Origin: Trichlorobacter lovleyi SZ
GTDB taxonomy: Bacteria > Desulfobacterota > Desulfuromonadia > Geobacterales > Pseudopelobacteraceae
Direction: 5' to 3'
DNA: 32,000 nucleotides
Assembly: GCF_000020385.1 (NCBI RefSeq)
Contig: NC_010814.1
Coordinates: 3,840,001-3,872,000 of the forward strand
Shown: piece by piece, positions 1 through 32,000 of the stretch
Layout of the letters: the number at the start of each line of letters is the position of its first letter
Numbering within the stretch: position 1 is the stretch's first letter
Notes under the pieces: generated by a model
Seen by the model: the letters and a program-made list of their open reading frames with translations, nothing else
Database searches by the model: none
What the model was told of the DNA's origin: nothing
Position numbers and translations under genes: made by a program

Positions 1-101
1 GATCAGTTTTACTGTCCGTGAAAAGGTTTTATTATTAGTATAATCAATAACTTATACAACATACCGAAATTTCAGCCAATTCTCAAGGTAAATTTTACCA
101 G

Positions 102-137
102 AAAAAAAGGAAGATGCAGCGCGCACCTCCCTTTTTT
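102..137. terminator. bidirectional intrinsic-terminator-like hairpin
   Basis: A-run 102-108, imperfect GC-rich stem GGAAGATGC (109-117) / GCACCTCC (123-130) with a 5-nt loop, then T-run 132-137. It reads as hairpin plus U-tract on either strand and lies about 160 nt downstream of the selB stop. Confidence 0.45.
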
Positions 138-192
138 GTCCGGCTCCTGGGGGCAACAAGTATCCTGAACCCGCAGTTGACCACCAACAGAC

Positions 193-225
193 GCAAGGAT
201 CACAAAGAATTTAAACCTGTTAGAA
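193..225 (+). repeat. 33-nt intergenic repeat, copy A (GCAAGGATCACAAAGAATTTAAACCTGTTAGAA)
   Basis: 30/33 identical to the reverse complement of 30763-30795. Both copies lie in non-coding 3' regions. Confidence 0.7.
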
Positions 226-299
226 CAGATTTGAGAGAAACCGGCCGGTATTCCGGGAACCATCTTCAACCGGTTGTTATTATTTTTATTTCTTTGCTT

Positions 300-2210
300 T
301 TACCTGCCGCGCAGCACCCGCTTGTCCCCGATCCGTATGGTTATTTTGCGGCTGTCAAAATACTCCAGCAACGGAATCATGAACTTGCGAGACAGGCCGG
401 TCAGCTCGCGGAACTCTGACGGAATAATCTCTGCCTTGGCCCTCAGATGCGAAATCAGCTTTTCTTCAATGGTTTTAAGCAAAGCGCTGTCGTAGAAGAT
501 GTCACCCGAGACCCGCGTCACCCCTCCTTCGCGGGTCAGCAGGGCCAGGTGATCCCGCACCTCTTTTTCGGTGCTGCGCAGTGCCTCGGCCAGCTCCTTG
601 ATGGTAGGTGGTTCAATCCCCCGTTCTGCCAACAGCCTGGCGATACCGGCGCCAAGCCCGGACAACGGCGCCGCCGCCTGTTTTCTGGCACCTGCAGGAC
701 GGACCAGCTCCCGTTCGGCGGCCAGCTTGCCTTCCTTTTCCAGCTCTGCCAGCAGCGGGGCGAAGAAACGCTGGTCACTGCGCCTGGGTATCCGGGTCTT
801 TAACTCTTCCTTGCTGATCCCCTCTTTAAGTGGATTGGCCGCAAGGTAGCCCGACAGCTCATCCAACAGCAGCTGCTTCAGGCCGTGAACCGCAGACCTG
901 GACAGAAAGACCCGCGGTTCACGAGTCATCTGCACAATCTCGCCAGCCGCCAACAATCCCTGTAAGGCAGTCTCAGCCTGCTTACGGGCAATACCGGAAC
1001 GCAACACGATCTCATCAAACGAGACGCCGGACAGCAGGGCCTGGGACACGATCAAATTGCAGGTTTTCTGATGTTCTGCCGCATCCAGCGACACCAGCAA
1101 CCGCAGGGCATCGTCACTGCGCCGCCGCCGGGCCGGAGGAAACGGGTCAAGCACGATGCCGCCACCGATAGTGACCGAGGGTGAAGTGGCCCGGATCAGG
1201 TAGGGATCTCCTGACACCAGCAACAGCGGTTGATCCAGCCGTAACTGGGCATAGCCGCTCTGGCCCGGCGGCAGTGCATCATGTTCCAGCAGGATGATCT
1301 GGGCCGTAACCTCTGAGGTGCCTGAATGGAAGCGAACCGTGGTGCGATGCCGCAGATCCCGCGGAGCCGAGGCCAGATGATCCAGCCGCACATCCACCCG
1401 ACGGCTGGTGCGGAAGATCCCAGTTGGGACCACTACATCACCCCGATGGGCCTGATCCAGATCGATCCCCTGCAGGTTTACGGCCAGTCGCTGACCGGCC
1501 TGGCCGATGTCGGTCTTTGCACCATGGGCCTGAATCCCCCGCACCCGGCCCGGAATCCTGTCGGGCAGCAGTTCCAGTTCGTCACCCAGCTTGATCTCAC
1601 CGGCCAGCAGCGTGCCGGTAACCACGGTGCCAAAACCAGCCACCGTAAAGACCCGATCAACCGGCAGCCGGAAGGCGCCATCCCGTTTCTTCTCTGCCGT
1701 CCCTTCAGCCAGCCGGACCAGTTCTGCCTTCAGATCATCCAGACCGGCACCGGTTTTGGAGGAAACCGGAATGATCGGGGCGGTCTCAAGAAAGGTACCG
1801 GCCACAAACTCCCGCACCTCTTCCTGCACCAGCGGCAGCCAGTCCGGCTCCACCATATCTGACTTGGTCAACGCCACCAGACCGCTATGCACCCCCAACA
1901 GACGCAGGATATCCAGGTGTTCACGGGTCTGGGGCATAATCCCCTCATCCGCCGCAATCACCAGCATCACCAGATCCATACCGGCCACACCGGCCACCAT
2001 GGCCCGCACGAACTTCTCATGGCCCGGCACATCCACCACGCCGAACTCGATCCCACCGGGCAGCTCAAGGTGGGCAAAACCCAGCTCAATCGTGATGCCG
2101 CGGGCCTTCTCTTCCTTGAGCCGGTCGGTGTCGGTACCGGTCAGCGCCTTAACCAGTGAGGTCTTGCCGTGGTCAATATGTCCGGCTGTGCCGAGGATCA
2201 GGTGTTTCAT
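300..2210 (-). CDS. selB: selenocysteine-specific translation elongation factor SelB
   Basis: 636-aa ORF. GTPase motifs AGHIDHGKT, DVPGH and TKSD, EF-Tu-like domains, and the long C-terminal winged-helix extension typical of bacterial SelB. The start overlaps the upstream gene's stop by 4 nt. Confidence 0.95.
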   Translation of the reverse strand: MKHLILGTAGHIDHGKTSLVKALTGTDTDRLKEEKARGITIELGFAHLELPGGIEFGVVDVPGHEKFVRAMVAGVAGMDLVMLVIAADEGIMPQTREHLDILRLLGVHSGLVALTKSDMVEPDWLPLVQEEVREFVAGTFLETAPIIPVSSKTGAGLDDLKAELVRLAEGTAEKKRDGAFRLPVDRVFTVAGFGTVVTGTLLAGEIKLGDELELLPDRIPGRVRGIQAHGAKTDIGQAGQRLAVNLQGIDLDQAHRGDVVVPTGIFRTSRRVDVRLDHLASAPRDLRHRTTVRFHSGTSEVTAQIILLEHDALPPGQSGYAQLRLDQPLLLVSGDPYLIRATSPSVTIGGGIVLDPFPPARRRRSDDALRLLVSLDAAEHQKTCNLIVSQALLSGVSFDEIVLRSGIARKQAETALQGLLAAGEIVQMTREPRVFLSRSAVHGLKQLLLDELSGYLAANPLKEGISKEELKTRIPRRSDQRFFAPLLAELEKEGKLAAERELVRPAGARKQAAAPLSGLGAGIARLLAERGIEPPTIKELAEALRSTEKEVRDHLALLTREGGVTRVSGDIFYDSALLKTIEEKLISHLRAKAEIIPSEFRELTGLSRKFMIPLLEYFDSRKITIRIGDKRVLRGR

Positions 2211-2530
2211 GGTTTGGTTCCGTTCAGATACTCCGCCAGGATCAGACGACTATGCTCATCATCATGACAGTAGACGCAGAGGTTTTCCCAGTTGCTGCCA
2301 TCCTTGGGGTTGTTGTGGTGATTGCCGTCCTTGTGGTGGACCGTCAGCAGCTGCAGGTTTTCACGTTCAAACTCGCGGCCACACTTGGCGCAGATCCAGC
2401 CATGAATCTTGAGGGACTGTTCGCGGTAGTTGGCATTGGTTGGCTTGTTGTCCGTTTTCAACTGGTTAACCAGCTGACTGAGCGCCTCGGCAGAAGGGAG
2501 TTTGCGGGATTGGGGCCGACGCGGGGGCAT
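2207..2530 (-). CDS. YajD-like HNH nuclease-family protein
   Basis: 107-aa ORF with WICAKCG ... TVHHKDGNHHNNP ... NWENLCVYCHDDEH, the CxxC/HH/N/CxxH pattern of small YajD-type HNH proteins. Confidence 0.85.
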   Translation of the reverse strand: MPPRRPQSRKLPSAEALSQLVNQLKTDNKPTNANYREQSLKIHGWICAKCGREFERENLQLLTVHHKDGNHHNNPKDGSNWENLCVYCHDDEHSRLILAEYLNGTKP

Positions 2531-2532
2531 GG

Positions 2533-3240
2533 TCAGACCCCGCTGCGGGAAAAGCGGTAGCCGACGCCGCGCACGGTCAGGAAGTGGGTCGGACGGGTCG
2601 GATCAGGTTCAAAGTATTTACGCAGCCGCACGATAAAGTTGTCCAGGGTGCGGGTCTCGGTGTCGGAGCTGTAGCCCCAGACCGACTCCAGCAGCTCGCC
2701 TCGGGGGATCACCTGGCCTTCGCGCTGGAAGAAGAGCGCCAGCACCCGCACCTCCATCTCGGTCAGGTCGATCTCGCCCTGGGCGGTCTTGGCCCGGTAG
2801 GAGAGCAGGTAGACCTCGTTGACACCGAACTGGTAGCCCTCCTCCACCGGATCAGGGCGATACCAGGAGGAACGCCGCAGCATCCCTTTGACCCGCAGCA
2901 GGAACTCGGCCAGGTTGAACGGTTTGGTCAGGTAGTCATCGGCGCCGGATTCCAGGCCGCTGACCCGGTCCACATCCTCGGAGCGGGCGGTCAGCATCAG
3001 GATCGGCACCCGTGAATCAAGCTCCCGCATCGCCTTGCAGACCTGAAAACCATCCATGCCGGGCAGCATCACATCCAGGATGATCAGGTCACAGCGTTCC
3101 ACCCGCAACGCCTCCAGTGCCGTTTCGCCCCGGTCAAAATGACTGACCGCATAGCCGTCCTGTTCCAGGTTAAAACAGATTCCCCGGGCCAGGTGCAGCT
3201 CATCCTCCACCAGCATGATACGTGGTTTGTCATCACTCAT
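2533..3240 (-). CDS. OmpR/PhoB-family response regulator (no kinase gene adjacent)
   Basis: Receiver domain (MLVEDE, ILDVMLPGMDG, LTKP) plus winged-helix output (LTVRGVGYRF). ATG at 3240 overlaps the permease stop by 8 nt (ATGAGTGA). The ORF track's longer start at 3255 is possible. Confidence 0.92.
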   Translation of the reverse strand: MSDDKPRIMLVEDELHLARGICFNLEQDGYAVSHFDRGETALEALRVERCDLIILDVMLPGMDGFQVCKAMRELDSRVPILMLTARSEDVDRVSGLESGADDYLTKPFNLAEFLLRVKGMLRRSSWYRPDPVEEGYQFGVNEVYLLSYRAKTAQGEIDLTEMEVRVLALFFQREGQVIPRGELLESVWGYSSDTETRTLDNFIVRLRKYFEPDPTRPTHFLTVRGVGYRFSRSGV

Positions 3241-4462
3241 AACGCAACGCCTCAATCGGGTTCAGACCGGCAGCCTTGCGGGCCGGATAGAAACCAAAAA
3301 AGATCCCCACGGCGCCGGAAAACAGCACCGCCACCGTAATGGCCAGCGGTGATATCAGGGTAGGCCAGGAGAGCATCCGTGAGACAATGATGGCACCGCC
3401 TGCACCCAACACGATCCCCAGCAGCCCTCCCAACAGCGTCAGCAGTACCGCCTCGGTTAGAAACTGCAGCAGGATATCGTGTTTTTTGGCACCAATCGCC
3501 ATACGGATACCGATCTCGCGGGTCCGTTCGGTGACGGAAACCAGCATGATGTTCATGATGCCGATACCACCGACGATCAGGGAGATGGAGGCCACCGCTC
3601 CCAGCAAGAGCGACATCGCCTTTGACGACTGCTCTGCCACAGCCAGTATTTCCGACAGGTTACGCACGGTAAAATCCGGTTCCTTACCACCGCTAATCCG
3701 ATGGCGCTGGTTCAGCAGGGCATTGATCTCTTTTTCTGCCTTGGGCAACAGCTCTTCACTGCGGGCCTTGACCAGGATAGAACCGACCGTGTCCGGAAAC
3801 TGGCTGCCCATCAGCTTACGCTGGGCCGTACGCAACGGCACGAAGATCACATCATCCTGATCGGTGCCCTGGGGCGACTGCCCCTTGGATTCCAGCACCC
3901 CCACCACAACAAACGGCACCTTCTTGATCCTGATCATCTTGCCCAGCGGGTCTTCAGCTCCGAACAGGTTCTGAACGATCGTACTGCCGATGACACAGAC
4001 CTTGGCAGCGCCGTCGTTGTCGGAGTCGGTAATGCTGCGTCCATTGATTACCGGCCATTCGCGGGCCACAAACAACTCCGGCGTGGCGCCCATCAACAGG
4101 GTGGACCAGTTCTGGTTGCCATAGACGATCTGACCGGAGCTGCGTACCACCGGTGCGGCAAGCTCAACTGAAGGACATTCATTCGTTATCGCCTTGGCGT
4201 CTGAAGCCTTGAGGGTCTGCACCCCGCCGCTACCGCTACGCAGGCCGCCGCTGGTCATGGAACCGGGCAGCACCAACAGGATGTTACTGCCGATACTGGC
4301 GATCTGCTGCGAAATCACATAGCTGGCACCGGAACCGACCGCCATCATGGCGATCACCGCAGCAATGCCGATGATGATCCCCAGCATGGTCAGGAAAGAA
4401 CGCATCTTGTTGATCCGCAAGGCCCGCAGGGCGATGCGCAATGCCTGGACAACGTTGCTCAT
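3233..4462 (-). CDS. MacB/FtsX-family ABC transporter permease (no ATPase domain or ATPase gene nearby)
   Basis: N-terminal TM helix, a large periplasmic MacB-type domain, and a C-terminal FtsX 3-TM bundle ([27 protein letters not shown]). Start chosen at ATG 4462, which gives an ATGA overlap with the macro-domain gene's stop. Confidence 0.9.
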
Positions 4463-4995
4463 GGCTGAAAGGGGATGGCCAGTTGCCGGGCAACAGCCTG
4501 ATAACATTCAAGAGCAGGACTATTGTACTGGATCAGGATGATCCGGTCAAAAGAACCACTGGCCGCTGCAGCCTGCGCCTCCTGCAGTGCAATGGCCGCT
4601 CCGAGTTTCATGGGATAGCCGTATACCCCGCAGCTGATGGCAGGAAAGGCGATACTGCGGATGCCATGCCGGCGAGCCAGTTCCAGGCTGTTGCGGTACG
4701 AGGCGGTCAGCAGCTCCGGTTCGCCTTTGGCCCCATCGGTCCAGACCGGCCCCACCGTATGGATCACAAAGCGGGCAGGCAGGTTGTACCCCTTGGTAAT
4801 GCGGGCCTCACCAGTGGGGCAGCCCCCCAGAGTCGCGCACTCGTTCAGCAGCCCGGGCCCGGCAGCCTTGTGGATGGCACCGTCCACCCCGCCGCCACCC
4901 AGCAGGGTGCTGTTGGCGGCATTGACAATGGCATCAACCGCTAACGTGGTGATATCGCCCTGGATAATCTCTATGACAGGTAAGGACATGGACAT
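4459..4995 (-). CDS. macro-domain protein (O-acetyl-ADP-ribose deacetylase / YmdB-like)
   Basis: 178-aa [41 protein letters not shown] and [13 protein letters not shown] are hallmark macro-domain motifs. Confidence 0.9.
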
Positions 4996-5016
4996 GTTTC
5001 CTGTATTGTTCGGTAA

Positions 5017-5394
5017 TTACGGCTTAAAGACCTTCAGCTCCAACTCTTTGATCACCTTGAAATGTTTGGCGTTGCTGGAAGACAATACCATACCGTTTTC
5101 CGTGGCGGTTGCGGCAATGATGGCATCACCGGCCCGCATGCCGGACGATAGTCCGTACTCTTCCACATAGACCAACGCCCGGTGGCCGATATTCTCTGTC
5201 AACGGCAGGACGGTAAAGCGGAAATCAGCAATAAAACGCTTGATCAGGCGATGCTGTTGTTTATCCTTGGCGCACTGCAGCAGCTCCATGTACGTCTGTA
5301 CAGACAGAAAGCGCTCTTTGGCCGACTCCATCAAGGCCGCAGCCCTGGCATTGCCCCGCTGGACCCAGATGAAGATGTCCGTATCAAAGATCAT
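5017..5394 (-). CDS. vapC: PIN-domain toxin (VapC family)
   Basis: 125-aa ORF starting MIFDTDIFIW, with acidic residues spaced as in PIN domains. Overlaps the upstream antitoxin gene by 11 nt. Local GC is lower than in the neighbours. Confidence 0.85.
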   Translation of the reverse strand: MIFDTDIFIWVQRGNARAAALMESAKERFLSVQTYMELLQCAKDKQQHRLIKRFIADFRFTVLPLTENIGHRALVYVEEYGLSSGMRAGDAIIAATATENGMVLSSSNAKHFKVIKELELKVFKP

Positions 5395-5626
5395 AGCGAT
5401 TGCCCCGCAACTGCTCCATCACCGCTTCTACCGATGGTTCCTGGACAGCGGCATGCATGCCGAAGAATGCATGGTTGCAGATCTTGCCGGTGGCTCCGGT
5501 CTCCTCCAGCGGAATGATGGTGCCCTTTGGCTTGCCATGGTAAAGAATCGTGACATGCTCACGGTTGTCAAGGGCAGCCAGGATGTCGCTGGTTTTGTAG
5601 CGCAGATCAATGATCGAAGCGTTCAT
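5384..5626 (-). CDS. Phd/YefM-type antitoxin
   Basis: About 80-aa ORF (NASIIDLRYKTSDILAALDNREHVTILYHGKPKGTIIPLEE) typical of Phd/YefM N-termini. GGAG (5636-5633) sits 6 nt before ATG 5626, so I prefer this start to ATG 5632. Confidence 0.8.
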   Translation of the reverse strand: MNASIIDLRYKTSDILAALDNREHVTILYHGKPKGTIIPLEETGATGKICNHAFFGMHAAVQEPSVEAVMEQLRGNRYDL

Positions 5627-5656
5627 GGTCATCTCCAGAATGTCTCGTTACAGATA

Positions 5657-5685
5657 GACATAAGCTTAAAGCAGGTACGTGTCAA
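5657..5685 (-). promoter_or_regulatory. putative promoter of the vapBC-like pair
   Basis: TTGACA (5685-5680), 17-nt spacer, TATGTC (5662-5657). A short inverted repeat TGTCT..AGACA lies downstream and could be an operator. Confidence 0.35.
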
Positions 5686-5720
5686 TAGTGGAGAATCGTC
5701 TCACAGCTCTGTACTGCCAT

Positions 5721-6488
5721 TCACCGCCCGCGCTGTTCAAACAACAGCTCCACCACGTTGCGGACATAGCGTTCATCCGACACCCCCTCCACCGCTTCAG
5801 CGGGAAAGGTCACCTGGCTGCGGAACAGGGCTGCCAGTTCACGGAACAGTTCCAGCCGGGCAGCCGGGTCAAGTTCTTCCCGGCGGATCAGGGCACGCAA
5901 GGCAATGGCCCCTTCCTCCCGGCTGACCTTCTGCCGCAGACGGGCCACCAGATGGGGATAGGCGGCCAGGGAGTTGAACTTCTCTGTGCCAAGCTGTTCC
6001 AGATCAGGCAGCTGCACCTTGGGGGTGCGGATCACGATTGTTCCGGCAGCCAGGTCACCCAGACGCTGGCATTTACGGCTGGTCAGGCTGGCAATCCCCC
6101 CCACCAGATAGAGCGCGGGCAGCGAATCAACGATCCGCAGCAGGTTTCTGATCACCACCTGACTGAACTGCAGCTTCAAGCCCTGTTCATCCATGACCCG
6201 CAAATGCAGCAGACGCTTGCCCACGGTCTGCCCCTGCCAGTACCATTCACAGCCGATGCCGTAGCCGATGGAGATCACAAAGCCGGACAGAATCGCCAGG
6301 GCCATAAAGATATCCTGACTGATCAGCGCAAACAGCCTTAAGACAGTGCTGATGGTGGTTGAGGCCACAGAAATGCAGGCAAAATCCACCATCAACGCCA
6401 GCAGACGGCTGGTGGGACCGGCCAAAAGCAGGGAGAAGCGGATACCCTCCGGGGTGCGGATCTGCAGGGTGGTGGTCTGTTCAGCCAC
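5721..6488 (-). CDS. RDD-family membrane protein (last gene of the MoxR operon)
   Basis: RDD-type layout (AGPTSRLLALMVDF ... TVGKRLLHLRV ... RLGDLAAGTIVI). GTG at 6488 overlaps the upstream stop (GTGGCTGA). The upstream ATG at 6623 would lie deep inside the preceding gene. Confidence 0.75.
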   Translation of the reverse strand: MAEQTTTLQIRTPEGIRFSLLLAGPTSRLLALMVDFACISVASTTISTVLRLFALISQDIFMALAILSGFVISIGYGIGCEWYWQGQTVGKRLLHLRVMDEQGLKLQFSQVVIRNLLRIVDSLPALYLVGGIASLTSRKCQRLGDLAAGTIVIRTPKVQLPDLEQLGTEKFNSLAAYPHLVARLRQKVSREEGAIALRALIRREELDPAARLELFRELAALFRSQVTFPAEAVEGVSDERYVRNVVELLFEQRGR

Positions 6489-7488
6489 GCTTGGCCACCT
6501 TCCCGCCCCGGCCTGAACGGCCCAGAAACAGCACCAACAGGCATAATTCCACCACGCCAAAGGCGATCTTGACACTGTAGGGCAGTACCGGCTCATGGTA
6601 CTGGGAAAAGAACGCCTCCACAATACCGGCCCAGACCAGCATCAGCGCCACCCCGCCGATCAGGGTGGTCAGATCTCCCCAGACCAGCCGCATACGGGCC
6701 ACCAGAGTCAGGCCGCTGCCTTTGCCGATCAGGGTTGTTGCCAGCACCAGACCGGCCTGCCCGGCGATCAGGATAGCCGGTATCTCAATCACCCCGTGGG
6801 GCAGCAGCCAGCCAGCCAGGAAGATCCCCTGCCCGGCAGCCAGGTAATCCAGCACCACCGCCCCCAGAATCACGCCGTTGTAGAACAGCAGGATGATGGT
6901 CCCCACCCCCCAGGTCATGCCGGTGGCCATGCAGGCGATGGAGACCTGTGTGTTGTGGGTCATCAGGCTGCTGGAGAAGGTGGCCTTGTGACCGGCCAAC
7001 CGCTTGCCGGCCTCCTGCTCTTCTTTGGCCACCCGCTCCGCTGGTGAGCCATGCAGATGATCAAACGGCAGCAGCATCCCCTTTTCTTCCGGGGCAACCA
7101 TCAGCACAGCTGCGCCAAAGATCGCCCCAACAATGGTGATCAGCACGGCCAGTTGAAACTGACGGATGTAGCGCCTGAAGGTTTGGGGAAAGGTCTCCTG
7201 CAGCCAGGTGCGGGGCGCCAGACGATGGGCGTTGTCTCTGGTTGAGTGGATCTCGCCATAGGCCCGGGCCACCAGACTTTCCAGGTAGCGACGGAACTCA
7301 AGCGGGGCTGCCAGACCATCAAGCCGGGCCAGACCGGCGCTGGCCCGCTGGTAGAGGTAGTGAAAACGGACAGCGCCGTCAACCCCCAGCCTGCAGGCCG
7401 GATCATCTTCCACCCGTTTCAGCAACCGCTCCAGCTCGTCCCAGAACGGCTTTTCCGCTGCGGTAAATCGCTCCAGATCGATGATCAT
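6481..7488 (-). CDS. SpoIIM-like (DUF95) integral membrane protein
   Basis: 335-aa ORF with a soluble N-terminal helical region followed by about 6 TM helices and the HGVIEIPAILIAG motif of the stage II sporulation protein M family. ATGA overlap with the DUF58 gene. Confidence 0.75.
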   Translation of the reverse strand: MIIDLERFTAAEKPFWDELERLLKRVEDDPACRLGVDGAVRFHYLYQRASAGLARLDGLAAPLEFRRYLESLVARAYGEIHSTRDNAHRLAPRTWLQETFPQTFRRYIRQFQLAVLITIVGAIFGAAVLMVAPEEKGMLLPFDHLHGSPAERVAKEEQEAGKRLAGHKATFSSSLMTHNTQVSIACMATGMTWGVGTIILLFYNGVILGAVVLDYLAAGQGIFLAGWLLPHGVIEIPAILIAGQAGLVLATTLIGKGSGLTLVARMRLVWGDLTTLIGGVALMLVWAGIVEAFFSQYHEPVLPYSVKIAFGVVELCLLVLFLGRSGRGGKVAKRG

Positions 7489-8819
7489 AGCAGTTGTTTC
7501 CGTTTCACATCCAGGTAGTGGGAGACCAGATCCGCGCTCAACCGTTCATCCTTTACCAGCATGAGCCTGACCCCTTGCAGACGAAGACTCTGCTGCAGTT
7601 CCCGCAGTTGATGCCAGGTCAGGTGCCCGGCCAGATGGCGATAGAGTTCATCATTGCTCTGCAGGGTGGCAGTGCTGAACAGCGGGGCAGCCGTGGGCGG
7701 TTGCGGCATGGCAACGCAGATCAGGTGGCGGGACAGGATACGGATGGCCCTGACAAAATCCTCGGCCAGGGCCGGTTCATCCAGCGGTGCGATAAAGATC
7801 AGCAGGGCTCGCCGACGCAGACGGGCAGCCATGAAGGTGGCCAGTTCAGCAAAGGAGGGGTTGTCTTCACCAGGCTGCACCGTGTAGAGCAGGTCGCGGC
7901 AGTGGCCAAAGTGGGTCTTGCCGGTCTTGGCCCGCACAAAGCCCTGTACCCGGCTGCCAAAGGCGGCCACCCCGAACAGATCTCCCTGGCGCTGGGCCAC
8001 TGACCCCAGGATCAGGGCGGTACGCACCGCCTGCTCAAGAAACGGTTCACTGCCCCCTTCAGCAGTGGGTACCGGCCGACCGCTGAGCCGGGAACTGTCG
8101 ATCAGCAGGTAGACCTCCTGGGTCCGTTCAATCTGATACTCTTTGGTGATCAGCTGACGACGTTTGGCCGTTGCCTTCCAGTGGATATCCCCCAGACTGT
8201 CGCCGGTCTGATACTGACGCAGCCGATCAAACTCCCGTCCCTGGCCCCGCTGACGCTGGGCTTGCAGTTGCCGGTCATTGCGTTCCAGAAACAGACTTGC
8301 CAGACGACGGCGTTCTGCCCGCAGGTTGGGATAGACCCGCAGTTCCGTGCTGATGGTGTGACGGATCTGCAGCTGCCACAAGCGAAAGGGAGAAGCGACC
8401 CGCAAAGAACACTGCATGACCTGAAACCTGCCCCGTTTGGTGCCGGTCAGGGACCAGTCCAGGCAGACCGCATCACCACCTTTGGCCAGCTTCAAGCGGG
8501 TCTCCCTGAAGGGCGATACAAAACCGGCGGGCAGTGCCAGCCCCACCTGCAGGTCAAAGCCAGCCTGATTGCTAGCCTGGATGGTTATCCCCAACTGGCC
8601 GGCCCGACCGCAGACCAGCGACAAACGCGGGGGGGCCGTAACGGTCAACCGGTTGCGGTAGCGGAACAAAATCAGCAGATCAGCAAGCGCAACCATCCCC
8701 ACCAGCAACGGCACAAACAGCAGCAGCGGCCGGAACTGGGGGGTAACCGCATACAGCAGCGCAGCCGGAATCAGGGTGGCGGCAACAAGCCGCAGTATGG
8801 CCGGGGCCGGGATGATCAC
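7485..8819 (-). CDS. DUF58 (vWA-like) protein
   Basis: 444-aa ORF with two N-terminal TM helices and the signature GREFDRLRQYQTGDSLGDIHWKATAKRRQLITKEY followed by a vWA-like fold. ATGA overlap with the MoxR gene. Confidence 0.85.
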   Translation of the reverse strand: MIIPAPAILRLVAATLIPAALLYAVTPQFRPLLLFVPLLVGMVALADLLILFRYRNRLTVTAPPRLSLVCGRAGQLGITIQASNQAGFDLQVGLALPAGFVSPFRETRLKLAKGGDAVCLDWSLTGTKRGRFQVMQCSLRVASPFRLWQLQIRHTISTELRVYPNLRAERRRLASLFLERNDRQLQAQRQRGQGREFDRLRQYQTGDSLGDIHWKATAKRRQLITKEYQIERTQEVYLLIDSSRLSGRPVPTAEGGSEPFLEQAVRTALILGSVAQRQGDLFGVAAFGSRVQGFVRAKTGKTHFGHCRDLLYTVQPGEDNPSFAELATFMAARLRRRALLIFIAPLDEPALAEDFVRAIRILSRHLICVAMPQPPTAAPLFSTATLQSNDELYRHLAGHLTWHQLRELQQSLRLQGVRLMLVKDERLSADLVSHYLDVKRKQLL

Positions 8820-9781
8820 CGGGGAACCGTGACCTCCTGCAGGATTGAACCGATCACCTCACCAGGGGTCAGCCCCTCGATCTCGTAATCTGGCTGCAGA
8901 ATCAGGCGATGCTCCAGCACCGGCAAGGCCATCATCTTGATATCATCCGGGGTAATGAAGTCACGGCCTGCCACGGCAGCAGCAGCCCGGGCAGCCAGGA
9001 TCAGCGACTGTGAGGCACGGGGACCACCCCCCAGCAGCACGGCATGATGGCTGCGGGTGGCCCGCACCACCTCCAGGGCATAGGCGGCAATCTCATCCTG
9101 CACCACCAGCGTCATCAAGGCCTGCCGCAGGGTTACCAGATCATCGGCACTGATCACACAACGGACCGTATCACCGGCCAGCACCGTCTCCGGCGCATCG
9201 CTCCCCAGGGTACGCCGCACCAGGGCCAGCTCCTCTTCGCGGGTCGGCGGCGGCATGGTGATCTTCAGCATGAAGCGGTCCTTCTGGGCCTCCGGCAACG
9301 GGTAGGTCCCTTCAAACTCCACCGGGTTCTGGGTGGCAAAGACCGTAAAACTGGCAGGCAGGTTGTAGCTCTTGCGGTCAATGGTCACCAGCCGTTCCTG
9401 CATGGCCTGCAGCAGGGCAGACTGGGTCTTGGACGGGGCGCGGTTGATCTCATCGGCCAGCAGGAAGTTGCAGAAGATCGGGCCGGGGTTGAGCACAAAC
9501 TCGTTTTCCTTCATGTTGAAGATGTTTGAGCCGGTGATGTCGGTAGGCATCAGGTCCGGGGTGAACTGAATCCGGGAAAAACGGCCGCCCACCACCTTGG
9601 CCAGGGTCCGCACCAGCAGGGTCTTACCGATCCCCGGCACCCCTTCAATCAGGGCATGTTGCCCGGTCAGCAGCGCCACCAGCACCCGGTCAATCACCTC
9701 ATGCTGGCCGATGATCACCTTACCCAGCTCTCCCTTTAACGCCTGTACCACTGCGATCAACTGTTGCAACCCCTGGTTCAT
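8816..9781 (-). CDS. MoxR-family AAA+ ATPase
   Basis: 321-aa ORF. Walker A GVPGIGKT, Walker B LLADEINRA, and the sensor region VFATQNPVEFEGTYPLPEAQKDRF diagnostic of MoxR. Confidence 0.95.
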   Translation of the reverse strand: MNQGLQQLIAVVQALKGELGKVIIGQHEVIDRVLVALLTGQHALIEGVPGIGKTLLVRTLAKVVGGRFSRIQFTPDLMPTDITGSNIFNMKENEFVLNPGPIFCNFLLADEINRAPSKTQSALLQAMQERLVTIDRKSYNLPASFTVFATQNPVEFEGTYPLPEAQKDRFMLKITMPPPTREEELALVRRTLGSDAPETVLAGDTVRCVISADDLVTLRQALMTLVVQDEIAAYALEVVRATRSHHAVLLGGGPRASQSLILAARAAAAVAGRDFITPDDIKMMALPVLEHRLILQPDYEIEGLTPGEVIGSILQEVTVPR

Positions 9782-10947
9782 CGTCCTGTCCTCTCTGCCC
9801 GCAGCCGGGCTATCCGCTGATACCGGGTAACCGGATCATCCTGCGCGGTCATTGCATCGCTTAACTCTTTGCGCAACTCTGCATCCTGCTGTAACTCACG
9901 TTTAAAACTCTTCTGCCATTCCTGACAGCAGACCTTCAGCAGCTGATTGGCCGGAATACTCCGTTGCAGCAGGTTCACCAGACCGCTGAAGCTGTCATGG
10001 CTCACCCCGACGGCCGGATCACGGGATGCCACAGCACCAGCCGGGTTCAGGGGGATTGACTGCTGCCAGATATAGAGCCCTGCCATCATCAGCAGCACCC
10101 CGATCAGCGGCAGCAGGCCAAAACGGCGGGCCAGCGCCATGATGCCGCCCTGCTCACTCACCCCAAGATGGAATTCATCAAAGATAATCCTGTGCTGCTC
10201 ACCCAGCAGCCAGGCCAGCAGCGCTGCCTGACGGTCTGCCTTGAGTGCCTCGTTACTGAAGAGGGAGCTGTCTGACACCAGCACCAGACTGCCGCTGCCG
10301 ATGCTGCGTTCCAGTACCACCGCCTTGCCATCAACGGCATAGATGGTACGCCAGCCGGTGGGTGGCGGCTGCAGGGTCAGGCGGGACAGCAGGCGGATCT
10401 CTGCCGACAGGGCCAAACCAGGTTCAGTCAGGTTCGCCTTGATCAGTTGCTTGTCAGGAGCAGACTCTGATACGGGCAGGTAGCCTGCACTGATGCCCCA
10501 GGCGGTATCCGGTGCTTTAACTGCCTTTGGTGTCTTTGCATCAGCAGGTTTTGGTGCCGGCACAGGTCTACACTCCGGCACGGTGATGACCGGATTGAAG
10601 GCAACCACCACCCGGTTCCCAGCCGCAACCAGCTGATCGACCTCGGCAATCTCTTGCTTATCAGCAGTCGTCAGCTCGTGGTGCTGGTTTCCCAGCAGCA
10701 GGATCGTGCTTGCGGTTACCTTCTGATTGGCCAGAGAGCGGTAATTGCGCTCCACCTTGACCCCGCCGGTACGCTCCAGGGCCTGGTACAGCGCCATGCT
10801 TCCCAAGGGATCGCTGCGCAGGGATGAACCTGCCGGAAAGATATCCCCGGCTTCAAAACGCAAGGCAAAGAGCTGGTAGAGGGAGGCAGCCGCCAGAACC
10901 AGCAACAGGCAAAAGGTGAGGATCAGCAGTTTACTGCGTGCGGACAT
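9778..10947 (-). CDS. DUF4350-like membrane-anchored protein
   Basis: N-terminal TM anchor (KLLILTFCLLLVLAAASLY), a large extracytoplasmic domain, a second TM helix near residue 290 and a C-terminal tail. Position between the DUF4129 and MoxR genes matches the conserved neighbourhood. Start at ATG 10947 (ORF track gives 10998). Confidence 0.6.
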   Translation of the reverse strand: MSARSKLLILTFCLLLVLAAASLYQLFALRFEAGDIFPAGSSLRSDPLGSMALYQALERTGGVKVERNYRSLANQKVTASTILLLGNQHHELTTADKQEIAEVDQLVAAGNRVVVAFNPVITVPECRPVPAPKPADAKTPKAVKAPDTAWGISAGYLPVSESAPDKQLIKANLTEPGLALSAEIRLLSRLTLQPPPTGWRTIYAVDGKAVVLERSIGSGSLVLVSDSSLFSNEALKADRQAALLAWLLGEQHRIIFDEFHLGVSEQGGIMALARRFGLLPLIGVLLMMAGLYIWQQSIPLNPAGAVASRDPAVGVSHDSFSGLVNLLQRSIPANQLLKVCCQEWQKSFKRELQQDAELRKELSDAMTAQDDPVTRYQRIARLRAERTGR

Positions 10948-12571
10948 CGCTGGTGATCCTCCGGTGGTTATCCAGGTAACTGCGAACAGTCTCGTCATCC
11001 GGCAGGTGCATACCGTACCAGGCTGCCTCGAAGATCCGCAGGTTCAGAGAAAACGCCTCGCTTAACCGGGGCATGGCATGGCTGAAGCGGAGCAGTTCCC
11101 GCTCGTAGTCGTGGTTGGTCTTGCAGCGGGCGATAGTCACCAGCTTTGCATCAGCCAGGGCAGCCAGGGTGGCCAGGTACAACGCCCGCAGCCCCAGACG
11201 CAGCTCTCCCTTTTCCAGCAGCTCCCGGGCCAGGGCCAGCCAGCGTTCTTCGGTCAGTTCACTGGCAATCACCGATTCATCGTGGAGATCAGGCGCCACC
11301 TGCAGGGTGTGCATCGGCAGTTCTGCTTCCGGTTCAGGGGTGCGACGCAGTCGACGCCAGGCAAAGACCGCGCCAAAGCAGAGCAACAACGCCAGCAGGA
11401 GATACATCAGCAGCAGCGCGATGTCTGAAAAACTGCCGCCCCAGCCAGGTTTCACCCCGGAAAATGACGGCTTGGGCAGTTTTTTAAACAGCCACTTGAT
11501 GGCATCACCGATCCAGCCTCCCACTGTAACCGCAGTATCCTGAATCCAGGTAATGATGGACTGCATGAAACCTGGCAGCTCCCTCTTTTCCAGCTGGTGG
11601 TGCTCCCGTGGCAGACGCCAGGCAAAACGGGGATCTTTGATCACCTGTTCAACAGAACGGTCAAGCCGGGCTGCGCGTTGCTGCAGCTGTTGTTGCGGTT
11701 CAACAACCGGCGCAGCAGCAAAAGCAGGCTGACTGCCGCAGATGACACAACTGAAAGCAACCAGAAGCACCGGCAGGGTTGCCCGTTCCGCAACCGTCTT
11801 GATCTGGGCCCGCAGATCAGCACCACTGGATAATGATTCTCCATAGTGACAGCGCAGCACGTAGCAGGCCTTGACCAGCGGATCAAGGCAGAGCTGGGTA
11901 AGCGCCACAATCGCAGCCCAGAAGGTGGAATTAAGCAGCATCCGGTTACTGCGGGTGAAGATGGTCTCAATCCCGAACAGGCTCTTGAGCAGGTGGGGCA
12001 GGAAGTAAACGCCAACCGCAATATTGGCAAACAGTACCAGAAAGACAAGTGACAACAGGGCCAGCAGCAGATGGTTCTGACCGGGCCAGAGCAGGGCCAG
12101 ACGGCGTGATTTGCGTTGCACGGTACGCCAGTCCGGGCCACCCGGCACGGTGATATTCTGGAAAAAGGCATAGCACCAGCCAAACGGCAGGGTTATCAGA
12201 GCGGCCAGCGGCAGGATGATAAAGCCCCAAGGCTGCAGCCCGCCCTGCACCATGACACTAGCGGTAACTGAAGGCAGCTCGGCAGCCCCCCCCAGTTGCA
12301 TCAGCAGACGACCACTGAAACGGCTTTGCCAGACCTTCATCCAGATGAACAGAAGCGACAGGGCCAGTGCCCCTCCGGCCAGCCGCTGATCTGCATCAGC
12401 GTTACGGCTCATATCAGCCCAGAACCAGAGCAGCACCAGCATAAACGGCACAGTGCCCAGATAATAACAGGCCAGGGTGTCCAGAGGAGCCTGGCGCAGC
12501 AGGGCGGTGGCCTGCTCCAGCAGCTCTACAGCCCCGATCCCTTTTTCACGGCTTCTGGGGCGCAGGATCAT
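10931..12571 (-). CDS. polytopic membrane protein with C-terminal DUF4129-like domain
   Basis: 546-aa ORF with about 6 N-terminal TM helices, one late TM helix, then a C-terminal helical domain (RALYLATLAALADAKLVTIARCKTNHDYEREL ... FEAAWYG) resembling DUF4129. ATGA overlap with the upstream gene. Confidence 0.6.
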   Translation of the reverse strand: MILRPRSREKGIGAVELLEQATALLRQAPLDTLACYYLGTVPFMLVLLWFWADMSRNADADQRLAGGALALSLLFIWMKVWQSRFSGRLLMQLGGAAELPSVTASVMVQGGLQPWGFIILPLAALITLPFGWCYAFFQNITVPGGPDWRTVQRKSRRLALLWPGQNHLLLALLSLVFLVLFANIAVGVYFLPHLLKSLFGIETIFTRSNRMLLNSTFWAAIVALTQLCLDPLVKACYVLRCHYGESLSSGADLRAQIKTVAERATLPVLLVAFSCVICGSQPAFAAAPVVEPQQQLQQRAARLDRSVEQVIKDPRFAWRLPREHHQLEKRELPGFMQSIITWIQDTAVTVGGWIGDAIKWLFKKLPKPSFSGVKPGWGGSFSDIALLLMYLLLALLLCFGAVFAWRRLRRTPEPEAELPMHTLQVAPDLHDESVIASELTEERWLALARELLEKGELRLGLRALYLATLAALADAKLVTIARCKTNHDYERELLRFSHAMPRLSEAFSLNLRIFEAAWYGMHLPDDETVRSYLDNHRRITSDVRTQ

Positions 12572-12888
12572 GGGCGCTCCTCGAACAGCCGCCAGATATG
12601 GCCTTCATGGAACGATGAGGGAATCAGCAGCAGGCCCCGGCCTGCCATAAAAAAGCAGAACCAGAGGATCAGCAAACCGATTCCAAGTTGCATAACACCG
12701 GCCAGAATGCTGCGAAAACGGAAAGAGCGGACCGTATCAACCGGTTGTCCCAGACAACGGCCGCAGGTCATCCGCCCGGCATGTTCCGTGACACATTCAC
12801 GGCAGAAAAAGTTGCCGCACCGGCCGCAGCGGGCCACGGCCTCGCGGTTGGCATGGTTAAAACAGCGCTGGACCTTCAGACTGCTCAT
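12568..12888 (-). CDS. B-box-type zinc-finger membrane protein
   Basis: 106-aa ORF. CFNHANREAVARCGRCGNFFCRECVTEHAGRMTCGRC (C-x2-H-x7-C-x2-C-x4-C-x2-C ...) followed by one TM helix. 4-nt overlaps on both sides. Confidence 0.6.
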   Translation of the reverse strand: MSSLKVQRCFNHANREAVARCGRCGNFFCRECVTEHAGRMTCGRCLGQPVDTVRSFRFRSILAGVMQLGIGLLILWFCFFMAGRGLLLIPSSFHEGHIWRLFEERP

Positions 12889-13436
12889 GGGGTTGGGGGA
12901 GCTGCCGGAGCGGAGGGAGTGCCTGTCCGTTGATTGTCATAGCGGGAGAGCAATTCACTGCGCAGCATACTGCCCTGTTGGGCTGCCACCAGAGGCCGCA
13001 GTTCCTTGATCAGACGGGTTACCTTGCGTGAACGTTGCAGAGCAGGAATGTCAATCAGCCCCAGCGGGGTCAGCAGATTGGTCTTGCAGGTGGGGCCTTT
13101 GACCAGGTTAACCAGAAAAACGATCAGCAGCGGTGTACCGACAATAAAGAGTGCAATGGTACCGGGAGAAGAAATATCGTTGGTACTTAGAATACCAATG
13201 CCAAACAGGGCCAGCAGACTACCAAGGATTACATTCAGCAGCATCCAGGTTCTGGTGCGCCGGGCAACCACTCCCTTGAGGTCTTTCAGATAAATCCGCA
13301 CATACTCTTCGGTATATCCGGTGGATTTGACTGACAGCAGATGATCATCCCCGAGCCAGAGTGAGCAGCGCATGATCATGGCAATGGTGCCATGGGCTAT
13401 ACGACGGTATTTGATGGGCCGGGCCGGGCTGCTCAT
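12885..13436 (-). CDS. hypothetical two-TM membrane protein
   Basis: 183 aa from ATG 13436 (ATGA overlap with the upstream stop). Soluble N-terminal module, two adjacent TM helices, and a Pro/Ala-rich tail. I recognise no family. Confidence 0.5.
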   Translation of the reverse strand: MSSPARPIKYRRIAHGTIAMIMRCSLWLGDDHLLSVKSTGYTEEYVRIYLKDLKGVVARRTRTWMLLNVILGSLLALFGIGILSTNDISSPGTIALFIVGTPLLIVFLVNLVKGPTCKTNLLTPLGLIDIPALQRSRKVTRLIKELRPLVAAQQGSMLRSELLSRYDNQRTGTPSAPAAPPTP

Positions 13437-14032
13437 GAGTTCCACTTTTGAAACAGAAAGATACACAGGACCAGCCAGCCAATGATCTGCAGTGCGGAAA
13501 ACAGCAGGGCCAGGATCAGGCGGATCCTGGTGCGGGGCAGGATACTGGAAGGTTTGCGCCAGGCGGTGATTGCAAGATAAAAAGCGATCGGCGCGGTGAT
13601 CAGGGTTATGGGCCAGATCAGGAGCGGTAGAAAGGTTGTATTCAGGGCAATGCTGTCATGCAGGGTCCGTTTGGTGACCAGTTCAGAAAGCTGTTCGTTC
13701 TGGCGGCCCTGTTCCAGGCAGACCGGACAGAGACAGCGTCCGGCCAGATCAATCTCACAGAGACTGCAGATAAAACGGCCACAACTGCTGCAGATCTTCA
13801 CCGCCTGTTTGTCCGGGTGATAGAAACAGCTCGCTTCACCCTCGGTTACCTGCAGACCGACAGTGCCACCTTCATGCAACGGTCTCAGGATTGCCGGAAA
13901 CAGTTCAACCTGCAGCTGTATTGAACAATGCGGGCAGTGGATCGATTCGCCACTGTTGCAAAGCGCTGCCGGTATTGGTGTGTGACAGGCGCTGCATAGC
14001 AGGGGGAAAAGCGAACGTTCACCAGGGCTCAT
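13433..14032 (-). CDS. zinc-ribbon plus B-box membrane protein
   Basis: 199-aa ORF. CSAC..CPHC ribbon, then CFYHPDKQAVKICSSCGRFICSLCEIDLAGRCLCPVC, which is paralogous to the 12568-12888 B-box, followed by 2-3 TM helices. The start overlaps the upstream stop (TAATG). Confidence 0.6.
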   Translation of the reverse strand: MSPGERSLFPLLCSACHTPIPAALCNSGESIHCPHCSIQLQVELFPAILRPLHEGGTVGLQVTEGEASCFYHPDKQAVKICSSCGRFICSLCEIDLAGRCLCPVCLEQGRQNEQLSELVTKRTLHDSIALNTTFLPLLIWPITLITAPIAFYLAITAWRKPSSILPRTRIRLILALLFSALQIIGWLVLCIFLFQKWNS

Positions 14033-14919
14033 TACTTGAAAATCACCCTGGTGTTGCAGATCCGGTCGTGCAGGGTTCGTTTTTCATCATCAAAGGCAGC
14101 CATGATATAGCCGATCAACAAGATCATACCGCTCAACATCTCGGCGAAATAACGCCCCACCGCCCTGCCGGCGCTGAGCTTGTCGCCCTCGGCAGTCACC
14201 ACCTTCAGACCGCAGGCCATCTTGCCGGGGGTTGCCTGATATTTCCCACTCAAAAAGTAGACGTTGTAGGCAATACCGACCCCGACCTGGATACAGACAT
14301 TCATGATTGCCGCAACAATTGCCATCTGAGGAGAGCTGTTTGAGGCAATAAGGAATGTTGTGGCCATGGTGGTGGCAAAATTCACCACCCAGAGGATAAT
14401 ACCGTCAATAAATTTTGCCCCGAAGCGGATCCAGAAACCGGCATAACGCAAGTCACCGGTATTTCCCATCCCCATGGCCAGCATCTGGACGTAGGTCGGC
14501 TTGCAGGAGGCACAGACCAGCTTTTCGCCAAAGCGGACCATCTCGCTTTGGGCAAAGCGTCCCTTGCAGACCGTACAGGTAGCGGAGTTTCTGTCTTCAG
14601 CTGCAGGAACAGGTGGAGGAACGGTATTGATTCCGTTACCTGATGCTGGCTGGCGGTTACGGGCCGCCTCGCAGGTGTTGCAGAGTCCGCCGCTGCCTTC
14701 GATAATTCCGCCACAGGACGGGCAGGGCCGGAGCGGAGCCGGCTCAGCAGGCAACGGTGGTGGCACCGGCGCTACTGGCTGGGCAACGGCAGCTGATTCC
14801 AGTGGGGGGAGCGGAAAACTTTGCTTGCAGCGGGGGCAGTTGATACTGGTGGCGCCGGCTGGCCGTTTTGAATCGTCAAGCTGGCCGCTGAGTCCGCAGT
14901 GGGGACAGGTTATGGTCAT
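14032..14919 (-). CDS. triple zinc-ribbon / RDD-domain membrane protein (first gene of operon)
   Basis: Starts MTITCPHCG..CPRC (MJ0042-type ribbon), then CPSC..CNTC and CTVC..CASC ribbons, then an RDD domain (YAGFWIRFGAKFIDGIIL ... RTLHDRICNTRVI). AGAGG lies 6 nt before ATG 14919. The longer ORF start at 14982 would cover the promoter. Confidence 0.75.
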   Translation of the reverse strand: MTITCPHCGLSGQLDDSKRPAGATSINCPRCKQSFPLPPLESAAVAQPVAPVPPPLPAEPAPLRPCPSCGGIIEGSGGLCNTCEAARNRQPASGNGINTVPPPVPAAEDRNSATCTVCKGRFAQSEMVRFGEKLVCASCKPTYVQMLAMGMGNTGDLRYAGFWIRFGAKFIDGIILWVVNFATTMATTFLIASNSSPQMAIVAAIMNVCIQVGVGIAYNVYFLSGKYQATPGKMACGLKVVTAEGDKLSAGRAVGRYFAEMLSGMILLIGYIMAAFDDEKRTLHDRICNTRVIFK

Positions 14920-14954
14920 GGATACCTCTGAAAATAGGGTGCCGATTTTGAGGT

Positions 14955-14982
14955 AGTCTAACGCAGCTTTCGGAATTGTCAA
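14955..14982 (-). promoter_or_regulatory. sigma70-type promoter of the ten-gene MoxR operon
   Basis: TTGACA (14982-14977), 16-nt spacer, TAGACT (14960-14955), about 35 nt upstream of ATG 14919. Confidence 0.5.
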
Positions 14983-15050
14983 ATCCCGTCAACCTGTGCG
15001 GCAATCAGGGAATAACAATCCAAAGACTGTTCGCTGTAAAGAAAACGAAA

Positions 15051-15896
15051 CTACAAACTCCGTAACAACGCCAGGTTGACCTGATCCATGGCATCATCAT
15101 CCCCCTTGGGAGTTTCCAGAATTTTGGGGACCGTGATGAAGCGCGGATCATGCATGATGAAACGGAACGGCTCCAGCCCCAGGGTACCCTGGCCGATATG
15201 CTCATGGCGGTCAACGCGGCTGCCCAAGCCTTTTTTGGAGTCATTGAAGTGGAAACAGAGCAGCCGTTCCAGCCCCAGCAGCCGGTCAAACTGCGCCATG
15301 ACATCGGCGTACCCTTCCGGGGTGGCGGTGTTGTAACCTGCGGCAAAGGTGTGGCAGGTATCAAAGCAGATCCCGAACCGGTCAGGATATTTTGAGCCGT
15401 TGATGATGGTCTGCAGCTCCTCAAAGGTACGTCCCAGATTGGTACCCTGTCCGGCAGTGGTCTCCAGCAGCACCAGACCTTCATACTCCGGGGTCTGTTC
15501 AAAGAGCTGGTCAAAGGCGCTGATTACCCGTTCCAGGCCTGCCTCAGGCGAATCGGTGGTGTGGGAACCGGGGTGCATCACGATCTTGTTGATCCCCAGC
15601 CGGGCACAGGTGGCCATTTCATCTCCGAAGGCTGCCAGGCTCTTGTCACGGGTATCCCCCGCCGGTGCCGCCAGGTTGATCAGATAGATATCATGGGAAA
15701 TAACTTCATGCAGACCGGAAGCGGCAAAGCTGCTGCGAAACAGATCCGCATCCTTGTCGCTGACCGGCTTGCCTTTCCACTGGTTGGACGAGCGGGTAAA
15801 GATCTGCAATGTGCCGCAACCGGCAGCAACCGCACGCTCGACGGACTTGTGCAGGCCGCCTGCAATGGACATATGGGCACCGAGATAATCGGACAT
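15051..15896 (-). CDS. nfo: deoxyribonuclease IV (endonuclease IV)
   Basis: 281-aa ORF. GAHMSIAGG, metal-ligand regions HPGSH, LLETTAG, FDTCH, HFNDSK and DRHEHIGQG are typical of Nfo. The start directly abuts the moeA stop. Confidence 0.95.
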   Translation of the reverse strand: MSDYLGAHMSIAGGLHKSVERAVAAGCGTLQIFTRSSNQWKGKPVSDKDADLFRSSFAASGLHEVISHDIYLINLAAPAGDTRDKSLAAFGDEMATCARLGINKIVMHPGSHTTDSPEAGLERVISAFDQLFEQTPEYEGLVLLETTAGQGTNLGRTFEELQTIINGSKYPDRFGICFDTCHTFAAGYNTATPEGYADVMAQFDRLLGLERLLCFHFNDSKKGLGSRVDRHEHIGQGTLGLEPFRFIMHDPRFITVPKILETPKGDDDAMDQVNLALLRSL

Positions 15897-17108
15897 CTAG
15901 ACCTCCACTAACTGTTCGCCCACCAACCGGACCGTAATTTCATCACCGCTTGCGTAGGCCCTGTTGGCAGGCACCAGGGCCAGCGCATCAGAAAGCAGCG
16001 AGGTCCGCAGGATACCGGTTTCCTGGTTACCGGCAGAGGCAACCAGCCAGCGGCCATCCTGCTGTGTCAGCTGTACCCGCAAGAAACGCATGCGGCTGCC
16101 GGCCTTGATCGGCTCCTGTACGGTTGCCGTAAGAGCCGGCCGCAGGATACGCCGGTGTCCCATCATCCGCAGCAAGGCAGGACGGACAAACTGGTCAAAC
16201 GTGATCTGGCTGGCCACCGGATTGCCGGGCAGGCAGAAGACCGGCCGCCCTTCAAACAGGCCAAAGGCAGTCGGCTTGCCCGGCTTGATCGCCACCTTCC
16301 AGAACAGGAACTTGACCCCCAGCTCCTCCAGCACCACCCGCACCAGATCGCGATCACCGGCAGAGATACCGGCGGAGGTCACCAGTACATCGGCCTGCAA
16401 CCCCTGGCGCATCTTTTCCAGATGGGAAAGACGGTTGTCGCGGGCGATCCCCAGAATACGGGGGACGGCACCGGCCTCACGCACCGCTGCAGCCAGTGTG
16501 GTGGTGTTACTGTTAATCAGTTGGGCCGGTCCAGGCGGCGTACCGATCTCAACCAGTTCATCTCCGGTTGACAGTACAGCAACCGTTGGACGGCGCTGCA
16601 CCAGCACGGAGGGTCTGCCGCAGGAGGCCAGCAGCGAGATCTCCGATGGCCGCAACACGCTACCGGCCTTCAGGATCTGCTCTCCCCGCCGGATATCCTC
16701 ACCCTGACACCTGATATGCTGGCCTGGCTTTACCGTCTCCTTGATCGTGACCTGTTCACCGGAGGTGTCACCGGTTTCCTCCACCGGCACCACGGCATCG
16801 GCACCGGCCGGCACCGGCGCCCCGGTCATGATCCGTACCGCGCATCCCGCTTCCAGAGAGAGCCCCTCGGCTGAAGCACCGGCCGGCAGATACCCGGTTA
16901 CCCGCAGCTTGCACGGGATGGTCAGGCAATCGTCAGAGCGGACCGCATACCCATCCATGGCGGAATTGTCCCAGAGCGGCAGATCCCAGGGGGAGCTTAT
17001 ATCCTCAGCCAGTACCTGCCCGACGGCCTGCAGCAGCGGGAGCTGTTCGGTGCCCACGCAGGAAACATTGTCAAGTATGGTCTTTAACGCCTCTTCAAAG
17101 GAAACCAT
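15897..17108 (-). CDS. moeA: molybdopterin molybdenumtransferase MoeA
   Basis: 403-aa ORF with MoeA N, MoCF-binding (LSTGDEL ... VTSAGISAGDRD) and C-terminal domains. Confidence 0.93.
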   Translation of the reverse strand: MVSFEEALKTILDNVSCVGTEQLPLLQAVGQVLAEDISSPWDLPLWDNSAMDGYAVRSDDCLTIPCKLRVTGYLPAGASAEGLSLEAGCAVRIMTGAPVPAGADAVVPVEETGDTSGEQVTIKETVKPGQHIRCQGEDIRRGEQILKAGSVLRPSEISLLASCGRPSVLVQRRPTVAVLSTGDELVEIGTPPGPAQLINSNTTTLAAAVREAGAVPRILGIARDNRLSHLEKMRQGLQADVLVTSAGISAGDRDLVRVVLEELGVKFLFWKVAIKPGKPTAFGLFEGRPVFCLPGNPVASQITFDQFVRPALLRMMGHRRILRPALTATVQEPIKAGSRMRFLRVQLTQQDGRWLVASAGNQETGILRTSLLSDALALVPANRAYASGDEITVRLVGEQLVEV

Positions 17109-17110
17109 GG

Positions 17111-18028
17111 CTAATCCCTCGGTACAGCAAGCATTTTATCCAGTGCAGCTTTCGCCTTGATCCTGACATCGTCTGCAACGGTCACCACCGGCTGCATGGT
17201 CTGCAATGCCAGCAGGATATCTTCCAGTGAGGTCAGCTTCATGTTGGGGCAGATCAATGCAGGGGAGGCCAGCACAAACTCCTTGTCCGGGTTATCCTCC
17301 CGTAGCTTGAAGAGAATCCCGGCCTCGGTGCCGATGATAAACTTTTTAGCAGGACTCTTGGCACAATAGAGGTACATACCGCTGGTAGAGCAGACGTGAT
17401 CTGCCAGAGCCGAAACCTCCGGGGCGCATTCCGGGTGACAGATGAACAGGGCATCGGGGTGGGCGGCCTTGATCTCCCGCACTCTGGCAGCAGTCAGACG
17501 TTCATGGGTTGGACAGTAGCCCTCCCAGTAGATAAATTCCTTGTCCGGCAGCTGTTTGGCGATCCAGCGCCCCAGGTTGCGGTCCGGAGCAAAGATCAGT
17601 TTCTGCTCACTCAGAGAACGTACCACCGAGACCGCATTGGCGGAGGTGCAACAGATATCCGATTCGGCCTTGACCGCTGCCGACGAGTTGACATAGGTCA
17701 CCACCGGCAGACCGGGATGCTGAGCCTTCAGCGCCTGCAACCCGGTAACATCCACCATATCGGCCATGGGGCAGCCGGCATCGGCACGGGGCAACAGGAC
17801 GGTCTTGTGCGGCGAAAGAATTGCCGCGGACTCGGCCATAAAATGAACGCCGCAAAAGACGATCACGTCGGCATCGGTCTTGGCCGCCTCCATCGAGAGC
17901 TGCAGCGAGTCGCCGGTGATGTCGGCAATGGCCTGCACTTCGTCACGCATATAGTTGTGAGCCAGCAGCACGGCATTACGTTCCTTGAGCAGATGCCGGA
18001 TTTCAGTACGGATATCAGTAGTGGACAT
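17111..18028 (-). CDS. nadA: quinolinate synthase NadA
   Basis: 305 aa from ATG 18028 (GGAGGGGAC upstream). [20 protein letters not shown] and ICHPEC motifs. The ORF-track extension to 18169 is antisense to tRNA-Pro and I reject it. Confidence 0.95.
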
Positions 18029-18052
18029 GTCCCCTCCAGAGCGACTTGCCTG

Positions 18053-18081
18053 TTGACAAGCGCAGGAATAAAAAGTTATAA
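18053..18081 (+). promoter_or_regulatory. promoter of tRNA-Pro
   Basis: TTGACA (18053-18058), 17-nt spacer, TTATAA (18076-18081), ending about 10 nt before the tRNA 5' end. Confidence 0.55.
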
Positions 18082-18091
18082 AAATCATCTT

Positions 18092-18168
18092 CGGGATGTA
18101 GCGCAGTCTGGTAGCGCACCTGCTTCGGGAGCAGGGGGTCGCACGTTCAAATCGTGTCATCCCGACCA
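18092..18168 (+). tRNA. tRNA-Pro (anticodon CGG)
   Basis: CGGGATG/CATCCCG acceptor, D-arm GCGCAGTCTGGTAGCGC, anticodon arm CCTGC-TTCGGGA-GCAGG, T-arm GCACGTTCAAATCGTGT, and encoded A-CCA. Confidence 0.95.
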
Positions 18169-18180
18169 TCTAAATTCAAT

Positions 18181-18214
18181 GGGTTACGCCAACCGGCGTG
18201 ACCCTTTCTTTTTG
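18181..18214 (+). terminator. intrinsic terminator after tRNA-Pro
   Basis: GGGTTACGCC-AACC-GGCGTGACCC (10 bp, one G.U pair) followed by TTTCTTTTTG. Confidence 0.8.
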
Positions 18215-18289
18215 CCGGTTTAATCCGGAGCCACGCAGCAACACACTTTTTTAACAAAGTCCTGAAGCAAATACAATGCCTCATCAAGC

Positions 18290-18323
18290 AGTAAGGCCCC
18301 ATACTGGTGCATGGGGCCTTACT
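18290..18323. other. perfect 13-bp palindromic hairpin without U-tract
   Basis: AGTAAGGCCCCAT - ACTGGTGC - ATGGGGCCTTACT, 29 nt downstream of the lipoprotein gene's stop (18352). Confidence 0.6.
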
Positions 18324-18351
18324 GTATCTGAGCATAATTAGCTGGTATCAG

Positions 18352-19035
18352 TTACTTGGCAGCGGCGGGCGGCACGTTTTGTGGTACCGGTGCAGGTGGC
18401 GGGACCGTAGGCGGAGCCTTTTTCAAGGCCTCAAGCTGGTCTGTCAAGGCTGCTTTTTCAGCAGCAAGCGCAGTCAGCTGCGTCTCCAGCTTCTTCTTCT
18501 CGCCGGTTACCTGTTCCAACTGGGTAGCAAGTTTTTGCTGGTCCGCCTTGACGCTGCCCAGCTCTTTTGTAGCCGCCTCGCACTTCTGCAGATCCTGACG
18601 CAGTTTTTCCTCACTCTGCTTGCGCTCCTCCAGCAGCTTGACCCGCCCCTTTACCACGGCCACCTGCCTGTCAATGGCAGCCGCCTCCTCATCGGCACGC
18701 CCCTTGGCAGCCCGCGAAACGGCAAGAACCATTGTACTATCGACCATCTGCAGATTATGGGCAATCTCCTGCTCCGCCTCGGGCTTCAGCCCCCCCAGCC
18801 CCATCCACTGCCGCCCTTTGTCGTAGCTCTGCTCTGCCTTTTTCAGGGAGGCCCGCGCTTTCTCCAGCTCTGCCAAGGCCTGGGGATAATTGCCTACCTT
18901 GGCAGCAAGCTCTTCAATACCGCTCTTGGCAGCAGTAATCTTTGCCGGGTAGTCAGTCTTGTCAGCCGCACTTCCCAGGGATCCGCAACCGATGACGGTC
19001 ATAATGATCAGCAGCATCAGATGAACACGTGTCAT
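18352..19035 (-). CDS. coiled-coil lipoprotein, function unknown
   Basis: 227 aa from ATG 19035 (GGAGGGAAGTGAT upstream, 1 nt after the preceding stop). Lipobox LLIIMTVIGC, long heptad-rich Ala/Glu/Lys/Gln region, Pro-rich C-terminus. The ORF-track start at 19152 is rejected. Confidence 0.6.
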   Translation of the reverse strand: MTRVHLMLLIIMTVIGCGSLGSAADKTDYPAKITAAKSGIEELAAKVGNYPQALAELEKARASLKKAEQSYDKGRQWMGLGGLKPEAEQEIAHNLQMVDSTMVLAVSRAAKGRADEEAAAIDRQVAVVKGRVKLLEERKQSEEKLRQDLQKCEAATKELGSVKADQQKLATQLEQVTGEKKKLETQLTALAAEKAALTDQLEALKKAPPTVPPPAPVPQNVPPAAAK

Positions 19036-19036
19036 A

Positions 19037-19417
19037 TCACTTCCCTCCTGCCTGCAGCAGCTGATCAAACTGCGCCTCAAGCTTTCTGAGCTCAGCCCTG
19101 TGCAGCACCAGTTGCTCAGCAGCCTCCATCTCAACGGCCCTGGCCTCGGCAATGGTCAATTGTAGATCCACCAGCTCTGTTTTCTGCAGGGCAAGCGCCC
19201 CGTTCTTTGCAGAAATGGCTGCCTTTACCGCACCAAGGGTCTCCTGTGCCGAGGCCAGCTGGCTTTTGGCATAGTCAGCGGCCTTACCCGAACTCACCTT
19301 TGCAATCCGCTCCGTTAATGGTTGCAGCTTGTCCGAGGCATCTTTCAGATCATCAGCACACGCACTGCCTGCCGTAACACCCAGTACGCAGAGTACACCC
19401 AGCATCTGACGTTTCAT
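19037..19417 (-). CDS. DUF4398-like secreted/lipoprotein
   Basis: 126-aa ORF. Signal peptide with GSAC lipobox, then a helical A/E/Q/L-rich domain resembling DUF4398. Confidence 0.55.
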   Translation of the reverse strand: MKRQMLGVLCVLGVTAGSACADDLKDASDKLQPLTERIAKVSSGKAADYAKSQLASAQETLGAVKAAISAKNGALALQKTELVDLQLTIAEARAVEMEAAEQLVLHRAELRKLEAQFDQLLQAGGK

Positions 19418-19529
19418 GCGGTACCCCCTTTGAGATCATCGGCTTGCACTTCACAAGCCCGTGCTACCCTATACACCCGGAACCACGCCGGGTCAAACCG
19501 GCGGGTCTGAATTCTGCCGGGCACCGGAC

Positions 19530-19561
19530 AAAAAAAAGCCCGGCGGCTGTAACCGTCGGGC
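19530..19561 (-). terminator. intrinsic terminator after rpmA
   Basis: On the minus strand, GCCCGACGG - loop - CCGCCGGGC (one mismatch) followed by T8 (19537-19530). Confidence 0.8.
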
Positions 19562-19587
19562 TTTCAAAAGCAGGTGTGGTGCTGATA

Positions 19588-19842
19588 TCAGGAAGGATAA
19601 ACCGAAACCTTCTTGCGATCACGCCCCAAACGCTCAAACTTGACGACCCCTTCAATCAGGGCGAACAGGGTGTAATCCTTGCCGCAACCCACATTGTTAC
19701 CGGGGTGGATCTGGGTACCACGTTGACGATAGATGATGTTACCGGCCTTGACCAGCTCACCACCGAATTTTTTGCAGCCAAGCCGCTGGCCGTCTGAATC
19801 TCGACCGTTCCTGGAACTGCCGACGCCTTTTTTATGTGCCAT
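19588..19842 (-). CDS. rpmA: 50S ribosomal protein L27
   Basis: [29 protein letters not shown]... is the canonical L27 sequence. Confidence 0.97.
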
Positions 19843-19876
19843 GGTTCTCTCTCCTCAGAAAATAAGTCGTAAGCGC

Positions 19877-20185
19877 TTAGGCGCTGATCTTTTCAATCTT
19901 CAGTACCGTGTGGTACTGGCGGTGACCGATCAGCTTACGGCTGTTCTTGCGGCGCTTTGACTTGAAGACCAGAATCTTCTTGTCACGGCCCTGTACAGCA
20001 ACCTTGGCAGTTACTGATGCGCCAGCCACAAGTGGAGCTCCGACCTTAACGGCGTCGCCGCCGATCATCAGCACCTCGCCAAACTCAATCGTGTCGCCCA
20101 CGATGTTGTCCAGCTTCTCAACCTTCAGGAAATCGCCTTCAGCGACTTTGTATTGCTTGCCACCTGTCTTGATCACTGCGTACAT
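19877..20185 (-). CDS. rplU: 50S ribosomal protein L21
   Basis: [14 protein letters not shown]... from ATG 20185 with GAGGTGG upstream. The ORF-track extension to 20251 covers the promoter. Confidence 0.97.
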
Positions 20186-20222
20186 GGTTGGTACCACCTC
20201 TTCGTTTTTTACAGAGTTGTGG

Positions 20223-20251
20223 ACTATAGTTAAAGCGGTCCACGACGTCAA
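20223..20251 (-). promoter_or_regulatory. sigma70 promoter of rplU-rpmA
   Basis: TTGACG (20251-20246), 17-nt spacer, TATAGT (20228-20223). Confidence 0.65.
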
Positions 20252-20295
20252 GCACTTTTTCTGATGGACAAATAAAAAACCGGAATGGCCTGCAA

Positions 20296-20436
20296 CTACG
20301 AGCAGCTACAGCTCTGCTGATCTTTATGGTACGAAAGCCGCACCCCGCACTTCTGGCACCGCCAGAAGAGGCCACCTCAGCCGGGCAGCAGGATCATCTT
20401 GCCGTTACATTCCGGACAGTCTTTTTCATTTTGCAT
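20296..20436 (-). CDS. candidate small selenoprotein: 46-codon zinc-ribbon ORF with in-frame TGA at 20377-20379
   Basis: AAGGAG, 6 nt, ATG (20436). Reads [19 protein letters not shown]-[TGA][29 protein letters not shown]. The CPEC...CQKC ribbon is complete only with read-through. A perfect hairpin CUUCUGGC-GGU-GCCAGAAG (20368-20350) starts 8 nt after the TGA. Confidence 0.45.
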
Positions 20437-20463
20437 CTGCGACTCCTTTTCCAAGTATAAAAG

Positions 20464-21120
20464 CTATGCAACCGTCACGCAAACACTGCCCACTCCGGCA
20501 ATACCGGCTTCCATCCGGTCTCCGGCCTGTACCCGGCCAACCCCGGCCGGTGTACCGGTCAGGATCACGTCCCCTTCTTCCAGAGTAAAAATACTGGACA
20601 GATAGCTGATGATCCTGGCCACGCTGTTGATCATCAGTCCGGTTGAGCCGTTCTGGCGCTGCTCACCATTCAAGCAAAGACAGATGGTAAGATTCTGGGG
20701 ATCTGTCACCTTGTCTGCCGGTACAAAATCAGATAACGGGCAGGAGGTATCAAAGCCTTTGGCTATCTCCCAGGGCAGCCCCTTTTTCTTCAGGTTGTCC
20801 TGCACGTCACGCAGGGTCATATCGATTGCCACACCGTAGCCGGCCACATGGGCAAGTGCATCTGCCTCGGCGATATCCTTACCTTCTACACCGATCAGCA
20901 CAGCCAGTTCTGCCTCATAGTGGCAGTCACTGCTGTAAGCCGGGATCACCACTGACTCACCGCTGTTGATTATCGCCGTGGCCGGCTTCATGAACACCAC
21001 CGGCGCAGACGGGGCTTCATTGCCCAGCTCTTTGATATGATCCACATAGTTACGACCAATACAGAGGATCTTGCCGACAATAAATTCGTTGTCTGTTGCA
21101 GGAATGGATACGGTTTTCAT
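20464..21120 (-). CDS. fumarylacetoacetate hydrolase (FAH) family protein
   Basis: 218-aa ORF. KILCIGRNYVDHIKE, VVFMKPATA, HYEAELAVLIG and ILTGTPAGVG are typical of the FAH / 2-keto-4-pentenoate hydratase fold. Confidence 0.9.
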   Translation of the reverse strand: MKTVSIPATDNEFIVGKILCIGRNYVDHIKELGNEAPSAPVVFMKPATAIINSGESVVIPAYSSDCHYEAELAVLIGVEGKDIAEADALAHVAGYGVAIDMTLRDVQDNLKKKGLPWEIAKGFDTSCPLSDFVPADKVTDPQNLTICLCLNGEQRQNGSTGLMINSVARIISYLSSIFTLEEGDVILTGTPAGVGRVQAGDRMEAGIAGVGSVCVTVA

Positions 21121-21159
21121 AGTATGATCCTTTGCGTGACTTACATATTTTCTACTACC

Positions 21160-21450
21160 CTACACAAGCACCCATGACCGTTCTACTATCTGTCTAAACT
21201 CAGCGCTGGTTGTCGCCCAATCCACAACATCCACCCGGAACGGCAGGTTTGATTCGGCAAAGGCATCTTTTAAGTCGGCCAATTGGCGAAAGTCCAGCGG
21301 AACATCTCCCATAACCACCAGATCAAGGTCTGAAAATGGTTTGGCTGTACCGTTAACACGGGAACCAAAGACGCGGACGGTGCGTTCGGGGATCTGTAGC
21401 TGGAGGATCTGACGAACCTCGGCCAGTTGATCTGGTGTCAGGTCAAGCAT
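21160..21450 (-). CDS. minimal nucleotidyltransferase (MNT), HEPN/MNT module partner
   Basis: 96-aa ORF with the GSR-x9-12-DLDL nucleotidyltransferase signature (VFGSRVNGTAKPFSDLDLVV). 8-nt overlap with the HEPN gene. Confidence 0.85.
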   Translation of the reverse strand: MLDLTPDQLAEVRQILQLQIPERTVRVFGSRVNGTAKPFSDLDLVVMGDVPLDFRQLADLKDAFAESNLPFRVDVVDWATTSAEFRQIVERSWVLV

Positions 21451-21844
21451 GCCGGGCTTTAAGACGGGTCAGCAGCTCTGCAGCATCCATTGCAAATGAC
21501 GGAAGTACGCCAAAGACCTCACGAGCCTTATCCTGGTCATAGGTATGGGAGGTTATGTTGCGTTTGTCGCGGTAATCAAACCAGCGCTGCGGATCTGCGA
21601 TCAGTCCCCGCTCTGCCCCAACCCGGATCAACTCTTTAAACGGCAGGTGGTCCAGCTCTTCACTGGATGGAAGTTCCTGTTCCAATTGACGTTTCAGCAT
21701 CCTGTAGGCCAACTCATAGGTATATTCAAAACGCTGGATACAGGCATCGCGGATGTCTTCATCATCCGGCACGGTGCGGCTGCGCTCCAGTACCCGCTGC
21801 AGCGAGGCAAGTGCCTTTTCATAAGAACTAAAATCAAGGTGCAT
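21443..21844 (-). CDS. HEPN-domain protein (HI0074-type nucleotidyltransferase substrate-binding protein)
   Basis: 133-aa helical ORF with the R-x4-H-x-Y HEPN motif (RNITSHTY). Confidence 0.85.
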   Translation of the reverse strand: MHLDFSSYEKALASLQRVLERSRTVPDDEDIRDACIQRFEYTYELAYRMLKRQLEQELPSSEELDHLPFKELIRVGAERGLIADPQRWFDYRDKRNITSHTYDQDKAREVFGVLPSFAMDAAELLTRLKARHA

Positions 21845-21856
21845 AGGTTTTCCCTG

Positions 21857-23395
21857 TTAATCCTGCAGCAGGCTTTCTCCGGTCATTTCCTTGGGTTGCG
21901 GCAGATTCAACAGTTTGAGCATAGTGGGGGCGATGTCGGCCAGCTTGCCCCCCTCTTTTAATACCGTACCCTTGCGGCTGTCATCCACCAGGATAAGCCA
22001 GACCGGATTACAGGTGTGGGCCGTGTACGGTTCACCGTTTTCATCCGCCATCTGCTCGGCATTGCCATGATCAGCGGTAATCAGCACGGTGCCACCCAGT
22101 TGACGGACCTTTTCCACCACCTTGCCCGCACAACTGTCCACCGCCTCTACGGCTTGGATGGCTGCCGGCAGAATACCGGTGTGGCCAACCATGTCGCAGT
22201 TGGCAAAATTAAGGATAATCACATCATAGAGATCCTGATCCAGCCGCTTAACCAGCTCATCAGCCACCAGATAAGCACTCATCTCCGGTTTCTGGTCATA
22301 GGTGGCCACTTCTTTGGGGGAAGGGACCAGGACGCGATCCTCATTGCTGAACGGGGCCTCGACACCACCGTTAAAGAAGAAGGTGACGTGGGCATATTTT
22401 TCGGTCTCGGCGATCCGCAACTGCTTCAGACCGGCCTCTGCCAGTACGCCACCCAGCAGGTTGGTCAACTCTTGCTGGACATAGGCGATCGGCAGGCCAA
22501 AGGTGGCATCATACTCGGTCATGCAGACATATCCGGAGAGCTTCGGTACCCGCTGGCGCTGGAAACCATCAAAATCCTTAAAGGTCAGGCTACGGGTGAT
22601 CTCACGGGCACGGTCTGAACGAAAGTTGAAGAAGATGATACCGTCACCGTCATTGACGGTACCGAGCGGTGCCGCATCAGCACAGATCACACAGGGCAGC
22701 ACAAATTCATCATGTACGCCAGCCCCGTAGCTGGACTGGATCGCCTCTGCTGATGAGGCGTGACACTCTCCCTGCCCCAGCACCAGAGCATTGTAGGCCT
22801 TTTCAACCCGTTCCCAGCGGTTGTCCCGGTCCATGGCATAGTAGCGTCCCATCACCGTGGCAACCCTGCCGCAGCCGATCCTGGCCAGCTCGGCCTCAAG
22901 CTCTTCAAGGTAGCCGGCGCCGCTCTGGGGGGGGGTATCACGTCCGTCCAGCAGGCAGTGGATGAATACGTCCGTCAGCCCCTGCTGCCTGGCCAGTTCA
23001 ACCAGGGCATAGAGATGGCTGTTGTGGGAGTGGACGCCACCATCGGACAACAGCCCTGCCAGGTGCAGACGGCCGCCACTGGCCCTGACCTTGGCAATGC
23101 AGTCCAGCAACACCGGATTGGTGAAAAAATCGCCATCCTGAATTGACTTGGTGATGCGGGTAAAATCCTGATAGACGATCCGGCCGGCGCCCAGGTTAAG
23201 GTGCCCTACTTCGGAGTTGCCCATCTGGCCTTCCGGCAATCCCACTGCCATACCGGATGTCTTGATCTGCACATGGGGGAACTCTTGCAGGTAGCCGGCC
23301 AGATTGGGGGCCTTGGCCAGGGCAACAGCATTGCTGTCAGGACAGGGATTAATGCCCCAGCCATCCAGGATCATCAGCATCAGAGGTTTTTTCAT
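21857..23395 (-). CDS. gpmI: 2,3-bisphosphoglycerate-independent phosphoglycerate mutase
   Basis: 512-aa [42 protein letters not shown] and TADHGN motifs. Confidence 0.97.
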
Positions 23396-23410
23396 CCGCT
23401 CAACTCCTTC

Positions 23411-24625
23411 TTAAAAACGAGGGCCCATGGGTGAACCACTGCTGCCAGCGGCCTTTTTCTTTGAATTATCACTCTGTTCAATTACCACCTGATCACCTTC
23501 CTTCAGGCTGCCCTCAACAAGCTCGACAAAGCTGGAATCACCAAGGCCGGTGGTAACCGTTACCGCTACCGGCTGGCCATCCTTCAACAGATAGACCTTC
23601 TGCTGTGCTCCACCAGGCTTCCCTTTGCCGCTCCCTGCCGGTCTTTGGCCCGTTTTGGCCGCCTTCTTATCCGCGTCTGACTTGGGGCGGAAGCGCAGTG
23701 CTGCAGCGGGCAGCTTCAGGACACCGTCACGGCGGCCGGTCTCAATCGAGACATTGGCGGTCATGCCGGGCTTAAGATGCAGGTCTTTGTTATCCACCTG
23801 CACCACCACAATGTAGGTGACCACATTCTGGACGGTAATCGGGGCAGAGCGGACCTGGGTAACCCGCCCCTTGAAGCTGCGGTCAGGGTAGGCGTCAACC
23901 GTAAAGGTAACGGCTTGGTCCAGGCGGGTACGGCTGATATCAGCCTCATCCACGCTGGTTTCAATCTGCATCTTGGTCAGATCCCGGGCAATGGAGAACA
24001 GGGTCGGTGTCTGAAACGAGGCAGCCACGGTCTGGCCCACATCAATACTGCGTGAAATAACAATGCCATCCACCGGAGAACGGATTACCGAGTTTTTCAG
24101 ATTGGTCTCAGCCTGCATCAGGGTGCCGCGGTACTGGGTTACTCCGGCCTCAGCCGATTTGATCCCTGCCAGGGCTGAATCATAGGCAGTCTGGGAGGCA
24201 TCAAAATCGCTCTGGGCCACAATCCCCTGACTGATCAGCTGCCTGTTCCGCTCAAGGGTCCGTTTTGCATCGGCCAGGGTGACCTTTGCCTTCTGCAGGT
24301 TGGCCTGGGCATTCAGAAAATTGCCCCTGGCCTGCTCAACCTGGGCCAGAAAGAGGGCCGGATCAATCTCGGCAATCACCTGTCCCTGTTTCACCCTTGA
24401 ATTGTAGTCAACCAGCAGTTTTTGAATGGTACCGGAGACCTGGGAGCCGACCTGCACCGTGGTGACCGGATTCACGGTACCGGTGGCTGATATGGTGGCA
24501 ACAACGCTCCCTTTTTCAAGCGGGACCGTCTTGTAGCTAACCTTGGGGGCACGTCCGAAAAAGAACCAGACTCCAGCAGCAATGGTAATAATCAATATGG
24601 CGACGATGATGATATATTTTTTCAT
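23411..24625 (-). CDS. MacA/HlyD-type periplasmic adaptor (membrane fusion protein)
   Basis: 404-aa ORF. N-terminal TM anchor, lipoyl/barrel segments flanking a coiled-coil hairpin (QARGNFLNAQANLQKAKVTL ...). Followed 16 nt later by gpmI rather than by transporter genes. Confidence 0.88.
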   Translation of the reverse strand: MKKYIIIVAILIITIAAGVWFFFGRAPKVSYKTVPLEKGSVVATISATGTVNPVTTVQVGSQVSGTIQKLLVDYNSRVKQGQVIAEIDPALFLAQVEQARGNFLNAQANLQKAKVTLADAKRTLERNRQLISQGIVAQSDFDASQTAYDSALAGIKSAEAGVTQYRGTLMQAETNLKNSVIRSPVDGIVISRSIDVGQTVAASFQTPTLFSIARDLTKMQIETSVDEADISRTRLDQAVTFTVDAYPDRSFKGRVTQVRSAPITVQNVVTYIVVVQVDNKDLHLKPGMTANVSIETGRRDGVLKLPAAALRFRPKSDADKKAAKTGQRPAGSGKGKPGGAQQKVYLLKDGQPVAVTVTTGLGDSSFVELVEGSLKEGDQVVIEQSDNSKKKAAGSSGSPMGPRF

Positions 24626-24644
24626 GATTCAGCAGATTACGCAC

Positions 24645-24673
24645 AAAAAAACCCCGTGTCAACCGACACGGGG
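24645..24673 (-). terminator. strong intrinsic terminator inside the leader of the MacA-like gene
   Basis: CCCCGUGUC-GGUU-GACACGGGG followed by U7, ending 19 nt before ATG 24625. Confidence 0.8.
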
Positions 24674-24809
24674 TTCGTTGTTGTCTGCCCGCCGACAGGT
24701 TATCGGCAGGCTAGCTTCGGCACCCTTCCTTGCAGTGGGATACCGGACGGATTCTAAAGTGTGCAGTCCACATGACAGGATTCTCCTTTCGGGCGGAGTT
24801 AACTGATGT
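24645..24809 (-). ncRNA. about 165-nt structured leader, candidate riboswitch/attenuator or stand-alone sRNA (class unassigned)
   Basis: Bounded by a near-consensus promoter and the terminator. Contains CUCC..GGAG, UGUG..CACA and GCCUGCC-11 nt-GGCGGGC hairpins and a duplicated AGAAUCC(U)GUC motif. No plausible ORF. Confidence 0.4.
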
Positions 24810-24815
24810 ACAAAA

Positions 24816-24844
24816 ATAATAATAACCGCTACTGCAAAAGTCAA
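24816..24844 (-). promoter_or_regulatory. sigma70 promoter of the leader / MacA-like transcription unit
   Basis: TTGACT (24844-24839), 17-nt spacer, TATTAT (24821-24816). Confidence 0.6.
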
Positions 24845-24879
24845 TCACCCAGACAGAATTTAATTTAATTGGGTGATTG
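24842..24879 (-). terminator. hairpin immediately 3' of the tRNA-like gene (weak terminator or processing signal)
   Basis: CAAUCACCC - 20-nt AU-rich loop - GGGUGAUUG followed by ACUUUUG. The 5' arm starts inside the CCA end. Confidence 0.35.
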
Positions 24880-24979
24880 GCAGGGGTAGCAGGATTCGAA
24901 CCTGTACACTTGACGATTAAAATCGCCCGCTCCGGCAATCTGGTGTTACCAGTCCATCGGCCCTTTAGCCGCTACCCAC
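24878..24979 (-). tRNA. non-canonical tRNA-like gene (Sec-like / allo-tRNA-like, or decayed pseudo-tRNA); anticodon not assignable
   Basis: 3' end ACAGG-UUCGAAU-CCUGC-UACCCCU-G-CCA has a perfect T-loop, G73 and encoded CCA. The 5' strand GUGGGUAGC pairs with it to give 12 stacked bp, readable as 8/4 or 9/3. D-arm CGGCU-AAAG-GGCCG has a 4-nt loop. About 50 nt between the D-arm and T-arm fold into two hairpins but not into a standard anticodon arm. Confidence 0.4.
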
Positions 24980-25099
24980 GAAATGCCTGCACATATTTAA
25001 TTCATTCATTTTATCAATTTTATGCGCTGTGTCTGAGCCAGATGCCGAATCGCCTGCTCACCGGCAACCCCTTCAGTTCTATCCTCGTACGGCTTTTGC

Positions 25100-25128
25100 T
25101 TGAAACAGACCGTGGCCGACGTTATAAC
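25100..25128 (+). promoter_or_regulatory. putative promoter of mtnA-glnE-proA
   Basis: TTGAAA (25100-25105), 17-nt spacer, TATAAC (25123-25128). GAGG lies 7 nt before ATG 25162. Confidence 0.5.
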
Positions 25129-25161
25129 TGTTCCGAACGACAAACAAAACGAGGTGCCCTG

Positions 25162-26202
25162 ATGTCCTTCCGTACCATAGAATGGCGCGACGACGCCGTG
25201 ATCATGATTGACCAGACCCGCCTGCCGATGGAAGAGGTCTACCAGCGCTACACTGATTTTAATGCCGTGGCAGAGGCGATCAGGGGGATGGTGGTGCGAG
25301 GCGCACCTGCCATTGGCGTGGCTGCTGCCATGGGGGTTGCTCTGGGGGCACGGGAGATCATTGCCGACACCCAGGAATCGTTCTTCCGGCAGCTGGAAAA
25401 TGTCTGCGACGTGATGGCACGCACCCGGCCCACGGCAGTCAACCTGTTCTGGGCGATTGAGCGGATGAAACAGAAGGCACTGTCTCTCAAAGGCAACCCG
25501 CTGGAAACGATCCGGACCGGACTGAAGGAAGAGGCAATCCGGATTGAGGCAGAAGACCTGGCCATCTGCAAAAACATCGGCAGACACGGCGCAGACCTGA
25601 TCCCGGAGGGGGCAACCATCCTGACCCACTGTAATGCCGGCGGCCTGGCAACCGCAGGCTACGGCACCGCCCTGGGGGTAATCCGGGCTGCCCATGAGGC
25701 AGGCAAAAGGATTCAGGTCTTTTCCGATGAGACCCGCCCCTGGCTGCAGGGGGCCCGCCTGACCACCTGGGAGCTGATGAAGGACAGCATCCCGGTGACC
25801 CTGATCTCGGACAACATGGCCGGTTTTTTCATGTCGCGGGGGGAGATCACCTGCTGCGTGGTTGGCGCGGACCGGATTGCCGCCAACGGCGATACAGCCA
25901 ACAAGATCGGCACCTTCAGCGTGGCGGTACTGGCCAGAGAACATGGCATCCCCTTCTATGTGGCGGCGCCGGTCTCCACCCTTGACCTGTCCCTGGCAGA
26001 CGGCTCCAGGATCCCGATTGAAGAGCGCCCCAGCACTGAAGTCACCCATATCCGCGGTCTGCCGATTGCGCCGGAGGGGGTCAAGGTACGCAACCCTTCC
26101 TTTGACGTAACACCGGCAAAGTACATTACCGCCATCATCACCGAGTACGGCGTGGCCCGGGGTAACTATACACAGGAGCTGGCAGCCCTGGCTGCGGTCT
26201 GA
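25162..26202 (+). CDS. mtnA: S-methyl-5-thioribose-1-phosphate isomerase
   Basis: 346 aa from [40 protein letters not shown] and [18 protein letters not shown] are eIF-2B/MtnA family motifs. The ORF-track start at 24877 is antisense to the tRNA-like gene. Confidence 0.93.
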
Positions 26203-26203
26203 T

Positions 26204-29200
26204 ATGCCCGGCACCCGCTTTGACCATCGTTTTTCCTGGATCATGTCAATGGAGGATGAACCGTCCCGTGATCAGGAACTGATCCGGCTGCTGGAGCAGT
26301 CGGGCTTTGCCTATGGTACCCGTTCGGCAACCAACCTGTTGCTGATGGCCGGTTCTTTTTCCGTCGAACCGCTGTTGAAGATCGCCCTGGCAGCACTGCA
26401 TACCCCGTCGCCGGACATGGCCCTGAACGGTTTTGAACGCCTGGCCGGGATACTGGACCGCTCTCACCTGGACACTGTGCTTGCCAGCCGCAAGCGGCTG
26501 GGCCAGTGCATGTTCCTGTGCGGAGCGTCACCCTTCCTGACCAACCTGATCTTCAAGGAACCGGTCTTTTTCTCCCGCCTCTTTGCCGACAATGAGCTGG
26601 AGCAGTCACGGACCAGGGCGGAACTGCTGGCAGCCCTGCGCCGAAACACCCCTGACAACGAAGGACTACCGGGCTTGATGAAGGTGCTGCGCAGTTTCAA
26701 ACGGTTTGAGATCCTGCGGATTGCCGCCCGCGACCTGAACGGTCTGGCGCCGCTGGAAGAGGTGACCAGAGAGTTGTCAGATCTGGCCTCGGCGACACTG
26801 CAGGTTGCCTACGAGACCTGCCATCGCCTGCTGGTTCAGGAGTACGGCATACCGCTCAAGGAGACCTCTGACGGCCTTCGCCCGACCGTCATGACCATCC
26901 TGGGCATGGGCAAGTTTGGCGGACGGGAACTGAACTTCTCTTCCGATATTGACATCATCTTCTTTTACGAAACCGACAAGGGAGAAACCGCCGGGATTGA
27001 CGATGGCCGTGGCGGACGCAAGGGCGTGATCTCGCTGCACACCTTCTTCAACAAACTGGCGGAGCTGGTCACCAGGGCCATGAATCAGGTCACGGAAGAC
27101 GGCTTTGTCTTCCGGGTTGACGTGGGGCTGCGGCCGGAAGGGAAGTCCGGTGACATGGCCGTATCACTGCGTTCCGCCGAGATCTACTACGAATCCTGGG
27201 GGCAGTCCTGGGAGCGGACCGCCATGCTTAAGGCCCGCCCGGTGGCCGGTTCCCGGGAGCTTGGCGAGCAGTTGCTGCAGACCCTGATCCCCTTTGTCTA
27301 TCGCAAATACCTCGACTATACCCTGATTGAGGATATGAAGCTGATGAAGCAGAAGATTGACGCCTCTCTGACCCGCAGCCGCGAAGGAGAGATCAATCTG
27401 AAGCTGGGCAGAGGGGGGATTCGGGAGATCGAGTTCTTTATCCAGGCCCTGCAACTGGTCTACGCCGGCAAGATGCCACGGCTCCGTGAGCGCAACTCAC
27501 TGATTGCGCTCGATCTTCTGGCAGAAGCCAAACTGATCAGTGATGACGACCGGCAGCAGTTGAGCGAGGCCTACCGTTTTCTGCGCACGGTCGAGCACCG
27601 CATTCAGGTGGTGCAGGAGCGTCAGACCCACAGTCTGCCAATCAAAGAAGATGAGTTACTGGCCCTGGCCCGCCGCAGCGGTTTCCTGCGGGATAACGGC
27701 CTGCAACGCTTTAAAGAAACCCTGGAACAGCATCGCCAGCGGGTTGCCGCCATCTACGGCAGCCTGTTCCACAGCCGCGATGAACAGCTGCAGCAACAAC
27801 AGGTCAAACCGGAAATTCTCTATCTGCTGGATACCAAGGCCGAGCCTGATCTGGTCAAGGATATGCTGGCCGAGCGCCGGCTTGAGGATCCGGACCGGGC
27901 TTTTGAAAACCTGGCAATGCTGCGCAGCGGACCGATCAGGGGCAATATCACCGAACGCAACCGCCGTATCCATGCCCAGATCGCCCCGCCATTCCTGCAG
28001 GCCCTGCTTGAAGCAGCTGACCCGGATATGGCCCTGACACATGCCGAACGTTTTTTAACGGTGATCAGCGGCAGATCATCCTGCTACGCCCTGCTGGCTG
28101 AAAACCATGATGCCCTGCGTCTGCTGGCCACCCTGTTCGGAACCTCGGCCTTCCTGTCCAAGATCCTGATCGGCCATCCTGAACTGCTGGAATCAATGGT
28201 GGCCCACACCTATGCCTCCATGGTCAAACCGCGGGAGGTCATGGATGAAGAACTTTCCAGCCTGCTGTTGCAGGCGGAGGATTTCGAGGAACGGCTGGAT
28301 GTCTTGCGACGCTACCGCAATGAAGAGTTTCTGCGAATCGGCCTGAATGATATCCATGGCCACTTGGGACAGGGAGCGATTGCCTCCCAGCTTTCCTGTC
28401 TGGCAGAAGTCTGCCTGGAAGAGGCCTACCGGCTGGCCACCACCGAACTGGCCCGTTTCGGACGCCCCTGCTATCAGGACCAGGGCCAGCTCCACAGCGC
28501 AAGTCTGGCGATTATCGGCATGGGCAAACTGGGCGGTGAAGAGTTGAATTATCACTCAGATCTGGATATCATTTTTATTTACGACCATCAGGGGACCACC
28601 GACGGTGAAAAACAGATCAGCAATCACGAATATTTTGCCAAGCTGGCCCAGAAGCTGATCTCGATCCTCTCCACTGCCACCCGCGAAGGCTACGTCTACA
28701 AACTGGACACCCGGCTGCGCCCCTCCGGCAATGCCGGTCCGCTGGTCACCTCGCTGGAGTCATTCCTCTGCTATCATCGTACCGAGGCCCAGATCTGGGA
28801 ACGCCAGGCCATGGCCAAGGCACGGGTGGTGATCGGTGAACCGACCTTGCGCTCAAGCATTGACGCCGTTATCCGTCAGACCGTCTACGGCGCGTCACTG
28901 GGCGATGAAGGACGCCAGGAGATCCACCGCCTGCGGATGCGGATGGAGAACGAGATCGCCAAAGAGACCGCCGGTTCTTACAACATCAAGACCGGCCGTG
29001 GCGGTATGGTGGATGTTGAGTTCATCGCTCAGTACCTGCAACTGCGCTACGGCCAGCACTACCCCGAGCTGCGCACCCAGAACACGGTAGTGGCGCTCAA
29101 AGAGGTCCAGACCCTGGGCATTATTACCGGACAACAGGCTGACACCCTGATTGCCGGTTACAAATTCCTGCGTAAGCTTGAAAACCGCTTGCGCCTGTTG

Positions 29201-29407
29201 CACGACCATTCCATCAACGACCTGGCCGGAGACCAGCACTACCTGGACAAACTGGCACGGCGGCTGGCCTATGACCCGCGTCTGCGGCACCCCGGCGAGG
29301 CCCTTCTGAAGGATTATGAAGCCACCACCGAAGCGATCCGCGATGTTTATGAGCGGATTCTGGGGGAGCTGGCTGAAGAACATGTTACCGAGGAGAAAGA
29401 CCTATGA
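26204..29407 (+). CDS. glnE: bifunctional glutamine synthetase adenylyltransferase / adenylyl-removing enzyme
   Basis: 1067-aa ORF with two nucleotidyltransferase modules ([20 protein letters not shown] and [20 protein letters not shown]), each followed by a GlnE helical domain. The start is 1 nt after the mtnA stop; ATG 26243 is an alternative. Confidence 0.92.
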
Positions 29408-30660
29408 CCATTGCAGAACAGGTTGCCACCATTGCAAAGAATGCCCGCCAGGCCTCCATCGCCCTGGCACGGCTTTCCACTACCGTCAAGAATGAGATGC
29501 TGCTCAAGATGGCTGATGCCCTTGAGGCCGGCACTACCGGCCTGATGTGCGAGAATGCCAAAGACCTGGCAGCAGGCAAGGAGAAGGGACTGTCCGATGC
29601 CATGCTGGACCGCCTGATGCTGGATGCCAAGCGGATCAAAGGGATGGCTGACGCCCTGAGGGAAGTAGCTTCCTTAGCCGATCCCGTCGGAGAAGTCACC
29701 CGAATGTGGAAGCGACCCAACGGCCTGATGGTGGGCAAGATGCGGATCCCACTGGGGGTAATCGGGATTGTCTATGAATCCCGTCCCAACGTGACCGCCG
29801 ATGCAGCGGCGCTCTGCCTCAAGTCCGGCAATGCCGTGGTGCTGCGGGGCGGCTCCGAGGCTATCCACTCCAACCGGGCCATTGCCGCCACTCTGCAGGG
29901 GGTGATGAAGGAGCTGGGGATCCCCGAGGCGGCCCTGTCGCTGATCCCGTTCACTGAGCGTGAAGGGGTGCTGGAGATGTTGAAACAGGAGGAGCTGATT
30001 GACCTGATCATTCCCCGCGGCGGTGAAAGCCTGATTCGCTTTGTGGTTGAAAATTCTCGCATTCCGGTCATCAAGCATTACAAGGGGGTCTGCCACCTGT
30101 TTGTGGATGCCTCGGCTGATTTTGAGATGGCCACCCGGATCATCATCAACGCCAAGACCCAGCGCCCCGGCGTCTGCAACGCCCTGGAAACACTCTTGAT
30201 TCACAAAGATGTGGCGGCCACCTTCATTCCGCCCTTTGCCAAGTCCCTTGGTGAGCTGCAGGTTGAACTGCGGGGAGATGAGGAGTTTCGGAAGTATGCA
30301 CCAGCGGCAAAGGTCGCCACTGAAGAGGATTGGGCTGCCGAGTATCTTGAGCTGATCCTGGCCTGCAAGGTAGTGGACGATATGGATGCGGCCATTGACC
30401 ATATCAATCAGTACGGCTCACTGCACAGCGAGGTGATTGTGACTCGTGATTATGCCAATGCCCAGCGTTTTATCCGCGAGGTCAACTCCTCCTGCGTGCT
30501 GGTCAACGCCTCCACCCGTTTTAACGACGGCGGCCAGCTGGGGTTGGGGGCCGAGATCGGCATCTCCACCACCAAGCTGCATTCTTTTGGTCCGATGGGG
30601 CTGGAGGATCTGACCACCACCAAGTTTATTGTGTACGGGGACGGACAGGTCAGGGCCTAA
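29404..30660 (+). CDS. proA: gamma-glutamyl phosphate reductase
   Basis: 418-aa ORF. Aldehyde-dehydrogenase fold with [27 protein letters not shown] and STRFNDGGQ(F/L)[10 protein letters not shown] motifs. ATGA overlap with glnE. Confidence 0.96.
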
Positions 30661-30762
30661 ACCAGAAAAGGTCATCAGCCGCAAAAGAACGCAAAGAAAC
30701 GAAAGAAAAACGTACGGTTAAAAATATTGACCCAAACACTATGCAGAGCGGATTTAGGCCGC

Positions 30763-30795
30763 TTCGAACAGGTTGAAGTTCTTTGTGATCCTTGC
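30763..30795 (-). repeat. 33-nt intergenic repeat, copy B (minus strand GCAAGGATCACAAAGAACTTCAACCTGTTCGAA)
   Basis: 30/33 identical to 193-225, in the opposite orientation. Lies between the convergent proA and FAD-oxidoreductase genes. Confidence 0.7.
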
Positions 30796-30818
30796 ACTCT
30801 TTAGCGGCCAGCGGTTTG

Positions 30819-32000
30819 TCAGTTTAACTGTTCCGCAATCTTATCCGCCACCCGCACCCCATCCAGGGCTGCCGACATGATCCCCCCCGCATAACCGGCC
30901 CCTTCGCCGCAGGGATATAGTCCCTGCAGCGTGGGGGACTGGCAATCTTCATTCCGCAGAAGGCGCAACGGGGCCGAGGTGCGGGTCTCCACTCCGGTTA
31001 AGGTTGCTTCCCGCGTCACAAACCCCTTCATCTTACGCTCAAATGAGACAATCCCCTCCCGCAGGGTAGTCGCCACATACTCCGGCAGCAGGGTTGCCAG
31101 ATCAGCCTCTACCACTCCGGGACGGTAACTTGAGCAATATCCTCCGGTGCCCTGACCGATAAAGGCCAGCAGGTTCTGGGCCGGGGCATGGTAGTTGCTG
31201 CCACCTGCCACAAAGGCTGCGCGTTCCCACTGTTGTTGAAAACGGACCCCGGCCAGCGGGTCTTTACCGTCAAAATCCTCCGGCCTGACATTGACCACTA
31301 AAGCACTGTTGGCACGACCGGAATCCCGTCCCAGGTTGCTCATACCGTTGACTGCTACCATCTCTGCCTCTGAAGAACTGGCAACCAGCAGGCCGCCCGG
31401 GCACATGCAGAAGGAGTAACAGCTGCGTCGGGTCAGGTCGTTATTGTAGGTCAGGGCATAGTCGGCCCTGGGCAGGGCCGGGTGGGGCTTGCCATACTGA
31501 ATCCGGTCGATCAGCTCCTGGGGATGCTCTACCCGCAGGCCGATGGCAAACGGCTTGGGCTCCATCACCAGCTTCTGGCGGGACAGCATGGCATAGGTAT
31601 CTCTGGCACTGTGGCCAACGGCCAGCACCAGATGTCTGCAGGCAAGCTCATCCCTCTGGTTGCTGCGTACGGCTCTGAGCTGGCCGTTGCTGCAGACCAG
31701 CCCGGTCAGGCAGGTGGAAAAACGCAGATCAGCGCCGTTTTCCAGCAGACCGGCTCGCAGGGCGGACACGACACGACGCAGCCGGTCCGTGCCGACGTGA
31801 GGCTTGGCCTGGTAGCGGATCTCCGGCGGTGCGCCAAAACGGATCAACTGATCCAGCACCCAGCCGGTGTTGGGATCACGCAGGCGACAGGTCAGTTTAC
31901 CGTCTGAAAAGGTACCGGCGCCGCCTTCTCCAAACTGGACATTACTTTCTGTATCAAGCTGACCATCCCGCCAGAAGCGGGCCACATCCTTAACCCGCTC
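30819..32000 (-). CDS. FAD-dependent oxidoreductase (COG2509-like), N-terminus outside the window
   Basis: The frame is open to the window edge. C-terminal GEGAGYAGGIMSAALDGVRVA and an internal CMCPGG resemble uncharacterised FAD-dependent dehydrogenases. The N-terminal dinucleotide-binding motif is not in the window. Confidence 0.75.
   Translation of the reverse strand, partial: ERVKDVARFWRDGQLDTESNVQFGEGGAGTFSDGKLTCRLRDPNTGWVLDQLIRFGAPPEIRYQAKPHVGTDRLRRVVSALRAGLLENGADLRFSTCLTGLVCSNGQLRAVRSNQRDELACRHLVLAVGHSARDTYAMLSRQKLVMEPKPFAIGLRVEHPQELIDRIQYGKPHPALPRADYALTYNNDLTRRSCYSFCMCPGGLLVASSSEAEMVAVNGMSNLGRDSGRANSALVVNVRPEDFDGKDPLAGVRFQQQWERAAFVAGGSNYHAPAQNLLAFIGQGTGGYCSSYRPGVVEADLATLLPEYVATTLREGIVSFERKMKGFVTREATLTGVETRTSAPLRLLRNEDCQSPTLQGLYPCGEGAGYAGGIMSAALDGVRVADKIAEQLN

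What the first reader, a model, noticed from the sequence alone, without database searches (positions are those of the whole stretch)
5721..14982. Ten-gene, translationally coupled membrane operon built around MoxR AAA+ / DUF58, function unknown
A single promoter (TTGACA, 16-nt spacer, TAGACT at 14982-14955) is followed by ten minus-strand genes with no intergenic gaps. Every junction is a stop/start overlap: 14032 (TAATG), 13433-13436, 12885-12888, 12568-12571, 10931-10947, 9778-9781, 8816-8819, 7485-7488 and 6481-6488. The gene order is: Zn-ribbon-RDD, Zn-ribbon/B-box TM protein, two-TM protein, B-box TM protein, polytopic DUF4129-like protein, DUF4350-like protein, MoxR ATPase, DUF58 (vWA-like), SpoIIM-like/DUF95, RDD. 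Nine of the ten products are predicted membrane proteins, and MoxR is the only soluble enzyme. To my recollection the distal six genes (DUF4129, DUF4350, MoxR, DUF58, DUF95, RDD) recur as a neighbourhood in Actinobacteria and other phyla, with no biochemical function assigned. The fixed stoichiometry implied by the coupling suggests one membrane-embedded, ATP-driven assembly or remodelling machine.
Basis: partly seen in the sequence, partly recalled or inferred. Interest (0 to 1): 0.65.

Follow-up and report, generated by a model that had tools for sequence, protein, structure and literature searches.

The report
Conserved ten-gene MoxR membrane operon
Ten tightly packed genes in a Trichlorobacter (Geobacter) lovleyi chromosome, one ATPase plus nine membrane proteins, recur as one unit in the same order in at least seven bacterial phyla, so they very probably build one ATP-driven membrane machine whose job nobody has yet determined.

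Summary
Ten minus-strand genes (5721-14919) are joined by nine start/stop overlaps of 1-17 nt. Pfam confirms every domain call: Zn-ribbon+RDD, B-box-like TM, 2-TM orphan, B-box-like TM, DUF4129, DUF4350, MoxR (AAA_3), DUF58, SpoIIM, RDD. Two points need correcting. Gene 1 starts at ATG 14919, not at the TTG at 14982. The promoter is only a consensus match.

All ten genes, not only the distal six, form a conserved colinear cassette. It is complete in 37 of 40 genome loci with enough flank, drawn from loci labelled Thermodesulfobacteriota, Verrucomicrobiota, Acidobacteriota, Nitrospirota, Planctomycetota, Lentisphaerota and Myxococcota. All 25 metagenome loci of at least 7 kb, anchored independently on gene 2, show the same order. 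No other neighbour is conserved. A six-gene core without the Zn-finger genes sits on Rhizobium chromids and in mycobacteria.

Natural g1-g2 fusion proteins exist. There are no defence, peptidase or effector domains. Eight of the ten proteins have no solved relative by sequence.

Best reading: a MoxR/DUF58 (AAA+/vWA-like) chaperone pair tethered to the inner membrane that assembles or switches a co-encoded membrane complex. The function is still unknown. I rate it a new variant of a known kind, of moderate to high interest.

The parts
14955..14982 (-). Sigma-70-like promoter match TTGACA-16 nt-TAGACT, 36 nt upstream of the g1 start codon
   Evidence: 10 of 12 matches; number of sites in the region equals chance expectation. 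A TTGACA at similar spacing occurs in the Geobacter locus L002. Function untested.
14032..14919 (-). g1: 295 aa. MJ0042-type Zn ribbon, Pro-rich linker with a second CxxC pair, a conserved Zn ribbon next to the membrane, and an RDD domain.
   Evidence: Pfam RDD 2.2e-26 and Zn_ribbon_4 3e-09; TIGR02098. Paralogous to g10 (hhalign 94%). The N-terminal module varies and is replaced by GYF_2 in fusion proteins. Public gene call is 295 aa.
13433..14032 (-). g2: 199 aa. Zn ribbon, an eight-ligand B-box-like binuclear Zn finger, and a C-terminal TM hairpin.
   Evidence: zf-B_box 5.7e-4, below the gathering threshold. Invariant C13 C16 C33 C36 and C69 H72 C81 C84 C89 C92 C102 C105. 800 clusters at 50% identity with E<=1e-10. 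Natural g1-g2 fusions exist.
12885..13436 (-). g3: 183 aa orphan. Small N-terminal domain (LWLGxDHLL...ExYxR), two TM helices, and a conserved GPTC...AQG tail. This is the short form of the family.
   Evidence: No Pfam, NCBIfam or PDB match. Conserved in 63 of 80 loci. Long forms of 323-401 aa carry a hydrophobic C-terminal extension.
12568..12888 (-). g4: 106 aa. B-box-like Zn finger plus a TM segment; paralogue of g2.
   Evidence: ANCHR-like_BBOX 7e-4 and zf-B_box 3.8e-3. hhalign g2 versus g4 gives 97.9%. phmmer cross-hits between g2 and g4.
10931..12571 (-). g5: 546 aa. All-helical polytopic N-terminal membrane domain, a low-confidence linker, one TM helix, and a C-terminal DUF4129 helical bundle.
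   Evidence: DUF4129 2e-09. AF2 model pLDDT 79. No significant PDB fold match (best E 0.5); the top local hits, which cover only 116-137 columns, are small HEPN-type helical proteins. No transglutaminase domain.
9778..10947 (-). g6: 389 aa. N-terminal TM anchor, DUF4350 alpha/beta domain (GldG/GIFT-like, predicted periplasmic), second TM helix, and a C-terminal helical tail.
   Evidence: DUF4350 1.1e-24. AF2 pLDDT 78. Foldseek hits to the GH42/GH164 non-catalytic domain, the IFT52 N-terminal domain 5fms (E 5e-4) and STM1381. Agrees with PMC5898192.
8816..9781 (-). g7: 321 aa MoxR-proper AAA+ ATPase; the only soluble protein and the only recognisable enzyme.
   Evidence: AAA_3 1.9e-61 and AAA_lid_2 3.2e-21. 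Closest solved structure is 2R44 at 6.9e-76, followed by midasin. Walker A GVPGIGKT, Walker B D110-E111, N152 and R169 are conserved in 72 sequences.
7485..8819 (-). g8: 444 aa DUF58. N-terminal TM hairpin followed by a vWA-like domain; the canonical MoxR partner.
   Evidence: DUF58 5.8e-17. Conserved HWKATA, D241-x-S243-R-L-S246 and L346-D347. Pairwise-identity correlation with g7 r=0.90.
6481..7488 (-). g9: 335 aa. N-terminal helical domain (DUF8413) plus a SpoIIM/DUF95 polytopic domain with a conserved polar intramembrane cluster.
   Evidence: SpoIIM 5.5e-33. DUF8413 in public precomputed hits. 52-61% identity across phyla. H178 N179 N204 H231 E235 E291 Q296 are also conserved in the 30%-identical Rhizobium homologue.
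5721..6488 (-). g10: 255 aa. RDD domain plus a conserved C-terminal domain of about 100 aa.
   Evidence: RDD 8.9e-19. Among the non-Geobacter loci carrying all of g2-g10, 48-63% identical to the window protein; 28% in the Rhizobium six-gene form. R28, D35 and the QRLGD motif are invariant.

Best explanation
The ten genes encode one self-contained inner-membrane module. Its only energy-converting part is a MoxR-proper AAA+ ATPase (g7), working with its usual vWA-like partner DUF58 (g8).

Proposed mechanism: the N-terminal TM hairpin of DUF58 tethers the MoxR hexamer to the cytoplasmic face of the membrane. The vWA-like domain of DUF58 engages a target. ATP hydrolysis is then used, as in other MoxR/vWA pairs, to assemble a hetero-oligomeric membrane complex made of the co-encoded proteins, to mature it, or to switch its conformation.

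The most conserved subunits are the SpoIIM-like protein g9, which has a conserved His/Asn/Glu/Gln cluster inside the membrane, and the RDD protein g10. These are the likely working core, acting as a channel/transporter-like unit or as a scaffold. The g5 (DUF4129) and g6 (DUF4350) pair links the complex to the periplasm through a non-catalytic GldG/GIFT-like domain. In the ten-gene form, g1-g4 (a second RDD protein, two B-box-like Zn-finger TM proteins and a 2-TM protein) add a cytoplasmic adaptor or regulatory layer.

Shown here: gene content, order, overlapping junctions, conservation across phyla, domain identities, intact ATPase motifs, g1-g2 fusions, and the absence of effector, defence or peptidase domains.

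Inferred: the physical complex, the topology, ATP-driven remodelling, and which subunit is the client.
For: Ten genes with nine overlapping junctions, with identical public gene calls.

The whole cassette is colinear in 37 of 40 genome loci with sufficient flank. Projected junction gaps have medians between -10 and +9 nt.

An independent anchor on g2 gives 25 of 25 metagenome loci of at least 7 kb with the same order.

No other conserved neighbour exists; the best extra cluster occurs in 10 of 80 loci.

Pairwise-identity vectors of the subunits are correlated (r 0.65-0.90), most strongly for g5-g6 and g7-g8.

Natural g1-g2 fusion proteins are found in three divergent clusters.

The six-gene core DUF4129-DUF4350-MoxR-DUF58-SpoIIM-RDD appears with overlapping junctions on a Rhizobium chromid. 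In M. chelonae, genes for five of these families (DUF4350, MoxR, DUF58, SpoIIM, RDD) plus an unassigned membrane protein are co-regulated (PMC8191103).

MoxR catalytic motifs are conserved, and the closest solved structure is the MoxR protein 2R44.

MoxR-family ATPases typically cooperate with VWA proteins in target remodelling and metal insertion (abstract of PMC13036017, listed; PMC3893208).

Intramembrane polar residues of g9 are conserved down to 30% identity.
Against: The DUF58 MIDAS motif is non-canonical (DxSRLS instead of DxSxS), so metal-dependent target binding is uncertain.

Mirror-tree correlation is expected for any genes inherited together and does not prove contact.

The g1-g2 fusions place the C-terminus of the RDD domain on the same side as the g2 Zn ribbon. 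This conflicts with a simple three-TM RDD topology, and the positive-inside rule is ambiguous for g2, so the topology model is insecure.

The client could be an unlinked protein rather than a co-encoded subunit.
Confidence: 0.5

Rival explanations
1. It is an export, secretion or envelope-biogenesis apparatus of the inner membrane, as predicted for the archaeal DUF4350-MoxR-vWA neighbourhood. MoxR/DUF58 would energise or assemble a translocation channel formed by the SpoIIM-like, RDD and DUF4129 proteins. The periplasmic GldG/GIFT-like domain would receive the cargo.
For: Makarova et al. 2015 predicted a 'secretion or membrane remodelling complex' for arCOG01314 (DUF4350) plus a COG0714 ATPase plus a vWA protein (PMC5898192). 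The g6 domain is structurally GldG/GIFT-like. SpoIIM in Bacillus is a scaffold for septal cell-wall hydrolases (general knowledge). Rv3694c and Rv3695 co-immunoprecipitated with the divisome-associated protein Rv0954 (PMC8093794).
Against: The operon holds no cargo candidate, no outer-membrane component, no secretin or beta-barrel, and no S-layer or Ig-like protein. AAA+ MoxR proteins are not known translocases. The cassette occurs in organisms with very different envelopes.
Confidence: 0.2
2. It is an ion or metal transport or handling complex. The RDD and/or SpoIIM-like subunits would form the transport path. MoxR/DUF58 would insert or exchange a metal centre, or gate the transporter, as NorQD and CoxD do for their targets.
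For: An RDD protein from Halobacillus andaensis was reported as a Na+(Li+,K+)/H+ antiporter (PMC5996927). Two RDD paralogues bracket the operon. g9 has a conserved intramembrane H/N/E/Q cluster. MoxR/VWA pairs are known to drive metal insertion (PMC13036017).
Against: There is a single report on a distant RDD member. No transporter fold was detected for g5. Neither metal specificity nor transport can be inferred from sequence. Ten subunits are far more than a transporter needs.
Confidence: 0.15
3. It is a membrane-proximal protein quality-control or degradation system, like the predicted MoxR-vWA-transglutaminase-like (TgpA-type) triad. DUF58 would recruit substrates, MoxR would unfold them, and a peptidase would cleave them.
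For: Zhang and Aravind 2012 proposed this for MoxR-vWA-TGL operons (PMC3495828). g5 has a DUF4129 domain, a domain Pfam describes (from memory, not checked here) as lying C-terminal to transglutaminase cores. TgpA is critical for viability in P. aeruginosa (PMC3507681).
Against: No peptidase or transglutaminase domain is present in any of the ten proteins. The g5 model is all-helical with no TGL fold match. A protease would have to be supplied in trans.
Confidence: 0.08
4. It is an anti-phage or conflict system of the MoxR-vWA type.
For: MoxR-vWA modules occur in conflict systems (PMC7159879, PMC8195603). A VapBC-like toxin-antitoxin pair and a Macro-domain gene lie just downstream.
Against: There are no PADLOC hits apart from weak generic AAA matches. 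No effector, sensor or beta-propeller domains are present. Sequence conservation is very high (MoxR 60-68%, SpoIIM 52-61% identity across phyla), gene order is invariant, and the flanks are housekeeping genes and not conserved. This is the opposite of the diversification typical of defence loci.
Confidence: 0.03
5. Two independent modules (g1-g4 and g5-g10) merely sit side by side and do not work together.
For: The six-gene core exists without g1-g4 in Rhizobium, and a similar gene set lacking Zn-finger genes is listed for mycobacteria.
Against: In every evaluable locus anchored on g2, g5 and g6 follow directly (25 of 25). In loci anchored on g6, g1-g4 precede it (37 of 40, with one of the three exceptions lacking only g1). 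The g4/g5 junction is the tightest of all, with 62 of 65 loci within 30 nt. The g4-g5 identity correlation is 0.80.
Confidence: 0.04

Closest known systems
Six-gene DUF4129-DUF4350-MoxR-DUF58-SpoIIM-RDD neighbourhood (Rhizobium chromids; a closely similar gene set in mycobacteria, Rv3689-Rv3695 / M. chelonae BB28_RS01875-01900)
   Same: On the Rhizobium chromid, the same six families occur in the same order as g5-g10 with overlapping junctions. In M. chelonae, five of these families (DUF4350, MoxR, DUF58, SpoIIM, RDD) plus an unassigned membrane protein are co-regulated 6- to 8-fold (PMC8191103). The function is unknown there as well.
   Different: The window cassette has four additional upstream genes (Zn-ribbon-RDD, two B-box-like TM proteins and a 2-TM orphan). 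Its DUF4129 protein is much larger and polytopic (546 aa against 255 aa). The SpoIIM homologues are only 30% identical.
Archaeal arCOG01314 (DUF4350) + MoxR + Ig-vWA neighbourhood, predicted to be a secretion or membrane-remodelling complex (Makarova et al. 2015, PMC5898192)
   Same: It has a membrane-anchored DUF4350/GldG-like protein, a COG0714 MoxR ATPase and a vWA-type partner in one predicted operon. It too is a prediction without experiments.
   Different: The archaeal system contains S-layer-like Ig-domain proteins, which are absent here. It lacks the SpoIIM, RDD, DUF4129 and B-box-like components.
MoxR-DUF58/vWA-TgpA (transglutaminase-like + DUF4129) triad (Zhang and Aravind 2012, PMC3495828; TgpA, PMC3507681)
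   Same: It combines a MoxR-proper ATPase, a DUF58/vWA partner and a polytopic membrane protein carrying a transglutaminase-like domain; g5 shares a DUF4129 domain, which Pfam describes (from memory) as lying C-terminal to such cores.
   Different: g5 has no transglutaminase or peptidase core, so the proposed proteolytic step has no enzyme here. Seven further membrane subunits are present.
Characterised MoxR/VWA chaperone pairs (NorQ-NorD, CbbQ-CbbO, RavA-ViaA, CoxD)
   Same: An AAA+ MoxR hexamer plus a vWA-type adaptor encoded side by side. These pairs give the mechanistic precedent of ATP-driven remodelling or metal insertion into a dedicated target (PMC13036017, PMC3893208).
   Different: Those systems have a known soluble or membrane enzyme as client. 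Here the client is unknown. The adaptor is a membrane-anchored DUF58 with a non-canonical MIDAS motif, and the ATPase belongs to the MoxR-proper (AAA_3) branch.
Bacteroides aerotolerance (Bat) operon (MoxR-DUF58-BatA-E); description from memory
   Same: It begins with MoxR and DUF58, followed by several membrane proteins, and has been linked to envelope or stress phenotypes.
   Different: BatA and BatB are vWA-TM proteins and BatC and BatE are TPR proteins. None of these families occurs here.

Membership tests
MoxR-proper (MRP) AAA+ ATPase | AAA_3 core domain plus AAA_lid_2 | tested here: met
   AAA_3 1.9e-61 (206 bits against a cut-off of 27) and AAA_lid_2 3.2e-21. Closest PDB entry is the MoxR protein 2R44 at 6.9e-76.
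MoxR-proper (MRP) AAA+ ATPase | Intact Walker A, Walker B, sensor-1 and Arg finger | tested here: met
   GVPGIGKT (47-54), D110-E111, N152 and R169 are each at least 90% conserved in 72 homologues.
MoxR-proper (MRP) AAA+ ATPase | Adjacent vWA/DUF58 partner gene | tested here: met
   g8 (DUF58) overlaps the g7 stop codon by 4 nt. The adjacency is conserved in 66 loci.
DUF58 (vWA-like MoxR partner) | PF01882 match above the gathering score | tested here: met
   62 bits against a cut-off of 23.4.
DUF58 (vWA-like MoxR partner) | Canonical MIDAS motif DxSxS...T...D | tested here: inconclusive
   D241-x-S243-R-L-S246 and D347 are conserved, but the second Ser is shifted by one position and no conserved Thr was identified.
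Six-gene DUF4129/DUF4350/MoxR/DUF58/SpoIIM/RDD neighbourhood | All six families present, in the same order and on the same strand | tested here: met
   g5-g10 in the window. The same order is seen in Rhizobium locus L084.
Six-gene DUF4129/DUF4350/MoxR/DUF58/SpoIIM/RDD neighbourhood | Conserved outside this genome | tested here: met
   348 species matched one DUF4350 peptide pattern and passed tblastn confirmation. 37 of 40 evaluable loci are complete.
Archaeal arCOG01314 predicted secretion/remodelling system | Membrane-anchored DUF4350 + MoxR + vWA protein | tested here: met
Archaeal arCOG01314 predicted secretion/remodelling system | S-layer-like Ig-domain membrane proteins (arCOG02884 and related) | tested here: not met
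   No Ig or S-layer domain in any of the ten products and no further conserved neighbour.
MoxR-vWA-TGL (TgpA-like) system | Transglutaminase-like peptidase core in the polytopic DUF4129 protein | tested here: not met
   Only DUF4129 was detected in g5. The model is all-helical and has no TGL fold match.
Bat (aerotolerance) operon | BatA/BatB vWA-TM proteins and TPR proteins BatC/BatE | tested here: not met
   No VWA or TPR Pfam hits among the ten products.
MoxR-vWA conflict/defence systems | Effector, sensor or beta-propeller components; match to defence models | tested here: not met
   PADLOC gave only weak generic AAA hits for g7. Flanking genes are housekeeping genes and are not conserved.
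SpoIIDMP engulfment machinery | SpoIIM together with SpoIID and SpoIIP hydrolases | tested here: not met
   g9 matches PF01944, but no SpoIID or SpoIIP gene is in the operon or its flanks. A genome-wide search was not done.
RDD family | PF06271 match with conserved Arg and Asp residues | tested here: met
   g1 2.2e-26 and g10 8.9e-19. In g10, R28, D35 and D145 are invariant.
B-box zinc finger | Eight-ligand binuclear Cys/His pattern; Pfam gathering score | tested here: inconclusive
   The ligand pattern C-x2-H-x8-C-x2-C-x4-C-x2-C-x9-C-x2-C is invariant in 17 g2 sequences. However, Pfam scores are below the gathering threshold (20.4 and 17.8 bits against 24.1). No structure is available.

The most novel reading that the evidence does not exclude
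The cassette encodes a previously unrecognised class of AAA+-powered inner-membrane machine, either a new membrane-protein/envelope biogenesis system or a new transport system. Its DUF4350-MoxR-DUF58 core would be shared by Bacteria and Archaea. Its membrane subunits (SpoIIM-like, RDD, DUF4129, B-box-like TM proteins) have no structural or biochemical precedent. A further speculative layer: MoxR is the closest prokaryotic relative of the dynein and midasin AAA domains, and it sits in one operon with a GIFT-type domain (the fold of IFT52) and DUF4129, a domain otherwise associated with transglutaminase-like proteins. This would be a prokaryotic parallel to the dynein/IFT/ciliary-TGL association.
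Probability: 0.25. Interest if true: 0.8.

Novelty: new variant of a known kind. Interest (0 to 1): 0.55.

Why it matters
MoxR ATPases are among the most widespread AAA+ proteins with mostly unknown clients. This cassette offers an unusually well-defined case: a fixed set of ten co-inherited proteins, nine of them in the membrane, found in environmentally dominant phyla (Verrucomicrobiota, Acidobacteriota, Thermodesulfobacteriota). A simpler six-gene relative occurs in mycobacteria and rhizobia, which are genetically tractable. Solving it would assign functions to five or more large families of unknown function at once (DUF58, DUF4350, DUF4129, RDD, SpoIIM/DUF95 outside sporulation). It would also show what bacterial B-box-like zinc fingers do, and it would test the decade-old prediction of a MoxR-driven secretion or remodelling system.

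Tried and rejected
1. Defence system: the PADLOC scan gave nothing specific, so this was rejected.

2. Transglutaminase or peptidase in g5: there is no Pfam hit, the AF2 model is all-helical and Foldseek found no significant match, so this was rejected. A tblastn search of g5 against plasmids found nothing.

3. Sequence-profile searches of PDB for g6, g8, g9, g10 and g3 gave only chance-level hits.

4. A search for further conserved neighbours found none.

5. A search among the 80 genome loci for gene fusions between different components found only g2/g4 and g1/g10 paralogue cross-hits. Fusions were found later in the representative library.

6. The G. sulfurreducens GSU0208 (DUF4350) expression lead went nowhere. 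Its neighbour GSU0207 is a cold-shock protein, so that gene is probably not part of such a cassette.

7. Literature searches for Rv3691-Rv3695/MoxR2 gave only co-regulation, co-immunoprecipitation and biomarker mentions, with no functional study.

8. Long forms of g3 were scanned against Pfam and gave only sub-threshold noise.

That part rests on the gene table in PMC8191103.

10. A Rfam scan of the window found no riboswitch or leader upstream of g1.

Full report
OBSERVATION

The window matches Trichlorobacter (formerly Geobacter) lovleyi. The g3 product is 100% identical to a protein carried on a 3,917,761-bp contig. The DUF4350 and DUF4129 proteins are 96-99% identical to T. lovleyi entries.

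Ten minus-strand ORFs fill 5721-14919. Every junction is a start/stop overlap. Public gene calls on three contigs carrying the same locus give the same ten products of 295, 199, 183, 106, 546, 389, 321, 444, 335 and 255 aa.

Two corrections are needed:
- The TTG at 14982 that opens the longest ORF is the first base of the -35 hexamer. The real start of g1 is ATG 14919, preceded by AGAGG.
- The promoter (TTGACA, 16 nt, TAGACT) is a 10-of-12 consensus match, but the region contains as many such matches as shuffled sequence does (3 against 3.2 expected).

A TTGACA at similar spacing precedes g1 in a Geobacter locus whose DUF4350 gene is 55% identical. That is weak support. The nfo-like gene upstream ends only 131 nt before g1 on the same strand, so read-through is possible.

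Hydropathy shows TM segments in nine products and none in MoxR.

DOMAIN CONTENT

| Gene | Pfam result |
|---|---|
| g1 | Zn_ribbon_4 + RDD |
| g2 | B-box (sub-threshold) |
| g3 | nothing |
| g4 | B-box (sub-threshold) |
| g5 | DUF4129, C-terminal only |
| g6 | DUF4350 |
| g7 | AAA_3 + AAA_lid_2 |
| g8 | DUF58 |
| g9 | SpoIIM (public precomputed hits add DUF8413 for its N-terminal domain) |
| g10 | RDD |

NCBIfam adds only the MJ0042 zinc finger in g1.

Profile-profile comparison shows internal paralogy. The B-box-like fingers of g2 and g4 are homologous (hhalign 97.9%), and so are the RDD domains of g1 and g10 (94%). In g2 the twelve zinc ligands are invariant in 17 sequences from several phyla: a four-Cys ribbon plus an eight-ligand C-x2-H-x8-C-x2-C-x4-C-x2-C-x9-C-x2-C finger.

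MoxR keeps Walker A, Walker B, sensor-1 and the Arg finger. Its closest solved relative is the uncharacterised MoxR protein 2R44 (E 6.9e-76), followed by midasin.

DUF58 keeps D241-x-S243 and D347, but its MIDAS motif is not canonical (DxSRLS).

CONSERVATION OF THE NEIGHBOURHOOD

A scan of one genome per species (185,579 species) used a single DUF4350 peptide pattern. It found 348 confirmed relatives, and the best 80 loci were fetched. I searched their six-frame ORFs with the ten window proteins. The whole g1-g10 series appears in the same order and on the same strand.

By record title the 80 loci break down as follows:
- about 28 Thermodesulfobacteriota or "Deltaproteobacteria"
- 26 Verrucomicrobiota
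- 11 Acidobacteriota
- 1 each from Nitrospirota, Planctomycetota, Lentisphaerota and Myxococcota
- 2 labelled Pseudomonadota/Proteobacteria, 5 unclassified and 4 dubiously labelled bins (see Noticed in passing)

Of the 40 loci with enough flank on both sides, 37 carry all ten genes. The only rearrangement signals came from fragments at contig ends. Homology-projected junction gaps have medians between -10 and +9 nt for all nine junctions, so tight packing is itself conserved. No eleventh gene is conserved; the most frequent extra family occurs in 10 of 80 loci. Some loci do carry a second g1-like RDD gene upstream.

An independent scan of metagenome contigs anchored on g2 found 572 relatives. 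All 25 loci of at least 7 kb show the same colinear cassette as far as the contig reaches. An exhaustive phmmer search of 1.84 billion cluster representatives finds 800 g2 clusters at E<=1e-10 and 212 at E<=1e-30.

Across phyla, median identity to the window proteins is as follows:

| Protein | Median identity |
|---|---|
| MoxR (g7) | 64% |
| SpoIIM-like (g9) | 57% |
| RDD (g10) | 56% |
| g4 | 44% |
| DUF58 (g8) | 42% |
| g2 | 40% |
| g5 | 38% |
| g6 | 33% |
| g3 | 29% |

Pairwise-identity vectors of the nine testable subunits are correlated (r 0.65-0.90), most strongly for g5-g6 and g7-g8. This is what co-inheritance as a unit predicts and hints at sub-modules. It does not prove contact.

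A SIMPLER RELATIVE

tblastn of g9 against plasmids found 57 records: 52 Rhizobium, 2 Paracoccus, and one each from Nocardia, Nonomuraea and Prevotella. In Rhizobium sp. N621 the annotated locus reads as a short DUF4129 protein (255 aa), DUF4350, MoxR, DUF58, SpoIIM and RDD, with overlapping junctions and no Zn-finger genes.

The M. chelonae RNA-seq table in PMC8191103 lists DUF4350, MoxR, DUF58, SpoIIM and RDD genes plus an unassigned membrane protein (orthologues of Rv3689-Rv3695), all down-regulated 6- to 8-fold together. The T. lovleyi cassette is an expanded ten-gene form with a larger, polytopic DUF4129 protein.

The g9 residues H178, N179, N204, H231, E235, E291 and Q296 are conserved even in the 30%-identical Rhizobium protein. 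This marks a probable functional site inside the membrane.

STRUCTURE AND OTHER CLUES

The AF2 model of g5 (pLDDT 79) is all-helical. It has a polytopic N-terminal domain, a low-confidence linker, one TM helix and a C-terminal helical bundle. Foldseek against PDB gives no significant match. The best local hits, which cover only 116-137 columns, are small HEPN-type helical proteins, and nothing resembles a transglutaminase.

The g6 model (pLDDT 78) has an N-terminal TM helix, an alpha/beta domain, a second TM helix and a helical tail. The alpha/beta domain matches the non-catalytic flavodoxin-like domain of GH42/GH164 enzymes, the IFT52 N-terminal (GIFT) domain 5fms and STM1381 (E 1e-4 to 1e-3). 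This agrees with the GldG similarity reported by Makarova et al. (PMC5898192).

Profile searches of PDB sequences for g3, g6, g8, g9 and g10 gave nothing significant.

Three divergent representative proteins (391-472 aa) are natural g1-g2 fusions. P0392, for example, aligns to g1 over residues 70-247 (45% identity, E 1e-50) and to g2 over residues 261-449 (37%, E 3e-44). In two of them a GYF_2 domain replaces the N-terminal Zn ribbon. This is Rosetta-stone support for a functional link between g1 and g2.

g3 exists in a short form (165-207 aa, as here) and a long form (323-401 aa) with extra C-terminal hydrophobic segments.

No defence-system model matches. The flanks are ordinary chromosomal genes: nfo-like, moeA and nadA upstream; a VapBC-like pair, a Macro-domain gene, a MacB-type permease, a response regulator and selB downstream.

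HOW IT MOST LIKELY WORKS

Gene content, order, coupling, conservation, motif integrity and the fusions are shown. The following is inferred.

DUF58, anchored by its N-terminal TM hairpin, recruits the MoxR hexamer to the cytoplasmic face of the membrane. As in characterised MoxR/VWA pairs (PMC13036017, PMC3893208), ATP hydrolysis then remodels, assembles or matures a dedicated target. Here the target is most economically the co-encoded membrane complex.

The SpoIIM-like and RDD subunits are the most constrained and carry conserved polar intramembrane residues, so they are the best candidates for the working core. g5 and g6 provide the only sizeable extracytoplasmic domain, which is a non-catalytic oligomerisation or binding fold. 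g1-g4 add Zn-finger modules that probably mediate cytoplasmic protein-protein contacts.

I put 0.5 on this reading. The rivals are:
- an export or envelope-biogenesis apparatus (0.2; the Makarova prediction, weak divisome co-immunoprecipitation of Rv3694c/Rv3695 in PMC8093794, but no cargo or outer-membrane part)
- an ion or metal handling complex (0.15; RDD antiporter report PMC5996927, the polar cluster in g9)
- a membrane-proximal degradation system (0.08; no peptidase present)
- defence (0.03)
- two unrelated adjacent modules (0.04)

An unresolved point concerns topology. The g1-g2 fusions require the C-terminus of the RDD domain and the g2 Zn ribbon to lie on the same side of the membrane. 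That conflicts with a simple three-TM RDD topology, and the charge distribution around the g2 hairpin is ambiguous.

COMPARISON WITH KNOWN SYSTEMS AND NOVELTY

The cassette contains genuine members of the MoxR-proper, DUF58, DUF4350, DUF4129, SpoIIM and RDD families. It is a member, in expanded form, of the uncharacterised six-gene neighbourhood.

It shares the DUF4350-MoxR-vWA core with the archaeal system predicted in 2015 but lacks that system's S-layer-like proteins. It shares MoxR, DUF58 and a DUF4129 domain with the TgpA-type triad but lacks the transglutaminase core. It is not a Bat operon and not a conflict system.

I found no paper describing the ten-gene form or the B-box-like/RDD accessory module. 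Only open-access text could be searched.

Verdict: a real, strongly conserved operon, a new variant of a known kind (MoxR/DUF58 membrane modules), with function still unknown. Interest is moderate to high because it is a well-bounded, testable piece of conserved dark matter, not because any single feature is startling.

Noticed in passing
P0338, P0392, P0323; corresponds to window 13433-14919: Natural fusion proteins join g1 (Zn ribbon + RDD) to g2 (Zn ribbon + B-box-like finger + TM hairpin). In two of them a GYF_2 domain replaces the N-terminal Zn ribbon of g1. The fusion implies that the C-terminus of the RDD domain and the g2 zinc domain lie on the same side of the membrane, which conflicts with a simple three-TM RDD topology.
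   Followed up: partly
window 12885-13436; loci L007, L011, L020, L037, L042, L046, L056, L058, L060: The orphan protein g3 comes in a short form (165-207 aa, as in the window) and a long form (323-401 aa) with an extra C-terminal hydrophobic region. Neither form has any Pfam or PDB match.
   Followed up: partly
L010, L028, L064, L078, L080, L108, L113, L115, L144: Several cassettes carry an additional g1-like RDD gene directly upstream of g1, giving an eleven-gene version.
   Followed up: no
L008 (Desulfonema magnum chromosome NZ_CP061800, locus 8187-11065): Only the g5 and g6 homologues are present at this locus in a complete genome. The flanking ORFs are unrelated and lie on the opposite strand, so the cassette is either disrupted or split.
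   Followed up: partly
window 5017-5632 (minus strand): A VapBC-like toxin-antitoxin pair (a weak Phd/YefM-like antitoxin of 82 aa plus a PIN toxin of 125 aa) lies 88 nt downstream of g10. It has its own TTGACA-containing upstream region. A Macro-domain gene follows at 4459-4995.
   Followed up: partly
window 18092-18168 (plus strand): A tRNA-Pro(CGG) gene overlaps the 5' end of the longest nadA ORF (17111-18169, minus strand). The public call for NadA is 305 aa, so the true nadA start is downstream of the tRNA.
   Followed up: partly
window 21160-21844 (minus strand): A nucleotidyltransferase (NTP_transf_2, 96 aa) plus NTase_sub_bind (133 aa) pair, i.e. an MNT/HEPN-type toxin-antitoxin-like module. 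It was identified from Pfam labels on the identical public locus.
   Followed up: no
L023, L031, L057, L041: MAG records labelled Bifidobacterium, Bifidobacteriaceae, Klebsiella and Promethearchaeota (the last with coverage 0.28) carry copies of the cassette with the same gene order as the other loci. These labels look like mis-binning or mislabelling rather than true hosts.
   Followed up: no
window 9778-10947 and 8816-9781: A GIFT-type domain (the fold of IFT52, PDB 5fms) and MoxR, whose closest eukaryotic relatives in PDB are the midasin AAA domains, are adjacent and translationally coupled. This is a prokaryotic pairing reminiscent of the dynein/IFT association discussed by Zhang and Aravind (PMC3495828).
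   Followed up: no
L084 4168-4617 (Rhizobium sp. N621 pRspN621c): In the six-gene Rhizobium version a DUF805 membrane protein gene ends 4 nt before the DUF4129 gene, with a second DUF805 gene just upstream. It may be a lineage-specific accessory subunit.
   Followed up: partly

Follow-up and report, generated by a model that had tools for sequence, protein, structure and literature searches.

A predicted small zinc-ribbon selenoprotein of the Geobacteraceae with an in-frame UGA codon and an invariant SECIS-like hairpin

A 46-codon gene of Trichlorobacter lovleyi SZ carries an in-frame UGA at codon 20 that very probably encodes selenocysteine (Sec), and the family to which the gene belongs is very probably a previously overlooked small selenoprotein, as predicted from sequence comparison, of the Geobacteraceae. 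We infer Sec decoding from a UGA that is retained in most related loci, from homologs with Cys at the same position, from a hairpin immediately downstream whose sequence is frozen in the UGA-containing forms, and from the presence of selB in the same window, where the window denotes the whole stretch of 32,000 nucleotides that was analysed (contig NC_010814.1, positions 3,840,001 to 3,872,000). The original prediction had described the gene as a candidate new selenoprotein. The designation as a predicted selenoprotein gained support (TGA in 92 of 111 loci, a Sec/Cys pair, and a frozen hairpin), while the word ‘new’ has to be qualified since NF041197, a family of NCBIfam, has the same spacing of its Cys and Sec residues.

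The small gene sits between a gene for a FAH-family hydrolase and the ribosomal L21 (rplU-rpmA) operon. All coordinates that had been proposed for it were recovered on the minus strand, including those of the start codon, the 6-nt spacer, the TGA, and the terminal TAG (Table 1). The FAH-family gene does stop where it had been placed, with a TAG at 20466-20464. The Shine-Dalgarno motif AAGGAG is likewise present, but its stated distance of 27 nt from that stop is incorrect: 27 nt is the entire gap between the two genes, and AAGGAG begins 15 nt past the stop. GGAG- or GGAGG-like motifs were observed 5' of the ATG in 20 of the 20 genome loci displayed. When read through the UGA, the full frame forms CxxC-x16-CxxC, as had been claimed for the read-through product, and the 62 unique proteins with predicted Sec at the site (U forms) share the architecture of the window protein. 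Collectively, positions 20436-20296 represent a genuine 46-codon gene, and this gene probably shares a transcript with the upstream FAH-family gene.

Table 1. Features of the small gene, its surroundings, and selB in the window.
Feature	Positions	Strand	Remarks
selB, selenocysteine-specific elongation factor	300..2210	-	636 aa; Pfam GTP_EFTU, Beta-barrel_SelB, SelB-wing_2, SelB-wing_3
Promoter-like TTGACG-17-TATAGT for the downstream rplU-rpmA operon	20223..20251	-	Conserved in L001, the contig of a metagenomic homolog; outside the small-gene unit, marks its 3' limit
Small selenoprotein CDS (predicted)	20296..20436	-	46 codons + TAG (20298-20296); in-frame UGA is codon 20
C-terminal Cys-x-Cys tail, C43-S-C45	20302..20310	-	
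Second zinc knuckle, C27-Q-K-C30 (predicted)	20347..20358	-	C27 and C30 invariant; overlaps 3' arm of hairpin
SECIS-like hairpin CUUCUGGC-GGU-GCCAGAAG	20350..20368	-	Arms 20368-20361 / 20357-20350 (8 bp); loop GGU 20360-20358
UGA codon 20, proposed selenocysteine codon	20377..20379	-	Context PG-U-GG
First zinc knuckle, C7-P-E-C10 (predicted)	20407..20418	-	C7 and C10 invariant in alignment A5
ATG start	20436-20434	-	Opens 46-codon frame
Shine-Dalgarno AAGGAG	20443..20448	-	6-nt spacer, then ATG
FAH-family (acylpyruvase-like) gene, immediately upstream	20464..21120	-	Pfam FAA_hydrolase E = 1.4e-64; 27-nt gap to small gene

One genome per prokaryotic species was scanned with two N-terminal patterns (M[QE]NEK[DE]CP and EC[NK]GKMIL). 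Because these patterns cover the N-terminal part of the protein only, neither the UGA nor anything downstream of it could influence which loci were found. It returned 19 loci, all from Geobacteraceae (Trichlorobacter thiogenes and MAGs of Trichlorobacter and Geobacter), and codon 20 was TGA in all 19, with the frame running on for 21-29 codons. Metagenomes scanned with protein-level patterns (FWRCQKC and CP[ED]C[KQN]G[KT]M) yielded 80 further loci. Over 107 loci, codon 20 was TGA in 92, Val in 13, and Ala in one, with one locus unscorable owing to a cut-off 5' end. These 107 loci collapse to 69 unique proteins, 62 of which are U forms, and comprise 72 unique TGA sequences. A profile search of a protein database also identified homologs with Cys (P0025 and P0027), Gly (P0030 and P0031), or Ala (P0023) at the site, and the Cys and Gly forms were verified on DNA as loci L107-L110. 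The tally over all 111 loci is thereby 92 TGA, 13 Val, 1 Ala, 2 Gly, 2 Cys, and 1 unscorable; Trp (TGG) was not found at codon 20 in any of the 111. Orthologs that all end at the equivalent codon had been named as a finding that would count against the prediction. Such a pattern was not observed, as 92 of the 111 loci keep the TGA and the frame downstream of it is conserved.

Both Cys loci have an FAH-family gene upstream. L107 has TGT at codon 20, an intact hairpin sequence, and an ECGCSN tail, and L108 has TGC at codon 20 and a degraded loop (CGG to CAA); L109 and L110 have GGT (Gly). The aligned Cys codons that the original prediction had proposed looking for therefore exist, and together with the TGA forms they constitute a genuine Sec/Cys pair, which is the criterion used in SECIS-independent searches for selenoproteins (PMC13188914). 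Only two Cys homologs were found. Homologs with Val, Ala, or Gly outnumber them, a pattern that selenoproteins do not usually show.

The hairpin downstream of the UGA was found exactly as first described, namely as a perfect stem-loop. It overlaps codons L23-K29 and begins 8 nt past the UGA, which places the loop Gs 17-18 nt downstream of the UGA. Codons 23-29 read CTC TTC TGG CGG TGC CAG AAG in essentially all of the 72 unique TGA forms. Within the hairpin, 1/429 codons are minor synonymous ones, compared with 375/974 over the remainder of the gene and 125/359 when the same types of amino acid are considered; these contrasts were evaluated with Fisher tests that ignore shared ancestry, although the effect is extreme. 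Arg26, whose CGG codon gives the GG of the GGU loop, is CGG in 72/72 TGA forms. Among the Val and Ala forms, Arg26 is AGA or AGG in 5/7, abolishing the GGU loop, and the consensus hairpin codons are used just 28 of 40 times. Synonymous sites are thus frozen in the TGA forms only, which indicates that the hairpin is under selection at the RNA level.

The hairpin agrees with each of the four constraints of the published bSECIS model (PMC13188914): it has a 3-nt loop starting with GG, an 8-bp stem, 16 nt between UGA and loop (the lower limit of the model), and a folding energy of -10.9 kcal/mol for the hairpin alone. It is also compatible with a description of bacterial SECIS elements as having a stem of 6-8 bp and a conserved loop G about 20 nt after the UGA (PMC4605307). 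Perfect hairpins of at least 8 bp that agree with the bSECIS constraints follow only 5 of the 1207 TGA triplets in the window (0.4%). Two of these five share the hairpin described here, and the remaining matches lie in another frame or on the opposite strand, or represent a terminator.

Folding energy in this G+C-rich sequence was unexceptional (-21.7 kcal/mol for a 51-nt region; z = -0.24 versus dinucleotide shuffles). Since this z-score is not significant, single-sequence thermodynamics was dropped as an argument, and the decisive support for the predicted hairpin is comparative. A lack of covariation had been named as a finding that would count against the prediction. No compensatory changes were detected because the stem never varies among the TGA forms, an outcome that speaks neither for nor against pairing. 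A lower stem conserved across the family was not found; one that pairs the UGA region with a downstream CUCA is available in some lineages only and was rejected as a family feature. Rfam returned nothing at E-values up to 10 in positions 20200-20500, which is neutral with respect to a SECIS since Rfam may hold no bacterial SECIS model. At gathering thresholds, the sole Rfam match in the whole window was tRNA-Pro, which is also the only tRNA in the window.

The selB gene that had been reported in the window is intact, with the full set of Pfam domains, and Geobacter species are known users of Sec (PMC1794560). Of the four genes selA, selB, selC, and selD, only selB falls within these 32 kb. Pfam annotation of the larger ORFs in the window identified no other gene of a selenoprotein-containing family. 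TGA is the commonest ordinary stop codon in the window, where it ends 13 of 24 large ORFs, and several members of the small-protein family themselves terminate in TGA; a reassigned genetic code is therefore excluded. The best surviving alternative to Sec is that the UGA is recoded to another amino acid, either through near-cognate insertion of Trp or Cys, which the hairpin would promote, or through a minor tRNA that reads UGA as Gly. UGA is the leakiest of the stop codons, two homologs have Gly at the site, and the flanks are Gly-rich. However, a hairpin that merely stimulates read-through would need no invariant loop, whereas the GGU loop is frozen on an 8-bp stem at a SelB-type distance in a genome segment that encodes SelB. 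This, the existence of the Sec/Cys pair, the lack of a Trp homolog among the related loci, and the role of TGA as the main ordinary stop in the window make such recoding unlikely.

Under the preferred reading of UGA as Sec, a ribosome arriving at codon 20 would encounter SelB, the product of a gene in the same window, tethered by the mRNA hairpin. SelB would bring Sec-tRNA(Sec), and translation would proceed to the TAG. Sec would be placed at the Gly-rich tip of a β-hairpin between the knuckles C7/C10 and C27/C30, and the ribbon would be followed by a short, flexible tail that ends in CxC or CC.

The predicted structure is consistent with this placement. An AlphaFold model built from the homolog P0001 and two Val forms (mean pLDDT of 77.7) has strands at residues 13-19, 22-27, and 33-35, with residue 20 at the turn between the first two. 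Foldseek matched the model to the zinc ribbons of RPC10, Rpb9, and topoisomerase I, and to ZifS, with TMq of about 0.7 and E-values of 0.08 or worse; weak E-values are as expected for only 41 residues. Pfam zinc-ribbon matches for the small protein were all under their cut-offs. We interpret the product as a putative zinc ribbon of about 5 kDa in which two CxxC knuckles, predicted to bind zinc, clamp a β-hairpin.

The Cys-rich tail tracks the predicted Sec. The tail contains CC or CxC in 57/62 unique U forms versus 0/7 Val and Ala forms, and at least one tail Cys is present in 62/62 unique U forms. This suggests that Sec20 and the tail cysteines may act together. The FAH-family gene follows a similar distribution: U and Cys forms retain the FAH neighbor and U forms retain the tail, whereas Val, Ala, and Gly forms have neither. 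Most TGA loci and both Cys loci have the FAH-family gene as their immediate upstream neighbor in the same orientation, about 26-144 nt away, and the adjacency persists where FAH identity drops to 61-66%. The FAH-family gene adjoins none of the Val, Ala, or Gly forms, several of which are located beside DsbA/VKOR-like and YceG genes. Among the TGA loci without an upstream FAH-family gene, L043 and L050 have a CoA-disulfide reductase-like gene fused to a rhodanese domain, and L073 has an OsmC-like gene instead.

These associations invite speculation on function. An exposed selenol and the tail cysteines could form a selenylsulfide redox couple or an Se/S2 metal site, possibly serving the FAH-family enzyme. 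In a more specific version, which we consider doubtful, the Sec would not be a ‘better cysteine’ but an extra, solvent-exposed selenol at the tip of the zinc-ribbon hairpin, forming with the CxC tail an Se/S center that serves the FAH acylpyruvase-like enzyme. Such a center might work as a nucleophilic cofactor, as a relay through a selenylsulfide, or as a site for a soft metal. The ideas of an Se/S center and of an FAH partner derive from correlation within one bacterial family, in which FAH linkage may partly or simply reflect inherited synteny.

Genes 3' of the small gene are less constant. The rplU-rpmA operon is located there only in Trichlorobacter-like loci, and a tie to rplU-rpmA or to a ribosomal zinc-ribbon protein was rejected on these grounds and because L37ae scores are far under their cut-offs. 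With respect to taxonomic range, FAH proteins beside divergent members are named as Geobacter sp., Geobacteraceae bacterium GWC2_58_44, and relatives of G. metallireducens and G. benzoatilyticus, and the NCBI label of the Val forms is ‘Geobacteraceae bacterium’. Based on these source names, the small-protein family appears to be limited to the Geobacteraceae.

Insertion of Sec could also serve mainly to sense selenium, with the protein itself being minor and a leader-like ORF coupling selenium status to the expression of a neighboring gene. The ORF is indeed very short; it closes the FAH transcript on its 3' side and immediately precedes the rplU promoter. Yet the protein is strongly conserved (four invariant Cys, FWR, and the Cys-rich tail), homologs without a UGA persist as free-standing genes, and the downstream genes vary by lineage. 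We therefore consider a primary role in selenium sensing very unlikely.

Synonymous variation around the UGA is informative as to whether the sequence beyond it is read as protein. Among the 72 unique TGA forms, four codons occur at each of Gly21, Gly22, and Gly31, six at Arg33, and both TGC and TGT at Cys30, with the residues unchanged; C7 and C10 also switch synonymously between TGT and TGC. Between the window and L001, synonymous differences flank the TGA (CCC/CCA, GGC/GGT, GGT/GGC, and GGC/GGA), unlike CTCTTCTGGCGGTGCCAGAAGTGCGG, in which the two do not differ. In addition, this same frame is an unbroken ORF in the Cys, Val, Ala, and Gly forms. This pattern is that expected of coding sequence and argues that the region 3' of the UGA is translated. 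It bears directly on the suggestion that the UGA is a true stop ending a 19-residue peptide, with an RNA element downstream that acts as a regulator of rplU-rpmA or as a terminator. The nucleotide-level conservation of a 20-nt core and the position of the gene just upstream of rplU in Trichlorobacter-like loci would suit an RNA element, but outside the hairpin it is the residues that are kept while codons vary, the Cys-rich tail has been conserved in the same frame, rplU is missing downstream of most TGA loci, and Rfam has no match. An untranslated RNA element is accordingly highly improbable.

When 5.8 billion proteins were searched, the sole homolog returned was P0001, which comes from a JGI metagenome and is printed with Trp at the UGA site. 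DNA of its contig (L001) has TGA at that codon, and the same applies to P0014, a second JGI protein and cluster mate of P0001 that is also printed with W. Because the DNA reads TGA, the W of both proteins is a translation artifact. Apart from these two JGI products, word-based searches of protein databases returned no TGA form as a protein. A sense codon such as TGG in close relatives had been named as evidence for a strain-specific nonsense mutation, and the Trp of P0001 might have been taken as such; this reading was rejected once the contig DNA was considered. A pseudogene of a small zinc-ribbon protein, with a TGA that arose by a nonsense mutation in this strain or by a sequencing error, is vanishingly improbable: although the only homolog in that search prints Trp and TGG is one transition from TGA, no locus has TGG, and 92 loci with 72 unique sequences have the TGA amid saturated synonymous change. 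More generally, the way in which a database renders UGA, here as W, can falsely ‘refute’ the identification of a selenoprotein.

Geobacter and Trichlorobacter serve as models of metal reduction and dechlorination, and their selenoproteomes have been catalogued repeatedly. Eight families were listed in 2006 (PMC1794560) and 13 selenoprotein genes for G. sulfurreducens in 2025 (PMC12013277). The small protein is absent from the family list of 2006 and from the sequence supplement of 2025 (PMC1794560; PMC12013277), and neither FWRCQKC nor PGUGG occurs in the literature and supplements that were searched. The family adds to these catalogs a conserved predicted selenoprotein that is invisible to standard gene callers, which miss it because they truncate the product to 19 residues; the NCBI annotation pipeline would presumably not rescue it, since its scores are below the NCBIfam cut-off. 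The unusual context of the predicted Sec (a hairpin tip, substitution by Val, Ala, or Gly, and a tail that tracks Sec) could inform our understanding of Sec use beyond CxxU motifs. The hairpin, as an apparently clean natural SECIS with 20 nt frozen across the family, may be a handy minimal element for studies of SelB binding and recoding.

The closest known counterpart in architecture is the NCBIfam entry NF041197, named ‘dual CXXC motif small (seleno)protein’. A 2026 review treats it as the same family as both OS_HP3 from Olavius symbionts and the ‘hypothetical protein DW’ that deep-Sep identified. OS_HP3 was described from the Olavius symbionts, in which data set it has no Cys homolog (PMC1976440), and hypothetical protein DW from Desulfosarcina (PMC12013277). 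Both the window family and NF041197 comprise proteins of about 50 residues predicted in Desulfobacterota, with an identical spacing of CxxC-x9-U-x6-CxxC-G. DW of Desulfosarcina sp. BuS5, which begins MDELKCIFCGKVAEIRGRUSNARVVCRSCG, has this spacing. Residues 7-37 of the window protein match profile positions 1-31 without gaps (residue 7 is position 1, as is residue 6 of DW), such that U20 falls in column 14, as does U19 of DW. NF041197 was the top NCBIfam match for every U-form member tested; for the single Val form scanned, L37ae was slightly better. Scores against NF041197 were 19.4-27.0 bits for 10 U-form members and 19.2 bits for the Val form, below the cut-off of 40, compared to 43.8 and 45.3 bits for DW proteins used as positive controls. 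The two also differ in that no member of the window family matches past profile position 32 of 53, with a CxC/CC tail in place of the C-terminal extension, and in that the Sec context is PG-U-GG in the window family and GR-U-[SA]N in NF041197. A search with the Desulfosarcina DW protein for members of NF041197 gave no candidates, and hhalign against DW, represented by two sequences only, gave a probability of 0.56% over 7 columns. Given this insignificant alignment, we claim the same spacing and not homology: the window family appears to share the architecture of NF041197, and common ancestry is not demonstrable from these sequences.

As an RNA element, the hairpin resembles the bacterial SECIS elements recognized by SelB (Escherichia coli fdhF, Moorella thermoacetica fdhA, and the bSECIS consensus) in lying within the coding sequence just past the UGA and in its 8-bp stem and small loop of GG followed by U, with a loop G about 20 nt from the UGA. 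It differs in that its 3-nt loop and 16-nt spacing fall toward the lower end of what the model allows and in that its sequence is invariant through a whole bacterial family. The E. coli fdhF element has a bulged U; none is evident in the window hairpin.

As a protein, the product finds its best structural matches (TMq of about 0.7) in the zinc ribbons of TFIIS/Rpb9/RPC10 and topoisomerase I. The functional residues of TFIIS-type ribbons occupy the tip of the inter-knuckle hairpin, which is where the Sec would sit in the window family. These ribbons have no significant sequence similarity to the window family, lack Sec, and belong to larger proteins or complexes. The zinc-ribbon selenoproteins of the FmdB family (TIGR02605, UxxU; PMC13188914), to which the window family has a trace match only, likewise combine a small zinc-ribbon scaffold with Sec. 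In the FmdB family, however, Sec replaces the metal-binding knuckle cysteines, whereas in the family described here all four Cys are kept and the predicted Sec is an additional residue at the tip.

Upstream neighbors of the small zinc-ribbon gene, a candidate selenoprotein gene, differed among the loci encoding its relatives. Where the codon aligned to the in-frame TGA specifies Val or Gly (loci L023-L025, L109, and L110), the FAH-family (acylpyruvase-like) gene did not adjoin the gene for the zinc-ribbon protein. The gene directly upstream at these loci, at a distance of about 36–153 nt, encoded a 335-aa membrane protein with weak matches to Thioredoxin_4 and DsbA-like domains, and thiamine genes and a radical-SAM gene also adjoined the small genes. 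At two TGA-form loci (L043 and L050), the same-strand upstream gene was likewise not FAH; it encoded a protein of ~565 aa similar to CoA-disulfide reductase or NADH oxidase bearing a rhodanese-like domain at the C-terminus, a possible clue to redox chemistry involving sulfur or selenium. At a further locus (L012), the ORF call yielded a single 718-aa frame that opens with GpmI sequence, continues through the FAH region, and stops 81 nt before the start of the small gene. This frame may represent a gpmI-FAH fusion or the loss of a stop codon in the L012 MAG.

In the window, two overlapping genes positioned between gpmI and the FAH gene resemble an MNT/HEPN toxin-antitoxin pair. They appear to have been inserted there, since the distance from gpmI to the small gene is 1423 nt here versus ~680 nt in most relatives. 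Elsewhere in the window, genes for RDD-family and SpoIIM-like membrane proteins flank the operon that comprises the MoxR, DUF58, DUF4350, and DUF4129 genes.

Features identified in the window, with positions and strand
Feature	Window position	Strand	Remarks
YajD-family HNH nuclease gene	2207-2530	-	abuts selB start
VapC-like PIN toxin gene	5017-5394	-	
DUF58 gene	7485-8819	-	operon 7485-12571
MoxR-type AAA ATPase gene	8816-9781	-	operon 7485-12571
DUF4350 gene	9778-10998	-	operon 7485-12571
DUF4129 gene	10931-12571	-	operon 7485-12571
tRNA-Pro(CGG)	18092-18168	+	opposite strand to 5' end of long ORF 17111-18169(-)
rplU promoter TTGACG-17-TATAGT and 5' leader ...CTCTGTAAAAAACGAAGAGG...	20186-20251	-	counterpart L001 3340-3405
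Nucleotidyltransferase (Polbeta/NTP_transf_2), 96 aa, and NTase-substrate-binding (HEPN-like), 133 aa	21160-21844	-	genes overlap

The N-terminal extension of the long ORF opposite the tRNA-Pro gene is probably spurious, because its NadA domain begins only at residue 56. The rplU promoter and 5' leader were near-identical between the window and the divergent contig L001, and the intergenic DNA around both was unalignable. The leader could be an unrecognized L21-operon leader; a search of Rfam returned no match for the promoter/leader segment.

Contig L001 also bears on how the in-frame codon of the small-gene family is recorded. Positions 3052-3054 of its DNA read TGA, and the JGI/IMG protein records P0001 (41 aa; encoded on L001) and P0014 (46 aa) print W for the family's in-frame TGA. 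Sec codons can therefore be concealed or misreported in database proteins.

Follow-up and report, generated by a model that had tools for sequence, protein, structure and literature searches.

Adjacent tRNA genes give rise to tRNA pseudogenes and to hybrid tRNA genes by deletion or by unequal recombination. A literature search for described hybrid tRNA pseudogenes yielded none. Four features define allo-tRNAs: the branch is 8/4 or 9/3, the D-stem is long and ends in a tetraloop, and both the anticodon stem and the V-arm are extended (Mukai et al. 2017, PMC5389517). They were discovered as strong matches to the tRNA-Sec model, they include irregular five-stem structures, and inactive, mutated copies are found near toxin-antitoxin genes (PMC5389517). 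Bacterial tRNA-Sec (selC, RF01852) is distinguished by its 8/5 geometry, its D-stem of 6 bp and its UCA anticodon.

The window analysed here is a stretch of 32,000 nucleotides from Trichlorobacter lovleyi SZ. It contains a tRNA-like element on the minus strand at 24979-24878 (GUGGGUAGCGGCUAAAGGGCCGAUGGACUGGUAACACCAGAUUGCCGGAGCGGGCGAUUUUAAUCGUCAAGUGUACAGGUUCGAAUCCUGCUACCCCUGCCA), which the initial annotation read as a functional allo-tRNA or Sec-like tRNA. Resemblance to allo-tRNAs, on paper, lies in a drawable 12-bp acceptor/T stack (8/4 or 9/3), in G73, in a length of ~100 nt and in a tetraloop hairpin that follows the acceptor. Unlike allo-tRNAs, the element does not match the tRNA-Sec model, lacks both a proper anticodon arm and a true V-arm, and shows no conservation of its stems. 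G73, an apparent acceptor of more than 7 bp and the 4-nt loop of the first hairpin also recall tRNA-Sec, but the UCA anticodon, the 8/5 geometry and the model match are all missing. The earlier statement that this is not a canonical selC holds, as neither a UCA loop nor a tRNA-Sec match is found. A connection to selB and to a UGA-containing open reading frame had also been drawn and is unsupported; selB (300-2210) lies 23 kb from the element and is unrelated to the locus.

With tRNA pseudogenes and hybrids the element shares positional homology to intact genes, a junction between two similar T-arm regions, a lost covariance score, divergence at a neutral rate and a decayed promoter. It departs from the general case in that its parents differ in specificity (Lys and Gln) and in that the tRNA-Gln 3' strand has a chance pairing partner in an old leader, which mimics a long acceptor stem. 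The element is very probably a non-functional chimeric tRNA pseudogene, created when a deletion fused a tRNA-Lys gene to a tRNA-Gln gene. A decaying pseudo-tRNA had been named at the outset as the alternative to a functional RNA. That alternative was correct, and the element is collinear with an intact tRNA pair at the orthologous site; only its chimeric nature had gone unseen.

Locus and drawable structures

The element lies inside a divergent intergenic region of 536 nt, flanked on one side by a gene for an HlyD-type efflux adaptor (23411-24625, minus strand), followed by iPGM, and on the other by mtnA of the IF-2B family (25162-26202, plus strand). Protein matches in the window point to Trichlorobacter/Geobacter, and the gene neighbouring the element is present in 69 indexed blocks. 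The element is no artefact of assembly, as five independent contigs of the same species carry it in identical form. Neither integrase genes nor genes of mobile elements were found near it.

The element begins GUGGGUAGC and ends ACAGG-UUCGAAU-CCUGC-UACCCCU-G-CCA. The T-loop (UUCGAAU), the G discriminator at position 73 and the encoded CCA are all read on the minus strand, as had been reported. Positions 1-9 can be drawn pairing with 98-90, where 1:98 is a G.U pair and 2:97 a U.C mismatch, and the T-stem can be drawn with 4 bp and an A.C mismatch at its base. Three hairpins are also drawable: CGGCU-AAAG-GGCCG, CUGG-UAACA-CCAG and GGCGAUU-UU-AAUCGUC. In the 8/4 cloverleaf first proposed, 26 of the 27 pairs are standard in the window sequence. 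The 12-bp stack of 5' and 3' strands can be drawn, with the U.C at 2:97. Its meaning as an acceptor branch is doubtful, with a pairing partner that arises at chance level, a 5' strand that is unconserved leader and a 4-bp T-stem that is a by-product of the deletion junction.

Detectors and folding calculations give no tRNA at this position. ARAGORN at default settings reports no tRNA or tmRNA at the element, and its sole call in the window is a tRNA-Pro at 18092-18168. At relaxed thresholds it returns only poor, conflicting folds, namely an Arg(gcg), a 'Stop(tta)' with an intron, and calls on the reverse strand. With tRNA-Sec and tRNA both among its models, Rfam release 15 has no match at gathering scores and none at E ≤ 10 on 24780-25080, so that the proposed check by covariance models found neither of these two above noise. 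The minimum-free-energy fold is a rod rather than a cloverleaf (z-score -1.64); forcing the 8/4 cloverleaf costs 5 kcal/mol relative to the rod. When the 181 nt upstream are shuffled, 25% of the shuffles yield a stretch able to pair with the 3' strand GCUACCCCU at 8 or more of 9 positions; the actual 181 nt contain two such sites. The complementarity of the 5' strand to the 3' strand is at chance level. By sequence comparison, the only part of the element clearly beyond chance is its 3' 27 nt, because these are identical to a genuine tRNA-Gln 3' end.

Further copies were sought by pattern and by similarity. A pattern combining the hairpin with the T-loop had no match in viral contigs, and among 185,579 species, with one genome for each, it gave a single unrelated chance match in Streptomyces. 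Two junction patterns had no match in JGI metagenomes, and BLAST of the lineage-specific block defined below found nothing in phage and plasmid collections. When viral contigs were scanned with the 3' 22-mer of the element, only ordinary tRNA-Pro and tRNA-Gln genes were recovered; this 22-nt end is generally common to genes of these two kinds. The pattern scans show no recent spread, with exact patterns detecting near-identical copies only and distant relatives outside their reach.

A different origin was tried and rejected. Two short repeats with an equal spacing of 143 nt had raised the idea that the element arose by tandem duplication of the downstream HlyD leader and then diverged. Local alignment of the two scores 32, compared with a mean of 26.8 and a maximum of 45 for shuffles, and the in-register identity of 37/102 is unexceptional.

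The orthologous site in relatives

Orthologous loci were retrieved via HlyD homologues, and the site is found in three states. Six loci have no tRNA: L006, L007, L052 and L053 (92% HlyD identity), L008 (84%) and L011 (T. ammonificans, 74%). Their intergenic regions measure 316-361 nt (328 nt in L052 and L053), and ~40 unrelated bases stand where a block at 24860-25089 of the window would be. Pairwise and multiple alignments with relatives mark out this minus-strand block, bounded by the shared flanks ...CAAGCAAAAGCCG and TTCTGTCTGGGTGATTGAC, as the whole lineage-specific segment. It comprises a promoter remnant, a leader, the fused tRNAs and one arm of a downstream hairpin.

In the second state, represented by the Trichlorobacter relatives L054, L055 and L057 (HlyD 90-91% identical), intact genes for tRNA-Lys(CUU) and tRNA-Gln(CUG) occupy the same site between the same flanks, from mtnA to the HlyD leader (ARAGORN ctt and ctg). 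They are separated by 15-26 nt, and the promoter of the intact operon is TTGACA-16-TAATAT, which scores 10/12 (L055). Although flanks, leaders and spacers are scrambled among these three relatives, the tRNAs themselves differ at 0-1 positions. The third state is the fused one and is found in the window species and in L051 (95%), where the same block is shorter by ~87 nt. A fusion predicted from L054 by joining Lys 1-51 to Gln 48-74, with 87 nt deleted, matches the window in 67 of 81 alignment columns and L051 in 68 of 79. The comparison with relatives that had been recommended as a check found drift or absence at the locus and no compensatory change.

Each part of the element can be assigned by alignment. 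Positions 1-24 (GUGGGUAGCGGCUAAAGGGCCGAU; 24956-24979) are the former operon leader, 5' of tRNA-Lys, by positional homology to the leaders of L054, L055 and L057. Both the supposed acceptor 5' strand and the supposed D-arm CGGCU-AAAG-GGCCG fall within this portion, and both come from a leader that is not tRNA at all. The matching place in L054 reads GTGAGTGGTGGCAGAAACAGAT. The leaders of the three relatives with intact genes are non-conserved and mutually unrelated, and 4 of 23 leader positions differ between the window and L051. L054 and the window leader show three differences (A>G, G>A and U>C), all of which improve pairing with the 3' strand. Because the leaders of L055 and L057 are unrelated, these differences do not fix the ancestral state.

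Positions 25-75 (24905-24955) are a remnant of tRNA-Lys(CUU) 1-51, as judged by alignment to the intact tRNA-Lys that is identical in L054, L055 and L057. The remnant runs through the acceptor 5' strand (GGACUGG), a badly damaged D-arm, the anticodon arm and the variable loop. Its 51 nt carry ~13 changes; among them are G10>A, G19>C and A21>G, and the D region has gained two insertions. The hairpin CUGG-UAACA-CCAG (element 28-40) had been assigned to the anticodon-arm position, but it is what is left of the tRNA-Lys acceptor 5' strand and D-arm, intact GGACUAGUAGCUCAG having become GGACUGGUAACACCAG. Its loop has 5 nt, rather than 7 nt on an extended stem, and it loses one pair in L051. The former anticodon arm is GGCGA-UUUUAA-UCGUC (24912-24927; element 53-68), the second hairpin of the earlier reading. 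The long variable region described there, which in allo-tRNAs is the part that SerRS recognises, is by homology the tRNA-Lys anticodon arm. In the window its loop has changed from CUCUUAA (7 nt) to UUUUAA (6 nt). L051 still has CUCUUAA.

Positions 76-102 (24878-24904) align to tRNA-Gln(CUG) 48-74, which supplies the T-arm, the acceptor 3' strand UACCCCU, G73 and CCA. All 27 nucleotides are identical to the intact tRNA-Gln of L054, L055 and L057. The simplest junction would join ...GUCGUA of tRNA-Lys to CAGGUUCGAAU... of tRNA-Gln, a reconstruction that is ambiguous by a few nucleotides. The first T-stem pair is destroyed by the deletion junction, and because an A stands opposite a C at the base of the stem, only 4 T-stem pairs are left and the stack looks 8/4 instead of 7/5. 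Relative to its parents, tRNA-Lys(CUU) and tRNA-Gln(CUG), the element is missing 87 nt (the T-arm and 3' end of tRNA-Lys, the spacer and tRNA-Gln 1-47), and its D-arm and anticodon loop are damaged. As these alignments read, its parts come from a leader, a tRNA-Lys and a tRNA-Gln, and the element is not a member of the allo-tRNA family.

Some further observations concern the parental genes and the sequence upstream of the old promoter. In the intact tRNA-Gln(CTG) genes (L054:2185-2258, L055:2178-2251 and L057:2147-2220), ARAGORN draws a U1.U72 mismatch atop the acceptor stem, and the window relic inherits the U72-G73-CCA end. At ~25048-25075 on the minus strand, both the window and L051 read GUUGCCGGUGAGCAGGCGAUUC. 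This resembles AUUGCCGGAGCGGGCGAUUU within the element (24921-24945, minus strand; repeat D4) and contains GAGCAGGCGA, which is identical to positions 22-31 of intact tRNA-Lys, whereas L054 has CUGCAGGUGAACAGUUGAUUC there. The likeness may reflect a short conversion or template-switch tract.

Between iPGM and an FAA-hydrolase gene, as an insertion, sits a putative toxin-antitoxin pair on the minus strand, consisting of a HEPN-like NTase_sub_bind protein (21443-21844) and an MNT-type nucleotidyltransferase (21160-21450). This pair occurs only in the window species and L051 and not in L006, L008, L011, L052, L054, L055 or L057. In L056, an 89% relative, the mtnA-hlyD intergenic region (L056:880-2320) holds a HigB-like toxin, an HTH antitoxin and small open reading frames, without tRNA sequence. 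On account of this HigB/HTH cargo, the mtnA-hlyD intergenic region seems to be a hot spot for the gain and loss of small cargo.

Decay of the fused genes and the downstream leader

The two fused copies have diverged from each other in 12 of 103 alignment columns (11.7%). Fourfold-degenerate sites differ between the same genomes by 14.4% in hlyD, 14.7% in iPGM and 7.2% in mtnA, while the figure for the adjoining 220 nt of HlyD promoter and leader is 0.5%. On this comparison, divergence of the element is close to the synonymous-site rate and purifying selection on it has been lost. Five paired positions of the 27-pair 8/4 model are changed in L051, with no compensatory change between the two lineages compared. 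Pairs 11:20, 31:37 and 77:89 are broken, and one more is kept as a wobble. Some of the D-arm damage (G19>C, A21>G, U12>A and an inserted A) is common to the window and L051, and decay therefore started in their common ancestor.

Change is distributed unevenly along the element. The Gln-derived 27 nt is unchanged in the window while the Lys-derived 51 nt is heavily changed, and the junction plus the Gln-derived part differ from L051 at 2 of 31 positions. For the unchanged part, possible explanations are chance, residual constraint and conversion by another tRNA-Gln gene copy. This unchanged part, the three leader differences that improve pairing and the hairpin after CCA kept in both fused copies count against the pseudogene reading. 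The L051 copy retains some resemblance to a tRNA. The Rfam tRNA model gives it 26.3 bits (E = 0.0012), compared with a gathering score of 29, and aligns it in the canonical 7/5 register from the tRNA-Lys 5' end, not from the 5' end proposed for the window element. ARAGORN calls it a 79-nt tRNA-Lys(ctt) with a mismatched acceptor stem. From these two results it follows that the residual tRNA-likeness lies in the register of a Lys/Gln hybrid.

The promoter of the former tRNA operon has decayed as well. By homology to TTGACA-16-TAATAT of L055, its remnant is TTGATA at 25017-25012, a 16-nt spacer and TATGTG at 24995-24990, on the minus strand. The initial annotation had listed exactly these hexamers and spacer in an AT-rich upstream region; they are present, but as a decayed copy of a real promoter that a promoter scan of the window does not call. 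Both the window and L051 have lost 3 nt of the -10 hexamer, and the -35 hexamer is TTGATA in the window and ATGATA in L051, versus TTGACA in intact operons. This decay is indirect evidence that the element yields no mature, charged transcript. Among six same-species copies of the 536-nt intergenic region, the sole polymorphism is at position 24991 (ATATG[T/C]GCAGG, minus-strand reading), which falls in this decayed -10 region.

The alignments show that a lineage ancestor carried a promoter, a short leader, tRNA-Lys(CUU), a 15-26-nt spacer and tRNA-Gln(CUG) between mtnA and the HlyD leader. A deletion of ~87 nt, with breakpoints placed by the reconstructed junction within the 5' strands of both T-stems, then joined tRNA-Lys 1-51 to tRNA-Gln 48-74. 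Comparison of the two fused copies shows that the ancestor they share lost the D-arm and the elbow nucleotides G10, G19 and A21. The window lineage then lost one anticodon-loop nucleotide, L051 gained a U.U mismatch in its T-stem, and the -10 and -35 hexamers of the tRNA operon promoter eroded. The apparent 9-bp 'acceptor stem' and the 'D-arm' are fortuitous pairings of the leader, with the tRNA-Gln 3' strand and with itself, respectively. A transcript still made from the element would probably fold poorly and be unable to decode.

Directly after CCA is a perfect 10-bp hairpin (CAAUCACCCA / UGGGUGAUUG) with an 18-nt loop, followed by ACUUUUG (24842-24879, minus strand; inverted repeat I3 with arms at 24842-24851 and 24870-24879). 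A hairpin at the 3' end of the gene had been noted earlier and is confirmed. Its stems are identical in L051, which has two loop changes, and it is missing in L054, L055 and L057. It is inferred to have ended transcription of the old operon, and the -35 hexamer of the HlyD-leader promoter is overlapped by its 3' arm.

The element does adjoin a structured leader of the gene that was called MacA-like, here the HlyD-type adaptor gene. This conserved leader (24626-24845, minus strand) has its own promoter, TTGACT-17-TATTAT (24844-24816), followed by a GGAG Shine-Dalgarno sequence, a 20-codon open reading frame (ATG at 24773 to TAG at 24711, MWTAHFRIRPVSHCKEGCRS) and two hairpins. An intrinsic terminator at 24676-24649 with U7 lies 24 nt upstream of the ATG of the gene. 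The leader peptide MWTAHFRIRPVSHCKEGCRS is identical in nine relatives, with synonymous changes only, and reads MWTQRFRIRPVSHCKEGCRIRPVG in T. ammonificans. Rfam finds no family in this leader; the best score, 25 bits at E = 0.14, is to PyrR and covers the terminator only. The arrangement looks like leader-peptide attenuation of a kind without a known match.

Alternative readings and meaning of the relic

A functional RNA can be drawn from this sequence in two registers. As an allo-tRNA or tRNA-Sec-like RNA of 8/4 or 9/3 form, with G73 and a long variable arm, it would receive its amino acid from SerRS and act in recoding or regulation. The nearly complete set of standard pairs in the 8/4 cloverleaf, G73, CCA and the perfect T-loop fit such an RNA, and irregular allo-tRNAs and inactive copies near toxin-antitoxin genes are known (PMC5389517), with a HEPN/MNT-type pair 3 kb off. 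It is nonetheless highly improbable, and the claim is refuted by the lack of any covariance model score above noise and by relatives that drift at the locus or lack it. Allo-tRNAs match the tRNA-Sec model strongly, yet the element has no tRNA-Sec or tRNA match even at E ≤ 10; no 7-nt anticodon loop sits on a long stem; a tRNA-Lys anticodon arm accounts for the 'V-arm', and an unconserved leader for the 5' strand and 'D-arm'. The L051 copy breaks three pairs without compensation and changes at a synonymous rate, and specific patterns gave no copy in the genomes of 185,579 species, JGI metagenomes or viral contigs. The other register is 7/5, in which a tRNA-Lys body with a CUU/UUU anticodon would be joined to a tRNA-Gln acceptor 3' strand with G73 to make a working hybrid, either used in decoding or tolerated as a mischarging tRNA. 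The ARAGORN call and the Rfam score of the L051 copy, both in the 7/5 register, speak for such a tRNA. The window copy is in worse condition: its anticodon loop has 6 nt, G19 is lost, the D-stem is mismatched at two of four pairs (10:25 and 12:23), the acceptor has U.U, A.C and C.C mismatches, and no detector reports it. Even L051 is below the Rfam gathering score and has a T-stem U.U, and the promoter is decayed in both copies, which leaves a working hybrid very unlikely.

Other readings accept the tRNA ancestry and give the relic, or a piece of it, a different role. The whole relic, or its tRNA-Gln 3' part with the 10-bp hairpin, could have been exapted as a terminator or insulator before the HlyD-leader promoter, as a recombination target or as a small regulatory RNA. 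The Gln-derived 27 nt is the same as in the intact gene, and the perfect hairpin, whose 3' arm overlaps the -35 of the downstream promoter, is kept in both the window and L051. However, conservation of 27-38 nt over just two lineages is weak evidence, the junction and Gln-derived part still differ from L051 at those 2 of 31 positions, L006, L052, L008 and L011 keep the same promoter and leader without any tRNA remnant, and no integrase or mobile-element genes are nearby. Exaptation of this kind is very improbable. It is likewise very improbable that, once the deletion had occurred, the relic was exapted into a structured RNA of a new sort, its 8/4-type tRNA-like stack formed between the leader and the tRNA-Gln 3' strand; if true, this would be a snapshot of the birth of an allo-tRNA-like or regulatory tRNA-like RNA from a tandem tRNA fusion. 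The identity of the 3' 27 nt with a tRNA-Gln 3' end would also be expected of an attachment-site scar, a fragment duplicated during integration and excision of a tRNA-targeting mobile element, and the intergenic region has taken up other cargo in L056 (the HigB/HTH pair). Against such a scar, the whole block, including the part upstream of the fragment, is collinear with the intact tRNA-Lys/tRNA-Gln operon, and the window has neither an integrase gene nor a second copy of the repeat. The chance that the element is such a scar is exceedingly remote.

The preferred reading, a deletion fusion of tRNA-Lys and tRNA-Gln that has since decayed, carries a caution. A relic that retains a perfect T-arm, G73 and CCA, together with an upstream strand that is complementary by chance, can pass by eye as an exotic 8/4 or 9/3 tRNA. 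The orthologous loci of close relatives settled its identity at once. Judged from those loci, the element is best regarded as an ordinary tRNA-gene fusion relic and not as a new kind of tRNA, and it says nothing about how Trichlorobacter lovleyi SZ decodes selenocysteine or about variation in its genetic code. It provides a clean, datable small case of how a bacterial tRNA gene set shrinks, by a deletion between neighbours followed by decay of the promoter, D-arm and anticodon loop at a neutral rate.
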